Below are positions 1 through 64,000 of a stretch of 64,000 nt of DNA, one piece after another; position 1 is the stretch's first letter, and every line of letters begins with the position of its first letter. The stretch lies in NCBI GenBank assembly GCA_002269645.1, contig NIVC01000118.1:1-64000 (forward strand). The letters are read 5' to 3'. Below the pieces are notes generated by a model. The model was given only the letters and a program-made list of their open reading frames with translations, was not told where the DNA came from and made no database searches. A program made the position numbers and the translations under genes. The stretch comes from Macrostomum lignano (Eukaryota).

Positions 1-903
1 TGAGTATGACCGACTCTCACTGGTTGGTCATAGACAGTCATGAGTATGACCGACTCACTGGTTGGTCATAGACAGTCATGAGTATGACCGACTCTCACTG
101 GTTGGTCATAGACAGTCATGAGTATGACCGACTCTACTGGTTGGTCATAGACAGTCATGAGTATGACCGACTCTCACTGGTTGGTCATAGACAGTCATGA
201 GTATGACCGACTGTCACTGGTTGGTCATAGACAGTCATGAGTAGACCGACTCTCACTGGTTGGTCATAGACAGTCATGAGTATGACCGACTCTCACTGGT
301 TGGTCATAGACAGTCATGAGTATGACCGACTCTCACTGGTTGGTCATAGAAGTCATGAGTATGACCACTCTCACTGGTTGGTCATAGACAGTCATGAGAA
401 TGACCGACTCTCACTGGTTGGTCATAGAAGTCATGAGATGACGACTCTCACTGGTTGGTCATAGAAGTCATGAGTATGACCGACTCTCACTGGTTGGTCA
501 TAGAAGTCATGAGTATGACCGACTCTCACTGGTTGGTCATGGACAGTCATGAGTATGACCGACTCTCACTGGTTGGTCATAGACAGTCATGAGTATGACC
601 GACTCTCACTGGTTGGTCATAGACAGTCATGAGTATGACCGACTCTCACTGGTTGGTCATAGAAGTCATGAGTATGACCGACTCTCACTGGTTGGTCATA
701 GACAGTCATGAGTATGACCGAACTCTCACTGGTTGGTCATAGACAGTCATGAGTATGACCGATCTCACTGGTTAGTCATAGACAGTCATGAGTATGACCG
801 ACTCTCACTGGTTGGTCATAGACAGTCATGAGTATGACCGACTCTCACTGGTTGTCATAGACAGTCATGAGTATGACCGACTCTCACTGGTTGGTCATAG
901 ACA
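1..903. repeat. 40-bp tandem minisatellite (TGAGTATGACCGACTCTCACTGGTTGGTCATAGACAGTCA), ~22 units, runs off the window start
   Basis: Direct reading: near-identical 40-bp units with occasional 1-2 bp indels and no unique spacers. Confidence 0.97.
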
Positions 904-964
904 GGACTACTTAAATTAGGGACGGGAAACCGGCCAAATCATGCAGAAAATAGTTGAAGGCTGG

Positions 965-2870
965 TTTTTTTTAGTGCTCCCTAAAATTTTATTATTGAAC
1001 GTAGAAGGTATTTCGCCAGCAATGTAGAGAATTTATCCCTCTACAAGATGCACAACTTAAATTTTTTCAATCTTCATTATGAAAGTAGCAGTGAGATTTT
1101 TTGTACAGTACCTCTTTTTTCACAGATATAGAGAATGCCTTTTAAAAATCTGCAGTCGCACGGCTTGTTGTCTATGGTATAAAATGCATCACTATAACAC
1201 TTGTTTATCAATTGAGCATGCAACGAAGCTTGGCTTTAGTCTGTCTGATAACTAATAGAGCCTTATATGTATAAATGAATGAAGAGCTTAGCTAAAGGCA
1301 AAGAAACTCTAGCAAGCCAACTTTTTTCGAGCCAAAAAGCTCACGAGACCCCCATCGGGTGGAACATCAACGTAGAGCTACCCGGACCGGATGTAGCGAG
1401 GCTTTGGCAGTTGCTAGAGCGCAACGAGAACTTGTTCGCCAAGCACGAGTTCGACCTGGGCACGATGGAGCTGCTGCAGCACCAAGTCGAACTGGAAACG
1501 GGAACGCGGGCCGCACCGGCAAATCCAAGCAGCGTCGTCTGCCTCTGTGCGAGACCAGGTGAATAAAAATATCGTACAGATGCTGGACAGCGGCATCATC
1601 GAGCCGTCGTCGTCGTCATGGGCGAGCAACCTGCTGGTGGTCTGCAAGAAGAACGGCAAAATGTACGGACTGGCGGCAGCTGAATGCCTGCACGGTCAAG
1701 GACGCGTACCCACTGCCGCACATGCAGGAAGCATGAATGCTCTGGTCGGGTGCTCCTGGTTCTCACCATCGACTGTCGGCAGGGCTACTACCAGGTGGAG
1801 GTGGCGGAAGAGGACCGGTTTAAAACTGCCTTCTATTCGATCCGCGGCCTGACGCAGTTCCGCAGGACGGGCTTTGGAATTTGCAATGCCCCAGCGACGT
1901 TCCAGCGGCTGATGGAGCTGGTGATGTCCGGTCTGTCCTGGGACTCCGTGCTGACTTACATCAACGACATCATCGTCTTCAGCATAACCTTTGACAAGCA
2001 TCTAGTGAGACTTGAGCGCGTTTTTTTAACGGCTGCGAGATGCGGGTCTCAAACTGCACAATGCGAAGAGCGTGTTCGGCCATCGCCGGGTGCTGTACCT
2101 GGGACACCTGATCAGCGAGCAGGAAGGTATTGCACCGGACCGCAGCAAGTTTGAGGTCATTCGCAGCATCCCTAGTCCAAAGTCGGTCGAAGAGGTGAAG
2201 CGATTCCTCGGCATGCTGCTACCGCCGATTCATCAAAGGGTTCAGCCAGATGGCAAGCTCACAGTAAAGGAAAATTGACCACAAGAAGCAGGCGCGGGGA
2301 GTTCTGATTCCTCCGATTTCCTGGAGATGGTTTCCAGGGGAAAGCTGGCATACAGGCCTGAGTGGCTGCTTCAATTCTCTCGCCTATGGTCCGCCAGCTT
2401 TACACTGCAGTCTCCAAGCTGTGCCTCCCCGTGTGCATAACTTTTTTCTGACCATTTGCCGAATGCTGCGAACTTCTTTCCTGGTCATACGTACGTACAG
2501 TCACCGACTGCGACTCCGTGAAAAAAATCGTCTGCTGCTTTCCCTTTGCTCTATTTCCATTGCCCCCCCCCGAATTCGCGTGGCTCGGTTTCAGAGTAAT
2601 TGCAGTGCAACTTTCAGAGTAATGACAGGAAAATTTCATTTTTTATTCAGTTATTCAAGGCTAGTTTTTAGACGACGCAGCAGAAGCGGCTACAAGCTTA
2701 ACTGAATAGTGATTATGCTTGTGCAGAAACCCTAGACATTTCAAAAAGGCATTATGTTAAATTCCCTAGAAAAAGGGGGTGCATCTTGTAGAGGGATAAA
2801 TTCTGTACAGGATGGCGAAAAAACCAGCTTTCCACGTTGAATAATAAATTCAAGGGAGCGCTAGAAAAAC
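965..2870. mobile_element. Non-autonomous DNA-transposon-like element with long imperfect terminal inverted repeats
   Basis: Perfect 26-bp inverted repeat AGAATTTATCCCTCTACAAGATGCAC (1028-1053 vs 2779-2804). It extends outward imperfectly to ~965/2870 and weakly inward. No TSD identified. Confidence 0.65.
1390..2280 (+). pseudogene. Ty3/Gypsy pol fragment (reverse transcriptase), frameshifted
   Basis: Across frames: MLDSGIIEPSSSSWASNLLVV, TIDCRQGYYQV..EEDRFKTAF, FGICNAPATFQRLM, YINDIIVFS (YxDD decayed), YLGHLIS..GIAPD, SVEEVKRFLG. No LTRs or integrase seen. Confidence 0.9.
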
Positions 2871-2935
2871 AGTCATGAGTATGATCGACTCTTACTGATT
2901 GCTCATAGACAGTCATGAGTATGATGGACTCTCAA
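2869..2935. repeat. Two decayed units of the 40-bp minisatellite
   Basis: CAGTCATGAGTATGATCGACTCTTACTGATTGCTCATAGACAGTCATGAGTATGATGGACTCTC aligns to the 1-903 unit. Confidence 0.85.
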
Positions 2936-2958
2936 TAGCATGCCATACAGCTACTTAC

Positions 2959-3156
2959 CTGGGATTTCCATCAATGTACAGCTCACAGCAGTCGCTGTAC
3001 TTCACCTGGATGTAATAAGTGTGGCTGTGCCACAACACCGCCAAGATCTGCTCAGCATCAGCGTCAGATTCCTTCGGGCAGCTGGGCAAAATTGCGAAGT
3101 TGCCCGACTTTCTTAGAAATATCTGCTCAGGATTTTGTAAGCTGGCGTGGAACTGG
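2959..3156 (-). CDS. Internal exon encoding a degenerate SH2-like domain
   Basis: CCCGCAG acceptor and AG|GTAAGT donor. The peptide QFHASLQNPEQIFLRKSGNFAILPS...QILAVLWHSHTYYIQVKY..ELYIDG follows the SH2 pattern (resembles the SLP-76/BLNK type). Other exons not located. Confidence 0.5.
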
Positions 3157-3244
3157 CTGCGGGTGGAGGTGGCAGAAGGCGGATTGGTATGGGATTGAAA
3201 TGTGACTGCGATGGGATTAGGCAGGATCGGAGTTGTGATCAATA

Positions 3245-3500
3245 TGGGACTGGTATTAGATTGGGTTGGGGTTTAATATGGGATTAAGATGGGATTTGGA
3301 ATAGAATAAATGATAGAATTGAGACGGGAATACGAGTAGTTGGATTGGAATGGGATCCAGATCGGATTAGGTGGAATTGAGGTGGGATTGAGATGGGATC
3401 CGGATGGGATCGGGTTGGGATCGGTTTGGGATCGGGATGGGATTGGGATGGGATCGGGATGGGATCGGGATGGGATCGGGATGGGATCGGGATGGGATTT
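3245..3500. repeat. GGGAT/GGGATC degenerate pentamer repeat
   Basis: Direct reading. Confidence 0.85.
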
Positions 3501-4064
3501 ATATAGAATTTCGGAAAGGTTGCAATGAAAACGAAAGGTATTAATATTATTATTGCAGCAATAAATAGTGAGAAAACTGTAATTGACGGTAATTAGTTTA
3601 CCAAGAGCAAGAACGCGGTTTGGCAATTATTGAAAGTCGCAGCTTCTCGATATCCACAGATTTGTCCGACATTTTCAAAACTTTTAAAGGTTTTAGCAGA
3701 ACTGTCGCGCTCTCTCTAAAGCTTGCAGATGGAAGCCAGCAAAATCACGTGAAGCCAGCTTAATATTGAAGTCAAGCCTAGATAGAAAGAAGGACGAACT
3801 ATTTAGAGAAGATTTAATCAACGTTATAAACTGTGAAGCTGGGCCACTGAGGGTCACATGATGTGCATTTCAATTTGGCTCAGCGGCTGTGATGGCGATG
3901 GGCTGGAATGTGAAGATCAGTATAGAAAGCAAAGGTGTTTTAAGCGCTTTTAGTTTAAAACTGTAGTTTGTCCTCTGCAGCAAAGCGAGCGAGGGTAGAA
4001 TTTCGTCACTCTTGGTAACTTCTTCTTGGTAATCACATTGGTTAACCCAACGTACCGCTTTGGT

Positions 4065-4880
4065 ATCTTAATTATTATCTTGGGTATCTCATTCCTAATC
4101 TAGGGTATCTCAATCCTCATCTAGGGTATCTCAATCCTTATCCATGGTATCTCATTCCTCATGTAGGGTATCTCACTCTTTATCTTTGGTATCTCATTCC
4201 TCATCTAGGGTATCTCAATCCTCATCTAGGGTATCTCACTCCTTATCTTTGGTATCTCATTCCTCATCTAGGGTATCGTAATCCTTCTCTTGGGTAATAT
4301 CAATCCTTATCTTGGGTATCTCAATCCTAATCTTTGATATCTCATTCCTAATCTACCGGTAGGGTATCTCATTCCTCATCTAGGGTATCTCAATCCTTAT
4401 CCATGGTATCTCATTCCTCATCTAGGGTATCGTAATCCTTCTCTTGGGTAATATCAATCCTTATCTTGGGTATCTCAATCCTAATCTTTGATATCTCATT
4501 CCTAATCTACCGATAGGGTATCTCATTCCTCATCTAGGGTATCTCAATCCTTATCCATGGTATCTCAATCCTCATCTAGGGTATCTCAATCCTCATCTAG
4601 TGTATCTCACTCCTTATCTAGGGTATCTCATTCCTCATCTAGGGTATCGCAATAATTGTCTTGGGTAATATCAATCCTTAATCTTGGGTATCTCAATCCT
4701 TATCTTGGGTCACTCCTTATCATTGGTATCTCAATTATTATCATGGGTATCAAATCCTTATCATTGGTATCTCAATTATTATCATGGGTATCAAATCCTT
4801 ATCATTTGTATTTCAATTATTATCATGGGTATCCAATCCTTCTTTGGGTATCTTAACCCTTACATTGGGTATCTCAGTCC
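4065..4880. repeat. ~21-bp degenerate minisatellite (GGGTATCTCAATCCTCATCTA)
   Basis: Direct reading, with a higher-order duplication inside the array. Confidence 0.92.
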
Positions 4881-5420
4881 GTATATTTTAGTTCCATCAT
4901 TTTCGTATCCAATATCCACTGTTCCAAAACATCCTCAACATTCCTCAACACGCCTACACTAATAATTACGACCTATCCAACAGAAAATCCATATTAAGTA
5001 AAAATTAATAGCTGTGACGATTTGCTAGACAGACATAAACAACTCGAAAGAACTCATTAATTAAGCTCAATGCTGACGCAAAAAGAGCAGCTAATTGGGT
5101 GAGCGGGGGCCGTTATTTCCCGCCATCCATTTGCGTTGAAAAGAAGATGATGCATTTGAGCTGATCACCTGCCGCCTTTGGGGAGTCATGCAGCCCGGTG
5201 GACCGGGGGTGAAACTGCATCAGATTCTTTATTGTTTCTCATCAGACTGCTGGCCATCCTGCTGGCTGATGGTCTCCACTGAATGCCACTAGCGGAGCCC
5301 GTAGCCAGGAGGACAGGCAGATGGCCTTTCATTTTCTTTCTCCTATCGATCCCTCAAACCTTCCTTTCTCTGCCTCACCTTCTCTTCTCCCCTCTAACTT
5401 CCTTCTCCTCTCCCTCTCTA

Positions 5421-6456
5421 ACAACAACAACAACAAAAGACGCTGTCAATATGGCAAAAGTCAGCGTCACAGGGCGCGCTTCATGGCTTGGGCGTGAACA
5501 AAGGCCGCGCCACCGGCAGTGTCCGGGGCGCCGGCGTCAGCCAGCAGACAGTCGACATTACGCCGAGTTCGCGCTTGACCTCGCCGGTAGGGTGCCTGCA
5601 GCGTGAGCAGCAGCACCTCCTGCACCGCTGTGGGCAGTACGACTCGGCGCGGATGAGATGGCCTGCGAGCTGGAGTCGCCGACGGCGCAGTAGATCACTT
5701 GGACGTGGCAGGCCAGCGCGGCGATAGAGTGCCGCGTTGGTGACTCGCTCGACGCCGATGTTGAAGGCGGCGCGCAGCAGGCCAGCGTGCGCCGCATCGA
5801 CTTGCTGTTCGAGTGAGTCCGTCAGCGTCCAGGTCTCGGCGTTGTACAGCAGGACGGTCTCGATTACCGCCTGGAACAGCGCCGCCCTCTGGCGGTCCGG
5901 TAGGGCCTCGGACTGCAGGACTGCCCTCACAGAACGAAAGGCAGCCCAGGCAAGCCCGCGGCGGCGTCGCAGGTCCTCGCGAGCGTCTGGAACCAGACCA
6001 CCGAGGTAGACGAACTGCTGACATCGCGGGAGTTCGGTCGCCTGCCCGTCAGCGCCTCGGCAGAATATTGCAGCCTCGATGTCGTCCGGCACGCAGAGCA
6101 CAACGGTCTTCTGCGTGTTGACCACCAGGCCGACACTCGCCGCAACGGCAACCAGCCTGTCCAGCTGCCGTTGGGCGCCCTCGACGGTCGAGGACAGCAG
6201 GGCGAGGTCGTCGGCGTAGCCAAGCACGCTGAGCCGCTTCTCCGGTTGACTTCGACCTACGCGTCGCCGCAGCAGAAAACCGTCGTCGTCGGTAGGAAGA
6301 GCAGTCCGCAGCACCCAGTCAAGCACCAGGACGAACAGGAACGGCGCCAGCGTATCTCCCTGAAGTACTCCGGAGGATGTCTCAAAGGAGTCCGATAGGC
6401 CGTCCGTGTTGTCACAGCAGCTGTCGTATCACGGTAAATCGCCACAATGGCGGAGA
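5421..6456 (-). mobile_element. 5'-truncated RTE-type non-LTR retrotransposon (RT C-terminal half)
   Basis: Motifs GVLQGDTLAPFLFVLVLDW, LGYADDLALL and FVYLGGLV. The 3' tail is (TTG)5. A 10-bp TSD, TCCCTCTCTA, lies at 5411-5420 and 6457-6466. Confidence 0.92.
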
Positions 6457-6609
6457 TCCCTCTCTACCATCCCTCTCTCTATCCCCACTACCCGGATTCA
6501 CTCCCTCTACCTCTCTAACCTCCTTCTCTCTCCACCTACCTTCTATCCATCTGTTGATGAGGGGCCCACCCTGCTCGACCGTTCACTAGCCGGCACCGAT
6601 CACTTCATC

Positions 6610-8110
6610 TGAAATCTTGAGACGCAAGCTGGAGGCTATCAAAGAGGGCGCCCAAGACCGTAGGAGCACTCCAAACATTAACAAGACCGAGGTACATGTA
6701 AGAGCACTACGAGACCTGCGAGAGGACAAGTCAATCGTCATCAAGCTGACCGACAAGGGCCATCAGCTGGTTATCCTGGACCAGCAGGACTACGTGCGCG
6801 AATGCTGGACGACCCGCTCTTCCACCGGCCTATGAGCGCGAATAAACCGCTTCACGGCCCGGTGGATCCGCGCCGTCTTCCAGTCGCTTCGAAGAGTTTC
6901 GAACTCGGTGCTTTTACGTTCTGCTGAAAATACACACGACCGTCAAATAGTGACCGCTCAATGGCATCCCTACAAGTCGACCCATTGTGTCGGATGTGGA
7001 CAGCGAGTCGCTTCATTGAAAGTTTCATACAGCCTCAGAGAAGACTTTCCTGTTCACCATGGATGTCGCCAGACTGTACAAGAACATCCTGACTGACGCC
7101 GGAATCGGCTGTGTGCGGAGGGCATTGAGGGAGCACCCGGGCATCGTACAGCGCCCTGACGATAGCCTTCTCGCGCTGCTCAAGTTGAACTTGGAGTGCA
7201 ACGACTTTAAGTTCGACGGCCAGTTCTTCATGCAGGTCAAGGGCCCAGCTGTAGTAACATTTGCATGAGATACTGGGAGCGGAGACGGCCAGTACAACGA
7301 AACCCACCCTGTGGCTCCAGTACATCGACGATATCTTCGGCTCATCCTCTTCCACCAACTACTTGAGGGCCTTGACCCCAACATCAGGCTGCAACTGAGC
7401 TACAGCAACACTGTGGTGGATTTTTTGGACCGGGCAGGAGACACCAAGAAGCTCGGCACCAGGGTGTTCTTCAAGCCCACTGACAGCCGAGAGCAGTCAT
7501 CCACCGCGGCTCGTTCCACTCTAAGCGGATTTTCAAAGGTTTTTAAGTCCCAGCTCGTCAGGTACGCCCGGCGCTGCTCAAGAATGTCTGGCTTCGACAT
7601 TGCCTGCTCCGAATTGATGTCTAATCTGTTACAGCATCAGGTCTACAGCAAGTATGAGGTGCTGACGTAGCTGGGCTTTTTTCCGACGATGGGAGCGGTC
7701 GGAGTTCGGCTTCCTGCCCTGCAACCCGAGCCGACTCTGCAGAAACTGCCGTGCGCACTCGAGATTCACCTCGGTCTGTCCGAGATCGGCTGCTACGACA
7801 GTTCAGATTTTCATCAGGCAGAGAATCAACCGCAACCCTGTGACCGCACAGCTCTACGTCAAAGAGATGGCTAACAGAATCTGGGCACGTGTGCTGGCTC
7901 TCATCAGCGATACACCTGTGGTCTGACACTTCACCGGTGATAATCACAGTGTCGCGATTTTGCCTTCACCGGCGTATGGACACGCGACAGTACGGAAATC
8001 AGGACGGGGCGAGCAGTTTCAGCGTCGGGATGCTCAGCTGATCGACGTCATGAAGACCCAACGTCCCATACGGCATCAGTGAGAGATCTAAGGTGCTCAA
8101 CAACCCGGCA
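6610..8110 (+). mobile_element. Decayed Penelope-like element (RT + Zn-finger/GIY-YIG endonuclease remnant)
   Basis: ALRDLREDKSIVIKLTDKG..VILD..DY, FTMDVARLY.NI, CNDFKFDGQFFMQVKG, LQYIDDIF, VDFLD, TRVFFKPTDS, KSQLVRYARRCS, GFLPCNPSRLCRNCRAH, LYVKE, HFTGDNHSV. Many stops and frameshifts. Confidence 0.85.
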
Positions 8111-8342
8111 GTCCCTCGTCTCTATCTGCTTTATCTCGTCTCATTTTTAAAGGTCACAGTGACCTACGCATGTGGTTCGCTACATTTGACATTTTAGTGT
8201 CTACGACTCATTTGGATGTATGCTGGAACATACGATCTGCGTACGTTTTTATTTTAAATTGCGCGCTCGCCACTCACCCATCGACCACTCACTTCTCATC
8301 TTTATATCCGAGAACACCTCGCTTAAAAATATTTGCGTTCAT

Positions 8343-8371
8343 AATAGCCCTGAGGAAGAAATATCGGCATT
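8343..8371 (+). ncRNA. Possible vestigial minimal type I hammerhead ribozyme (helix II missing)
   Basis: AATAGCC-CTGAGGA-A-GAAA-TA-TC-GGCATT: both core boxes, a palindromic helix III and helix I pairing (GCC/GGC, AAT/ATT), just 3' of a Penelope-like ORF. Confidence 0.35.
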
Positions 8372-9077
8372 TCATTTAACATCTGCGCTTACCGTGTCAG
8401 TGTTTTGGGGTCTGAGGACTTCCCTCTCTCCCTTTTTCCTTCCCCTCACCCTTATCCCCCTTTGCCTCTTTACTGTACCCTCTCTGCCATACCCCACTGT
8501 CTGGCTTCTATATTTCGTACCTATTCTCAGCTGTCCGACTCTGAGCAGCCTCTCTTTCAAATTTTATGTAGATAAAGTTTGGGTGGGTCCTAGAGTTAAA
8601 CCGCAGTAAGTTAACTTAACGACACGGTACAAGCGTACTTAACATAAATGTACCTTTAATTAGATAAAGAACTATTTCCAAGAAATACGTGCACGATATG
8701 CGTACAATAATATGCTGAAATTCATAGGCTCGCATGCATATCTGTCAAATAGGGGCTAGATTTCCTGGAAATAGCACCGCCCGTGAAGAACAGCAATTAT
8801 ACAGTATATATAAATAATGATATGTATCTATGAACCCCTGTCTGTTCAATAACTAAGTGTGCGTATCTGACCACCCAAGAAACAATAACTTGATCCTTCC
8901 ATACAATATATATCTACCATATACTAAAATCACCAACTAATTCGTTCGAAAAGGTAAAGAACTGTCATTTTTAATTTGAAAATTTGCGAACTACAAAGCT
9001 AGTTATGCGTATATTACAAAATAATCGTAAAAAATAGTTTGCTAGACGCTTGGAGTCTACATACTTAATAAATTATA

Positions 9078-9440
9078 AGTGTGTGTCTCTGCTGTTTAAG
9101 ATGTGTGTCTACTCTTTGTGAGGTGTGTGTGTCTGCTGTGTGAGGTGTGTGTCTACTCTGTGCGAGGTGTGTGTGTCTGCTGTGTCGAGGTGTGTGTGTC
9201 TGCTGTGTGAGGTGTGTGTCTACTCTGTGTGAGGTGTGTGTCTACTCTGTGCGAGGTGTGTGTCTCTGCTGTTTAAGATGTGTGTCTACTTTATGTGAAG
9301 GTGTGTGCGTGTGTGTGTGTGTGTTAGTGAGGCTGTGCCTCTGCTGTGTGAGGCTGTGTCTCTGCTATATGAGGCTGTCTCTCTGCTGTGTGAGGCTGTG
9401 TCTCTGGTGTGTGAGGCGTGTGTCGACTCTGTGTGAAGTA
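9078..9440. repeat. TG-rich ~20-bp degenerate minisatellite
   Basis: Repeated GTGTGTCT(A)CT(G)CTGTGTGAG-like units. Confidence 0.85.
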
Positions 9441-9595
9441 TTCATACCAAGTTTTATATTGAAAGCTGTGATTTACTGTGCGGCTACTGAGCAATGCCCA
9501 TAAATTCCGAAATATTCCCAATAGTTGCAATACTTGTATACATTCGCGATCGTGTTGAACATATTTCGTTCAAATACTTCAGGTAGGCCTCTGCG

Positions 9596-12196
9596 ATGGC
9601 TCAGGCTTCTGATGGTCTGCGTCTCCGCGGCCAGTCCGAACCGCTCACCCGGCGACTCAAGCGACTGCTCGACGAGTACTCCGACGGTCTCGCGGTGCCC
9701 AAGGAGTTGCTGCAGAATGCTGACGACGCGGGAGCCACCGAGGTCACGCTGCTCTACGACTGTCGCGAGAACTCCGACTGGCGCGGCTCCGAGTCGCTGC
9801 TCGATCCGGCGATGGCCGACTGTCAGGGACGGGCGCTGTGGGCCTTCAACAACGCCACCTTCAGCGATGAGGACTTCGACAACATCCTGCAGCTGAGCGG
9901 AGCCACCAAGCTGGAGAAGACGGCCAAGGTCGGTCGCTTCGGTCTGGGCTTCAACTCAGTGTACAACCTGACTGACGTGCCGCAGATCCTCAGTCGACAC
10001 CGCATGCTGATCCTCGACCCGCACGGTGAGCGCAGGGGCGAGGGCTACTTGGAGGCGGTGTACGCGAGTCACGGGGACAGGGACACTGGAGTTGAGCTCG
10101 ACTTTCAAGCACAGCCGAGTCTGCAGGATCGGTACGCCAACCAGTTTGCACCGTTCGCTGGGGTCTTAGGCTGCAATCTGCGAGCGACTGGAGGCCACTT
10201 TGCGGGGTCGCTGCTGCGTCTGCCGCTGCGCACTGAGGCTCAGGCAGCGAAGTCGAAGATCTGCGATCGCGTGTACTCTGACTCGGAGATCCGCGGCTTG
10301 CTGAGACTCGCTGCAGAGCAAGCCGACGCTATGCTTCTGTTCACCCAGACAGTGCGAACATTCCGATGTCTGTTCCTGCCGTCCAATGCGACCGATCCTT
10401 CAAAGCAAACTCAACTCGTGTTCTTCGCTCACAAAAGGCCTCTCAAGTATTTCCAGCAACATGCCATCGCACTGCCACCGCTGCCAATAGCAGGAATGTC
10501 AAAGGCGGATCAAGAGTTCGCTGCTCAGAGCTCCATTCTCAAGGTAGCCGAAGCTCTGATCGTATCTGCTACTAAAAGAGGCCCAGGACAAAATCAAGAG
10601 CATCGCTGTCAAGCGACTGTCGAGGTGGAAGTTCAGCTTGGAGACTCCGCTCAAGACCAGTTCCAGATCAGCACAGCCGCCTCCACCGGAGTGTGGCTCG
10701 TGTGCGCTGCTGTCGGCACTGGGCAGTCGCTCGCTGTCGCGTTGGAGCAGCGTCGTCTCGGACTGGCGCCTGTGGGAGCCGTGGCGCTGCCCATCGAGCA
10801 GTCTCGCAGGATCGTGCCGCTGTCCCGTGACACACGGCCGGCCTCGCTGCTGTTCTGCTTCCTACCGCTGCCTGTAGAAAATCCATTTCCTGTGATGCTG
10901 AATGCGAGCTTCTCCGTCACCTCGAGCCGACGGCACCTCAACGAGGTCACAGTCGACGAGAAGCAGGGCGTGTGGAGTCTCGGCGAGTGGAACCGAGTGC
11001 TGCTCACAGAAGTCATTTGTCCTGCCTACATCGACGCTCTGAAGATTCTAAGTGGAATGTCTTTGGTGAATGCAGAGATTTCGCAAGAGCTGTGGCCTCG
11101 ATTCGACAGAGCTACTCAGTCTGTGTGGAGGCCTCTTATTGAGAAGTTCTACGCTTGCCTGCTTGACGGTCAGGCGTCAATCTTTCACACATCAGCCGGC
11201 TGGAAGAGTTTGGGACACACAGTGTTTCTGGATCCCAGCATCCTGTCACTGGGTGGGATTTCAGATTGTTTGAGTCGACTCGCCACGAGACTCGTGGGTC
11301 AGCACGAAGGTGTTGCATCGTTGACCGATGGAGTTCGACGAACTGTGGAGCAGCTGGGACTGACGAACAAGATTCTGCAGCGTCAGTGGTCGGGCGAGAC
11401 ACTGCTGCTTAATTTGGTGCCGAACATGTCTCGCCTGTGGCAGTCGGGCTACTCTGATGACTGCTTTAGAGCGCTGAAATTCATGCTGGATGTCATCAGT
11501 GGAGGTGGCAATGCAGACTGGAGCTCCCCTTCTAGAATTGTAACTCAAAAGGTTTTGAATTCGTTAAAGCTCTCCTACTGCATTCCTAACGTCGGAAACG
11601 CCCTGTGTCAGCCTCTACAGCTTCTGGACTCCAGCTGTCAGGCTGCAAGGCTATTCGAAATTAACGCAAGCGTGTTTCCTAACAGTGACCTGCAGACACC
11701 GGATCGGCTGAGAGCGCTCCGCACAGTCGGGCTCCGCGCGGATCTCAGTTGGGCCGAGTTGCTGAGTCGCGCTCAGTCAGTTGCTGCGCTCTCCGAGCCT
11801 CAGAGAACCGAGCGCACGGTGTTGCTGCTTTCGTACTTGGATTCGTTCCGTTCTCGGTTTCCAAACCAACCGATTGGTCAGCTGAGAAACGTGGCGTTTC
11901 TACCTGCTTTGAAGAGGCCCAACAACAGTTGCCTTGTCTGGCGAGCTGATCAGTATCCAAAAACGCAAATTTTCCAGCCTAGTCAGCTGTTTGATGCCAG
12001 CTGCAAAGATCTTGCATCCGCATCGCAGCTTATTTTGGACGAGACGGTACTGCGTGATGTTGCCTCATCAAGGAGACGCGATCTTTTGGCTCAAATCGGA
12101 GTTCTGAACGTGAGTTACGTCGCCAATGAGGTGGCCTGGCAGCAGCTGGAAGCTCTGGCCGGCACCCGAGCTGGCAATGAAGAAACTCTGGAGTGA
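9596..12196 (+). CDS. SACS: Sacsin-like protein, segment 1 (first SRR with GHKL/Hsp90-like ATPase motifs)
   Basis: GQSEPLTRRLKRLL..KELLQNADDAGA, FNNATFSDEDF, KVGRFGLGFNSVYNLTDVP, FCFLPLP...PVMLNASF. Most similar in pattern to vertebrate sacsin SRR2. Confidence 0.9.
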   Translation: MAQASDGLRLRGQSEPLTRRLKRLLDEYSDGLAVPKELLQNADDAGATEVTLLYDCRENSDWRGSESLLDPAMADCQGRALWAFNNATFSDEDFDNILQLSGATKLEKTAKVGRFGLGFNSVYNLTDVPQILSRHRMLILDPHGERRGEGYLEAVYASHGDRDTGVELDFQAQPSLQDRYANQFAPFAGVLGCNLRATGGHFAGSLLRLPLRTEAQAAKSKICDRVYSDSEIRGLLRLAAEQADAMLLFTQTVRTFRCLFLPSNATDPSKQTQLVFFAHKRPLKYFQQHAIALPPLPIAGMSKADQEFAAQSSILKVAEALIVSATKRGPGQNQEHRCQATVEVEVQLGDSAQDQFQISTAASTGVWLVCAAVGTGQSLAVALEQRRLGLAPVGAVALPIEQSRRIVPLSRDTRPASLLFCFLPLPVENPFPVMLNASFSVTSSRRHLNEVTVDEKQGVWSLGEWNRVLLTEVICPAYIDALKILSGMSLVNAEISQELWPRFDRATQSVWRPLIEKFYACLLDGQASIFHTSAGWKSLGHTVFLDPSILSLGGISDCLSRLATRLVGQHEGVASLTDGVRRTVEQLGLTNKILQRQWSGETLLLNLVPNMSRLWQSGYSDDCFRALKFMLDVISGGGNADWSSPSRIVTQKVLNSLKLSYCIPNVGNALCQPLQLLDSSCQAARLFEINASVFPNSDLQTPDRLRALRTVGLRADLSWAELLSRAQSVAALSEPQRTERTVLLLSYLDSFRSRFPNQPIGQLRNVAFLPALKRPNNSCLVWRADQYPKTQIFQPSQLFDASCKDLASASQLILDETVLRDVASSRRRDLLAQIGVLNVSYVANEVAWQQLEALAGTRAGNEETLE

Positions 12197-14847
12197 GCCG
12201 GTACGTCTATCGACACCTCAGTGCCCAAATCTCTTCCGGTTATCTCAATGGGAATAGCGTCCTTAGCATGGTGAAACAGACTCCGAATATTATTTGGTCC
12301 CCGAAAGGATTCATAAGGCCTGCTCAAGTAAGTCTGTCGAGATCTGATGCGGGATTCGAGCCATTTCTTCATGTTTTGCCTTCCGAACTAAGCGGCATCC
12401 AGTGCGACAGCTTTTTCAAGGCAGCTGGAGTCAATCAAAAGTTCACGGCATCGCACTATGCAGGTGTGCTTAAACTTCTTTCTCAGCGTTACTCCTCGGC
12501 ACCACTAGCACCTGGCGATCTAGATTTGAGCCTTAAAATACTCGATCAGATCGGCCGCTGTCAGGATGAAGCCTTGGCGACTAAAAACTTGCTCGCACCC
12601 GACCATAGCTGCATTCTGAGATCCTGCACACAGCTGTGCTTTAACAACCTGCCTTGGATGAAGTCTGTGCAACTACCAAATGAGACTTTCTTCTGCCACG
12701 AAAACATCTCCTTCGGGCTGTGCCAGAAGCTTGGAATTCCAAGCCAGAGAGAAAGCATGCTGGCTCAAGCGATGCAGCCTCTGCCTTTCGGCCAACACGA
12801 GGACCTCACAACCAGATTACAGAACATCATTTCCGGATACCCGCTTGGGATCGAGCTCTTCAAGGAACTCATTCAAAACGCTGATGATGCTGGGGCATCA
12901 AAGATCAGCTTCATCATCGATCGTCGGCATCACGGGACCGAGCGAGTGCTGAGTGACAGCTGGAAGGAGCTGCAGGGACCCGCGCTACTCGTCTACAACG
13001 ACTCGACATTCTCCGATGCGGACATCGAAGGCATCCAGAACCTCGGTCTCGGGTCTAAGCGAGACGACGCATGGAAAGCTGGACAGTACGGCATCGGGTT
13101 CAATTGTGTGTACAACATCACGGATGCGCCCTCGTTTCTGTCCGATGGAAAGATTTTCTGCGTGATGGATCCGCACTGCAGGTACATGCCTGGTGCTACT
13201 TTGGCTTCTCCAGGAGGTATGTACAAGAACGTCGAGTGTTTGAAAGATACTTTTCGTGACGTATTTGCTGGATACTTTCTAGAGAGCTTGCCTCAAACGG
13301 GAGGAACCGTGTTTCGACTGCCGCTGAGAACGGTGAGCTCAGCTAAAGAATCTAGAATATGCGAAAGATCGGTCAGTGCCGATGATATCAAGTACCTATT
13401 CGACGAATTCAAGAATGAACTTGGGCGAACTGCCTTGTTTCTCTTGAATATCCGTGAAGTGCAACTCTCTGAAGTATCGGCAGACAACAAGCTTACAACA
13501 GTTTTTGCCGCCAAGTTGGAAGTTGAAAATGTATCAGGGTGCTTCGATGACTTCAAGGAGGCGTGCGAAACTGCCAGTCAACAGCTGCAGACCACGGGAG
13601 CTCAGTTAAGCCGCATTCCAGTCAGCTCGGTCACCTACGAACTCACGGTGAGCGGGACTGGCACCAATTTCAAGCAAAGATGGCTCGTTTTTCAAAAACT
13701 TGGAGGTCGACTGGACAACATGCCCGCACAGCTGCAGCAGCAAGTGGCCTCCGGAAAGTGGCGTCTTCTGCCAAAGACCGGAGTCGCCGCTCCCGAAACA
13801 GGCAACATAGAAGGTCACGTCTACTGTCTGCTGCCATTGCCTGTGACGACTGCACTTCCTGTACACGTGAACGGTCACTTCATTCTGGACCCATCGCGCA
13901 GATCTCTGTGGAAGGCGGATGGAGCTGTAGATGTCAAGGAGCAATGGAACCAAGTGCTGGCCACTCAGCTTCTGCCTGACTGCTACGGCAGTCTACTCGA
14001 AACAGCAAAAGCAGTTTATCCGAATGTGCAGAGCGTACACCACTTCTACAGCCTTCTTCCAGAGTACCACGCAAGCAATCAGACGCTGTGGGGCCAGCTT
14101 GCAAAGCTTGTCTTCCAAAACGCCTTTCGATTTCGATGGGCAATCTTCCCTGTGCACTCCGTACTTGAAAAGCAGCTGAAGTGGCTGCCGCTAGCACAGA
14201 GCTCAGGTGACGCCAGTGGTTGTGCGGCATTCCTGACTCCGCACAATTTGACCGAGTATCTTCAGAACATCCTGAGTAAACTGCAATTTCCCATCATGGT
14301 CCCGGATCATGTAGGCCTTCGTCAGTCGCTTGAGTGGAGCCAGCTGGAGTTCACCCCGGTAGCTGACGCTGTGTCCATTTGCGCATTTCTCAGAGGTCCA
14401 GCCTGCAAGCAACTTCGAGATTCGTTGCCGAGTGATGTGAGCGCGACATCATTTCAAACCCCTGACGCCGTTGTAAGCCTGCTCGCATATCTGCTTGATG
14501 AACTGCAAGAGCAGGTGCAGCATCTCATCGGAGTGCCCTTGAATTTAGGAGCCGGAAACCGACTCTCTGAGTTTGGTCATGGATCGACGCCTCTATTTCT
14601 CACTCAATTCCATGACTTGTTTTCGCACAGTGAAGCAAAGCACGAGTTTGTGCACAAGAAAGTTTTGTCCCAGGTCGATCCGAAGACGCAAAACTATTTG
14701 ATCCGGAGAATGTTTTGCAAAAAGTTTCAGCTGGTGGATTTTCACACTCTTCTGCACAGGGAGCACCCCGCAATCTGCAGGACTGACACTGCCTTTTACC
14801 AAATTCAGAGTTCGGAATGGAAGCCGGGTTTCTCCAACAATGGTTGA
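12193..14847 (+). CDS. SACS: Sacsin-like protein, segment 2 (second SRR); joined to segment 1 by a probable 1-bp deletion
   Basis: FGQHEDLTTRL..KELIQNADDAGA, QGPALLVYNDSTFSDADIEGIQNLGLGSK, GQYGIGFNCVYNITDAPSF, YCLLPLP..LPVHVNGHF (SRR3 pattern). Adding one G in CTGGAG|TGAGC fuses the frames. Confidence 0.9.
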   Translation: MSRYVYRHLSAQISSGYLNGNSVLSMVKQTPNIIWSPKGFIRPAQVSLSRSDAGFEPFLHVLPSELSGIQCDSFFKAAGVNQKFTASHYAGVLKLLSQRYSSAPLAPGDLDLSLKILDQIGRCQDEALATKNLLAPDHSCILRSCTQLCFNNLPWMKSVQLPNETFFCHENISFGLCQKLGIPSQRESMLAQAMQPLPFGQHEDLTTRLQNIISGYPLGIELFKELIQNADDAGASKISFIIDRRHHGTERVLSDSWKELQGPALLVYNDSTFSDADIEGIQNLGLGSKRDDAWKAGQYGIGFNCVYNITDAPSFLSDGKIFCVMDPHCRYMPGATLASPGGMYKNVECLKDTFRDVFAGYFLESLPQTGGTVFRLPLRTVSSAKESRICERSVSADDIKYLFDEFKNELGRTALFLLNIREVQLSEVSADNKLTTVFAAKLEVENVSGCFDDFKEACETASQQLQTTGAQLSRIPVSSVTYELTVSGTGTNFKQRWLVFQKLGGRLDNMPAQLQQQVASGKWRLLPKTGVAAPETGNIEGHVYCLLPLPVTTALPVHVNGHFILDPSRRSLWKADGAVDVKEQWNQVLATQLLPDCYGSLLETAKAVYPNVQSVHHFYSLLPEYHASNQTLWGQLAKLVFQNAFRFRWAIFPVHSVLEKQLKWLPLAQSSGDASGCAAFLTPHNLTEYLQNILSKLQFPIMVPDHVGLRQSLEWSQLEFTPVADAVSICAFLRGPACKQLRDSLPSDVSATSFQTPDAVVSLLAYLLDELQEQVQHLIGVPLNLGAGNRLSEFGHGSTPLFLTQFHDLFSHSEAKHEFVHKKVLSQVDPKTQNYLIRRMFCKKFQLVDFHTLLHREHPAICRTDTAFYQIQSSEWKPGFSNNG

Positions 14848-17800
14848 ATCAAGTGTGGGAGTTTCTGGACAGCCAATGTTCTGAGGAGGATGCACCAATT
14901 CAAAATTTATCCTCTGCCGGACTGAGCAGCGCACACCTGATTCCTGTCAGCCAGTCTCGCTTTGCAAGCCTCTCACTGGCGCCCTGTATTTATGAGCCAA
15001 TCAAATTCCGTCTCGATGACTGCAGCAAAGCAGTCGAGGAGTCTCTGCAGCAACTCAACGCTCCTTCGCTCAGCATGATGGGCTTGAAGCTGGTCGGGAG
15101 TCTGTGTGGCAACGTCAGACAGCCCGAGTCCATGCTGAGAGTGATGGAGTTCGCTCTGAATGAGAACGCTGAGAGATCTGCGACCACTGAGAAGCAAGCT
15201 GTGAGCTTTTTGGTGTACATTCAGAGCAACTGGGGAGAGCTAAGTAAGAGAATGGGAGAGCAGAACCTCCTTGTCAGAGTGCGTCAATTACCGGTGTTTG
15301 TCACTTCTGACGGTCGCTGCTGCGCGCTCAAGTCTGAGCAGGCCTGCATCTTGCCGGCATCGCTCGTGGCTGACGAGATGGACGAGTGGAAGAGCTCCAG
15401 CAAGGCCATCTTCTTGAAGGCAAACTGGTCTCTCACGATGCTGTACGAAAAGCTTCAATGCGACGAAATGGCAGAGCTTGAGGTTTATGCGAGATTTATC
15501 CTGCCAGTCTTTTCAAATTTTACCGACATCACTCGAAAAAAGCATCTCGAAAAACTTCTCAAGCTGAGCTGGAAATTTGAAAGAATTCAAGTGGAGAACC
15601 CTGGCATGTTTCTGATGCTCAGTCAGTCTCTCAGGGCAGCCAAACTCGTTCCGTTTGACGGACAATGGCGGAGCGTCAACACGTTTTATGATGGAAATGT
15701 TGAAATTTTCAAAAAGTTTCTTCAGCCACAATGCTTCTTGCCCGCGCCGTACAATGAAGAGCGATGGAGAACGCTGATGAAATTTTCCGGTCTGATCATG
15801 GAATGCACGGCCGCAATCGCCATCAGCTTCGCCAGTGTGCTGCAAGTGGAGGGAGCCAGTGGTATCACAGATAAGGTATGTGAGAAATCGGAGGCTCTGC
15901 TGCAGTTTATCGACAGCTATGAATTCCGCAAAGACAGAACTGAATCTGTAGTCCGACAACTGGCAGGAATTCAATTTATTGTAGCCAACAGTGACGGCGC
16001 TCTTCAGAGCCTTTGCCAGAGCGATCGAATTCGAATGGCGAGTCTGTCCCAGTGCGCCCTGTTCGAGGCTCGCTTCCTGTGCTGGACTGCCGTGCCCTAC
16101 GGACCGAGCTGTGTTGGCCAGGACAGCTGCTTTGCAAGCTCAGCGATGCCAGTTTCTGATGCCATTTTTCTGCGCCACGTTGGCAACCTTTTCCCTGCAG
16201 CGACCTTCACGTCAGCTGATCTAAAAGGCGAATTCGCAAAACTAAGAAGCCACGTCATGCATGCTGTGTACTCAAGGCTGAGTAGCATTATGAATTCTAC
16301 AGCAGTTCAGTCAATTCTATTTCTGAAAGATATTCCATGTGTACTAATTAGAACCGAAGGCAATAAATCATTTTTTATATCAGCTAGCAGAATTACTCAC
16401 GATAAAAATTCTACTGTTCTGCCTTACATTTACGAGTGTCCTCGAGAATTTTCACAGTTCCGCAAGCTGTTTGCAAAACTGGGAGCTACAGAGTCTGCCA
16501 CAATCGAGCAACTTCGACTTGCATTGGAACTGATTCGGAATGAGCAACAAGGCTCGCTTCGTGCAGAGCAGCTGAACTCAGTTTCACACTGTCTATCGAG
16601 TATCATAGTGCTGCTGGAGCGGGGCAGTGGGCTTCGGTTCCAGCCCGACAGAGTGCTCTTCCTGCCTAAAAGAAGCCAGCATCAAGACAGCAGCACGGAA
16701 GCCGCTTTCGAACTAGTAGACTGCAGGTGTCTGACCATCAACGACTCAGAGGCGCACAACAATCGATTGGTGGACGCGCAGGATGTACAGTTCCTTGATC
16801 TGAGCTTCTGCAAGCTGGGCACTGACAAGCTTCAGAGGCTGTACTTTCATCTGGCAGCCGACATGAGCCTGAAGAAACTGAGCGACAACGTAAGTGAGAG
16901 GCTGCTTTCAGACACCAATAAGTTGTGCAGCGATGGTGAGAGCTGTGAGTCCCTACGCAGTCTGAAAGCTAAGTTGAGTCACCCAGTGCTGCACCTGTGC
17001 ATCGTAAGCATCATGCTGCATGGAAACGAGAATCTTTCTGGCAAAGGAGACGATCGACTGGCTGCAGTGACATCCTTGATATCTCGCTTCTCGGTAGTGT
17101 GTCTTTCCGAGTTGCGCACGTGTCTGCTGCTGGATGGTGTCGAGCAGCAAGATTCGGAGCAGGACAAGAACTTCTTTCTGGATGGGCAGCGGATTCTCAT
17201 GAATCACTCTACGATTCCGGACGACATCGGTGGTGATAGAAAGCAGCTCTGGCAGATGGACTTTATCAAAATCTTAATGCAAGTTTTAAGTAACGGTGTT
17301 AAAATTTTGCCGGAGCAGCAAGGGTATTTGATTCAGGTGCTTCTTATGGACAGTCCAGACAGCATGCTGGCCGTTCTGCGCGGACTAGGAATTGCACTGC
17401 ACCAGACCAGTGAGCAGCAGTTTGCCGAGCCAAGCGCAAGCGATGACTCAATGCTTGGTGAACCTGTACCGGAGTTTGAGCAGTGTCTACTGAAGCAACT
17501 GCCAGATAGACCAAGGGACATTGTCAACCGAATTGTAGCTTATAGAAATAGTGATGGAAGACTTGTTTACGCTCGGGTAGTCGAAAGACACCCTGGTGGC
17601 AGTGATAACCCGTGGACTAGCGAGTTTACTGTTAAAATCGGTGAAGGTTCGAAGTTACGAGTTTCAATGTCTGCGCTGTTCTCCTTTGAAGAGCGATCGT
17701 TCGCACAAGTCATCCAAAATAGTAGCGGGGACCTCATTGAAACGATGGATCAACTGCTGAGCAGTGCAGATTCTCTGACTACTGAGCAGCAGCGCCAGAT

Positions 17801-18506
17801 TTTTCAGCGCATACTGGCTCACTACTCCAACTCGGATGAGTCATTCAATCAGGTGCGAACGCGCGCTAAACGTCATAGATGGACACGAAGGTTCGATCAG
17901 TGCATTGGTGGTTGGCACGAACAGACAACTCGAGTTACCAGGTACCGGCAGATTCTCATCGCAGAGGAAGTTGTCGTCACCAGAAGCTACGGAGGAGGAG
18001 GCTGGAGCAGAGGCCGCAGGTTTCACAACTCTGGTAGATCTGACAGATTGAGATGTGGCGCAAACTTTGCCAGACCGTCGCCTGACGATGCGGCACGGTA
18101 CCTGAAGACGGCGCGGCACGACCTTCGCTCGGCTGCCCGATTGGCTGAGGCCGGAGAGTACAACTGGGCCTGCTACATCAGTTGGCAGGCTACTGAGAAG
18201 GCACTCAAGGCGTTGCTGCTGAGACAGGGTCAGCCCATCGAGCGCAGCCACCAGCTGAGCCAGCATCTGAGCTGCGTCTCGAGCAGCGACCTGCAGAGAA
18301 GCCTGGCCGGTCACGTTGCCGACCTGGCCGGCGCCATGGTGGACGACTGTTGCTACCCGAGCGACCGCAGCCGACCGCGGGTTCCGACTGAGGTCTTCGG
18401 AGCGGAGCAGGCGGCGCGGGCCTGCAGGGAGCGAAAGGCGTCGAACGGTGCGTCTCGTCCGAGTTGGCCGAGTGATCGAGAGTATTTGGCTAGGCTTTAT
18501 ATATGA
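14817..18506 (+). CDS. SACS: Sacsin-like protein, segment 3 (C-terminal region, J-like segment, HEPN)
   Basis: Adding one base in CCGGGTTTCTC gives WKPGFLQQWLNQVW. Sacsin-type LGEPVP...YARVV...FTVKIG segment is present. HEPN: YLKTARHDLRSA..YNWACYISWQATEKALKALL..SHQL..YP. A further 1-bp loss near 18430 would give ...ACREAKGVERCVSSELAE*. Confidence 0.85.
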   Translation: MEAGFLQQWLNQVWEFLDSQCSEEDAPIQNLSSAGLSSAHLIPVSQSRFASLSLAPCIYEPIKFRLDDCSKAVEESLQQLNAPSLSMMGLKLVGSLCGNVRQPESMLRVMEFALNENAERSATTEKQAVSFLVYIQSNWGELSKRMGEQNLLVRVRQLPVFVTSDGRCCALKSEQACILPASLVADEMDEWKSSSKAIFLKANWSLTMLYEKLQCDEMAELEVYARFILPVFSNFTDITRKKHLEKLLKLSWKFERIQVENPGMFLMLSQSLRAAKLVPFDGQWRSVNTFYDGNVEIFKKFLQPQCFLPAPYNEERWRTLMKFSGLIMECTAAIAISFASVLQVEGASGITDKVCEKSEALLQFIDSYEFRKDRTESVVRQLAGIQFIVANSDGALQSLCQSDRIRMASLSQCALFEARFLCWTAVPYGPSCVGQDSCFASSAMPVSDAIFLRHVGNLFPAATFTSADLKGEFAKLRSHVMHAVYSRLSSIMNSTAVQSILFLKDIPCVLIRTEGNKSFFISASRITHDKNSTVLPYIYECPREFSQFRKLFAKLGATESATIEQLRLALELIRNEQQGSLRAEQLNSVSHCLSSIIVLLERGSGLRFQPDRVLFLPKRSQHQDSSTEAAFELVDCRCLTINDSEAHNNRLVDAQDVQFLDLSFCKLGTDKLQRLYFHLAADMSLKKLSDNVSERLLSDTNKLCSDGESCESLRSLKAKLSHPVLHLCIVSIMLHGNENLSGKGDDRLAAVTSLISRFSVVCLSELRTCLLLDGVEQQDSEQDKNFFLDGQRILMNHSTIPDDIGGDRKQLWQMDFIKILMQVLSNGVKILPEQQGYLIQVLLMDSPDSMLAVLRGLGIALHQTSEQQFAEPSASDDSMLGEPVPEFEQCLLKQLPDRPRDIVNRIVAYRNSDGRLVYARVVERHPGGSDNPWTSEFTVKIGEGSKLRVSMSALFSFEERSFAQVIQNSSGDLIETMDQLLSSADSLTTEQQRQIFQRILAHYSNSDESFNQVRTRAKRHRWTRRFDQCIGGWHEQTTRVTRYRQILIAEEVVVTRSYGGGGWSRGRRFHNSGRSDRLRCGANFARPSPDDAARYLKTARHDLRSAARLAEAGEYNWACYISWQATEKALKALLLRQGQPIERSHQLSQHLSCVSSSDLQRSLAGHVADLAGAMVDDCCYPSDRSRPRVPTEVFGAEQAARACRERKASNGASRPSWPSDREYLARLYI

Positions 18507-18748
18507 CGATTGTGATTCTATATGAAGCTTGGGAGAGTGTAGTAATACAGAGTAGATTGTGGAGTAGGAGTAGAAAACTAGTATATTACCATTCATACAA
18601 TTGAAAAACCATTACCAAATTTCCTGTTTAACTCGTAATTAATTGCAGTGCAGCGTACAAAATTATCTGAGGCATATTTAGTTTTTTCCTTTATTTTGTG
18701 TATCGCACTAATAACTTTTTCCATTAAATCACCTTTTTGCGGACTATA

Positions 18749-20192
18749 CACTCAGCAACATTGAAAAGTTTCCAACCCCGCGCCAGCCGTGTATATTTAG
18801 AGTGTCAAAACCATGGATGAATAATATAACTGGATCGCCAGAAGCTCGATTTTTTTGGTCCTAGCCATAGACAAGCACCAGCATCACAAGAAGCTCAGAA
18901 TTAGTTTTCTTCTTTGCTTGCCTTCACATTTGTAATATTAGTAAATTAATACTCATGCTTTAGGGGCGTTGATGGGAAAATCAGAGGGTTGGGGGCGATT
19001 CTTGAGGTGGATTAGGGGCTATTCTTGGGCTGGATTAGGGGCGATTCTTGAGGTGGATTGGGGCCCTCTGATTTTCCCATTGACGCCCTTAAAGCATTGG
19101 TATTACTATTATTGTACCATAGACATTTGTGCCCTTGACAAAGTGGGACAAAATTAGCGGGCAGTTAATGATATTAACTCAGAAATTAGGAAAGTTTATA
19201 TCAGTTAATGATATTAACTGCCCGCTAATTTGCATTTGAGTAAGTTTGAAATAGACAATCAGGCGTTAAATGTCATTAACTGCCCGCTAATTTGCATTAA
19301 AGTAAATGTGACTCCTGCAAGCGGGCTTAAATGTAGTTTATGGCATTAAAAGGCAAGAATAAGTGCCCAGCGGGCACAAAGGTCATGGTACAATTTCACT
19401 TATCCTACTAAGTATACTTATAAATAAAGATTTGCAGCTTCTGCAGCGGCTATTTGTTTATGTGTGAATGTACGGCATTCTGAGCTTCTTGTGAGGCTGG
19501 TGCTTGTCTATGGCTAGGACCAAAAAAATCGAGCTTCTGGCGATCCAGTTATATTATTCATCCATGGTCAAAACTGGTTTTTGTCGCCAGACTTGTGCCA
19601 TAGACGATTGATGATTTCGTCAACACGCACTTGGGCCATAGACAAAAACTTGGGTCATAGACGCCAGACAGGTCGAAGGAAACAGTCACATGGAGCAGAC
19701 AGCAGCAGCTTACGGGAATCTAAAATCCACGTTCGCAACCGAACGCAATGGTTCGTCAAATGACCGACCTGGAACGAGCGCGCGCCATTGGCATGCTGAA
19801 CGCTGCTGTCCATCCGAGCTGTTGCTCGCCAAATTGGGCGGTCGCAGTCGGACGGTCCCGATCACCGGACATGAATCCCATAGAGCACGTTTAGCGCGAA
19901 TCACTGTCTACTGCGTGGAAACAACTAACGCAAGATTTTCTGCGACGCCTGGTTCTGGGGATGCCCCGGAGAGTGAGCGCTCTGCTGCACGCACGTGGCT
20001 GCTATGCGCGTTACTGACCCTGTTCTGGGCAAGTTGTCACCCATGCTCGCGTACTTTGTTTCTTTGCTGTTCCTTTGCTTCGTTCGAATCCGGATTATAT
20101 TTTTGTCTATGGCTCAAACCACGAATATCTCCACCTACCAAAACGTTGAACCTTCGCGCGCTAGGGTGGAAACTTTTCAATGTTGCTGAGTG
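18749..20192 (+). mobile_element. Internally deleted Tc1/mariner element
   Basis: TA TSDs (18747-48, 20193-94) and 26-bp TIR CACTCAGCAACATTGAAAAGTTTCCA. Transposase N-terminus MVRQMTDLERARAIGMLNA (19748) is fused to C-terminal SPDMNPIEHV and LRRLVLGMPRRVSALLHARGCYARY* (20017). Confidence 0.92.
18810..19568. mobile_element. Fold-back/MITE with ~92-bp TIRs nested in the Tc1
   Basis: 18810-18901 is the reverse complement of 19477-19568 (about one mismatch). Flanked by direct CAAA (18806-09, 19569-72). Nested inner IRs at 19113-19134/19372-19392 and 19151-19169/19213-19231. Confidence 0.85.
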
Positions 20193-20266
20193 TAGTTTGT
20201 CAAAATTTGCCTAAGAAAACTCGTGAGAAAACTCACAATTCCATTTTGAGCCATGGACTAATCTTC

Positions 20267-20675
20267 AAAAACTGCATTCAGTTTTGCCAAAACTGCGACC
20301 TAGTATACCTATAGCAAACCAAGCACCATAGACAGACATAGATTCAAAAAATGGCCCAGTGTGGAGCTTTCTTACCACTGGAGGCCTCGATAAATGCCAT
20401 CATCGTGCATTCAGTGGGTGAACCATACTCAAACGTACATTTCGAGGGCATTTAGAGCTGGTCGACATCTTTGACTGAATGACAACCAACCGACCTCTCT
20501 CTTCATTTCAGTGGCTGATATGTCTCTGTGTGTACTTCGGGTGTGTCATTAGAAATGTCACTGATGTGAAAACAGACGAACTTGCAATCGTACTGAAGTA
20601 CTCCTGAATTTACGAGCGTATTAATAATATAAACGTTCTTAAACAAACTAGGTTGGCAAAATTGAATGCAGTTTT
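20267..20675. mobile_element. Small element bounded by inverted repeats (MITE-like)
   Basis: AAAACTGCATTCAGTTTTGCCAA vs TTGGCAAAATTGAATGCAGTTTT (one mismatch), plus inner CCTAGT/ACTAGG. Confidence 0.5.
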
Positions 20676-22779
20676 GACAAACTAGATCTCAATAAAGTAC
20701 CGTATTTTGTCAAATGCACTACTTAAAAGTTCGCCAGCTACTCCTTTGACTTTTTTGGCTAATATACCAGGCTTTTTTCTTTATGAGTAACATTTGGGCC
20801 TATACACGCATTGAATTTATTCCAAGTAGCTTCAATTTATTCCAATGTTTGCCAAAAGGAACGGAGCTTTTGTCAACGGTAGCAATCGGGTGACACAGCA
20901 GCATTTAATTTGGTCAATTTGGTCCATAGCGGCCATGAAAGTCAAATAATGAGTTACAGCTGTGTAATACAATTTATTTGAGCAAACTACACTGTACCAA
21001 TACAATGTAACCTCTAAAATGCAATCTGCTCGACTATAACAAAAACAAAAAGAGCATTTTAGCATGGTCAAAATTCAAAACTCATGGTCGCAAATGAAGC
21101 ATTGCTTCCGTCCCTCTGCTTTTGACAGTCATGTCAAAATAAAAATCTAGGGGTGAAAATGTAGAGTCTCTCTGAACCAAAGTGATGCTTGTTGGACCAA
21201 ATTTAGTGCCACCATACTTAGTGCCTTTAGTATTTAGTGCCTTTTGGACTGTCAGTAGACAAGTGTACCAGTAAACTGAAGGTAGGTGATTTCACTACTA
21301 TTTACTACTATTAGGCTAATTGTCAAAGGTCTAATAGTAGTAAAACTGCATGCAGCAGTTTTAAATTACGGCGAACTTTTAAAATTAAATCAGAATAGCG
21401 CTTATAAGTCCCTTATCGTCCGAGGTGTCTTCAAACGTTTATCAATTATGATTTTTTATGAAATTTTAAAGTTTCTAATTTTCTTATCTCCAAAATGTAG
21501 TTTGGTCGGATTTTTCTCGAAAAGTTGCTTTAATCGGGGTTTGAGATAAATTTCCATAAATTGGAAAGCTGTTACATCATTTTACCATCATTTTGTTTCT
21601 CATTATAGCTACGAATATAGCTGCTTCTATAATATACACACGATAATAAAAAGTTTGAAATTTTTCTTTTAGCTTGACATGCAGTTCAATACCTAACCCC
21701 ATTGTTTTGGGTTTCCCTGTAATTCCTTTTTGAATAACTGCTACCCAACTACCCAACAACCGCTGCAAAGGTTCTGTCATTATTTATTTGGATTAAATCA
21801 ATAATATCATGGAGCACTTTGACCGTTTTAATCACTAATAATAATTTCCCTGGTTTAAAGAGTAAAGGTTTTGTTTATTTCATTATATACGTCTGTACTA
21901 TTACTCATGCTTCGCCTATTGCACCCAACCCCATCCGCGCCTCACGCCACCTTTCTCACCCCCTCTATTCTGATTGGTTTACGCACGAGTACATTGCAAT
22001 TTATGCACATTTACGACAACCCCTAAAGTCTGTGTCAACCCCGCCCTCTATTAAATTGAGAGTAAATATACTAGCTCAAGACTAGACTGCACGTGACCCT
22101 TCGATTTTAGGCTTCTCTTCTTAACATTCTCGCTTTCTTAAGCACATCTTGATTTTATTACATACAGAATAAACTTCACCAGGCCAAAACTGCGCATTGA
22201 GAACTTTTGTATTGGACCTCACTTTGCATTTTAGCTCGTACTCACTTTGGGAGGAGCATTGTGAGTCGCCAGGAATGTAAATATTGAATAATTTTATTCT
22301 GTATTGTTTCAGGTCTTCAGATAGCAAACGGAAGGCTGGAGTGGGCAGCAATGTGACAGCTATTGTCAATCGTCAAATATTTGCCTTCAGAGCCGGGTTT
22401 AAAGTAGGACTCTGCCCTGAAGGCCGGCCTCGGGAGTTCGGGACAGCTCACCTAATCAATGAACCAGAAGAGACTATAAAATCAGCTGTGTTATTCCTTT
22501 TTATGTTTACATAGTAGAGAGTCCTGAGGCAACAATATAACAGGTCCACAATCCAACTAACAGCCGTTGCATTTAAACAAAAAACGAATTCCACAGTGCC
22601 ATCAACCTATCACTTGCGCTTCTTGACAAAAGAGCAGAAAGACAAACTGACTCAATCAGAATTTGCAGACTTGTTGAGTCTGGTCCGAGACAAGCCGAGC
22701 CATAGGTTAAGAGTCAGCAGAGATCTAAGCATAACATGTAACAAGATAGGCAAAACAAAACAAAACAATTGAACAAAAG

Positions 22780-23060
22780 GTTACTTCTAATGCGACTGCT
22801 GCATCAATGAGCACCTGGTTTACATCGACGCATGAATTCGGTGCATTTACATGTACTCGTACATACACAGAAGTGTGTTTGGCTACGCAGACAGTTGCCC
22901 TCCTGGTTGCTGTTACAGGTGATTGTGTCAACATCAAGGCTGACAAATTGCGCCGGGGCGCCAACGAACAGGCGACGTCAGTTCCGCAATTTCAGTAATT
23001 TGTCTACCTTGGTGGTTTGGTTCCCGACGTCAGTGGGGTCTTAACGGGCTTACATTGGTC
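22780..23060 (+). pseudogene. Old RTE-type RT fragment
   Basis: SVFGYAD..ALL and FQ*FVYLGGLVPDVSGVL, matching CQQFVYLGGLVPDAREDL of the 5421-6456 LINE. Confidence 0.65.
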
Positions 23061-24279
23061 TGAGACCCTACCCTGTTGTTGCAGGCCGTGGTCGCGGAGA
23101 CTTGGACTTCTCAGCAACTCCTTCGTTGATAATCCGGATACCATTTGATCCGGCAGATTCGCCAAGTTCAACATTCTCAAGAGAAGTGATATCGCATTTA
23201 AAATGGTAATTAAGTCTTCGAATGGCTTTCTAAGCAAAACATGAATTTCTTGCGTTCCTCTCATTCAAAAACTGGGGAAAACTTTTATTGTCCCTCTCTT
23301 TACTAAAATTAGTCTATGGCGCTATTCTCGATCCATCAGCGAATCAGAAACCGACTTCTACCATAGACATTCAGCTCGGCTCAAACACCCAGCCTATCCC
23401 TAACATAGAGCCCCCAAATTTCTTGCATTGTCACCCGGAATTTTCTTGCATTGATCAAGTTAATTAATGACAATCAAATTATTATAGAACTTTGCAGTAG
23501 TCAATATCGAATTTTGAGGGAGCGCAGCGCTAATAATGTTACTGTATATTCGATATCCTACGAGTTATACTACTGGATACTAGGCAATAGTCAGTTTATG
23601 CTAGCAACGTGAATTAACACCAGAACAAGCTTACTGTGTACACAGGGCATCAACTACGCCTATTCGTACTTACGCATTCACAGTACTTGGCTTGGGCACA
23701 CGAACCGAACCCAATTACTGCGGATGCTACTTCAGCGTGAAAGGTTTCTAAAAACGAAAATCTGCACCCCACCCCGGGCTTCACACGATGATGTCTGTAG
23801 AAGACAGAAAAAGTGCATGCAGAGATTTTCAGCGGCGCGGGTATCGGTTAGGATAAACTGGGTAGAAAGCTGAGCTCACTAGGGCTTAACACATATGAGT
23901 GAGAAAGTGCTCAACAGATACGCCTACAGAGAAAAATTGTCAGTCCGAATTCTCAAGAGTGCCCCAGAGCTCGGGAAGCTGCATCATCAATTTTTCACCG
24001 CCAAGCAAGCTTGAGCAAAAATTGTGTCGGCATGGAGCTTGGGGTAGAAAGATTTTTTTGGAATTAGAAGATTAATATGCGACCGGCGATTCAGGGAGCC
24101 ATTGGACAGGGAAACGCTGTTATTATAGCATGTCACTGATTTATTACGAGTGATTGTGCTCAAGCTGGATTGGCCTTCAAGGTTGAATAACTCTGCTAAA
24201 TTAATCTTCTAGGCTGCTTTGAATCTATTTTGATAGAAACTGGTCCGTCACGACTTCTCGAACGGCCTGGCTCACGCAT

Positions 24280-24600
24280 CCTCTCTCTCGCTCAATGTCT
24301 CCCCCTTTCTCACTCTATTTTTCCCTCATCCCTCCACCTCTTCCCTCTCTCCCTCTCCCCTCTCTCCCTTCTCTCCCCTCTCTCCCTCTCCCTCTCTCTC
24401 CCTCTCCCCTCTTTCCCCTCTCTCCCCTCTCTCCCCTCTCTCCCTCTCTACCTCACCCTTTTCTTTCTCTCTCCCTCTCACCCTCTACTCTCTCTTTCTC
24501 TCCCTCTCTCCTTTCCCTTCTCCTTTCCCCTGTCTGTCCCTCACCTTTCTGTCTCCTTATTTTCTTATTCTCTCTTTCTGTCTCTTCCTTTTCCCTCCAT
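24280..24600. repeat. CT-rich polypyrimidine low-complexity tract
   Basis: Direct reading. Confidence 0.9.
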
Positions 24601-25002
24601 TTCCTGTACTGTGTACAGGCACAACTTACTCGTGAATCAAGAGTTTGGTTGTCATGCGCCAATGATTCAGGTGAAGCTGATGGTAGCGGCAAAACGGATT
24701 CTAATGGATATCGTTGGTTTGGATCGAAAATTATTGCTTGCCCAATATTGATTCACTTAGCTAGTGTTGAAAAATACTATGAGTACAAATCGGAGATCGA
24801 CACAGCGTTGTTAACATTCATACCCAATGATGACGTAAAGGCTCAGGGACGGACCTATCTTTAATAAGTACAGTATTACATTATCGAATTTCGTTCGCGA
24901 TGCGATTAGAATTAGGGGGGGGCCGAATCCGCACGTTCAGAGAGTGTGGTAATCGCTGAGTGATGCATGATTCGTTTTTTAATCCAGTTGCTGCACTGCC
25001 AC

Positions 25003-25230
25003 AGTTACAGTTTACAGCGGAGTTACAGTTTATAGGGAAGTTACAGTTTATAGGGGAGTTACAGTTTATAGGGGAGTTACAGTTTACAGCGGAGTTACAG
25101 TTTATAGCGGAGTTACGGTTTATAGCGGAGTTACAGTTTATAGGGGAGTTACAGTTTACAGCGGTGTAAGTTTACAGGGGAGTTACAGTTTATAGGAGAG
25201 TTACAGTTTATAGGGGAGTTACAGTTTACG
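25003..25230. repeat. 18-bp minisatellite (GGGGAGTTACAGTTTATA)
   Basis: Direct reading, ~12 units. Confidence 0.92.
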
Positions 25231-25865
25231 AGCTTCAAAGCTTAACTTCGTTTTATCATATGATATGAGATGGCTGAAGTCTTTCAAGAATTAACTATTA
25301 GCATATTTTTCTCTTTTAGGGTTCCAGTCCCCTTGCAGAAAATTTGCTCATTTCACTCACTTACAGATTCGTCATCTTTCCCGAGAAGAGCCTGCGCTCG
25401 ATCCAGACAAAGTGGTTAGAAATTGCTAAAAAAGTTGGGCGGATTCACCACAGTTATCTAAGCATAGAAAGATTCCCATATAAGGAAATTGGCAAAGCAA
25501 TATATTTGTATTTTTAGAAACTTTGTCGGAGGAAATCTACGCACGCGTTAATCACAATAATAAAGTTGAGTTGTAATTTCCGGTGGGTTGGCTGCTTCTA
25601 AGCTTTCATAGTCTTCACATCTGAATGAGTTTTTATACAAAAGCTAAACAAGGGCATATGGCCCGCCTACATTTTAGCTTAAAAAAGCAATTGTTTCCTG
25701 GCTATCCTAGACACTGATATTGGTAAAATGATACAAAACTTCTTCTTATAGTTGGGAAGCCGGCTAGGATTGACCATAGTTGGTTTTATTCTTTGGTTGC
25801 GAAATTGATTGAACTTTGCACTTTTTTAGCACCACGTGACCGTTGCTGCACTGAGTGCAATATGT

Positions 25866-25972
25866 ATAAGATATTCTATGGGTTTGAGGTCGGTATGTGA
25901 TTAAATCCCGAGAGCTGAAGGCTCGAGGGATTTAAGTGAAATACCGACCGAAAAACACATAGAATATCTTAT
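25866..25972. other. ~107-bp imperfect palindrome (long hairpin/cruciform)
   Basis: Paired arms ATAAGATATTCTATG/CATAGAATATCTTAT, GGTCGGTAT/ATACCGACC, TTAAATCCC/GGGATTTAA and GAGC/GCTC around a TGAAG loop. Confidence 0.85.
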
Positions 25973-26558
25973 TTAAACTACTTTAATTTAGCGGGATGTA
26001 TTCAGATAAATCCCGGAGCCATACTTGTATGTCTATGGTTGAAGTTGAGGATGGGGGTGTGGGGGCGAAGCCCCTGCTGGGGGTGTGGGGACGAAGCCCC
26101 CACATTCTAACCATAGACAAAATTTCATTAAGAAATTTCTCGAGTCACGAAGGAACAGAAGAGAGAAGCTCGCTTATTTAGATACATGCAATAATCCTTG
26201 CAATATGTCCGGGAAAGTGATCGATTAAATCCCGCAAAATAAAATCTATGTCAATAACCTCCCTGAAAGTGAGCTTTAAAGTGGTTTAAATTAATATAGA
26301 CTGGCTTTTCAGTTCATTTCAGTCCGAACAGCCAGTCCATATTAGTGTTATGGGTAGGCTGAAGCGCGGACGCACAACGCGGTTTCACGTCCACAGAAAC
26401 TGTCTATGGTTGAAAAAGCTTAGCTATATGCTTCGTGGCAGTTTCGCAGTCCGCGGAAACTGTCTATGGTTGAAACCCAAATAGAGTTTGAAGCATTCTT
26501 CTCTCGGTGGGTGGGAGAGAAAATAAGATTTAAACAGCTTTAAGGTTCGGAACTAGCC

Positions 26559-26930
26559 ATGTTTCACTGGGAATCAATACTAGAGGAAGATATTAGCGGT
26601 TTAGAAATGAATGAGATTGAGTTTCTGCAGCAACTTGGACATCGTGATCCTGGTGAAGAAGTTAGTCAGTGGACCGGTGTGACCGTAAGACAGCAGGAGT
26701 TGATTGACGCAGAATTGTCCAATCCAAGCATTCTGAATAATGCCGAGCTTCTGCGGGAACTGACGGAAGAAGAGGAAGCTGCTGTGCAAGACGTCGAAGA
26801 GGCTGCCAAACGCAAATCGACCACGGATCAAACCGCTCTTCATGTGAAGCGCTTCAAAAAATATCTGGTATTGAGATTCTAAAAACTATTGAGGTAACTA
26901 TTGATGAACTCTCCAGCCACATATCATTTT
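26559..26930 (+). pseudogene. Truncated N-terminus of a Crypton/DUF3504-type tyrosine-recombinase-like protein (tentative)
   Basis: ELTEEEEAAV..EEAAKRKSTTDQTALHVKRFKKYL, continuing in another frame as KTIEVTIDELSSHISF. This resembles the (R)F..LSEEEL...SKNT...T..AV..F..YL...IE.L...EL N-terminus of that family. Pattern recall only; no catalytic domain present. Confidence 0.4.
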
Positions 26931-27574
26931 GAGCTTCCAAGCGTTATTTACTGAATTATTTCGTTTACTTCGTGTTTCATTCCTGTTGTGTTTGGTCTTG
27001 TGTTTGTTGGCAGTGAAATATACAGTGGCTATAAGTGATGAATTGAATATAATTGAAATATGCTTCAACCATAGACAGTGACGGCGGACAAATGTAGAGC
27101 GTTTCAATCGCGTTTCAACCCAGGCAGCCTACCCATAACGAGTACTTCTGATGTTTCTTTCATCATATCACACGATGATGTTTCTTTGCTTTACGTCACC
27201 GTTTTGAATTTTGGATTCAATCCTTCTGTGTACTTTTAATAAAGTCTGTGTACTTTATCGTGCATCAATGTACTTTTATATGATTTTGCACTTTACGGCG
27301 GTCATATCTTTTCCGTGTGCTCTCTCTACGCATATTTCTGAACCCTTTCCATTTGACATGGTCAGTAACTTCTATTGGCGCACCTTAATGCACTTTAAAA
27401 GCCTAGTGTACTTTTACACACACCACTGGAAATTAAGGAAATCATTCGAAAAGGCAAAAAAAGCAAAATAAAGCATTAATTTAAACATAAATTACGCACA
27501 AAAAAAGACTTTTATGTACTTTTTATTCGCATACACGCTCATTACAAGTTGTAATGAGCATCAAGATAAAATGA

Positions 27575-27680
27575 ACGACAACAACAACAAAATACGCCTC
27601 CAGGGTCTTTAGAAGAAGGCTCTAGCGTCACAAGGTCGCGGCGGCTGCGTCATCCAGCAGACAGTTGGATGAAACGGGTA
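27575..27680 (-). mobile_element. ~100-bp 3'-end fragment of an RTE-type LINE
   Basis: (TTG)n tail preceded by GCGTATTTT, and ACTGTCTGCTGG(A/C)TGACGC shared with the 3' end of the 5421-6456 element. Confidence 0.55.
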
Positions 27681-28914
27681 GAGAATTAAAGGACTTAATT
27701 AACAATAGAATTTTTGAAAGCATCAAACAAAAAGGGTAAAGCAAAAGCCTAAATAGAAAAACAGCGTCACATTTCTAGACAACAAAAAGCTTTTTAGACT
27801 GAGGCATATCGAATAAAAATAACAGATAAACAAAGGGGAAAAGGGAGAGAAATTTTAGGTGATGTCAAAGAAACGACAAAATATTTCTGGTATGGTATTA
27901 CATAGATAAAACTGAAATTTCGGTCTAATTTTGTTTCGGGCTTGCTATTGTCAGTCTTTTTTCTCTCCAGCGTATCTCCTTCGTGTTTAGAAAACAGAAG
28001 ACAAGCACGGATAAGAAGCACATATTAAAATATTGGGCTTTGGAGCATTGGCGCCGTGCCACTGTCTCACTGAAAACACTCAATCAGAGGGGACGCTATA
28101 GCTTACAGATTGGACATCTCAATTCTAAAGTTAGCCTGTAACTAATGCAAAAGTTGACAAGCAAACTGAACCATTCTTTAAACACATGGCAGTCCGTGAG
28201 AATGTCTATGTCCAAAAGACCGCTAATGCAGTGTAAAACGCATTTCAGCGACTGTCTATGGTGAATCCTCTTATTTGGAGATTATGCTGACTCAGCACTC
28301 GGCCATAGACTATAGAGCCAGTCAAGCTGATGAAGCCACATTGAAGCAAATATAATTCTGCCGAAAGAACTTCGAATTTCTGCACTTGGTCGAGATCGGC
28401 TTAATTATCAGTTTGACTGGCAAAGACTCTGCAGGAAACTTAGTGTTGGCATAAGGAAATTTACTCTTTCTAAAGTTGGACAATATGACACGATAACTTT
28501 ATTAGTTTAGACAACTATTAAAACATAAAAATTACAGTAATTTGTTCTGCTAGTCCTTATAAAATGACGAGTCTAAAGTGATTTTGGAATGTATTCTATA
28601 ATTTTACTGACTGTAGTTGATCGAAGTATGACTGACTTGATTAATTAAGTTCAAATTTGCATTGGGTAGCTTAAAAATCAATTGACACTTGCATGAGGAT
28701 CTTACAAGTATGACGATGTGTCAGGGTGCCTCTGTTATATACTGTGTTGCTCTAGACTGTAATAGATAGTTCAAAGATTGATTTGGGTAGAATTGCCTCA
28801 GTTTATCGAAGTGGTATCTATAAAATGTATTTAAAAACTTTTCAATGTGTTAGCAGCGGCTAAGACACCTCTAGGACCTCTTGGTCGCTATACCTCAAGA
28901 ATCTATTGGTGATT

Positions 28915-29200
28915 GGTCACCTCTAGGATGCGTTGGTTACCTCTTTGGTGCATTGGTTACCTTTAGGATGCATTGGTTACCTCTATAATGCACTGGTTAC
29001 CTCTAGAATGCATTGAATACCTCTATAATGCACTGGTTACCTGTAGGATGCACTGGTTACCTCTAGAATGCATTGAATACCTCTATAATGCACTGGTTAC
29101 CTGTAGGATGCACTTGTTACCTCTAGAATGCATTGAATACCTCTATAATGCATTGAATACCTCTATAATGCATTGGATACCTCTAGGATGCATTGGGCGC
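28915..29200. repeat. ~20-bp minisatellite with 60-bp higher-order repeat (TGCACTGGTTACCTCTAGAA)
   Basis: Direct reading; begins ~70 bp 3' of the TRHR-like stop codon. Confidence 0.9.
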
Positions 29201-29268
29201 CTCTAGAACTGCAGGGATCATACAAAAATAACTCTATAATATTGAAATCGATAACTCAAAGCAACCAA

Positions 29269-29492
29269 CTAGTTGTCGAGTTTGACTTCGGGTTCAGACA
29301 CCATGGCAATGTGTTCCAGCTGGTACATTTCCTGCTGCTGCTGCTCCTGTCGTTGCTGCTTCTGCAATTTCGAATCATTAGCCAATTTAGGCGGTTGCTC
29401 TGACGAAACGTTGCGCACTGTGTTGCTGACTGTCAAGGAGCCGCCGCCATTCAGGCCGTCTCTACGCTGACTGTTGCCGCCAAAGTAGATGC
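29269..29492 (-). CDS. TRHR: TRH-receptor-like GPCR, last coding exon (C-terminal tail)
   Basis: GGGCAG acceptor, phase matches exon 3 (T|GC = Cys), open for 73 codons to TAG (IYFGGNSQRR...EVKLDN*). Confidence 0.75.
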
Positions 29493-29781
29493 CTGCCCAG
29501 AGGTAGATTTTTATTTTGTTATTTTTAATGATATATTGGAGTTGAACAGTCTTACAAAACGAGACAAAATTTGCTAGATTAAATAGCTGAGGGAAGAAAC
29601 CAATAATTTCGTGACTTTGGCACGGACCTACGAAAATTTATTAACAATTTAATCAAGTTTCTTTTGTTTGACAGAGATGCATGAAACAAATTTAACCAAC
29701 TCTTTTTTTGCTGCTCAGTGGCTACATTACTTCATGTAGATAGGGTTTTGAGGTAACTGTCCAAGTTTGAGGTATCCAAGT

Positions 29782-30818
29782 TCCCAGTCCAAATTCCAGT
29801 CCCAGTCCTAGTCCCAGTCCAAATTCCAGTCCCAGTCCCAGTCCCAGTCCCAGTCCCAGTCCCAGTCCCAGTCCCAGTCCCAGTCCCAGTCCCAGTCCAA
29901 GTCCCAGTCCCAGTCCCAGTCCAAGACCCAGTCCCAGTCCCAGTCCCAGTCCCAGTCCAAGTCCCAGTCCCAGTCCCAGTCCCAGACCCAGTCCCAGTCC
30001 CAGTCCCAATCACAGTTCCAGTCCCAGTCCCAGTCCCAGTCCCAGTCCCAGTCCCAGTCCCAGTCCCAATCCCAGTTCCAGTCCCAGTCCCAGTCCCAGT
30101 CCCAGTCCCAGTCCCAGACCCAGTCCCAGTCCAAGTCCCAGTCCCAGTCCCAGTCCCAGACCCAGTCCCAGTCCCAGTCCCAGTCCCAGTCCCAGTCCCA
30201 GTCCAAGTCCCAGTCCCAGTCCCAGACCCAGTCCCAGTCCCAGTCCCAATCACAGTTCCAGTCCCAGTCCCAGTCCAGTCCCAGTCCCAGTCCCAGTCCC
30301 AGTCCCAGTCCCAGTCCCAGTCCCAGTCCCAGTCCCAGTCCCAGTCCCAGTCCCAGTCCCAGTCCCAGTCCCAGTCCCAGTCCCAGTCCCAGTCCCAGTC
30401 CCAGTCCCAGTCCCAGTCCCAGTCCCAGTCCCAGTCCCAGTCCAGTCCCAGTCCCAGTCCCAGTCCCAGACCCAGTCCCAGTCCCAGTCCCAATCACAGT
30501 TCCAGTCCCAGTCCCAGTCCCAGTCCCAGTCCCAGTCCCAGTCCCAGTCCCAGTCCCAGTCCCAGTCCCAGTCCCAGTCCCAGTCCCAGTCCCAGTCCCA
30601 GTCCCAGTCCCAATCACAGTCCCAGTCCCAGTCCCAGTCCCAGTCCCAGTCCCAGTCCCAGTCCCAGTCCCAGTCCCAGTCCCAGTCCCAGTCCCAGTCC
30701 CAGTCCCAGTCCCAGTCCCAGTCCCAGTCCCAGTCCCAGTCCCAGTCCCAGTCCCAGTCCCAGTCCCAGTCCCAGTCCCAGTCCCAGTCCCAGTCCCAGT
30801 CCCAGTCCCAGTCCCAGT
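29782..30818. repeat. (CCAGTC)n / (GGGACT)n hexamer array, ~170 units, in TRHR intron 3
   Basis: Direct reading. Confidence 0.98.
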
Positions 30819-31719
30819 ATCCAATACCCTCGGTAGGGCTGCAGGCACCCTGGCGCAACTCATGGGCTCTCATAAACACGCTCACAGTGTATACAGTATA
30901 CAGTTGTCCTGACTTTTTGAAAGCATCTCAAGGACTTCCTCAAGCTGCCATCCGGCTTGGAAGCGAGCGGTCATTCAAAAGCGTCTAGAAATAGAAATCC
31001 AGAAAGTCAAACGAGATTTTCGGGCTGAAACGGAGTCTTCATTTTGTTTTAATCTAGTGACTGGAATGAATTTATTCAAATTATGCAAAATGACCTACAC
31101 TACAGTGAAGATTTTGCTTTTAGAAGTCTCTTTTCCATTGCTCGCTTTGAGTAAGCATGATACACTGCAAGACGTGAGCAGAATGACATGTAGGACGCTT
31201 TTCGTTGCAGAAAAGGATTGTTCTAATTATCCCAATTATTGCTAATACTGCTTCAAATTAGTTCGTAAAAGTGTCTTCAAAACTCGATCTTGTTTCTTTA
31301 ATTAGATTTGGCCATGGAGGCTGCAGAAGCTGGCTCAGTCTACTGACTTACAAAAACTTTTGGCTTTTAATCAATGCAACACGGTTGCCGTGAGGGCATG
31401 GACCAGTGACTTCAGGGTGGACTGCGGAGACTGACAAGTATAGCCCAGTGGGGAGTTGTAAATTGTGACTCATGGGAGTCTCCCGTTAGATTGATTAAAT
31501 ACAAGTACATGAAAATTTAATTGACCTTTCGAACGAGCGTTCAAGTTTGCCCTGTTCAAATCGGGCTGTTAACCCCTGTTCAAGTGGTAGACTTCTAGAA
31601 AAACACGGGGATCAGGATAGATATCTACTGGTAAATAGGGATTTGGGTTGCGATTTACCTGTGATAGGTAATGAGATTGGAGATACATTGGAATCTGGGC
31701 TAGGATCAGTTAATATTTG

Positions 31720-32213
31720 GATTGGAATCTGGATTGGGATCTGGATTGCTCTGAATTGGGATCTGGATTGGGATCTGGATTGGGATCTGGATTGGGATCT
31801 GGATTGCGATCTAGATTGGGATCTGGATTGGGATCTGGATTGGGATCTGGATTGGGATCTGGATTGGGATCTGGATTGGGATCTTGATTGGGAGCTGGAT
31901 TGGGATCTGGATTGCGATCTGGATTGGGATCTGGATTGGGATCTGGATTGGGATCTGGATTGGGATCTTGATTGGGAGCTGGATTGGGATCTGGATTGCG
32001 ATCTGGATTGGGATCTGGATTGCGATCTGGATTGGGATCTGGATTGGGATCTGGATTGGGATCTGGATTGGGATCAAGATTTGGATCTGGATTGAGATCT
32101 GGGTTAGGATCTGGATTGGGATCAAGATTTGGATCTGGATTGAGATCTGGGTTAGGATCTGGATTGGGATCAAGATTTGGATCTGGATTGAGATCTGGGT
32201 TAGGATCTGGATT
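31720..32213. repeat. 12-bp minisatellite (GATCTGGATTGG) in TRHR intron 3
   Basis: Direct reading; starts ~10 nt from the splice donor. Confidence 0.95.
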
Positions 32214-32222
32214 AAAACTTAC

Positions 32223-32454
32223 ACAGGGGAATCAAAAGCCGACGAAACTCCCGTCTGAACTTCACGGACATGGCGTTGTAAATGACGGGATTGACGGCAG
32301 AGTTCGAGTAGACCAGCAGGCGGCTGATGATCACGTACCACTCGGAGCTGATGCGGTAGCCGGCCGGCGCTATGCTGTTGTAGGCCACCAGGAAGCGGTA
32401 TGGCAGCCATAGCAGGGCGAACAGAACCACCACCACCAGCAGCATCTTCACCAC
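32223..32454 (-). CDS. TRHR: TRH-receptor-like GPCR, exon 3 (TM6-TM7)
   Basis: CCGCAG acceptor and GTAAG donor. [20 protein letters not shown]...[20 protein letters not shown] (NPxxY). Confidence 0.92.
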
Positions 32455-32469
32455 CTGCGGACGGGCGGG

Positions 32470-33145
<676 letters not shown>

Positions 33146-33720
33146 ATCATTGTCTTCATTCCTAAACAGAATCATAGCTATTTTTCAAGCCATGGGGTCT
33201 CGGCTATAGAGAATATGCTTGACTAACCCATTGTTCTGATGACTTGACTGTAGGGGGCACATCTTTTTAGACATATTTATTAGGCTAGCTGCCAGCATTG
33301 AGCGGCAAAAGGCAAGAAAGCTCAATGGGATGAATCGCATTCACTCTTGTTAGACGGTCCAGAAGCCCGAGACAATAAATGCATGGCCTGGCTTCGTGCG
33401 CTGCCTCGGGGTTTTTTAAAGTGAAAAGTAAAAATTGCGTGCCTGTTTGACTTTGTCCTCTTTAAAGCATTTGAAGGCCGTTAGAGATCTCATTTCGTCA
33501 ATCTCAGTTGTCATTTTTGCGTAGCTTCAGTTTGTGGGAAAAGGGAACGAAATTCTAGCCGCGGACCAGCTGCTCCGCTAATCTCCCCGAGCATTCAATG
33601 CCGCTGTGTGCCAGACCTTGGGAGTGAGAGTTAAATAGGGGCGGGTGTGTACTGTCACTTTAAATTCAGTACCTCACGCGATTAACCACAAATGGTTTGA
33701 TTAAGGTTTGTCTATCGATA

Positions 33721-34204
<484 letters not shown>

Positions 34205-34644
34205 GCCTCTGACAGGCTGTTGAGCGCCAGCCCCTCCAGTTTCAGTCAAACCTGGCAGAAAAAGTCGCCCAGCCAGCCTAAAAACTTTCATTCCGGAGAC
34301 CCCGCGCGGCAATTTCGCAGAATCTTTTCATTGCCCCCCGCTGACAGGCGAATTGCGTGTCACTCTCCGCTCCCCCCTCCCCTGAAGCACCGCTGCCAGA
34401 AACGTCTGTTTGGCGCAGAGAGGAGCTGTCCCAACATCAGTATTGGGCAGTTTGTTTGTAGGAAGTTTTCGGGCACCCATCCATGATGATTTATTGCTTC
34501 CATGTCTTGCCTGATTGCGAATCCCCGATGGTAAGAGAGGGAAGAGCGAGACTGAGGCCCAGGTAAAACACGGGATTAATATCCTAAGATTGCAGTCGAG
34601 CTCTCCACGGAAGCCATGTCTCAATAGATTTATAGAATATGAGT

Positions 34645-35295
34645 AGCTTTAGCGCCCCCTTTGCAGTAGCTTTGGCGCCCCCTTTGCAGTAGCTTTAGCG
34701 CCCCCTTTGCAGTAGCTTTGGCGCCCCCTTTGCAGTAGCTTTAGCGCCCCCTTTGAAGTAGCTTTAGCGCCCCCTTTGCAGTAGCTTTAGCGCCCCCTTT
34801 GCAGTAGCTTTGGCGCCCCCTTTGCAGTAGCTTTAGCGCCCCCTTTGCAGTAGCTTTGGTGCCCTCTTTGCAGTAGCTTTGGCGCCCCCTTTGAAGTAGC
34901 TTTAGCGCCCCCTTTGCAGTAGCTTTAGCGCCCCCTTTGCAGTAGCTTTGGCGCCCCCTTTGCAGTAGCTTTGGCGCCCCCTTTGCAGTAGCTTTAGCGC
35001 CCCCTTTGCAGTAGCTTTAGCGCCCCCTTTGCAGTAGCTTTGGTGCCCCCTTTGCAGTAGCTTTGGTGCCCCCTTTGCAGTAGCTTTAGCGCCCCCTTTG
35101 CAGTAGCTTTAGCGCCCTCTTTGCAGTAGCTTTAGCGCCCCCTTTGCAGTAGCTTTAGCGCCCTCTTTGCAGTAGCTTTGGCGCCCCCTTTGCAGTAGCT
35201 TTGGCGCCCCCTTTGCAGTAGCTTTGGCGCCCCCTTTGCAGTAGCTTTAGCGCCCCCTTTGCAGTAGCTTTGGCGCCCCCTTTGCAGTAGCTTTG
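34645..35295. repeat. 23-bp minisatellite (GCAGTAGCTTTAGCGCCCCCTTT)
   Basis: Direct reading, ~28 units; starts ~25 nt from the exon 2 donor. Confidence 0.97.
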
Positions 35296-35318
35296 TCACC
35301 CCAGGGCAACCGAATCAC

Positions 35319-35574
35319 CTGAATCTTGCTCTGATGGCTTCGCGCAGCATTTGAGCTTCTCAATGGAGCACCGTTTGATCCGCCTTCGCCTCGCTGATTG
35401 GCTGGCGCACCCGTGCCAAACAGAATCCGAGCTATTAACGAGTACATGATGGTCAGTAGTACCATCCCGTGCCACAACAGTAACCGAGCTTTACGAGTAC
35501 TGATTCAGTTACAGGATGAATAATACCAGATCGCCAGGTACAGGGACATGTAGGCACCGTTGGAGCGGTTGTAC
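35319..35574 (-). CDS. TRHR: TRH-receptor-like GPCR, exon 2 (TM5-ICL3); contains a noisy ~56-bp duplication with an in-frame stop as assembled
   Basis: TTTCAG acceptor and CAG|GTGATT donor. YNRSNGAYMSLYLA...LLTIMYSLIARILF matches TRHR TM5 (LYGFIARILF). Confidence 0.8.
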
Positions 35575-35604
35575 CTGAAATGTTTAAAGCGCTGTTTTCA
35601 TTAC

Positions 35605-36210
35605 AGGATGAAGCTCAATGATTGGCTGTCAGAGTCACGCTCAGGATACAAAATGAAGCTCTATGATTGGCTGTCAGAGAAACGCTCAGGATACAAAATG
35701 AAGCTCAATGATTGGCTGTCAGAGTCACGCTCAGGATACAAAATGAAGCTCTATGATTGGCTGTCAGAGTCACGCTCAGGATACAAAATGAAGCTCAATG
35801 ATTGGCTGTCAGAGTCACGCTCAGGATACAAATGAAGCTCTATGATTGGCTGTCAGAGTCACGCTCAGGATACAAAATGAAGCTCTATGATTGGCTGTCA
35901 GAGTCACACTCAGATACAAATGAAGCTCAATGATTGGCTGTCAGAGACACTCAGGATACAAAATGAAGCTCTATGATTGGCTGTCAGAGTCACACTCAGG
36001 ATAAAAATGAAGCTCTATGATTGGCTGTCAGAGACACGCTCAGGATACAAAATGAAGCTCTATGATTGGCTGTCAGAGTCACGCTCAAGATACAAAATGA
36101 ATCTCTATGATTGGCTGTCAGAGAAACGCTCAGGATACAAAATGAAGCTCTATGATTGGCTGTCAGAGACACGCTCAGGATACAAAATGAAGCTCTATGA
36201 TTGGCTGTTC
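35605..36210. repeat. 45-bp minisatellite filling most of TRHR intron 1
   Basis: AAATGAAGCTCTATGATTGGCTGTCAGAGTCACGCTCAGGATACA, ~13 units. Confidence 0.97.
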
Positions 36211-36245
36211 CAACCAAAGGACAAATGAACATAACTGCCACTTAC

Positions 36246-36856
36246 CGATGCCCACAAGCAGGTAGCACTAGGCTGCCATTAAACATGCTTTTCTGCTTAA
36301 TCATTGCCAAGTAGATCCAGGGCGAGTTGTACACCAATCCAAACAGCCAGACGCCGAAAATGATGCGCTTTGCTCGCTTCACGGTGCAAGCGGTCTGGGC
36401 GCTGATTGGATGACAGATGGCGATGTACCGCTCGACTGAGAAAGCCGTGATGGAGAAGGCGCTGGTGTTGACGCCTACGTAGGTGAGATATACAGTCATC
36501 TGGCAGCCGACTAGGCCTCCCAGAATCCAATGATCCCTGACTGAGTTCATCTCGGTGATTAGGGACACCGATCCGACCACCAGGACTATGAGATCAGCGG
36601 CTGACAAGGACACCAAGTAGCAATTGGTCGGGGTTAGCATGCGCGCTTTGGCGGTGAGGACCACCAGGATTACTAGAAGGTTGCCAATGAAACCAACTCC
36701 AAGATTGATGGCGCAGATGAGGCTGGCAACCAGGCGCATGGGGATGCTGTAGTACAGCTCCAGGTAGGGAATCGAGCTCAGGTCCAGCGGGGTTGCCGCG
36801 TCCTCAATGGTGGACATTGTGGACATTGGAGCGTCATGAACTTCGGTCGTGGACAT
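36246..36856 (-). CDS. TRHR: TRH-receptor-like GPCR, first coding exon (N-terminus, TM1-TM4)
   Basis: GFIGNLLVILVV, TPTNCYLVSLSAADL, SITAFSVERYIAICHPISAQ..CTVKRAKRII are hallmark TRHR stretches. Donor CG|GTAAGT. Confidence 0.93.
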
Positions 36857-37099
36857 TTTTTTAGCAACTATACTTTGATTTGACTTCCTTTGACTTTTTC
36901 TTCCGTTCTCTCTGGGGATCTGTCTGCGTCTTGCGAGTTGCCTGTAGCCACTTTAAATCCCCTAAACTCCCGGACCAATGGGGAAGAAGGGAGGGCCTGT
37001 CCGCTTGATTGGCTGGGATAGAAATTCTGCTCGAAATTAGCGAGACAAATGTTTATAGGCCTCTGGATTAGTACCAGTTTGATGGGTGCAGCATCCTGG

Positions 37100-38387
37100 A
37101 TGTGTGTGTTAGACATGAGTGTGTTAGACATGAGTGTGTTAGACATGAGTGTGTTAGACATGAGTGTGTTAGACATGAGTGTGTTAGACATGAGTGTGTT
37201 AGACATGAGTGTGTTAGACATGAGTGTGTTAGACATGAGTGTGTTAGACATGAGTGTGTTAGACATGAGTGTGTTAGACATGAGTGTGTTAGACATGAGT
37301 GTGTTAGACATGAGTGTGTTAGACATGAGTGTGTTAGACATGAGTGTGTTAGACATGAGTGTGTTAGACATGAGTGTGTTAGACATGAGTGTGTTAGACA
37401 TGAGTGTGTTAGACATGAGTGTGTTAGACATGAGTGTGTTAGACATGAGTGTGTTAGACATGAGTGTGTTAGACATGAGTGTGTTAGACATGAGTGTGTT
37501 AGACATGAGTGTGTTAGACATGAGTGTGTTAGACATGAGTGTGTTAGACATGAGTGTGTTAGACATGAGTGTGTTAGACATGAGTGTGTTAGACATGAGT
37601 GTGTTAGACATGAGTGTGTTAGACATGAGTGTGTTAGACATGAGTGTGTTAGACATGAGTGTGTTAGACATGAGTGTGTTAGACATGAGTGTGTTAGACA
37701 TGAGTGTGTTAGACATGAGTGTGTTAGACATGAGTGTGTTAGACATGGGTGTGTTAGACATGAGTGTGTTAGACATGAGTGTGTTAGACATGAGTGTGTT
37801 AGACATGAGTGTGTTAGACATGAGTGTGTTAGACATGAGTGTGTTAGACATGAGTGTGTTAGACATGAGTGTGTTAGACATGAGTGTGTTAGACATGAGT
37901 GTGTTAGACATGAGTGTGTTAGACATGAGTGTGTTAGACATGGTGTGTTAGACATGAGTGTGTTAGACATGAGTGTGTTAGACATGAGTGTGTTAGACAT
38001 GAGTGTGTTAGACATGAGTGTGTTAGACATGAGTGTGTTAGACATGAGTGTGTTAGACATGAGTGTGTTAGACATGAGTGTGTTAGACATGAGTGTGTTA
38101 GACATGAGTGTGTTAGACATGAGTGTGTTAGACATGAGTGTGTTAGACATGAGTGTGTTAGACATGAGTGTGTTAGACATGGTGTGTTAGACATGAGTGT
38201 GTTAGACATGAGTGTGTTAGACATGAGTGTGTTAGACATGAGTGTGTTAGACATGGGTGTGTTAGACATGAGTGTGTTAGACATGAGTGTGTTAGACATG
38301 AGTGTGCTAGACATGAGTGTGTTAGACATGGGTGTGTTAGACATGAGTGTGTTAGACATGAGTGTGTTAGACATGAGTGTGCTAGAC
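37100..38387. repeat. 15-bp minisatellite (GTGTTAGACATGAGT), ~85 units, probably in a TRHR 5'UTR intron
   Basis: Direct reading. On the minus strand it ends directly in CATCCAG, a plausible acceptor (~37099). Confidence 0.97.
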
Positions 38388-38984
38388 TGAACAGGATGTC
38401 AGACTAAATAGAGTGTCAGAGGGAAACATTATGTTAGAAATTTCTAAAGGCAGAACTTGATGTGACAGCCGTGAACGATTCTCAAAGAAATTTAATAAGT
38501 GCCAAAATGTGTTCATATAAATAAGAAATGAAGTCCTAAGCCTCAAATCTGACCAATAAATGATCAGATCCCATCTGTTACATCCTCGGTTAGAAAAATG
38601 ATAAATTATTATAGAAAAGGAAGCTGCACCTTCTGACACCCAATGAATTATGCTGTCATTATGTACCAGTCGAAATCCCTTTTAGAAGCGGCGGCATTCC
38701 CTGTGGGAAATCAATGGCTGCGGGATCCCCGTCTCATGCGAGTAATTTCCGGCGCGAAGCAGACGGGGGAGGCGGCGATGGGCAATTTGGAAATTTGGGG
38801 CTTCCCGTGGGATGCAGAGGCAAATTATTTTTCCAACCTGCAGATTCTTCAGCTTTAATTTTCTTCTACTAAAAGCAATTTGCAAAATTAGCAGAAAAAT
38901 ATTTTTTTCTGGAGAAAATTTTCCGACAGCGACAAAACTGATGCAGCAATGCAGCTGCTTAACATGTAGCCGCTTTAGCCAGAT

Positions 38985-39275
38985 TCCGCCCCCCTCCTGA
39001 ACTGAATCCGCCCCCGATTCCGCCCCCCTCCAGAACTGAATCCGCTCCGATTCCGCCCACTCCAGAACTGAATCCGCTCCGATTCCGCCCCCTCCAGAAC
39101 TGAATCCGCCCCCGATTCCGCCCCTCCAGAACTGAATCCGCTCCGATTCCGCCCACTTCAGAACTGAATCCGCTGTCGATTCCGCCCCCCTCCTGAACAG
39201 AATCCGCTCCGATTCCGCCCACTTCAGAACTGAATCCGCTCTCGATTCCGCCCCTTCCAGAACTGAATCCGCTCC
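38985..39275. repeat. ~30-bp minisatellite (CAGAACTGAATCCGCTCCGATTCCGCCCCCTC)
   Basis: Direct reading, ~9 units. Confidence 0.92.
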
Positions 39276-39982
39276 CGATTTAACCATTTCCAAACTTAAA
39301 TTCGCTGTTCTAAAAATTGAATCCGCTCCATTCACTTTCAATTAATAAAAAATTGGTGTTTGAAAGCCAAGCTCAGGAGGTTTTTGATGCATACGTCGTA
39401 CGAGCTATTTATAAGTTAGACATTTGTCCGCTTTATTAGAGAACTTTGATAGGGCTGACAGGGCGAGTCCTAGAGTACTCAGAGCATCAGTCGCACTGTA
39501 GTCAGAGAAAATCATTATTCCGACTTTCAAAAAAAGAGATTTTAATCCGTCGGTTTGCTAGAATTTTCAACTTAGCAAAGCACTCAGTTGACCATCTTCA
39601 AGAGAAAAAAATGGATTATCTTATAGAGAAAATGTTCAGCTGACGGGATCAAGACTCAAACTTGAAAAAAGAGATTAGGAATAAAAGGCTGACTTAATCC
39701 AGCTTAAATTTTTTTCAACAAAAAAATAACGAAAAAGTATTTGAGCTGAGGGAACTGACTAGAATTACAGCAGGAATAAAATTTGACAAGTAGAAAAAAC
39801 TGCTAACTGATCTGACATGTGAAGTGACGGATGGGCATTTTCCGTCCGGACTAGAAATGTATTGCACGCTCATTAATAGTACAAATCTTATCTTGTCATC
39901 AACGCGTTGTAAGGGATTAGAATGTAACAGATTATAATCTGCTCTAAAAAGGCTCAGTTTTCTTCTCACTGTTCTTCCATTC

Positions 39983-41049
39983 TCATTTCTTCTTCTTCCT
40001 GGGCGCTCGCTTTTTCGTCTTCTGCTCAATGAGCAGCAACGACTGCTTCTTGACGGCCGCCCTGGACAGGACCTCGCCGTCGCCGTCCGCTCCGTCGCCA
40101 CCAGAGTCCGAGTCGTCATCGTCGTAGACGTCACGACCGCCGCCGCCACCCCCGCCAGCGCCTCCGCCGCCGCCGCCGCCGACACCGACGCCGCCAGAGC
40201 CCAACTTGACCCGCACGTTCTGCTGCGGCAGCTTCGACTCCACCTGAGCGCTGAACTCTTCGCTGCGCATGTCGCGCAGTCGCTGATCGACGTCCTCAGT
40301 CTCCAGCTCCTCCAGCAGCCGGATGACTTTCTCCTCGGCCTTGCCCAGCAGGTCGATGGCGTAAGTGTCGCTGGCCGGGTCGATTTGCGCCTGCAGCGCG
40401 TGGCTCCGCGGCGCCCGGACGTGGGCGAGCTTCTCGTGCAGGTGCTCCACGCCGGCCTTGGCCTGCACGAGAACTTTGGACAGCCGCTCGAGCTCCTCGG
40501 CGATGCTCACCCGGTCAGAGTCTTCGCGGAGCAGCTGGTTCTGGTACTTCTCCAGCAGAGTCTGGCCGGAGCTCAGCCGGCACTCGCCGGAATATTTCAG
40601 ATCGTCGAACTGCGCTCTCAGCTGGTCGCGCTGGTCGCGCAGCCGGCGAATCTGCGTCTCCGACGACGCCTTGAGACCTTCGAGGCGTTCGCGGGTGGCG
40701 CCCTGGCCTTCGAATCTGGCAACGACCTCGGGCAGGTCGCTGACTCCCGTGGCCTCTTTAATGCGCTGGAAGGCCTCCTGCAGATCTGTGATCCGCTCCG
40801 GCGGCTGCTGCAGCTGCTGCTGAGAGCCGCCCGGGGCAGCTGAAAACGACCTTTCGCCGCCGCCGCCGCCGCCGATGTCCTGCGTGCTGCTGCTCTCGCG
40901 CTGAGCGATTCGCCGTTCAATTTTCTCGTAGTGAAGCCGCTTCTCCTCGGCCTCGGCTTTCAGCTGCTGGATTTCCTGCTCGCGGCGCTTCCGCTCAGTG
41001 TAGACTGTCTCCTCTGTCTTCTTGAGCTTGAGCTGCGCCTCCTCCTTGT
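39983..41049 (-). CDS. CCDC151: Outer dynein arm docking complex subunit CCDC151/ODAD3, last exon
   Basis: CCGCAG acceptor, phase matches exon 2. Continuous frame KEEAQLKLKKTEETVYTERKRRE...AEEKRLHYEKIERR...AFQRIKEATG...LKYSG...NVRVKL to stop. Confidence 0.9.
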
Positions 41050-41134
41050 CTGCGGCGCAAGATTTGACGTTTTATGCCGGTTGTTTAAGTATTTAATGAA
41101 GTTTAATGAACTAACTGCATTGTGTCCTAGTTAG

Positions 41135-41790
41135 GGATGGAGTGGAGTGGGCGTGCTGAGTGAGGTGGGCGTGCTGAGTGAGGTGGGTGTGCTGAGTGAG
41201 GTAAGCAGCGTGATGAGTGAGGTGGGTATGCTGAGTGAGGTAAGCAGCGTGATGAGTGAGATGGGCGTGCTGAGTGAGGTGGGTGTGCTGAGTGAGGTGG
41301 GTGTGCTGAGTGAGGTAAGCAGCGTGATGAGTGAGGTGGGTGTGCTGAGTGAGGTGGGTGTGCTGAGTGAGGTAAGCAGCGTGATGAGTGAGGTGGGTGT
41401 GCTGAGTGAGGTGGGTGTGCTGAGTGAGGTGGGTGTGCTGAGTGAGGTGGGTGTGCTGAGTGAGGTGGGTGTGCTGAGTGAGGTGGGTGTGCTGAGTGAG
41501 GTGGGTGTGCTGAGTGAGGTGGGTGTGCTGAGTGAGGTAAGCAGCGTGATGAGTGAGGTGGGTGTGCTGAGTGAGGTGGGTGTGCTGAGTGAGGTGGGCG
41601 TGCTGAGTGATGTGGGTGTGCTGAGTGAGGTGGGTGTGCTGAGTGAGGTGGGTGTGCTGAGTGAGGTAAGCAGCGTGATGAGTGAGGTGGGTGTGCTGAG
41701 TGAGGTAAGCAGCGTGATGAGTGAGATAGGCGTGCTGAGTGAGGTGGGTGTGCTGAGTGAGGTAAGCAGCGTGCTGAGTGAGGTGGGCAC
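41135..41790. repeat. 18/21-bp minisatellite (GTGGGTGTGCTGAGTGAG / GTAAGCAGCGTGATGAGTGAG) in CCDC151 intron 2
   Basis: Direct reading. Confidence 0.97.
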
Positions 41791-42279
41791 ATATCGCGAA
41801 TTGGTTAACTTATAGAAGCTTTGAAGCTAAGCTGCCTTGTGCAAAGCAAACTGCTTCCCATCTTGCCTGTGCTCTTCAATACTGATTTCTTGTGTTCTTC
41901 CTAAATGTGTATTTAATTACTTCAACCGGGCAGCGCAGAGCTCTATGAGAAGCCCAGGAAAAGTTGCTCTCAGTTGCTCACGGATGACTGAAGATGCCCA
42001 GCTAGCCAACTTCAAAGTGAAGTCTGTCTTTGAGAAAACTCGAGTCAAAGAAACTGTTTCGATACTAGAGTAAGGTGCATGGTAGTGTTATGCCTGCAGA
42101 AAGAATGGCTGCCCACTGCATATCTGATGCTAATCTTTAATCCACGCCAACAGCTCATAGCACACGTCTAAAAGGTACTTCGGTATCGCAACAGTTTTTT
42201 GTCAAAAATAGTAGCATTTCGAAAAACCTAAACTTCAAACTTAAACAGGCCAGTTGCATCTGAAGCAGACACATTATTA

Positions 42280-43330
42280 TCCAAAACAAACATCCTCAAT
42301 CAAAACAGACACATCCTGATCCAAAACAGACACAGCCTTTTTTCAAAACAGACATCCTGATCTAAAACAGACATCCCCAATCAAAACAGACATCCCCAAT
42401 AAAAAAATACACATCCTCATCCAAAACAGACACATCATTTTTCAAAACAGACACATCCTGATCTAAAACAGACATCCCCAATCAAAACAGACATCCCCAA
42501 TCAAAACAGACATCCCCAATCAAAACAGACATCCCCAATCAAAACAGACATCCCCAATCAAAACAGACATCCCCAATCAAAACAGACATCCTCAACCAAA
42601 ACAGACACATCATTTTCCAAAAAATACACATCCTCATCCAAAACAGACACATCATTTTCCAAAACAGACACATCCTGATCTAAAACAGATATCCCCAATC
42701 AAAAAACATTCGCATACTCGTACTAATCCAAAACAGACGCATCCTCAACCAAAACAGACACATCCTCAACCAAAACAGACACATCCTCATCCAAAACAGA
42801 CACATCATTTTCCAAAACAGACACATCCTGATCTAAAACAGATATCCCCAATCAAAACATACGCATCCTAATCCAAAACAGACGCATCCTTAACCAAAAA
42901 CAGACACATCATTTTCCAAAACAGACGCATCCTTATCCATAAAAGACACATCCTCATCCAAAACAGACACATCCTCATCCAAAACAGACACATCCTCAAC
43001 CAAAAAAGACGCATAATTTTCCAAAATAGACACATCCTTATCTAAAACAGACACATCCTCATCCAAAACAGACACATCCTCATCCAAAACAGACGCATCC
43101 TTATACAAAACAGACCCATTCTCAACCAAAACAGACACATCCTCAACCAAAACAGACACATCCTCATCCAAAACAGACACATCCTCATCCAAAACAGACA
43201 CATCCTCATCCAAAACAGACGCATCCTCAACCAAAACAGACACATCCTCATCCAAAACAGACACATCCTCATCCAAAACAGACACATCCTCATCCAAAAC
43301 AGACGCATCCTCATCCAAAACAGACACACC
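42280..43330. repeat. 19-21-bp minisatellite (AAAACAGACACATCCTCATCC) in CCDC151 intron 2
   Basis: Direct reading; starts ~10 nt after the donor. Confidence 0.95.
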
Positions 43331-43341
43331 AGCCAACTCAC

Positions 43342-43726
43342 TTCTTTTAGCTTCCTCCTCCCGCAGCCGGAGCTCTGCAATTTCGACTCTGCAGTCGCGG
43401 ATCTCCTTCTCCATGGAGTCCAGTGAGTTGCCAAAGCTCAGATGGTCCTCGTGCAGTCGAGCTTTGATCTGCTCATAAGTTCGTTTGATATGCTCAGCCT
43501 CTTTCAGCTTCATGCTAGTCTTGTCCATTTTGTTCTCAAGGTCGCGCAGCTTCTGCGCCTCAGGCGACGCGTTGGCGTCGTCTCCATCGCCTCCAGCGGC
43601 GTTTGAGGAAGCCTCTCCGGATTCTTTCTTCAACGCCTGATTGGCAGTTTGCAGCTCTTGAAGGCGCTTTTGCTTACCGGAAGTTACGTGCTTCAAAGCG
43701 TTTAGCTTCTTCTTCGTGTCGCACAC
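43342..43726 (-). CDS. CCDC151: CCDC151/ODAD3 exon 2
   Basis: ACAAAG acceptor and A|GTGAGT donor. LNALKH...LRDLENKMDKTSMKLKEAEHIKRTYEQIKARLHEDHLSFGNSLDSME. Confidence 0.9.
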
Positions 43727-43950
43727 CTTTGTGTGCGAAGGGTAGAGAGTGAGGTTTTTTTCTCGTAGTTATTTTGGATTATTTAATGAATAAAAGGAAA
43801 AGACTTAAGCCACCCGACTCTTAAGTACCAACAAACTACCGATATTGGCGCTGAAGAGTCAATAGAAAGGGGAGAATTGCCTCATCGCTGGTTGTGGGAC
43901 GATTGCGCAGAACTGATAACCCAACCGGACGAAAATTTTCGCTAACTCAC

Positions 43951-44238
43951 CTTGTAGTCCATGGCCTGGATGGCATCCCTGCCAGTTTTATTAGCCATCG
44001 CGGCTCGCTCTACCGGCTTCTCCTGAAAGGCCTGCCCGATCACGTGATCATCAGCTGACAGCCTGTCGCGCAGCTGCTTGCGCAAGTCTTTATTCTCTTT
44101 GCGCAGCTGACCGATTCGCTCACGGTTGCGCTTCTGCGTGTAGTAGCTGTTTTCATAGTAGGCCTTGCGATCTCCCTCCAGCAAGTTGATCTTGCTTCTC
44201 AGCTCGTCCACTTTCTCTGTTAGAGAACGCTCAGTCAT
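43951..44238 (-). CDS. CCDC151: CCDC151/ODAD3 exon 1
   Basis: ATG; INLLEGDRKAYYENS...NRERIGQLRKENK (cf. LLEGDKKAFFES...ISQLRKE in the human protein). Donor AAG|GTGAGT. Confidence 0.9.
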
Positions 44239-46829
44239 GACTAATCAGCTGTGCAGTGTCTACAACTGAAAAGCTGGAATTTTATTAATAAATATCCTTT
44301 TTACTAATTCAGGTTAATGACCGAAAGACCAAAGCGTACTCTTCTACTGTATGTGCTCATTAAAAATTGAGTTGGAATTTGTTTAAATACCCATTCTTAT
44401 TTCTGGTCTTTTAATCTATTTTTGATAACTAATACTAAGTGTAGTATTGAGACAGAGGTAAAAATGGTTATTAACTTTCTCTTCTATTTACTGCGCCTCG
44501 TTTTTTGTTTAAACTGCTTAATTTTTTCTAAAATAATGCCAAACTTTGCAATATTACAAAGTATACAGTAATAGCATATTTGCTTTATTTAACAAATTAA
44601 TGTAAATTGGTAATTGCTTTTTTATTTTACTGAAAATCTAAACATTTTCTAATTGTTTCCATTTAACAGAGTTTTTGGAATTAAAAATTAAAAACTTGGA
44701 TGAATTGGAAGAAAGAATTTTGGAAAGGTTATTTTAATATTTCTTTGAAAAGAGGCATTGAAACCCAGGCAGAAAAGCTCGAGAAATAGCTAAAATTAAT
44801 ACCCGGTAATACTTTCTTAGTTGCAGTCTTGAAGGATTGCGAAAAATGATAAAACTATGAGTTTAAAAGGACAGAGACAATTTAAAAGTCAACTATGCCT
44901 GACAGCCACAGACTAACTTCTTTGCTTTTCAATTTTTGCAATGCTTTTTAAAATTCGAAATACAACTACTATTTAACTTTAATACAGACACTGAAGATTC
45001 AAATGATTCAGCAGCTGCTTACTGAGGAGCAGCATTAAGATTAACAAGATTATTATCAATCTGCAACAGCTATAGGGCCTAGGGGTATATAGTTGAAAAA
45101 CTATAATGAATATTTTTATCAAAAATATTTAGCGAACATTAATGCCTATAGCCAAAAAAATTAAGAAACTCTGATTCATCTGATTCAATGATTCAAAAGC
45201 TTCAAATGAATAGATTGAGAGATCAGGAAATATATATTAATATATTATACGCAATACGCTTAATAGTTACACTGATAAAACCAAGTTTCGATATCGGATT
45301 GAATGTTTAACTAAATTTAGCTAAAAATGGAACTGTCACAAACTTACTTTTACCATAGTAATGCAAATTCGTAAAGTTTAGACGCTTTAAATTAGTGCAT
45401 GAATTAAAAAATAACATTATTTAAAATAAAAATACACTATAAAGTCTTGCTTTAAACGAGAAACATTTTTATATTGAGAAACTTTGTTTGAAACATCTAG
45501 ACTAACGGCTTAGCAAAAAATCTAAACTTGGTAAATGGGTTGGAAACTAACAGTATTATTTATTCATCGTAGTCAAGAAAATACTGAAAAAATACGTGCA
45601 CAACATGCGATTATACTGCAAACTCATTTTGTACACATCTTTAGCGCTTTGAGAAAGTTCTTTATAAACTGCAGATGGGCCGGTTAGCTTGAATATTGGT
45701 AATACTTGAGGGAACAAGAAGCATGAATGATCCTCCAGAAAGGAGCTAACATGTCGATATAGAGTTTTTACATTATACATGCGTACTTGCACTGATAATC
45801 ATATCTTTTGTACGCTTGTACAGATTTTACTATTTAATAATTACGGTGATACAATTATCCAAATATTGCGATTGAGTAATTGTCCTTTAATTTAGCAATA
45901 AAGATGTTTATTTAAGTTTCAGTATATTTCGTCTTCGAAGACTTCGTTAGTAAGTTCAGTGTCACTAACAGTGTCATTAAATTGTCGCTAATGTTTAACG
46001 AAGGATTAAACTATAAAATATTTAATATATAAAATATTTAAATATTTAAATATATAAATATAAATATAAAATATATAATAAATAATATTTATTCATCATA
46101 AATTACGATGAATAAGACTGTCCTATGGTTTCAAAAGGTCGATCACCGTCTCTAAACCGGCGTCGGCCCTCAAATCTTCTTCTGTAGCGGACCCGGAGTC
46201 CCGTCTCGTTAGTAGGTGTCCTCGGGTGTACTTCTATGCAGGCAGGTTGCGGTTATGTGGCGGGTTACGCCACAACAATCAAGGTTTAAACACGCACTAC
46301 ATGTAAAATTGCAAGATTGTTATTCTAAAACCAGCACTCTGATTACAGCACTGCGAGCCGTGATGCGGTCCATATTAATCATGAAAACTGGTAACTTTTC
46401 TAAATTTAAATTGAGCGTCCCTTGGCCAAACCCAGCATTGCTGGAAGACAGACTGGCAGACAAGGATGCACGCGTGGTGTACAGCTTTACTTCATTACGC
46501 GTGCCCAATGACAGCTGCCATGTTTATAGTTTCATATTTCACCACTAGTAGCAACACCAACAGCCAAGGCATTTTAAGATATAATTATATTTTTAGAATT
46601 GCGGTCATAGCTATTCTGCACAAGGGAAATGCCTGACCACGCGTTGCTTTATACATGCAGTGTTCAGTTTGTGTGCGGGTTGAAGGTAATTCTTCATTGA
46701 TGACGAATGACTGATTAATCCGCTAGTCTACCACGGGAATCCCGCTTCGGCTTTGCATAAAAGAATTCTGTGGTTGGCTCTGAAGCAAATTAAAATAACC
46801 TGGAACTTAATCCGTCCGAAACTGGCGCA

Positions 46830-47417
46830 ATGACCGCTGACAAAGTTGTCCTGCTATTGCAGTTGTCTATCCTCTACGGCCTGCTGGTGCCGCTCGCCAG
46901 CTCCTCGCCGGGATCCGGCCGGATCTTCGACAGCGTCAACTCGAGCTTCGCCGAGTTCGCTTGTCCTCGCGAGTTCGCCGTCTTGTCGCTCGGCTGGTCG
47001 CCGAGTCGCCGTCGAAGCGGCGTCGATTTCCTGGTCGAGAAGCGGTCGCTAAGCAACCAGACGAAGGAGCTGGAGCTGTCGCAGCTGCTCTCGGAGCTGC
47101 AGCAGGTCATCGTTCGGCACAAGCTGAGCTTCAACGTCTCCGAAACGAATCGCCGACTGCCGACCTCGCTGTTCGAAGCGAGCGACGCCAAGCCGAGGCT
47201 TTGCGCTCCGACCTACGAGCTGGACGCCGGAGGCGTGACGCGGCCGAGGCTGCCGACCTTCCTGCTGGGCGTGTCGTGTCCGCACAGCTGCAGGGAGGTC
47301 CGACGAGACGTGCGAATCTACAAGCTGCTGTGCGACTCCGAGCAGCCCGTGTACTACAGCTCGGCTGTGAGCATCGCGGTGGACTGCGCACCCGAGGCTG
47401 ACAATGCGTGGCTGTGA
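46830..47417 (+). CDS. Secreted protein A, 195 aa, cystine-knot-like C-terminus (intronless)
   Basis: ATG, hydrophobic signal peptide, RRRS and KR basic sites, N-glycosylation sequons, 6 Cys. Paralogous to 49788 and 51401. Confidence 0.85.
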   Translation: MTADKVVLLLQLSILYGLLVPLASSSPGSGRIFDSVNSSFAEFACPREFAVLSLGWSPSRRRSGVDFLVEKRSLSNQTKELELSQLLSELQQVIVRHKLSFNVSETNRRLPTSLFEASDAKPRLCAPTYELDAGGVTRPRLPTFLLGVSCPHSCREVRRDVRIYKLLCDSEQPVYYSSAVSIAVDCAPEADNAWL

Positions 47418-48746
47418 TTCAAAAGCAACGCTTTCAAACATAGGTCGCATGATTTGTATAGTTTCTAGCAGTAGTATAGTTTGCTACTGCTATGAGATCA
47501 GGGTCTACATTTTGCTGCTTTCTTATACTTCCTTGGTACATGCATCAGCGCCTTAGTGATACTAGAATGCAATGCAAATATTTATTAGAATAATAGCATT
47601 TTTCTAATTTTGATTCGAGAATGCCCAAGTAATTTACTCAAGTCAAAGTAAAATGTTAACTTCTTGATTTGTTTTGAAATTGATTTTATTGTGCTTCAGA
47701 TAAATAAAAGGCAAAAACGTGTAAAATTATCTATAGTTTACTTATTCGTTCAGCTATTTTTGGTAGTATAAACAAGAAAATTTGCAACAGTAACAAAATA
47801 AGAATGTCTTTAAATTTTGGTTAAAAAATCATCCAGCAGGTGGCAAACCTTTAATTGTTTTAATCTACTCACCCGGGTAAACGTCGACCGTGAAGAAGGA
47901 CTTTCAGAATTTGAAGCAGACAGAATCAAAGAGTGCATTTACGTGTTTAGAAATTCCACTTGGAGTTACGCAATATGTACACTTTATCCACAATAAGATG
48001 AAAATTTTCTACCGGTATTACCAATGCTAGTACTGTATTGAGCCCAGTATGGAGCAAAAAGCATTGCAAGCTTTGCTGGATATGCACAAACTTTGTCTAT
48101 TTGTTAATCTTAACCAACTTACTTAATAGCGACACCTGTCCAACCCACTTGGCAGTTTTTGTTTCTGAGGCAAACCCGATTAATCGCCTTGACCTTTTAT
48201 TAGCTGGCAAAAATTCTTATCATTTGTTTAAATTTGAGGTAATTCCTCGCAGACCATTGGTTGGGTTTAGTCTGGCAGATGCAGCAGTTCGACGCCAAGC
48301 TGCATCAAGTGCAATAGGCCAGTTGGCAAAGTTACCAAAGAGAGACAGCACTTATACCCAAGTGAAACAGTTGCCTACTGACTGAAACTTGTGAAAGCTG
48401 GCGCGTTGGGCTTTTGGTCTAATTGGCAAAGTTTAATTTTGTAAATTAAATTAATAGCACTCAGAAATGCGAGGCGCTGAATCCAGAGTCAACACCATGG
48501 TACCCGTTCGTGTATTAAAAGGAATGAAGAAAGAGATGTCATGGCTGTTCTAACTCAAACTCCGTGTGCAAGCAACAAATAGTTCAAGTGTTCTTTCTCG
48601 AATTCAATGCTCAAATTAGTTGGTTATCCTAGCCTTCCTGTGGCATACCATACTATCAGTCACTCCTCATTTACTGTTGCTGGTTGTTAAGAACTTTTGT
48701 CATATTACGCTCAAAAAGAAATTTAATGAATATTTATGCAGATTAT

Positions 48747-49058
48747 GGGAGTAGCAACCTAGTGGTCACAGCGTCGGACTCAAAACTTGAAGGTCGGGCG
48801 TTCGATTCCTTTCCCATTGGAACAATTTGTGTCCTAATAAGCAAGACACTTAACTCTGCATTGCTTCAGTTCACCCAGCTGTAAAATGGGTGGTAATTGG
48901 GGGTGTGTGGCGACCCCCCAGTCCTTGGACTGAACAGCCGTACGCAGCCTTCAGATGCGCCGCGCAATAGCTGCGGCTGAGCTGTCCGTTGCACATCTGC
49001 CCAAAGGATAGACTGGATAGTTATCAAAATTGAAGTCAACTTGAGAGGGTAGACCCAC
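48747..49058 (+). mobile_element. tRNA-derived SINE with CORE-like central domain
   Basis: A-box-like CCTAGTGGTC, B-box-like GTTCGATTCC, then AGCAAGACACTTAACTCT...CAGTT...CAGCTGTAAAATGGG (MIR CORE pattern). Second copy at 60259. Confidence 0.8.
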
Positions 49059-49787
49059 AATGTTCGATAAATTCGAAAATTACTATCAGCGGTTTCCTAC
49101 TATTAGTAGCTGCTTAAATCGATAATTTTTTCTTAACAAAAAAGACAAAAAAGGCAATCTTTCAATAACAGCATGGCAGGACTATATATCTGATTCCTGA
49201 TCCATAAAGCGCTTTGTTGCAATTGGGACACTTCATTTTATCGATATTTTCTATCCAAATATTGACCTTTCTGCGTTTATAACTCAATTTGACAGCGTTG
49301 CTATGTGTATTATTAATAAGATTGTCTCCGTCTATTTAAAACTGTCTGCGACCTCCCTAAACGCTATGACTCGTTTCAGACTGGCATCTGCACTGCCAAA
49401 TCCACACGCTAGAGCCAATTTTAAATCGAGAAAATTCAAAAAAGTCGAATTCAGCCAATGACAAGCTAGATTCATTTCTAAATATAGTCAGCAGAATTTC
49501 TGCAGGTGCCAGTAATGTTGAATTACCCCATCCGCGTAGGGGGGCAGCAGGGGTTACCCTGCGAATTGAAATGATCCATCTAATGGCTAAATTAGGGACT
49601 TCTTTGAGGTAAAAATAGATTTTGCGAGAATTGACCAATGCTGACTCATAGATGAAGCCGGTGATGCTGTGATAAATCCCGCGGGAAATGTAGGCTGGCT
49701 GTATAAAACTGATCCAGACTCCGCCGCAGGTATTAGCAAGGTTGACAACGGTCTGTAGAGTTGATAGAAGCGGGAGACACAATAGTC

Positions 49788-50363
49788 ATGTTGCACCGCT
49801 TGCAGTACATGTATGTAGCCCTGCTGATGGCAAGCTTGGTACTCCACAGTCAGCAGCTGTCAAGTAGCGGTCGAGTATTTGAGGAGGCAAGTGGCAGCCG
49901 CGTCGAGTCCCTGTGCAACCTGACTGGCGGCGTGCCCGACGGCCCGTTTCTGATCGAGCTGAAACGACCGCAGGTGAACCAGACCACTCTGGAGGCGTAC
50001 GACCTGCTCGCCGAGCTGAGGAGAACTCTGGCCAAAAACTGGGTCGATTTCAATCAAACTGAGACGAACCCGATAAATTTCACAAAGATTTCAATCGCGA
50101 GCAAAGCAACAAACCGAGTCTGCCCGCCAACATACAGATTTATCAGGTATTCGTCGAGCTACTCGGTCCCAACCTACCTGCTGAATGTCACCTGCTCTGG
50201 CGACTGCATTCCGGTAATGCGCTCCGTGCCGGTGTACAAACTGATCTGCGAGAATCCGGACACTGATGATAAGGCAAGCTGGAGTGTCGCTTACGCCTCC
50301 AAGCTCGTCGGCGTTGGAGTGCACTGCGCTCCGAAGGATCGCGTTACCGAATTTTTCGGATAA
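49788..50363 (+). CDS. Secreted protein B, ~191 aa, divergent paralog (intronless)
   Basis: ATG at 49788 with signal peptide and TATAAAA at 49702. Shares SGR.F, NQT.LE...LL.EL, N..ETN, C.PTY, PT.LL.V.C...C..V.R.V..YKL.C and V.V.CAP with A and C. Confidence 0.87.
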   Translation: MLHRLQYMYVALLMASLVLHSQQLSSSGRVFEEASGSRVESLCNLTGGVPDGPFLIELKRPQVNQTTLEAYDLLAELRRTLAKNWVDFNQTETNPINFTKISIASKATNRVCPPTYRFIRYSSSYSVPTYLLNVTCSGDCIPVMRSVPVYKLICENPDTDDKASWSVAYASKLVGVGVHCAPKDRVTEFFG

Positions 50364-51325
50364 CGCACTTAACGGACTTCTTGCAGCTGAAATATTTTGT
50401 TTTAATTTTATACGCCACCATTTAATCTTGCGTAATCTAGGAGTAGTACTTAGTTTTATTATTTTAACCACTTCCTTGCATGAATTTAATCAATACCTGT
50501 ACAGGCTCGAATGTTTGGTAATGCTGACATACAAACTGTACCATTAATTCCGCGAACTTCCTTGAACCGAATTGTGGCAGCAAGAAACTTGAAGCTCAAA
50601 ACTTTTTGCTAATGTTTTATATAACGACTCGTATTTGGATTTCTTGGAAATGCATCGCCTATTTTAAATTGCTCTGCTCAATAAAAGAGCTCAACAAAAA
50701 AGGAAAAGTTTTTTTATGTTTTTTGTGTTTCCAGCGACAAAGGCAGTAAAACACGAATTTGGCACAGAATGACAGACAACTACGGGGTTTAAACACTCAC
50801 CCCGCCACCCTGGCGCTGCACAAACCAGTTCATTAATTTTCCCGTAGGAACTAAGGGCGTAGATAATTTATATAAATCTATACTTCTGAATTGGCAATAA
50901 AACAAGGACGTGTCTTAAGAACCAAGCATCTGAGAAGAGCTGTATAACGAGTCAAACTTCTATACTGAGGTGAAATTGTGTACGCAAAGAGCAAAACAAA
51001 CGGCGCCACTATATTGCAAGATTAAATAAGGAACTTTTCAAAGCTATAATTAGCAAATGGAAGCACACCGGAATTCTTTTCTGCTTCCATCGGACAGCGA
51101 AATGCTTTAGGCGCAGCTGTCAGTCAGTAGCGTCCAACCGCTGAAACTTTTGGCTAAAAATTTAGCGCAGTAAATGTTCAAAAATAGCAACAGAATGGGG
51201 GCGTGGGCGCCAGCTCAGTCCTATGATGCGGTCGAAAATATATATTGTTAGAATCGGGTAGTTTATTAATTAGGGCCACCGCCCCCAGACAGACAAAACC
51301 CGTGGGTGGGAACCAGCCAGGGCAC

Positions 51326-51348
51326 TATAAATACGCAGCAGACTAGTC
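51326..51348 (+). promoter_or_regulatory. TATA box (TATAAATA) and Inr-like element of gene C
   Basis: TATAAATA at 51326-33, CTAGTCT shortly after it, ATG at 51401. Confidence 0.55.
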
Positions 51349-51400
51349 TTTAATAGAATTTGTGCAACCTTCCCTCGCGATAGTTCTTTGTGCCCAAAAA

Positions 51401-51976
51401 ATGACTTCAGCGGCGACTCCACTACTTTTTATATGCGGCCTGCTGGTGCCGCTCGCCAGCTCCTCGCCAGGATCCGGCCGGATCTTCGACAGCGTCAACT
51501 CGAGCTTCGCCGAGTTCGCTTGTCCTCGCGAGTTCGCCGTCTTGTCGCTCGGCTGGTCGCCGAGTCGCCGTCGAAGCGGCGTCGATTTCCTGGTCGAGAA
51601 GCGGTCGCTAAGCAACCAGACGAAGGAGCTGGAGCTGTCGCAGCTGCTCTCGGAGCTGCAGCAGGTCATCGTTCGGCACAAGCTGAGCTTCAACGTCTCC
51701 GAAACGAATCGCCGACTGCCGACCTCGCTGTTCGAAGCGAGCGACGCCAAGCCGAGGCTTTGCGCTCCGACCTACGAGCTGGACGCCGGAGGCGTGACGC
51801 GGCCGAGGCTGCCGACCTTCCTGCTGGGCGTGTCGTGTCCGCACAGCTGCAGGGAGGTCCGACGAGACGTGCGAATCTACAAGCTGCTGTGCGACTCCGA
51901 GCAGCCCGTGTACTACAGCTCGGCTGTGAGCGTCGCGGTGGACTGCGCACCCGAGGCTGACAGTGCGTGGCTGTGA
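51401..51976 (+). CDS. Secreted protein C, 191 aa, near-identical mature region to A (intronless)
   Basis: AAAATGA start, signal peptide MTSAATPLLFICGLLVPLASS. 51436-51976 equals 46877-47417 apart from 3 substitutions. Confidence 0.87.
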   Translation: MTSAATPLLFICGLLVPLASSSPGSGRIFDSVNSSFAEFACPREFAVLSLGWSPSRRRSGVDFLVEKRSLSNQTKELELSQLLSELQQVIVRHKLSFNVSETNRRLPTSLFEASDAKPRLCAPTYELDAGGVTRPRLPTFLLGVSCPHSCREVRRDVRIYKLLCDSEQPVYYSSAVSVAVDCAPEADSAWL

Positions 51977-52119
51977 CGTGCACATTTTTCTTGGATAAAA
52001 CATTTTGTATAGTTTCGATCTTTGCTGATATTTTTTCTTCAAATTTTGGCGCTGGCTTGCCGTGCATTTGCATGTTTTTGTCTTTTATTGTTGTACATGC
52101 GCTTCGGAATGTGCGTCTA

Positions 52120-52200
52120 AAAGGGCGATTCGAACCCGGGGTCGGCTACGACCTGGTCCCGAGCAACTTCTCATGGCTGGTCTGTTGAGCTACTAACTTG
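52120..52200 (-). mobile_element. tRNA-derived SINE head fragment
   Basis: TAGCTCAA A-box-like and GGGTTCGAATCGCCC B-box/T-arm; no full cloverleaf. Confidence 0.4.
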
Positions 52201-54456
52201 TAATTATCGCACACGTTTAAATTTCAATGTAAATACTCGTATCAATGTTTATCGTCTTTGAGCATGCTCAAATATTCACTTTAAATTCTGTTGTCTCTAC
52301 TCGCTTGGCAAGCAATTTTTACGTACCTGCGTTCGAAATATAAACTGACGAATGCACAGCCGCGTGTGATTGCGACTCTAGCGCGATGGTGTCTGGGATT
52401 CCTTTTTCTTACCTGCTTTAGTTGCCGTTCATCATAGATTTCTTATTCTAAAACTTTGCGCTAGAAGCTGCGAGTTTTGCTTTTAGAAGACAATCTGGAC
52501 TTGTGCCAAGAACAGTTAGATAAGTAAGGAGCAGTTCTATTCCATATTTAGCTAGAGGGGCAGCAGGGCTGCGCACGCCGATCAGGGGAGGGGGGGGTGT
52601 TGAATTAAATAAACACCGGCTCGCCCGCAGTGAAAAGCGCGACCCCCATGCTAAATTCAGTTTATAAGTACCTATCTTATTGGTTTTGTTTTATTAATCG
52701 TAAAAATTTGAACGCAAATTTGAATCGCGGGAACAGGAAGCTTTGAAAAAGCGGAACAGTACCGGATGACATTATCATATTGCTAGCTATAACTACTCAC
52801 CGTTGTCTGACTCTGGGTGCTGCATCAACCTCGGTTTCTGCGTTTAATATATAATTTTTCTTATTCCTGTGGGCGAAATTGCGTTGTTGTTGGATGGTTG
52901 CTTTGATTAAAGGTATGCTTTATATTGCATCCGCCCTGATCCGCCCTGATCCGTTACCTCGCGGTTGAGTGACCGAATTGGGCGATATGAAATATGAAAT
53001 CCTTTTCTGTTTTGGCTTTGATGATTTTTGCTAATAATGACAATAATGATAGCATCGAGGGCATGCTACACAGTTCTATCGGAGCCTAGCTGTAGACATT
53101 GAAAGACAGCAATATTCATGTGTGAAACATGCAGCTTGATACTTGATAGGTGGGTGGGGCATACGTACCGTAGTGAAATAAAATTTAAGTTGAATTTCGT
53201 AAATTTTGACCGGCCATGTTATTAGTAGTACGATAGTAGTATGCTTCGTTTAGTTAAATCAATGCCTCAAAAGTACTCTAGAAACAGTTTAATAGATTAA
53301 ATTTTAATGTATTGTATTTTACCGGGCCATGCGTTTAAATGCATGGCCCGTGAAAAATGCACGTGAATAATGCATGCGCTTGCGAGCGTGTGGCTGGCGG
53401 CGCTTGTAAAAGCTAGTGTTGATGTTTTAGTTTTTAGCAAAACTACGAAAGTACTACAATAAAAATGTCGAGAGAAATTATCCACATAGCTGCATTCACA
53501 GTTGGTGGCATTTTTTAATTTAGCCACCACGAACTACTTTTAAGTGTAAAGTACGGAACTGTTCTTCAGCCAGATTTAAGTCTCAACCACAAAGCCGCTG
53601 GAAAGTTTAAACTTTTTTGGTCGTTAAGAATTGGGACAGGAGATTCGCCCACTCCCTCTTTTGCATGCAATTATACTGACTGCGTCCTACTCTGCTTTAG
53701 CAGACTTAGAACAGCTTTAGACTGTTGCATTAACTTTGCCACTCCACAACCTGCTGGTCTGGGAAGGAGACTCAGCTATAGCCTCGCTCCTCTCCCTCAT
53801 CTCTCAGTATCCAGTCAGACGGGGTGTTCTTCTAATCGATTTTCTGACCAAGCCAAGCGCGGCTTTAGGGTGTAGAGAAAAAAGAAAGATTGCACACCAG
53901 CTTTAGTGCCCAGTCTCTGACAGCAGATGCGGGGGGGGATGAAGCTGGATGGTGCGGCGGCATGCAGCGCTTTAGTCGAATTTATATAATTCAGTACTTC
54001 CCGCGGGAGAGAGGCAGGCAGACTGCAGAGTCAGCTGAGAAATTTGAAACTTTTTCTCCGACACTTTGAAGAGGAAGAGCCAGCTTTCAGAAAGTTGCAG
54101 TATATATACACATATGTACCAATGCTGAATCTTAGTAGATCCCCTAGCCAGAGGTTTAACGCCCGCGCTGCTTGATTTATCTGCCGGGTGAAGCCGACAA
54201 ATAAAGGCAGGCATCTTCGGCTAGTTCTCATCCGAGAACTTAGTGGCTTATGCAAACCGTTGGGGTGATCTATGCCATGCCTTGCTCAGCGGCAGAAGTG
54301 CAACCCCTTGCATTGGCTCGTGTAGTTGCTGGGAGGAGCGTGATGTTGGAGTTATTTTTTTCGACGAATTTAATTGCGTATTTAAATATCGCTAAACTCG
54401 GTATGCCTCCTGTAAATTAACCCAAGAACTGATGATGTCACAGACACCCATCGGAT

Positions 54457-54750
54457 GTCTCAGACACCAATTTAAAGTCACAGACACCAAGCTGACGTCA
54501 CAGACACCAAGCTGACGTCACAGACACCAAGCTGACGTCACAGACACCAAGCTGACGTCACAGACACCAAGCTGACGTCACAGACACCAAGCTGACGTCA
54601 CAGACACCAAGCTGACGTCACAGACACCAAGCTGACGTCACAGACACCAAGCTGACGTCACAGACACCAAGCTGACGTCACAGACACCAAGCTGACGTCA
54701 CAGACACCAAGCTGACGTCACAGACACCAAGCTGACGTCACAGACACCCA
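54457..54750. repeat. 20-bp minisatellite (CAGACACCAAGCTGACGTCA), 13 perfect units each with TGACGTCA
   Basis: Direct reading; perfect TGACGTCA copies run from 54493 to 54740. Confidence 0.98.
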
Positions 54751-55900
54751 TCTGATTTCATAGTCACCAATCGAACTTTATTGAACTTGTATTATAAACT
54801 ACGCCGTTCATGCGTCATTATACGGATTGGTGATCGCCAAAATACTGAGGGCGGTATTTAATTATCCAATCGGAAATTGGTTAAGCCACAATAATTCTGA
54901 GTCCACTGAATTAATTTCCGCGCTATAGTCAGTCGAGACCTTTAGCTGATAGATAAAATAAAACGACAAAGGGGACACTGAATAGAATTAAAATTAATTG
55001 TTGGTTTTTCTACTGCAACCGTGGATTCGACCTCTATCTTGCTTGTTCCGATAAGCTTCAGTCAAAGACAGAAAATGTGGATAAGTAGAGACGCTAAAGG
55101 TGGGACTTTCGCCTTAAAAGACGACGGCCTCAAGATCGTAGCCGGCCTTCATCGTTAAATTTTAGCGTTCACCTTCCTAATATCTCGAATCTTTATCCGA
55201 AATTAGTAATTACGTCGTATATGTAATTACTCAGTTGCATTGAAGGGTGAGGTTGCCTCTATATCTGTCATCTCTGTAACGCTTGACTGAATTTCCAATT
55301 AGCATGCGATGCACGGGCTTATGGAAACTGCTCCAGAGCGAGAAAATAGGACATTTGAGAATCGCTAGCATTAGAGAAGAGAGTGGAGAGACCGACCGGT
55401 AGGCAGAAACTACCGCTGTTAGCTTGAGGTTGGCTGCCTGCGAGTTGAGACAAAAGACAGGATTTTTGCCAATAAAACGGAAAGCGTCAAGTACAAAAGC
55501 AACAGAAGCACCTAGTACGGACACTTGGGCGCCCGCGGAGACTCGGCTTGTCTCTCTTGGACCCACCCTGATTCTCCCCGTTTTCCATATCCTCCGTTAG
55601 GGGACTGTGGGAATGAGGGAGCTCCCTCCATGTTCTCCGCCAATAGGGACTTGCTTTGAGTTTACAGAGAGGGAGGCACAATATTGGATAGAGAGGAGGG
55701 GCTGAGGCGTTGTCAGGCCAGACCGATGGGTGGTAGAACAACGGGACGACTTCAGGGCAATGTTTAGTTAATGAAGCCGTCACACTCTCAGGTCTTCGGT
55801 CCAAGCTGATAACTACTTGTAGGGCTAGTCAAACAGCCTTGGCGCAGTCTTTTAACAATCTAAAACCTCGACACACCGATTCACCCCACCGTTAGTCGCG

Positions 55901-57229
55901 ATGTATGACAGAGTTGGAGCCTGTCGTCAGCGGCCAGAAGACAACACTTCGGAGATCGCTGAGTGGGTAATTCGTCTCTTAGGCGCCGTCATCATTGTTG
56001 GCGGCGTGCCCTGCAACCTGGCGGCGGCCTACATCCAAGGCACGGAGAGGTCCAACCGAGTCACCACTCGCTTCCTGATGGTCTGCCTTGCGCTGAGTGA
56101 CAGCGGAGTCCTCCTCCTAGCGGTGGTGCGCTACTGGATCCGGGAGACGTTTAACATTGATTTGCGCGATCTGCACCCTTTTATCTGCCGCTTCCACCAG
56201 CCAGTAGTGGCCACGGTCAGCGACGTCGCTGTGTACACCCTGTGCGCCATCGGAGTTGAGCGCTTCGTCGTGGTTGCGTTCCCGTACCGGGTGCAGCAGA
56301 TTCTGACTACTCGCAACTTTAGCCTGTCGTTCGGCGCGATGGTGCTGGCGCTGCTGGTTAAAAATATGCCGCTGTCATTCTTTCTGCACACCAGCAAATG
56401 CTACCGGCTGCTCAACTCCAGCCTGACAGAACAGAACGAGACAGACCTGGCCGAGATGGAAGCTGGCATTGACTACCAGCTGGTGGACAAGTGCGACTAC
56501 AATCAGGACTTTGCGAAGTTCTTCATCAACCTGGACATGGTCACCTACCTGATTCTGCCCTACACTATTCTGCTGTTTTGCAACATCTACATCTATACCG
56601 CCATGCGACGTCAGAGCGCTGCAATGCGTCGCCATGCTCAGCCGACTGCCACAAACCAGCGGGCCGATAAGGGCAAAGCGGCTGACCAGGAGGTTCTCAA
56701 CCCGAAGCGTCAGGGCGCATCGGCTGGAAACGCAGCCAGCAACGTTGAGAAGAAACGAGAGGCTGCTCGTCGCAAGCCGGAGAGTATCATGAAGATCCTG
56801 GCTGTGCTCACCGTGATCCACATTATCACCACCTTGCCAGCTTCCATTGCTCAGAAGCTGAAAGTCTACGGCGATAAAAACTCGATCAGCGGTGCCACAA
56901 ACAATGCTCTCAAGACGCTTATGTTCGCCAACAATGCCACCAACTTTCTGGCTTATTTTATCTCCTCAACTGCGTTCAGACGCCGCGTGATGAACGCTTG
57001 TCCGTGGCGCAGGTCGTCCAACGGTTCAAGCGTCAACGGCGATGGCAAGAAAGCCCGAAGACGTCAGCAGGGGAGTCCCGAGGCGGAGCAGTCAGCAGAG
57101 CTGCCGATGCTGCGGATGACAACAACAGCTGCAAAGGCTGCGCCGTCGACTGAGGTGGCCGACCGGGACAGCCGCGAGGTAGTGGCCGCGCTGATCTCGG
57201 CTGAAGTGCCAGCCATGGAAGATGACTGA
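55901..57229 (+). CDS. Intronless rhodopsin-class orphan peptide GPCR (FMRFamide-receptor-like type), 442 aa
   Basis: Seven hydrophobic segments, LALSD, C in TM3, GVERFVVVAFP, YLILPYTILLFCN, TTLP, NNATNFLAYFISSTAFRR. Confidence 0.9.
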   Translation: MYDRVGACRQRPEDNTSEIAEWVIRLLGAVIIVGGVPCNLAAAYIQGTERSNRVTTRFLMVCLALSDSGVLLLAVVRYWIRETFNIDLRDLHPFICRFHQPVVATVSDVAVYTLCAIGVERFVVVAFPYRVQQILTTRNFSLSFGAMVLALLVKNMPLSFFLHTSKCYRLLNSSLTEQNETDLAEMEAGIDYQLVDKCDYNQDFAKFFINLDMVTYLILPYTILLFCNIYIYTAMRRQSAAMRRHAQPTATNQRADKGKAADQEVLNPKRQGASAGNAASNVEKKREAARRKPESIMKILAVLTVIHIITTLPASIAQKLKVYGDKNSISGATNNALKTLMFANNATNFLAYFISSTAFRRRVMNACPWRRSSNGSSVNGDGKKARRRQQGSPEAEQSAELPMLRMTTTAAKAAPSTEVADRDSREVVAALISAEVPAMEDD

Positions 57230-60200
57230 AAAAACAAGCAGCAACACGAGGTTCAGGAAAACTCTGAAACGCTTGTGATCTGTGTCGTACCGTCTTATAG
57301 TGATGTGCGCGTCTGTTAGTTTTACAGAACTCTCTGGACCTTTGCAGTTCGATGATGCGTCATTTTCTGTGCTTAGTATAGCTGTTATTTATAGTATTAA
57401 AATCGGAACTTGCATAAAGTCCTCCTGTCACGGCGGTTAACTCAAACGAGTTTGACCGAAAGAACTCTACCGTGGACTGCCTACGTTGGCAACCAAAATG
57501 ATAGTATGATTCCACACTAGTGGCGTCATTCTACTTAAGTAATCCCTCATGAGCTCTTTGAGTTTAAATCAGTTTGCTTGTTGTATTTGTTTGTCCTTGT
57601 CCTGAACTAATTTTGTCGCATTAATGTCTCCACGCTGTTTTGTGCTTTCCGTCTGTCACAGTGAATTGTTCTTCACGTTTGCGTCAGGCGGCATATTGTG
57701 AAATAAAATTGTGTATTTTTTGCTGTTTAATAACCGTAAAAAAGCCACCAGTTTCTAGTAGTGAATAACGATCTTGCTTCATACCTGGTTCAGGTGTCCG
57801 AAATCGGAAAAAAATTACTCAAACTCTGAAGACGATTGTCATGACTCTGTCGCTTCATAAATGCGGCAAGGAAGGACTAAAGACAGCCCATATCTGACGT
57901 GCACGCAAGCGTGTTTTTCTTCTCAAATAAAGTTAAACTTTATTCCATAAGGGATCATATATCCCCATAGGCTGCAACGGGTTATGACTGACTTTCCCGT
58001 GCAGCGCTTCAGCCAAAGTTCAAACTTGAGGGTCCAGTCGCGTGACAGCACATAAGGGTGACGCTGCCAACTTGCTTGCTGGTAAAATGTAGCACTTCTT
58101 TTGATAGTTACAATTGGAACAGCTATAGCGAATCATCACTTTCTGGCAAGCTAAACCTGTTGCAACAATTGTACCTGTTTCGTGGAAAGACTATCGAATA
58201 TAAAAGGCTGCTCAGCTTGGAAATAACAGTGTACTCTACCAGCCCAGTTTGGGGCGTCGTTGTAGTTGCCATGACATGACAGCTTCAGGATATTGGAGAG
58301 CAAACAAAGATGGCTATACAGCTATTGTCAGGGACGAAGACTCGCTATGCATCGGCAAACACAGGAGGAGAGAGAGAAAAACTGTGCTATTGGAAGAAGC
58401 TGCGGCGCGAGCAGTTATGTATGCAGAGTTTTCCGCTTCTGGGGGGAGGGACTTAAGCTAGTCACTTTCGATTAGTAACCCGAGGACGGCTTAAGACAAG
58501 TATTGTTTAGGTGGCAGAACAGCTCATTAGTAAACGCGTTTCACTCTAGCGCCCACGAATTTGGTTCGATTCCTGACGCTTGGAAAATCGCAAGACAATT
58601 TTACATGCATGCACACCCCGTGTGAGCGTGTGTACATGTATAAGTGTGTGCCTGCGTGCGTTAAGTATTTGAGTATTGTATGCTCAGAGTCAGTGGAATG
58701 GGCAGTATCGATCTTCCTAATTGTATTCCTTGTTAACACCTCCTACGCTCAGGTACAGTGTAGACCCCGACTTAATATGGACATGGTTTAACCCCCCCCC
58801 CCAATTGCTACTTCAAACTTTACCTAATAATTAATTTATCGTTTCTACAAAGACAAAGAACAAAGGTGAAAGAAACTGCGGAAATTAAATATACATGTAA
58901 TGGGTCACGTGTCTGGTTAGTGGAACCGGATATTGGATTGGGTTAATTAAGATCGGCCGGCGTCAAAGGGCTGCAACAGGTCGCGGGGTGCTAAGCAAGA
59001 GATGAGCCCACATGTAGCTACCATAAGGCTAACGTAGATGAATCTTGTTTAATCCAAAAAAGGCATTTGTTGCAACTCGGCTAAGTAGACGCTATCTTAC
59101 CTTAATACCCAAAACTTTACTAGTAGATTAGGAACAAGTAAAGAGTTTGCTGAGGATCATTTCTGAAAGAAACTTGCTGAACAGGCGAATCAGACTCAGA
59201 GAAAGCACATGTATTTAATTTAATTTAGTTGCAACCCAGGAGTTCACAAGGTGAGACACGGGTTTTGCTAATTTAGAGAGCAAAGTCCCTGAAAACATTG
59301 TATATGTAACTAGCTAACCTATTTGGCAGCAATTCCCAAGTGCTGGCGTCCATATGCTTCCTATTTGGTTTTTACTACGTACAATTTAGGGCATTTCAAA
59401 GGGCCGGCAGAGTTCAATTTTCAGCATAGACGAAGAACTGAAAGAACGACGTGTTTTTAATCGAAAATTTACATTACAGTCAGTTTGAAGACTTAAATTT
59501 TTATCAGATAAAAGTTAGGCAGTGGGAGAGTAGGGAGCAGAACTTTGATGAGCGCTTCAAATTACAGTCTCGCTCCAGTGCGGCTGGAAATTACATCCGC
59601 TCAGTACAGTACATGTAATGTTTTTTAAAAAGAAATTTGAGCAGTGCAGACGACAGCATGCAATCTTGGCCAGTCTTATCCAACTCCTGCCGAACCTGCC
59701 ATGGCCATACGCAGCACTTATCGGAAATTGCATTCATTCAGATGGACTCTGGTCGTGCTAAGTCAATTATAAAGTTCACCATCAAGTTCTATTGGTTCCT
59801 AGATATTTAAGTTCGGAGAATTGTATTGGAGAACTTCCCAGGTGCTACAAGACAAACCTCGTGATCTTCCGTAGTATTTTCCAAATGTAGCTTGTTGCAA
59901 CCTTACTAACAAGATGACGAGTTCCTTTAGGTTTTACTCGTACGCTGGCAGCATCGCGAAGGGTTTTCATGCAGTCAGAACTGCAGACTGCAGTCTTTCG
60001 CCCTCCATAGGACAGAACAGAAAATACCCGAACTGGCAGCTGATATGAGGCTTGAATAATTACCCGCAGGCCTCCGAAACCTTAGCAGAGACAGCTGCTG
60101 ACGATGCCAATTAACAGCGCTAAAAGGAAGCTTATTGAAGCGCCTGCACTCCATTTCGTAATTACCATCTTGAAGACAGACTTCGACCGTCACAATCCCA

Positions 60201-60258
60201 TTCAACTGACTAGCACGATAAGGCATACACTGGATGTGCAGTGGCAAATGGTTGTGCA

Positions 60259-60500
60259 GGGGGTTGTATAGCCTAGTGGCTAGAGCGTCGGGCTCACGAC
60301 TTGAAGGTCGGGGGTTCGATCTTTGATCCCACTGGAACAATTTGTGTCCTGGAGCAAGACACTTAACTCTGCATTGCTTCAGTTCAGCCAGCTGTAAAAT
60401 GGGTGCTAGCATTGGCTTGGGTAATTGAGGCTGTGTGTGGCGACCCCCCAGTCCTTGGACTGAACAGCCTTACGCAGCCTTTGGATTTGCCTTTGGATAG
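60259..60500 (+). mobile_element. Second copy of the CORE-like tRNA SINE
   Basis: Aligns with 48747-48950 (GACTTGAAGGTCGGG, GGAACAATTTGTGTCC, GCAAGACACTTAACTCTGCATTGCTTCAGTTCA, GTGTGTGGCGACCCCCCAGTCCTTGGACTGAACAGCC). Confidence 0.85.
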
Positions 60501-61564
60501 GTGTAACCAATTATGATTATTATTGGCAAATCCACATGCACTCTGTGTCTTACTCACAGTGTCTGCCCCCCTTTGTTTGTGGAATAACAGTCAGACATGC
60601 TGACTTCTCATCTCAGAATTGAGAAGAAAGCTGATAAACAGACACGATCCCTACTCGCCGTCCAATGCTCAAAGCTGAAGCGCGAGAAAATTGTTTCAAT
60701 GTGTTTTTGTTCAATGTTTTCAGCGAGTCGAACCGAAAGTATCAGCAAAGACTGCATCATTATTTTTATTTATAGTATGTATAAATTTTGTATCAGCAGA
60801 ACCTCCGCCACAGCTGTCACGACAGGGGCTTACCGTGCCGTATCTTGCCTCGGCAGTTGTGCCACATCCAATTCCATGTTTTTTATCTAAACATATAGAA
60901 TGCATAGCATTCTCTCTGCTTCTCAGCCGGAAATTCCCCAGCGGGGGTACGGAGTCGCAGTGATCTATCTGTCTATCCCCCGGACTCCCCAGCCCATGCC
61001 GATCGGACAAGCAGGGGATTAGCGCCCGATAATCCGCGGGCGCAATGCCAGGACCAGCTGCCTCATCAACGCGGCAATCTGCAGGAGACACACGTCAACC
61101 ATTTCCTACGTCAGAAAACAACAAAATTACCTTTTTGTTAGCTTGGAAATTAATTAAACACTCAGGCAAAGTGTTCTGACAGAATTCTGCTGTACAACCT
61201 ATTATAATTTAATTATGAAAATAATTGTTAATGAAAATTTGCTAGATAAATTGCAGCGTTTTAATTAGAGAAAATTTGGCACATAACTACGAGTATAGCG
61301 ATCAATGATGTCAGACAAACCGATGAATGTGAAATTATAATGAAAACGCTAAAATTGTTCGCAAATATATGGAAGACTACAAAAGCATGACTAAAGTGTA
61401 ATTTATAATTCTATCGAACGAGAAGTTCAACAATAATACTTGGAATTATAAAGAGTAAAAGCAAAAAACCTTAAAATATTGATGTATCGAATAAAAAAGA
61501 AGACCAATCGAAGTGAGTCCTGACACAGATGAAATTGCAGAGTAGGGACTTCAGCCAGCTTAGT

Positions 61565-61750
61565 GACTGAGGATCTGGGAGGCTGGCCCAGCAACTGGGG
61601 ATCTGGGAGGCTGGCCCAGCAACTGAGGATCTGGGAGGCTGGCCCAGCAACTGGGGATCTGGGAGGCTGGCCCAGCAACTGAGGATCTGGGAGGCTGGCC
61701 CAGCAACTGAGGATCTGGGAGGCTGGCCCAGCAACTGAGGATTTGGGAGG
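61565..61750. repeat. 28-bp minisatellite (GGGAGGCTGGCCCAGCAACTGAGGATCT)
   Basis: Direct reading; begins ~10 nt after the SNX stop. Confidence 0.95.
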
Positions 61751-61758
61751 GTACAAAC

Positions 61759-62230
61759 CTATAGAGCGACCTCCTCCAAGAGAGCCAAGAGCCAGCCGTA
61801 CAGCAGGGCCTTATTAGCCACCTGGCTGCAGGTGAACATCCAGTGCAGGAAGGCCACCCCCTGCCTGGCGCTCCGCTCGCCCAGCAGCAGCAGCGCCGGC
61901 TCCGGGAGGCTGGCCTGCATCAGCTGCAGGCACCGCGCCGATTCTGAGCCGTCCTGTCGCCGCTGCTCGAAGTCGTCATGACGAGAGGCCGCTGCCTCCG
62001 CTGGTGGCCACAGGGTGTCCCGCAGCGCGCTCAAGTAGGACAGCGAAGCCTCCGGCCCCGTCCAGGCCGCCAGGAGGTCGCGGCACCAGCGCTCTGCGGT
62101 GGTCTGGCCGCCGGCGTGCATGGCGAACAGGTGCAGCAGGCGGCGGGGCGCGCTGGACGAGCCAGCGAGGTCGAAGACGGCGTCGGCCAGATGAAAGACG
62201 GCGTCGGCGAGCGGCTCCGGCGGCTGCTGC
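61759..62230 (-). CDS. PXA-type sorting nexin (SNX13/14/19/25 family), C-terminal Nexin_C exon
   Basis: CCTCCAG acceptor. YLSALRDTLWP, LPEPALLLLG..ARQG..FLH, NKALLYGWLLALL. Confidence 0.8.
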
Positions 62231-62269
62231 CTGGAGGATTGACGAATGATGAAGGATTAGTGATCTGAG

Positions 62270-63260
62270 GATTGGTGATCTGAGGATTAGTGATCTGAGG
62301 ATTAGTGATCTGAGGATTAGTGATCTGAGGATTGGTGAACTGAGGATTGTTGAACTGAGGATTGGTGATCTAAGGATTAGTGATCTGAGGATTGGTGATC
62401 TGAGGATTGGTGAACTGAGGATTGTTGAACTGAGGATTGGTGAACTGAGGATTAGTGATCTGAGGATTGGTGATCTGAGGATTGGTGATCTGAGGATTAG
62501 TGATCTGAGGATTAGTGATCTGAGGATTGGTGATCTGAGGATTAGTGATCTGAGGATTGGTGATCTGAGGATTGGTGATCTGAGGATTAGTGATCTAAGG
62601 ATTAGTGATCTGAGGATTGGTGATCTGAGGATTAGTGATCTGAGGATTGTTGATCTGAGGATTGGTGATCTGAGGATTGGTGATCTGAGGATTGGTGATC
62701 TGAGGATTAGTGATCTGAGGATTGGTGATCTGAGGATTGGTGATCTAAGGATTAGTGATCTGAGGATTGGTGATCTGAGGATTGGTGATCTGAGGATTAG
62801 TGAACTGAGGATTAGTGATCTGAGGATTAGTGATCTGAGGATTGGTGAACTGAGGATTGGTGAACTGAGGATTAGTGATCTGAGGATTGGTGAACTGAGG
62901 ATTGGTGAACTGAGGATTGGTGAACTGAGGATTGGTGAACTGAGGATTGGTGAACTGGGGATTAATGAACTGAGGATTAATGAACTGAGGATTGGTGAAC
63001 TGAGGATTGGTGAACTGGGGATTAGTGAACTGGGGATTAGTGAACTGGGGATTAATGAACTGAGGATTGGTGAACTGAGGATTGGTGAACTGAGGATTGG
63101 TGAGCTGAGGATTAGTGAACTGGGGATTAATGAACTGAGGATTAGTGAACTGGGGATTAGTGAACTGGGGATTAATGAACTGAGGATTAGTGAATAGTGG
63201 ATTAGTGAACGGAGGATTGGTGAACGGATGGTTGGTGAACAGATGGTTGGTGAACGGATA
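62270..63260. repeat. 15-bp minisatellite (TGAGGATTAGTGATC) in SNX intron
   Basis: Direct reading; ends ~35 nt before the acceptor. Confidence 0.97.
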
Positions 63261-63580
63261 ATTGTGTTAAGATAGATGAGTTGCAGGAGGTGTAATTGCA
63301 AATATATTCTATTTTGATAGGTGAATCCGTATGCCTCTCCTGAATTTCCCTGGTGAACGCAGTTAGCACAACTCATAAAAAAGACGTCACTATAATGAGG
63401 CATAATATATCTAACAGGTGTTCTATAAGTACCAAGCATAAAAATAGCCTGTTTAATTTCCTAAAAACCGAGCCAACCATCTGTCTTAGCAAAGCTGATA
63501 ATCTTTTTATAAATCTATGAATTTAATAACGGAAATGACTTTCTGAGCCGTCAAACATCCAAATGAAAACTTTTTCGCAC

Positions 63581-64000
63581 CTGGCTGCTGAAGATGAGGC
63601 CTGAGACTGTTTCTGCTGCAGCTGCTGGCTAGCAGAGATGGACTTCAGAGACGGGGAGATGCACAGCGGGCCAAGACCGTCGGCTGCCGCCGCTGTCGAA
63701 ACAGGCAAAGGCGGCAACGGCGGCGGCTTTGGCAGATCGTGCGATGATCGGGGATGAGCAGTATAGGCAGACTCGGTGAGCAGTCGATGCAGCGAGTCGC
63801 AAGCGCAGGCCACCGGATCGGAGAGCGCCGCGTTCAAGTAGGCCTCGGCCGATTCTGGCCCCGGGCGGGACAGAGCTCGAGAGATTCCGGCCGACGATCG
63901 TCTTGCCGATGCCGACGATAGCAGCTGGCTGAGCTCAACGCTGAGCCGGCGAACCGACTCCAGCGACACGCTGACCTGCCAGCCGATGCAGTCCCCAGCT
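63581..64000 (-). CDS. Sorting nexin exon with degenerate PX domain; continues beyond the window
   Basis: Open frame from the window edge: WQVSVSLESVRRL...AEAYLNAALSDPVACACDSLHRLL. Donor AG|GTGCG is in phase with the Nexin_C exon. Confidence 0.7.

Follow-up and report, generated by a model that had tools for sequence, protein, structure and literature searches.

A tandem trio of intronless genes in a Macrostomum flatworm encodes predicted secreted proteins with a candidate reduced cystine-knot domain

Three open reading frames (genes A, B and C) follow one another on the plus strand between positions 46830 and 51976 of the 64-kb window, i.e. the whole stretch of DNA that was analysed. An earlier note had described this region as a small tandem family of three intronless genes for secreted, Cys-patterned proteins, and three paralogous ORFs with hydrophobic leaders and a shared motif are indeed what is found there; tblastn detects these three copies only in the window. 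The term intronless refers to the coding sequences and leaves room for introns in the UTRs. The features are as follows, in the order of the sequence:

46756..46763, plus strand: TATA-like box CATAAAAG at -74 relative to the ATG of gene A
46830..47417, plus strand: gene A, whose intronless CDS comprises 195 aa and a stop codon (ORF list, translation)
46877..47417, plus strand: A/C identity block of 541 nt, 99.4% identical to 51436-51976
47196..47393, plus strand: putative knot-like domain of gene A, aa 123-188 (hhalign alignments)
49702..49709, plus strand: TATA box TATAAAAC at -86 relative to the ATG of gene B
49788..50363, plus strand: gene B, whose intronless CDS runs for 191 aa from its first ATG (a TTG further upstream, 49761, is the start given in the ORF list)
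50115..50333, plus strand: putative knot-like domain of gene B, aa 110-182, with C112, C136, C140, C154 and C180 (translation, alignment)
51326..51333, plus strand: TATA box TATAAATA at -75 relative to the ATG of gene C
51401..51976, plus strand: gene C, whose intronless CDS runs for 191 aa from its first ATG (a GTG further upstream, 51362, is the start given in the ORF list)
51755..51952, plus strand: putative knot-like domain of gene C, aa 119-184, with C121, C146, C150, C164 and C182 (translation)

A sacsin gene neighbours the cluster and assigns the window to Macrostomum. AATAAA signals lie 286 nt past the stop codon of gene A (~47703) and 317 nt past that of gene B. GC3 is 0.84 in A, 0.68 in B and 0.82 in C, and the flanks are AT-rich. 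A and B are ~33% identical (A used as query finds B in the window with E 1.6e-19 in tblastn) and have diverged with a dN of 0.82 and a dS of 1.73, identity being lowest at the third codon position (0.48, 0.51 and 0.38 for positions 1, 2 and 3). A and C, by comparison, are 95-97% identical and differ mostly in the first ~12 codons: the A/C identity block begins within the signal-peptide codons and stops exactly at the stop codon, and since its flanks are unrelated, gene conversion between A and C is its probable source. Judged from their sequence, the three ORFs are real, intronless, tandem genes of a Macrostomum flatworm.

The encoded proteins of ~19-20 kDa are predicted to form a fast-evolving family of secreted, N-glycosylated proteins. 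The signal peptides, sequons and single N-terminal Cys noticed earlier are all seen, the leaders being a by-eye call (MTADKVVLLLQLSILYGLLVPLASS in A, ~aa 1-25; MLHRLQYMYVALLMASLVLHS in B; MTSAATPLLFICGLLVPLASS in C). Sequons stand at N37, N76 and N102 in A and at five positions in B (N44, N64, N89, N97 and N133). Mature A has Cys at 45, 125, 150, 154, 168 and 186, and mature B at 43, 112, 136, 140, 154 and 180, the first of each set (Cys45, Cys43) being the N-terminal one. Candidate dibasic or basic processing sites, RRR-S and KR-S, occur in A (RRR60-62, KR71-72) and C, just as had been described; in B, KR59-60 is followed by Pro, and the 11-residue insert that bears RRRS is missing.

The C-terminal motif opens with CAPTY or CPPTY, resumes after 12 or 11 residues with PTFLL or PTYLL, passes through GVSC or NVTC and a C-x3-C (CPHSC or CSGDC), and ends with ..V.R.V..YKL.C and, lastly, V/I.V.CAP. 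It thus agrees in all three proteins with the earlier description of five C-terminal Cys and a final CxC reduced to xxC. In hhalign, residues C125, C150, C154, C168 and C186 of A take the places of Cys1, Cys2, Cys4, a loop Cys and Cys5, and this five-Cys register is identical across all IL-17 and Trunk alignments. The second Cys of the C-x3-C aligns with Cys4 rather than Cys3, Cys3 and Cys6 are absent, and CAP occupies the place of the terminal CxC; in gene B, the loop joining strands 3 and 4 is enlarged by 8 inserted residues. The columns of the IL-17 Cys framework (Cys1, Cys2, Cys4 and Cys5) are therefore occupied by C125, C150, C154 and C186 of A, and the family would retain two knot disulfides, Cys1-Cys4 and Cys2-Cys5. 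As to the proposal of an incomplete knot 'as in IL-17', the comparison holds for the invertebrate type in which Cys1-4 and Cys2-5 are retained and Cys3-6 is lacking (e.g. C. elegans F25D1.3 and T22H6.1) and fails for the vertebrate type, which is without Cys1 and Cys4. Vertebrate IL-17A/F likewise has an incomplete knot with two core disulfides, yet it is Cys1-4 that is missing there and Cys3-6 that is kept, the reverse of what the family appears to have.

Conventional searches returned no known relative, which agrees with the remark that no named gene could be recognised. With A and B as queries and hits admitted up to E 10, hmmscan against Pfam-A gave no IL17 (PF06083), no Noggin (PF05806) and nothing else genuine; PDB sequence searches gave no significant match, with IL-17, NGF and noggin not listed; and neither a word search of 5.8 billion proteins nor an exhaustive HMM search of 1.84 billion proteins found a genuine homologue, Macrostomum lignano proteomes being included in the protein collection searched. 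An HMM of our own, built from 57 IL-17 domains, gave 7.1 bits for A and 8.0 bits for B, scores that fall among the best ~0.5% of shuffles without exceeding them. AlphaFold2 models from the 3-sequence alignment reached a pLDDT of 39 for the full length and 47 for the domain, which is too low for a test of the fold; both of these low-confidence models place a long beta-hairpin (strands 3-4) at C154-C186, where finger 2 would be expected. Foldseek on the models (pLDDT <50) gave best E-values of 0.45 and 1.3, with no knot protein significant.

Using IL-17 sequences from the S1 Dataset of PMC4517768 and Trunk sequences from the CLANS file of PMC6660194, hhalign aligned the family C-terminus over 63 columns with the 57 IL-17 domains (P 3.8e-4, probability 36%), a score reached by 1 of 400 column-shuffled decoys, which are a lenient null model. 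Invertebrate IL-17s gave P 2.8e-4, and vertebrate plus tunicate IL-17s P 0.079. The best match among known systems was a set of ten invertebrate IL-17s without Cys6, a subset picked after the motif was known (P 5.6e-5, probability 66%, 64 columns), for which none of 450 decoys was as good (real score 28.5, best decoy 22.0). Twenty Trunk sequences from many phyla aligned over 65 columns (P 3.2e-4, probability 39%), a small Trunk/PTTH set gave P 0.003, and IL-17 and Trunk combined gave P 5.1e-5 with a probability of 67%; the range of 36-67% is to be read against the usual standard of 90-95%. The spacing that had been said to echo trunk/PTTH and IL-17 is accompanied by a suggestive, full-length resemblance to both at the profile level. 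The Trunk and IL-17 profiles match one another with P 2.4e-10, reproducing the published closeness of the two, Trunk being the closest relative of IL-17 (PMC11087794).

Single-sequence comparisons point the same way within their small sets: phmmer aligns B with C. briggsae and C. elegans ILC-17.1 (E ~1e-3, set of 57; aligned stretches CIPVMRSVPVYKLIC and CMPIVRKVPILRRVSC), and B also matches aphid PTTH (E 2.4e-4, set of 8), with which it has VTCSG and SVPV in common in the arrangement VTCSG...C...SVPV. The likeness to IL-17 and Trunk also takes in residues other than Cys, namely CxP at Cys1, a Pro at the eighth position ahead of Cys2 and, following Cys4, C-x-P/E-V-x-R-x-V-P/R-V/I. The reading we favour, with a probability of roughly 0.55, is that A, B and C are a divergent family of cystine-knot ligands of the IL-17/Trunk branch.

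IL-17s with Cys1-4 and Cys2-5 alone are a recognised type, 'T1C' (PMC11087794), represented here by C. elegans ILC-17.1 (F25D1.3), T22H6.1 and C44B12.6 and by Lottia 169526 and 159302. Like these proteins, the family is predicted to be secreted, has ~150-220 aa and carries the domain at the C-terminus, with Cys1, Cys2, Cys4, the loop Cys and Cys5 in the same order and at similar spacing. The strand after Cys4 (IL-17 CMPIVRKVPIL; family CIPVMRSVPVY) and the chain end, where a lone Cys precedes x-P or x-V (IL-17 ACIP, ACVP, GCHS; family DCAP, HCAP), are also alike, and an N-terminal Cys is shared with many IL-17s. The tandem arrangement and intronless coding sequences are likewise familiar, IL-17 genes often lying in tandem arrays and often having few or no introns (PMC4517768). 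Unlike the T1C proteins, however, the family is missed by the Pfam IL17 model and has most IL-17 hallmark residues replaced, CPW by C(A/P)PTY and R-x-P...E-A-x-C by (L/V)PT(F/Y)LL.V(S/T)C. Of the C-x-C that follows Cys2, the family lacks the second Cys; its Cys2 and Cys4 are linked by 3 residues instead of ~12-25, and its N-terminal region, in which possible dibasic processing sites lie, is longer.

Trunk and PTTH, ligands of the receptor tyrosine kinase Torso, resemble the family in being secreted precursors with basic sites upstream of a C-terminal knot (predicted in the family), in the Pro eight residues before Cys2 and in the strand after Cys4 (Trunk C.P....VK(I/V)L(R/K)R; family C..V.R.V..YKL). 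For the three-residue Cys2-Cys4 link, aphid PTTH offers one possible precedent, its sequence having been taken from an OCR'd figure. Trunk, in contrast, retains all six knot Cys, those of a terminal C-x-C (CCEC) among them, a set that marks Trunk/PTTH and is absent from the family, where a single Cys lies in the stretch from Cys2 to strand 3; the PWxC and W.DLG..FPR motifs conserved in Trunk are mostly replaced, with C(A/P)PTY and (L/V)PT(F/Y) in their stead. Platyhelminthes are not among the phyla named as having Trunk in a survey that screened three flatworm proteomes (PMC6660194). A further parallel is crustacean female sex hormone (CFSH), which PMC10604874 describes as a neurohormone made as a prepro-hormone, its IL-17-type domain preceded by a dibasic cleavage site, and as acting in sexual differentiation, including that of a hermaphroditic shrimp. 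The family is set beside CFSH by description, and the likeness, an analogy, is one of architecture only (a dibasic site before the domain). Mature CFSH has eight Cys.

Less probable, and on balance unlikely, is a lineage-specific, fast-evolving secreted family—a gland, seminal-fluid, adhesive or defence secretion, for instance—without evolutionary tie to cystine-knot cytokines, whose Cys spacing would resemble that of IL-17/Trunk by convergence or chance. Such an origin would suit the failure of both large protein searches, the high divergence of the paralogues, and the tandem duplication and gene conversion typical of rapidly evolving secreted families, as well as the lack of a confident AlphaFold fold and of any hhalign probability above 70%. 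In addition, hhalign P-values for Cys-rich profiles are inflated, since unrelated bursicon, a DAN-type knot, reaches P 0.009 over 16 columns only. Yet the reversed family sequence, a specificity control, gave P 0.26; the IL-17 and Trunk profiles, related but separately built, yield one and the same five-Cys map over the full domain, with scores ~100-fold better than those of the control profiles, noggin and bursicon; no decoy reaches the score against the Cys6-lacking IL-17s; and the likeness takes in the non-Cys residues named above.

That the proteins are noggin or noggin-like BMP antagonists after the loss of several Cys is very improbable, even though noggin-like genes are known to be expanded in planarians and the first finger looks similar by eye (noggin CPVLY...WPRYVKVGSC...SC; family CAPTY...LPTFLLGVSC...SC). 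Here the suggested echo of noggin spacing did not hold up: a set of eight noggin and noggin-like proteins, Schmidtea nlg2 and nlg5 among them, gave P 0.46 over 6 columns, canonical noggin alone P 0.26, and Pfam Noggin stays unmatched. A first small profile that mixed noggin and noggin-like sequences with Trunk and PTTH did reach P 0.011 over 25 columns, a weak signal that comes from its Trunk and PTTH rows, which do better on their own. Noggin belongs to the same superfamily branch as Trunk (P 3e-9 between the two profiles), but the family has five C-terminal Cys against nine and is without the terminal CxCxC, the finger-2 Cys pair and a detectable clip region.

Equally hard to sustain is the view that A, B and C are chance ORFs, pseudogenes or fragments of repeats or mobile elements, for which one might cite the odd boundaries of the A/C block and the lack of an annotated counterpart or exact match in protein collections. 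Against it stand three intact ORFs of 191-195 codons that keep their Cys and sequons despite 67% divergence, coding-type substitutions, strong GC3 bias and TATA boxes at a fixed distance; the A/C block apart, they bear no likeness to the repeats of the window, and no reverse-transcriptase or transposase context lies nearby. Least probable of all is a three-finger module like the activin-receptor ectodomain, because the top PDB matches of the family profile, activin receptor type II ectodomains, have non-significant E-values of 0.5-0.6 with few Cys matched, and that ectodomain needs five disulfides where the family region has five Cys.

If A, B and C are indeed IL-17/Trunk-branch ligands, we infer their fold, disulfide pairs, dimerisation, processing, receptor and biological role by analogy with that branch. 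The C-terminal ~70 residues would form a reduced cystine-knot domain of the IL-17 and Trunk-PTTH branch of the cystine-knot cytokine superfamily, with two beta-hairpin fingers tied by Cys1-Cys4 (C125-C154 in A) and Cys2-Cys5 (C150-C186), the third disulfide, Cys3-Cys6, missing, and Cys2 and Cys4 joined by three residues. C168 in the loop and C45 near the N-terminus would either pair together or make interchain bonds; in human IL-17A/F, the interchain bonds join the N-terminal Cys of one chain to the equivalent loop Cys of the other. Cleavage of the precursor at the conserved KR would make C168 available to join two chains in a homodimer; PTTH is such a disulfide-linked homodimer. The protein would thus be secreted as a dimer and act as the extracellular ligand of a receptor with fibronectin-III ectodomains, either IL-17R-like, signalling via SEFIR/Act1, or Torso-like, i.e. 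a tyrosine kinase. A literature search found no paper linking SEFIR and planarians.

The published surveys consulted do not report IL-17/Trunk signalling molecules from flatworms. More tentatively than the family assignment itself, Platyhelminthes may have in these three proteins their first recognised IL-17/Trunk-type cystine-knot ligands, which would be Macrostomum-specific, tandemly expanding, and too divergent for family models and for searches of 1.8-5.8 billion sequences. If so, flatworms would keep a cytokine or neurotrophin-like signalling axis that these surveys do not report for the phylum, and the knot of this family, with two disulfides and three residues between Cys2 and Cys4, would be a minimal one, showing how far knot reduction can go.

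The family comprises three paralogous, intronless genes for predicted secreted proteins:

46830-47417, forward strand: gene A, an ORF of 195 aa
49788-50363, forward strand: gene B, an ORF of 191 aa counted from the first ATG
51401-51976, forward strand: gene C, an ORF of 191 aa counted from the first ATG

No copies beyond these were found by tblastn within the 64-kb window. At the protein level, identity is 95-97% between A and C and about 33% between A and B. Each protein opens with a hydrophobic leader whose last residues are small. There are three to five N-x-S/T sequons per protein, two of which occupy conserved positions, and one N-terminal cysteine as well as five cysteines within the last ~65 residues; the C-terminal cysteine motif described in the earlier note is present in each of them as written. 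The RRR-S site of A and C is part of an 11-residue insert that B lacks, and a KR site is conserved in all three, with Pro as the next residue in B.

The coding blocks stand out from their AT-rich surroundings, with GC3 values of 0.84 (A), 0.68 (B) and 0.82 (C). Identity between A and B is 0.48, 0.51 and 0.38 at the first, second and third codon position, the third being the least conserved, and dN is 0.82 at a saturated dS of 1.73, a substitution pattern that fits a translated, fast-evolving sequence. A TATA-like box is located 74-86 nt 5′ of each ATG, and AATAAA occurs about 290-320 nt 3′ of the stop codon in A and B. Long antisense and out-of-frame ORFs are also listed over A and C; such ORFs commonly arise where codons are GC-rich.

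Genes A and C show 99.4% identity across a block of exactly 541 nt (46877-47417 in A, 51436-51976 in C). It starts midway through the signal-peptide codons and stops at the final base of the stop codon, and the sequences on either side are unrelated between the two copies. The simplest explanation would be a gene conversion that did not reach beyond the coding sequence; an assembly artefact is another possible source. The 5′ edge does not represent an exon boundary or splice acceptor because there is no AG, nor is the block a retrocopy, since the UTRs lie outside it and it begins within the CDS.

Elsewhere in the window, three long abutting ORFs in three frames (9596-12196, 12193-14847 and 14817-18506; overall 9596-18506, forward strand) encode a sacsin-like protein with a Sacsin domain at its start and a HEPN domain close to its C-terminus, the frame changes being either short introns or frameshifts. 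The middle ORF (12193-14847) shares 93% identity with M. lignano BOX15_Mlig007813g2, and the next best matches are also from M. lignano, which places the window in that species or a close relative. Two ORFs encode rhodopsin-family GPCRs (Pfam 7tm_1): one is complete and intronless (55901-57229, forward strand, 442 aa), and the other covers the first receptor half only (36242-36856, reverse strand) and adjoins a long 15-nt tandem repeat. The coiled-coil-like ORFs 39983-40510 and 42890-43726 (reverse strand) are charged and Glu/Lys-rich, with a VSVLDED repeat in one; they have no Pfam match, flank a repeat array and may belong to a single gene as exons. Long micro- and minisatellite arrays (29732-30885, 31547-32095, 33701-34312, 36868-38190, 41127-41815 and 61976-63439) make spurious repetitive ORFs on both strands, examples being repeats of the GT/GA type, a 15-nt MSNTL repeat and repeats of the PHSAH and SPIL types. 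Reverse-transcriptase fragments at 1684-2154 (forward strand) and 5481-6326 (reverse strand; Pfam RVT_1 E 2.3e-11 and 1.3e-5, respectively) are presumably decayed retroelements, and a dispersed repeat of ~200 nt is present at 48758-48951, between genes A and B, and at 60272-60481 (83% identity).

A Pfam scan of A and B gave no relevant match, and a sequence search of the PDB with full-length and C-terminal profiles returned only non-significant matches to activin-receptor ectodomains and PUM. Similarly, a word-indexed search of 5.8 billion proteins yielded no match to A (E up to 0.01) or to the family profile (E up to 10). In an exhaustive HMM search, 1.84 billion cluster representatives yielded just two actinobacterial WD40-repeat proteins, both of them spurious, as a low-complexity SSSPGSGRIF...WSP stretch had been scored by repeat summation. 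No record matching the exact sequence of A, B, C or the neighbouring GPCR was found. The searched collection includes M. lignano proteomes, and the family is therefore either unannotated there or too divergent for detection.

In the most likely reading, which we put at roughly 55%, the family represents a secreted, glycosylated and probably dimeric ligand of the IL-17/Trunk branch, which would act on an FN3-type receptor—be it IL-17R-like with a SEFIR domain or Torso-like. The evidence comes from hhalign comparisons with the C-terminal ~78 residues of the family as the query. For the IL-17 profile, the domains of 57 IL-17 sequences (S1 Dataset of PMC4517768) were aligned; 20 Trunk sequences were taken from the CLANS file of PMC6660194. 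Against all 57 IL-17 domains, the family reached P 3.8e-4 (probability 36%, 63 columns), a score matched by 1/400 decoys, i.e. column-shuffled profiles. Invertebrate IL-17s gave P 2.8e-4 (41%, 63 columns), and vertebrate plus tunicate IL-17s gave P 0.079 (0.7%, 39 columns). For ten IL-17s without Cys6 of the six knot cysteine columns—C. elegans F25D1.3, T22H6.1 and C44B12.6, a C. briggsae protein, two Lottia, two oyster, one amphioxus and one pearl-oyster protein—P was 5.6e-5 (66%, 64 columns), and none of 450 decoys reached the real score (best 22.0 vs 28.5). The Trunk sequences scored P 3.2e-4 (39%, 65 columns), and IL-17 and Trunk combined P 5.1e-5 (67%, 64 columns).

The register is identical in all of these alignments: in protein A numbering, C125 corresponds to Cys1, C150 to Cys2, C154 to Cys4 and C186 to Cys5, while C168 aligns with a loop cysteine common in invertebrate IL-17s. 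In pairwise comparisons, B matched C. briggsae and C. elegans ILC-17.1 at E about 1e-3 (set of 57) and an aphid PTTH at E 2.4e-4 (set of 8; the PTTH row was machine-read from a figure). The noggin-like, Trunk and PTTH rows of Fig. S1 of PMC9071555 were all obtained by machine reading, which may have introduced errors; text files were the source of the larger Trunk set and the planarian nlg sequences.

With the family sequence reversed as a control, P was 0.26. For bursicon, a DAN-type knot protein, P was 0.009 over 16 columns only, meaning that hhalign P-values are optimistic for Cys-rich profiles. This caveat bears on the main rival, an unrelated lineage-specific secreted family whose cysteine spacing has converged on the IL-17/Trunk pattern. 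We regard convergence as less likely but a real possibility; the IL-17 and Trunk matches are about 100-fold better than that of bursicon and cover the whole domain. The profiles, from small hand-built alignments, also reproduce known links (Trunk vs IL-17, P 2.4e-10; noggin vs Trunk, P 3e-9), the former in agreement with Trunk as the closest relative of IL-17 (PMC11087794). From similarly small alignments, noggin and IL-17 were linked weakly (P 1e-3), and these links together agree with the proposal of Trunk as a bridge between IL-17 and noggin (PMC11087794). The likeness of the family itself to noggin, suggested earlier from cysteine spacing, did not hold up: P was 0.46 against noggin and noggin-like proteins including Schmidtea nlg2 and nlg5, and 0.26 against canonical noggin alone, and this lead was rejected. 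A noggin-like antagonist, a non-gene and a three-finger protein are each very improbable readings.

IL-17 knots are classed by their missing disulfide: the ancestral type has Cys1-4, Cys2-5 and Cys3-6, type T1C, as in C. elegans F25D1.3 and T22H6.1, is without Cys3-6, and vertebrate IL-17s are without Cys1-4 (PMC11087794). Judged by the aligned register, the incomplete knot 'as in IL-17' that the earlier note envisaged fits the T1C pattern but not the vertebrate one. The chain ends are much alike, reading ACIP, ACVP and GCHS in C. elegans IL-17s and DCAP or HCAP in the family. With only three residues, the distance from Cys2 to Cys4 is unusual; an aphid PTTH row with VTC-SGNL-C, read from an OCR'd figure, may be a precedent for such a short link. 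Beside the aligned knot cysteines, C45 (the sixth cysteine) and C168 are left over. In human IL-17A and IL-17F, the corresponding pair forms interchain bonds. Alternatively, C45 would be lost if the precursor is cleaved at the conserved KR, and C168 could then bond to its counterpart in a homodimer, as in PTTH.

AlphaFold2 models built from the three-sequence alignment reached a pLDDT of 39 (full length) and 47 (domain only), and a Foldseek search with them against the PDB gave no significant match. In both low-confidence models, a long hairpin lies between C154 and C186, the expected location of finger 2. From the aligned cysteines, we infer a cystine-knot fold.

The evolution of IL-17 and Trunk/PTTH ligands is under active debate, and one proposal derives the IL-17 pathway from a Trunk-Torso pathway (PMC11087794). 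Flatworms are absent from the species covered by a survey of invertebrate IL-17s (PMC4517768), and word searches of further IL-17 papers found no mention of flatworms or Platyhelminthes. Screening of Schmidtea, Schistosoma and Taenia proteomes did not place Platyhelminthes among the phyla named with Trunk (PMC6660194). Our literature search for IL-17, SEFIR or Trunk in flatworms or Macrostomum found no report of such ligands, nor a paper linking SEFIR and planarians. If the assignment holds, the family would be a new, highly divergent variant of these ligands in a phylum from which none has been described, and we found no evidence of its being already known.

Should the resemblance be convergent, the three genes would still constitute an unannotated, rapidly evolving secreted family, albeit of ordinary interest. 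Ligands of the IL-17 and Trunk/PTTH groups regulate immunity, neuromodulation, the timing of development and sexual differentiation in other invertebrates. A place on the IL-17/Trunk branch would widen the range of reduced cystine knots known so far, show that fast-evolving cytokines escape standard homology searches and offer a candidate ligand for testing in a hermaphroditic, regenerating model animal that is amenable to genetics.
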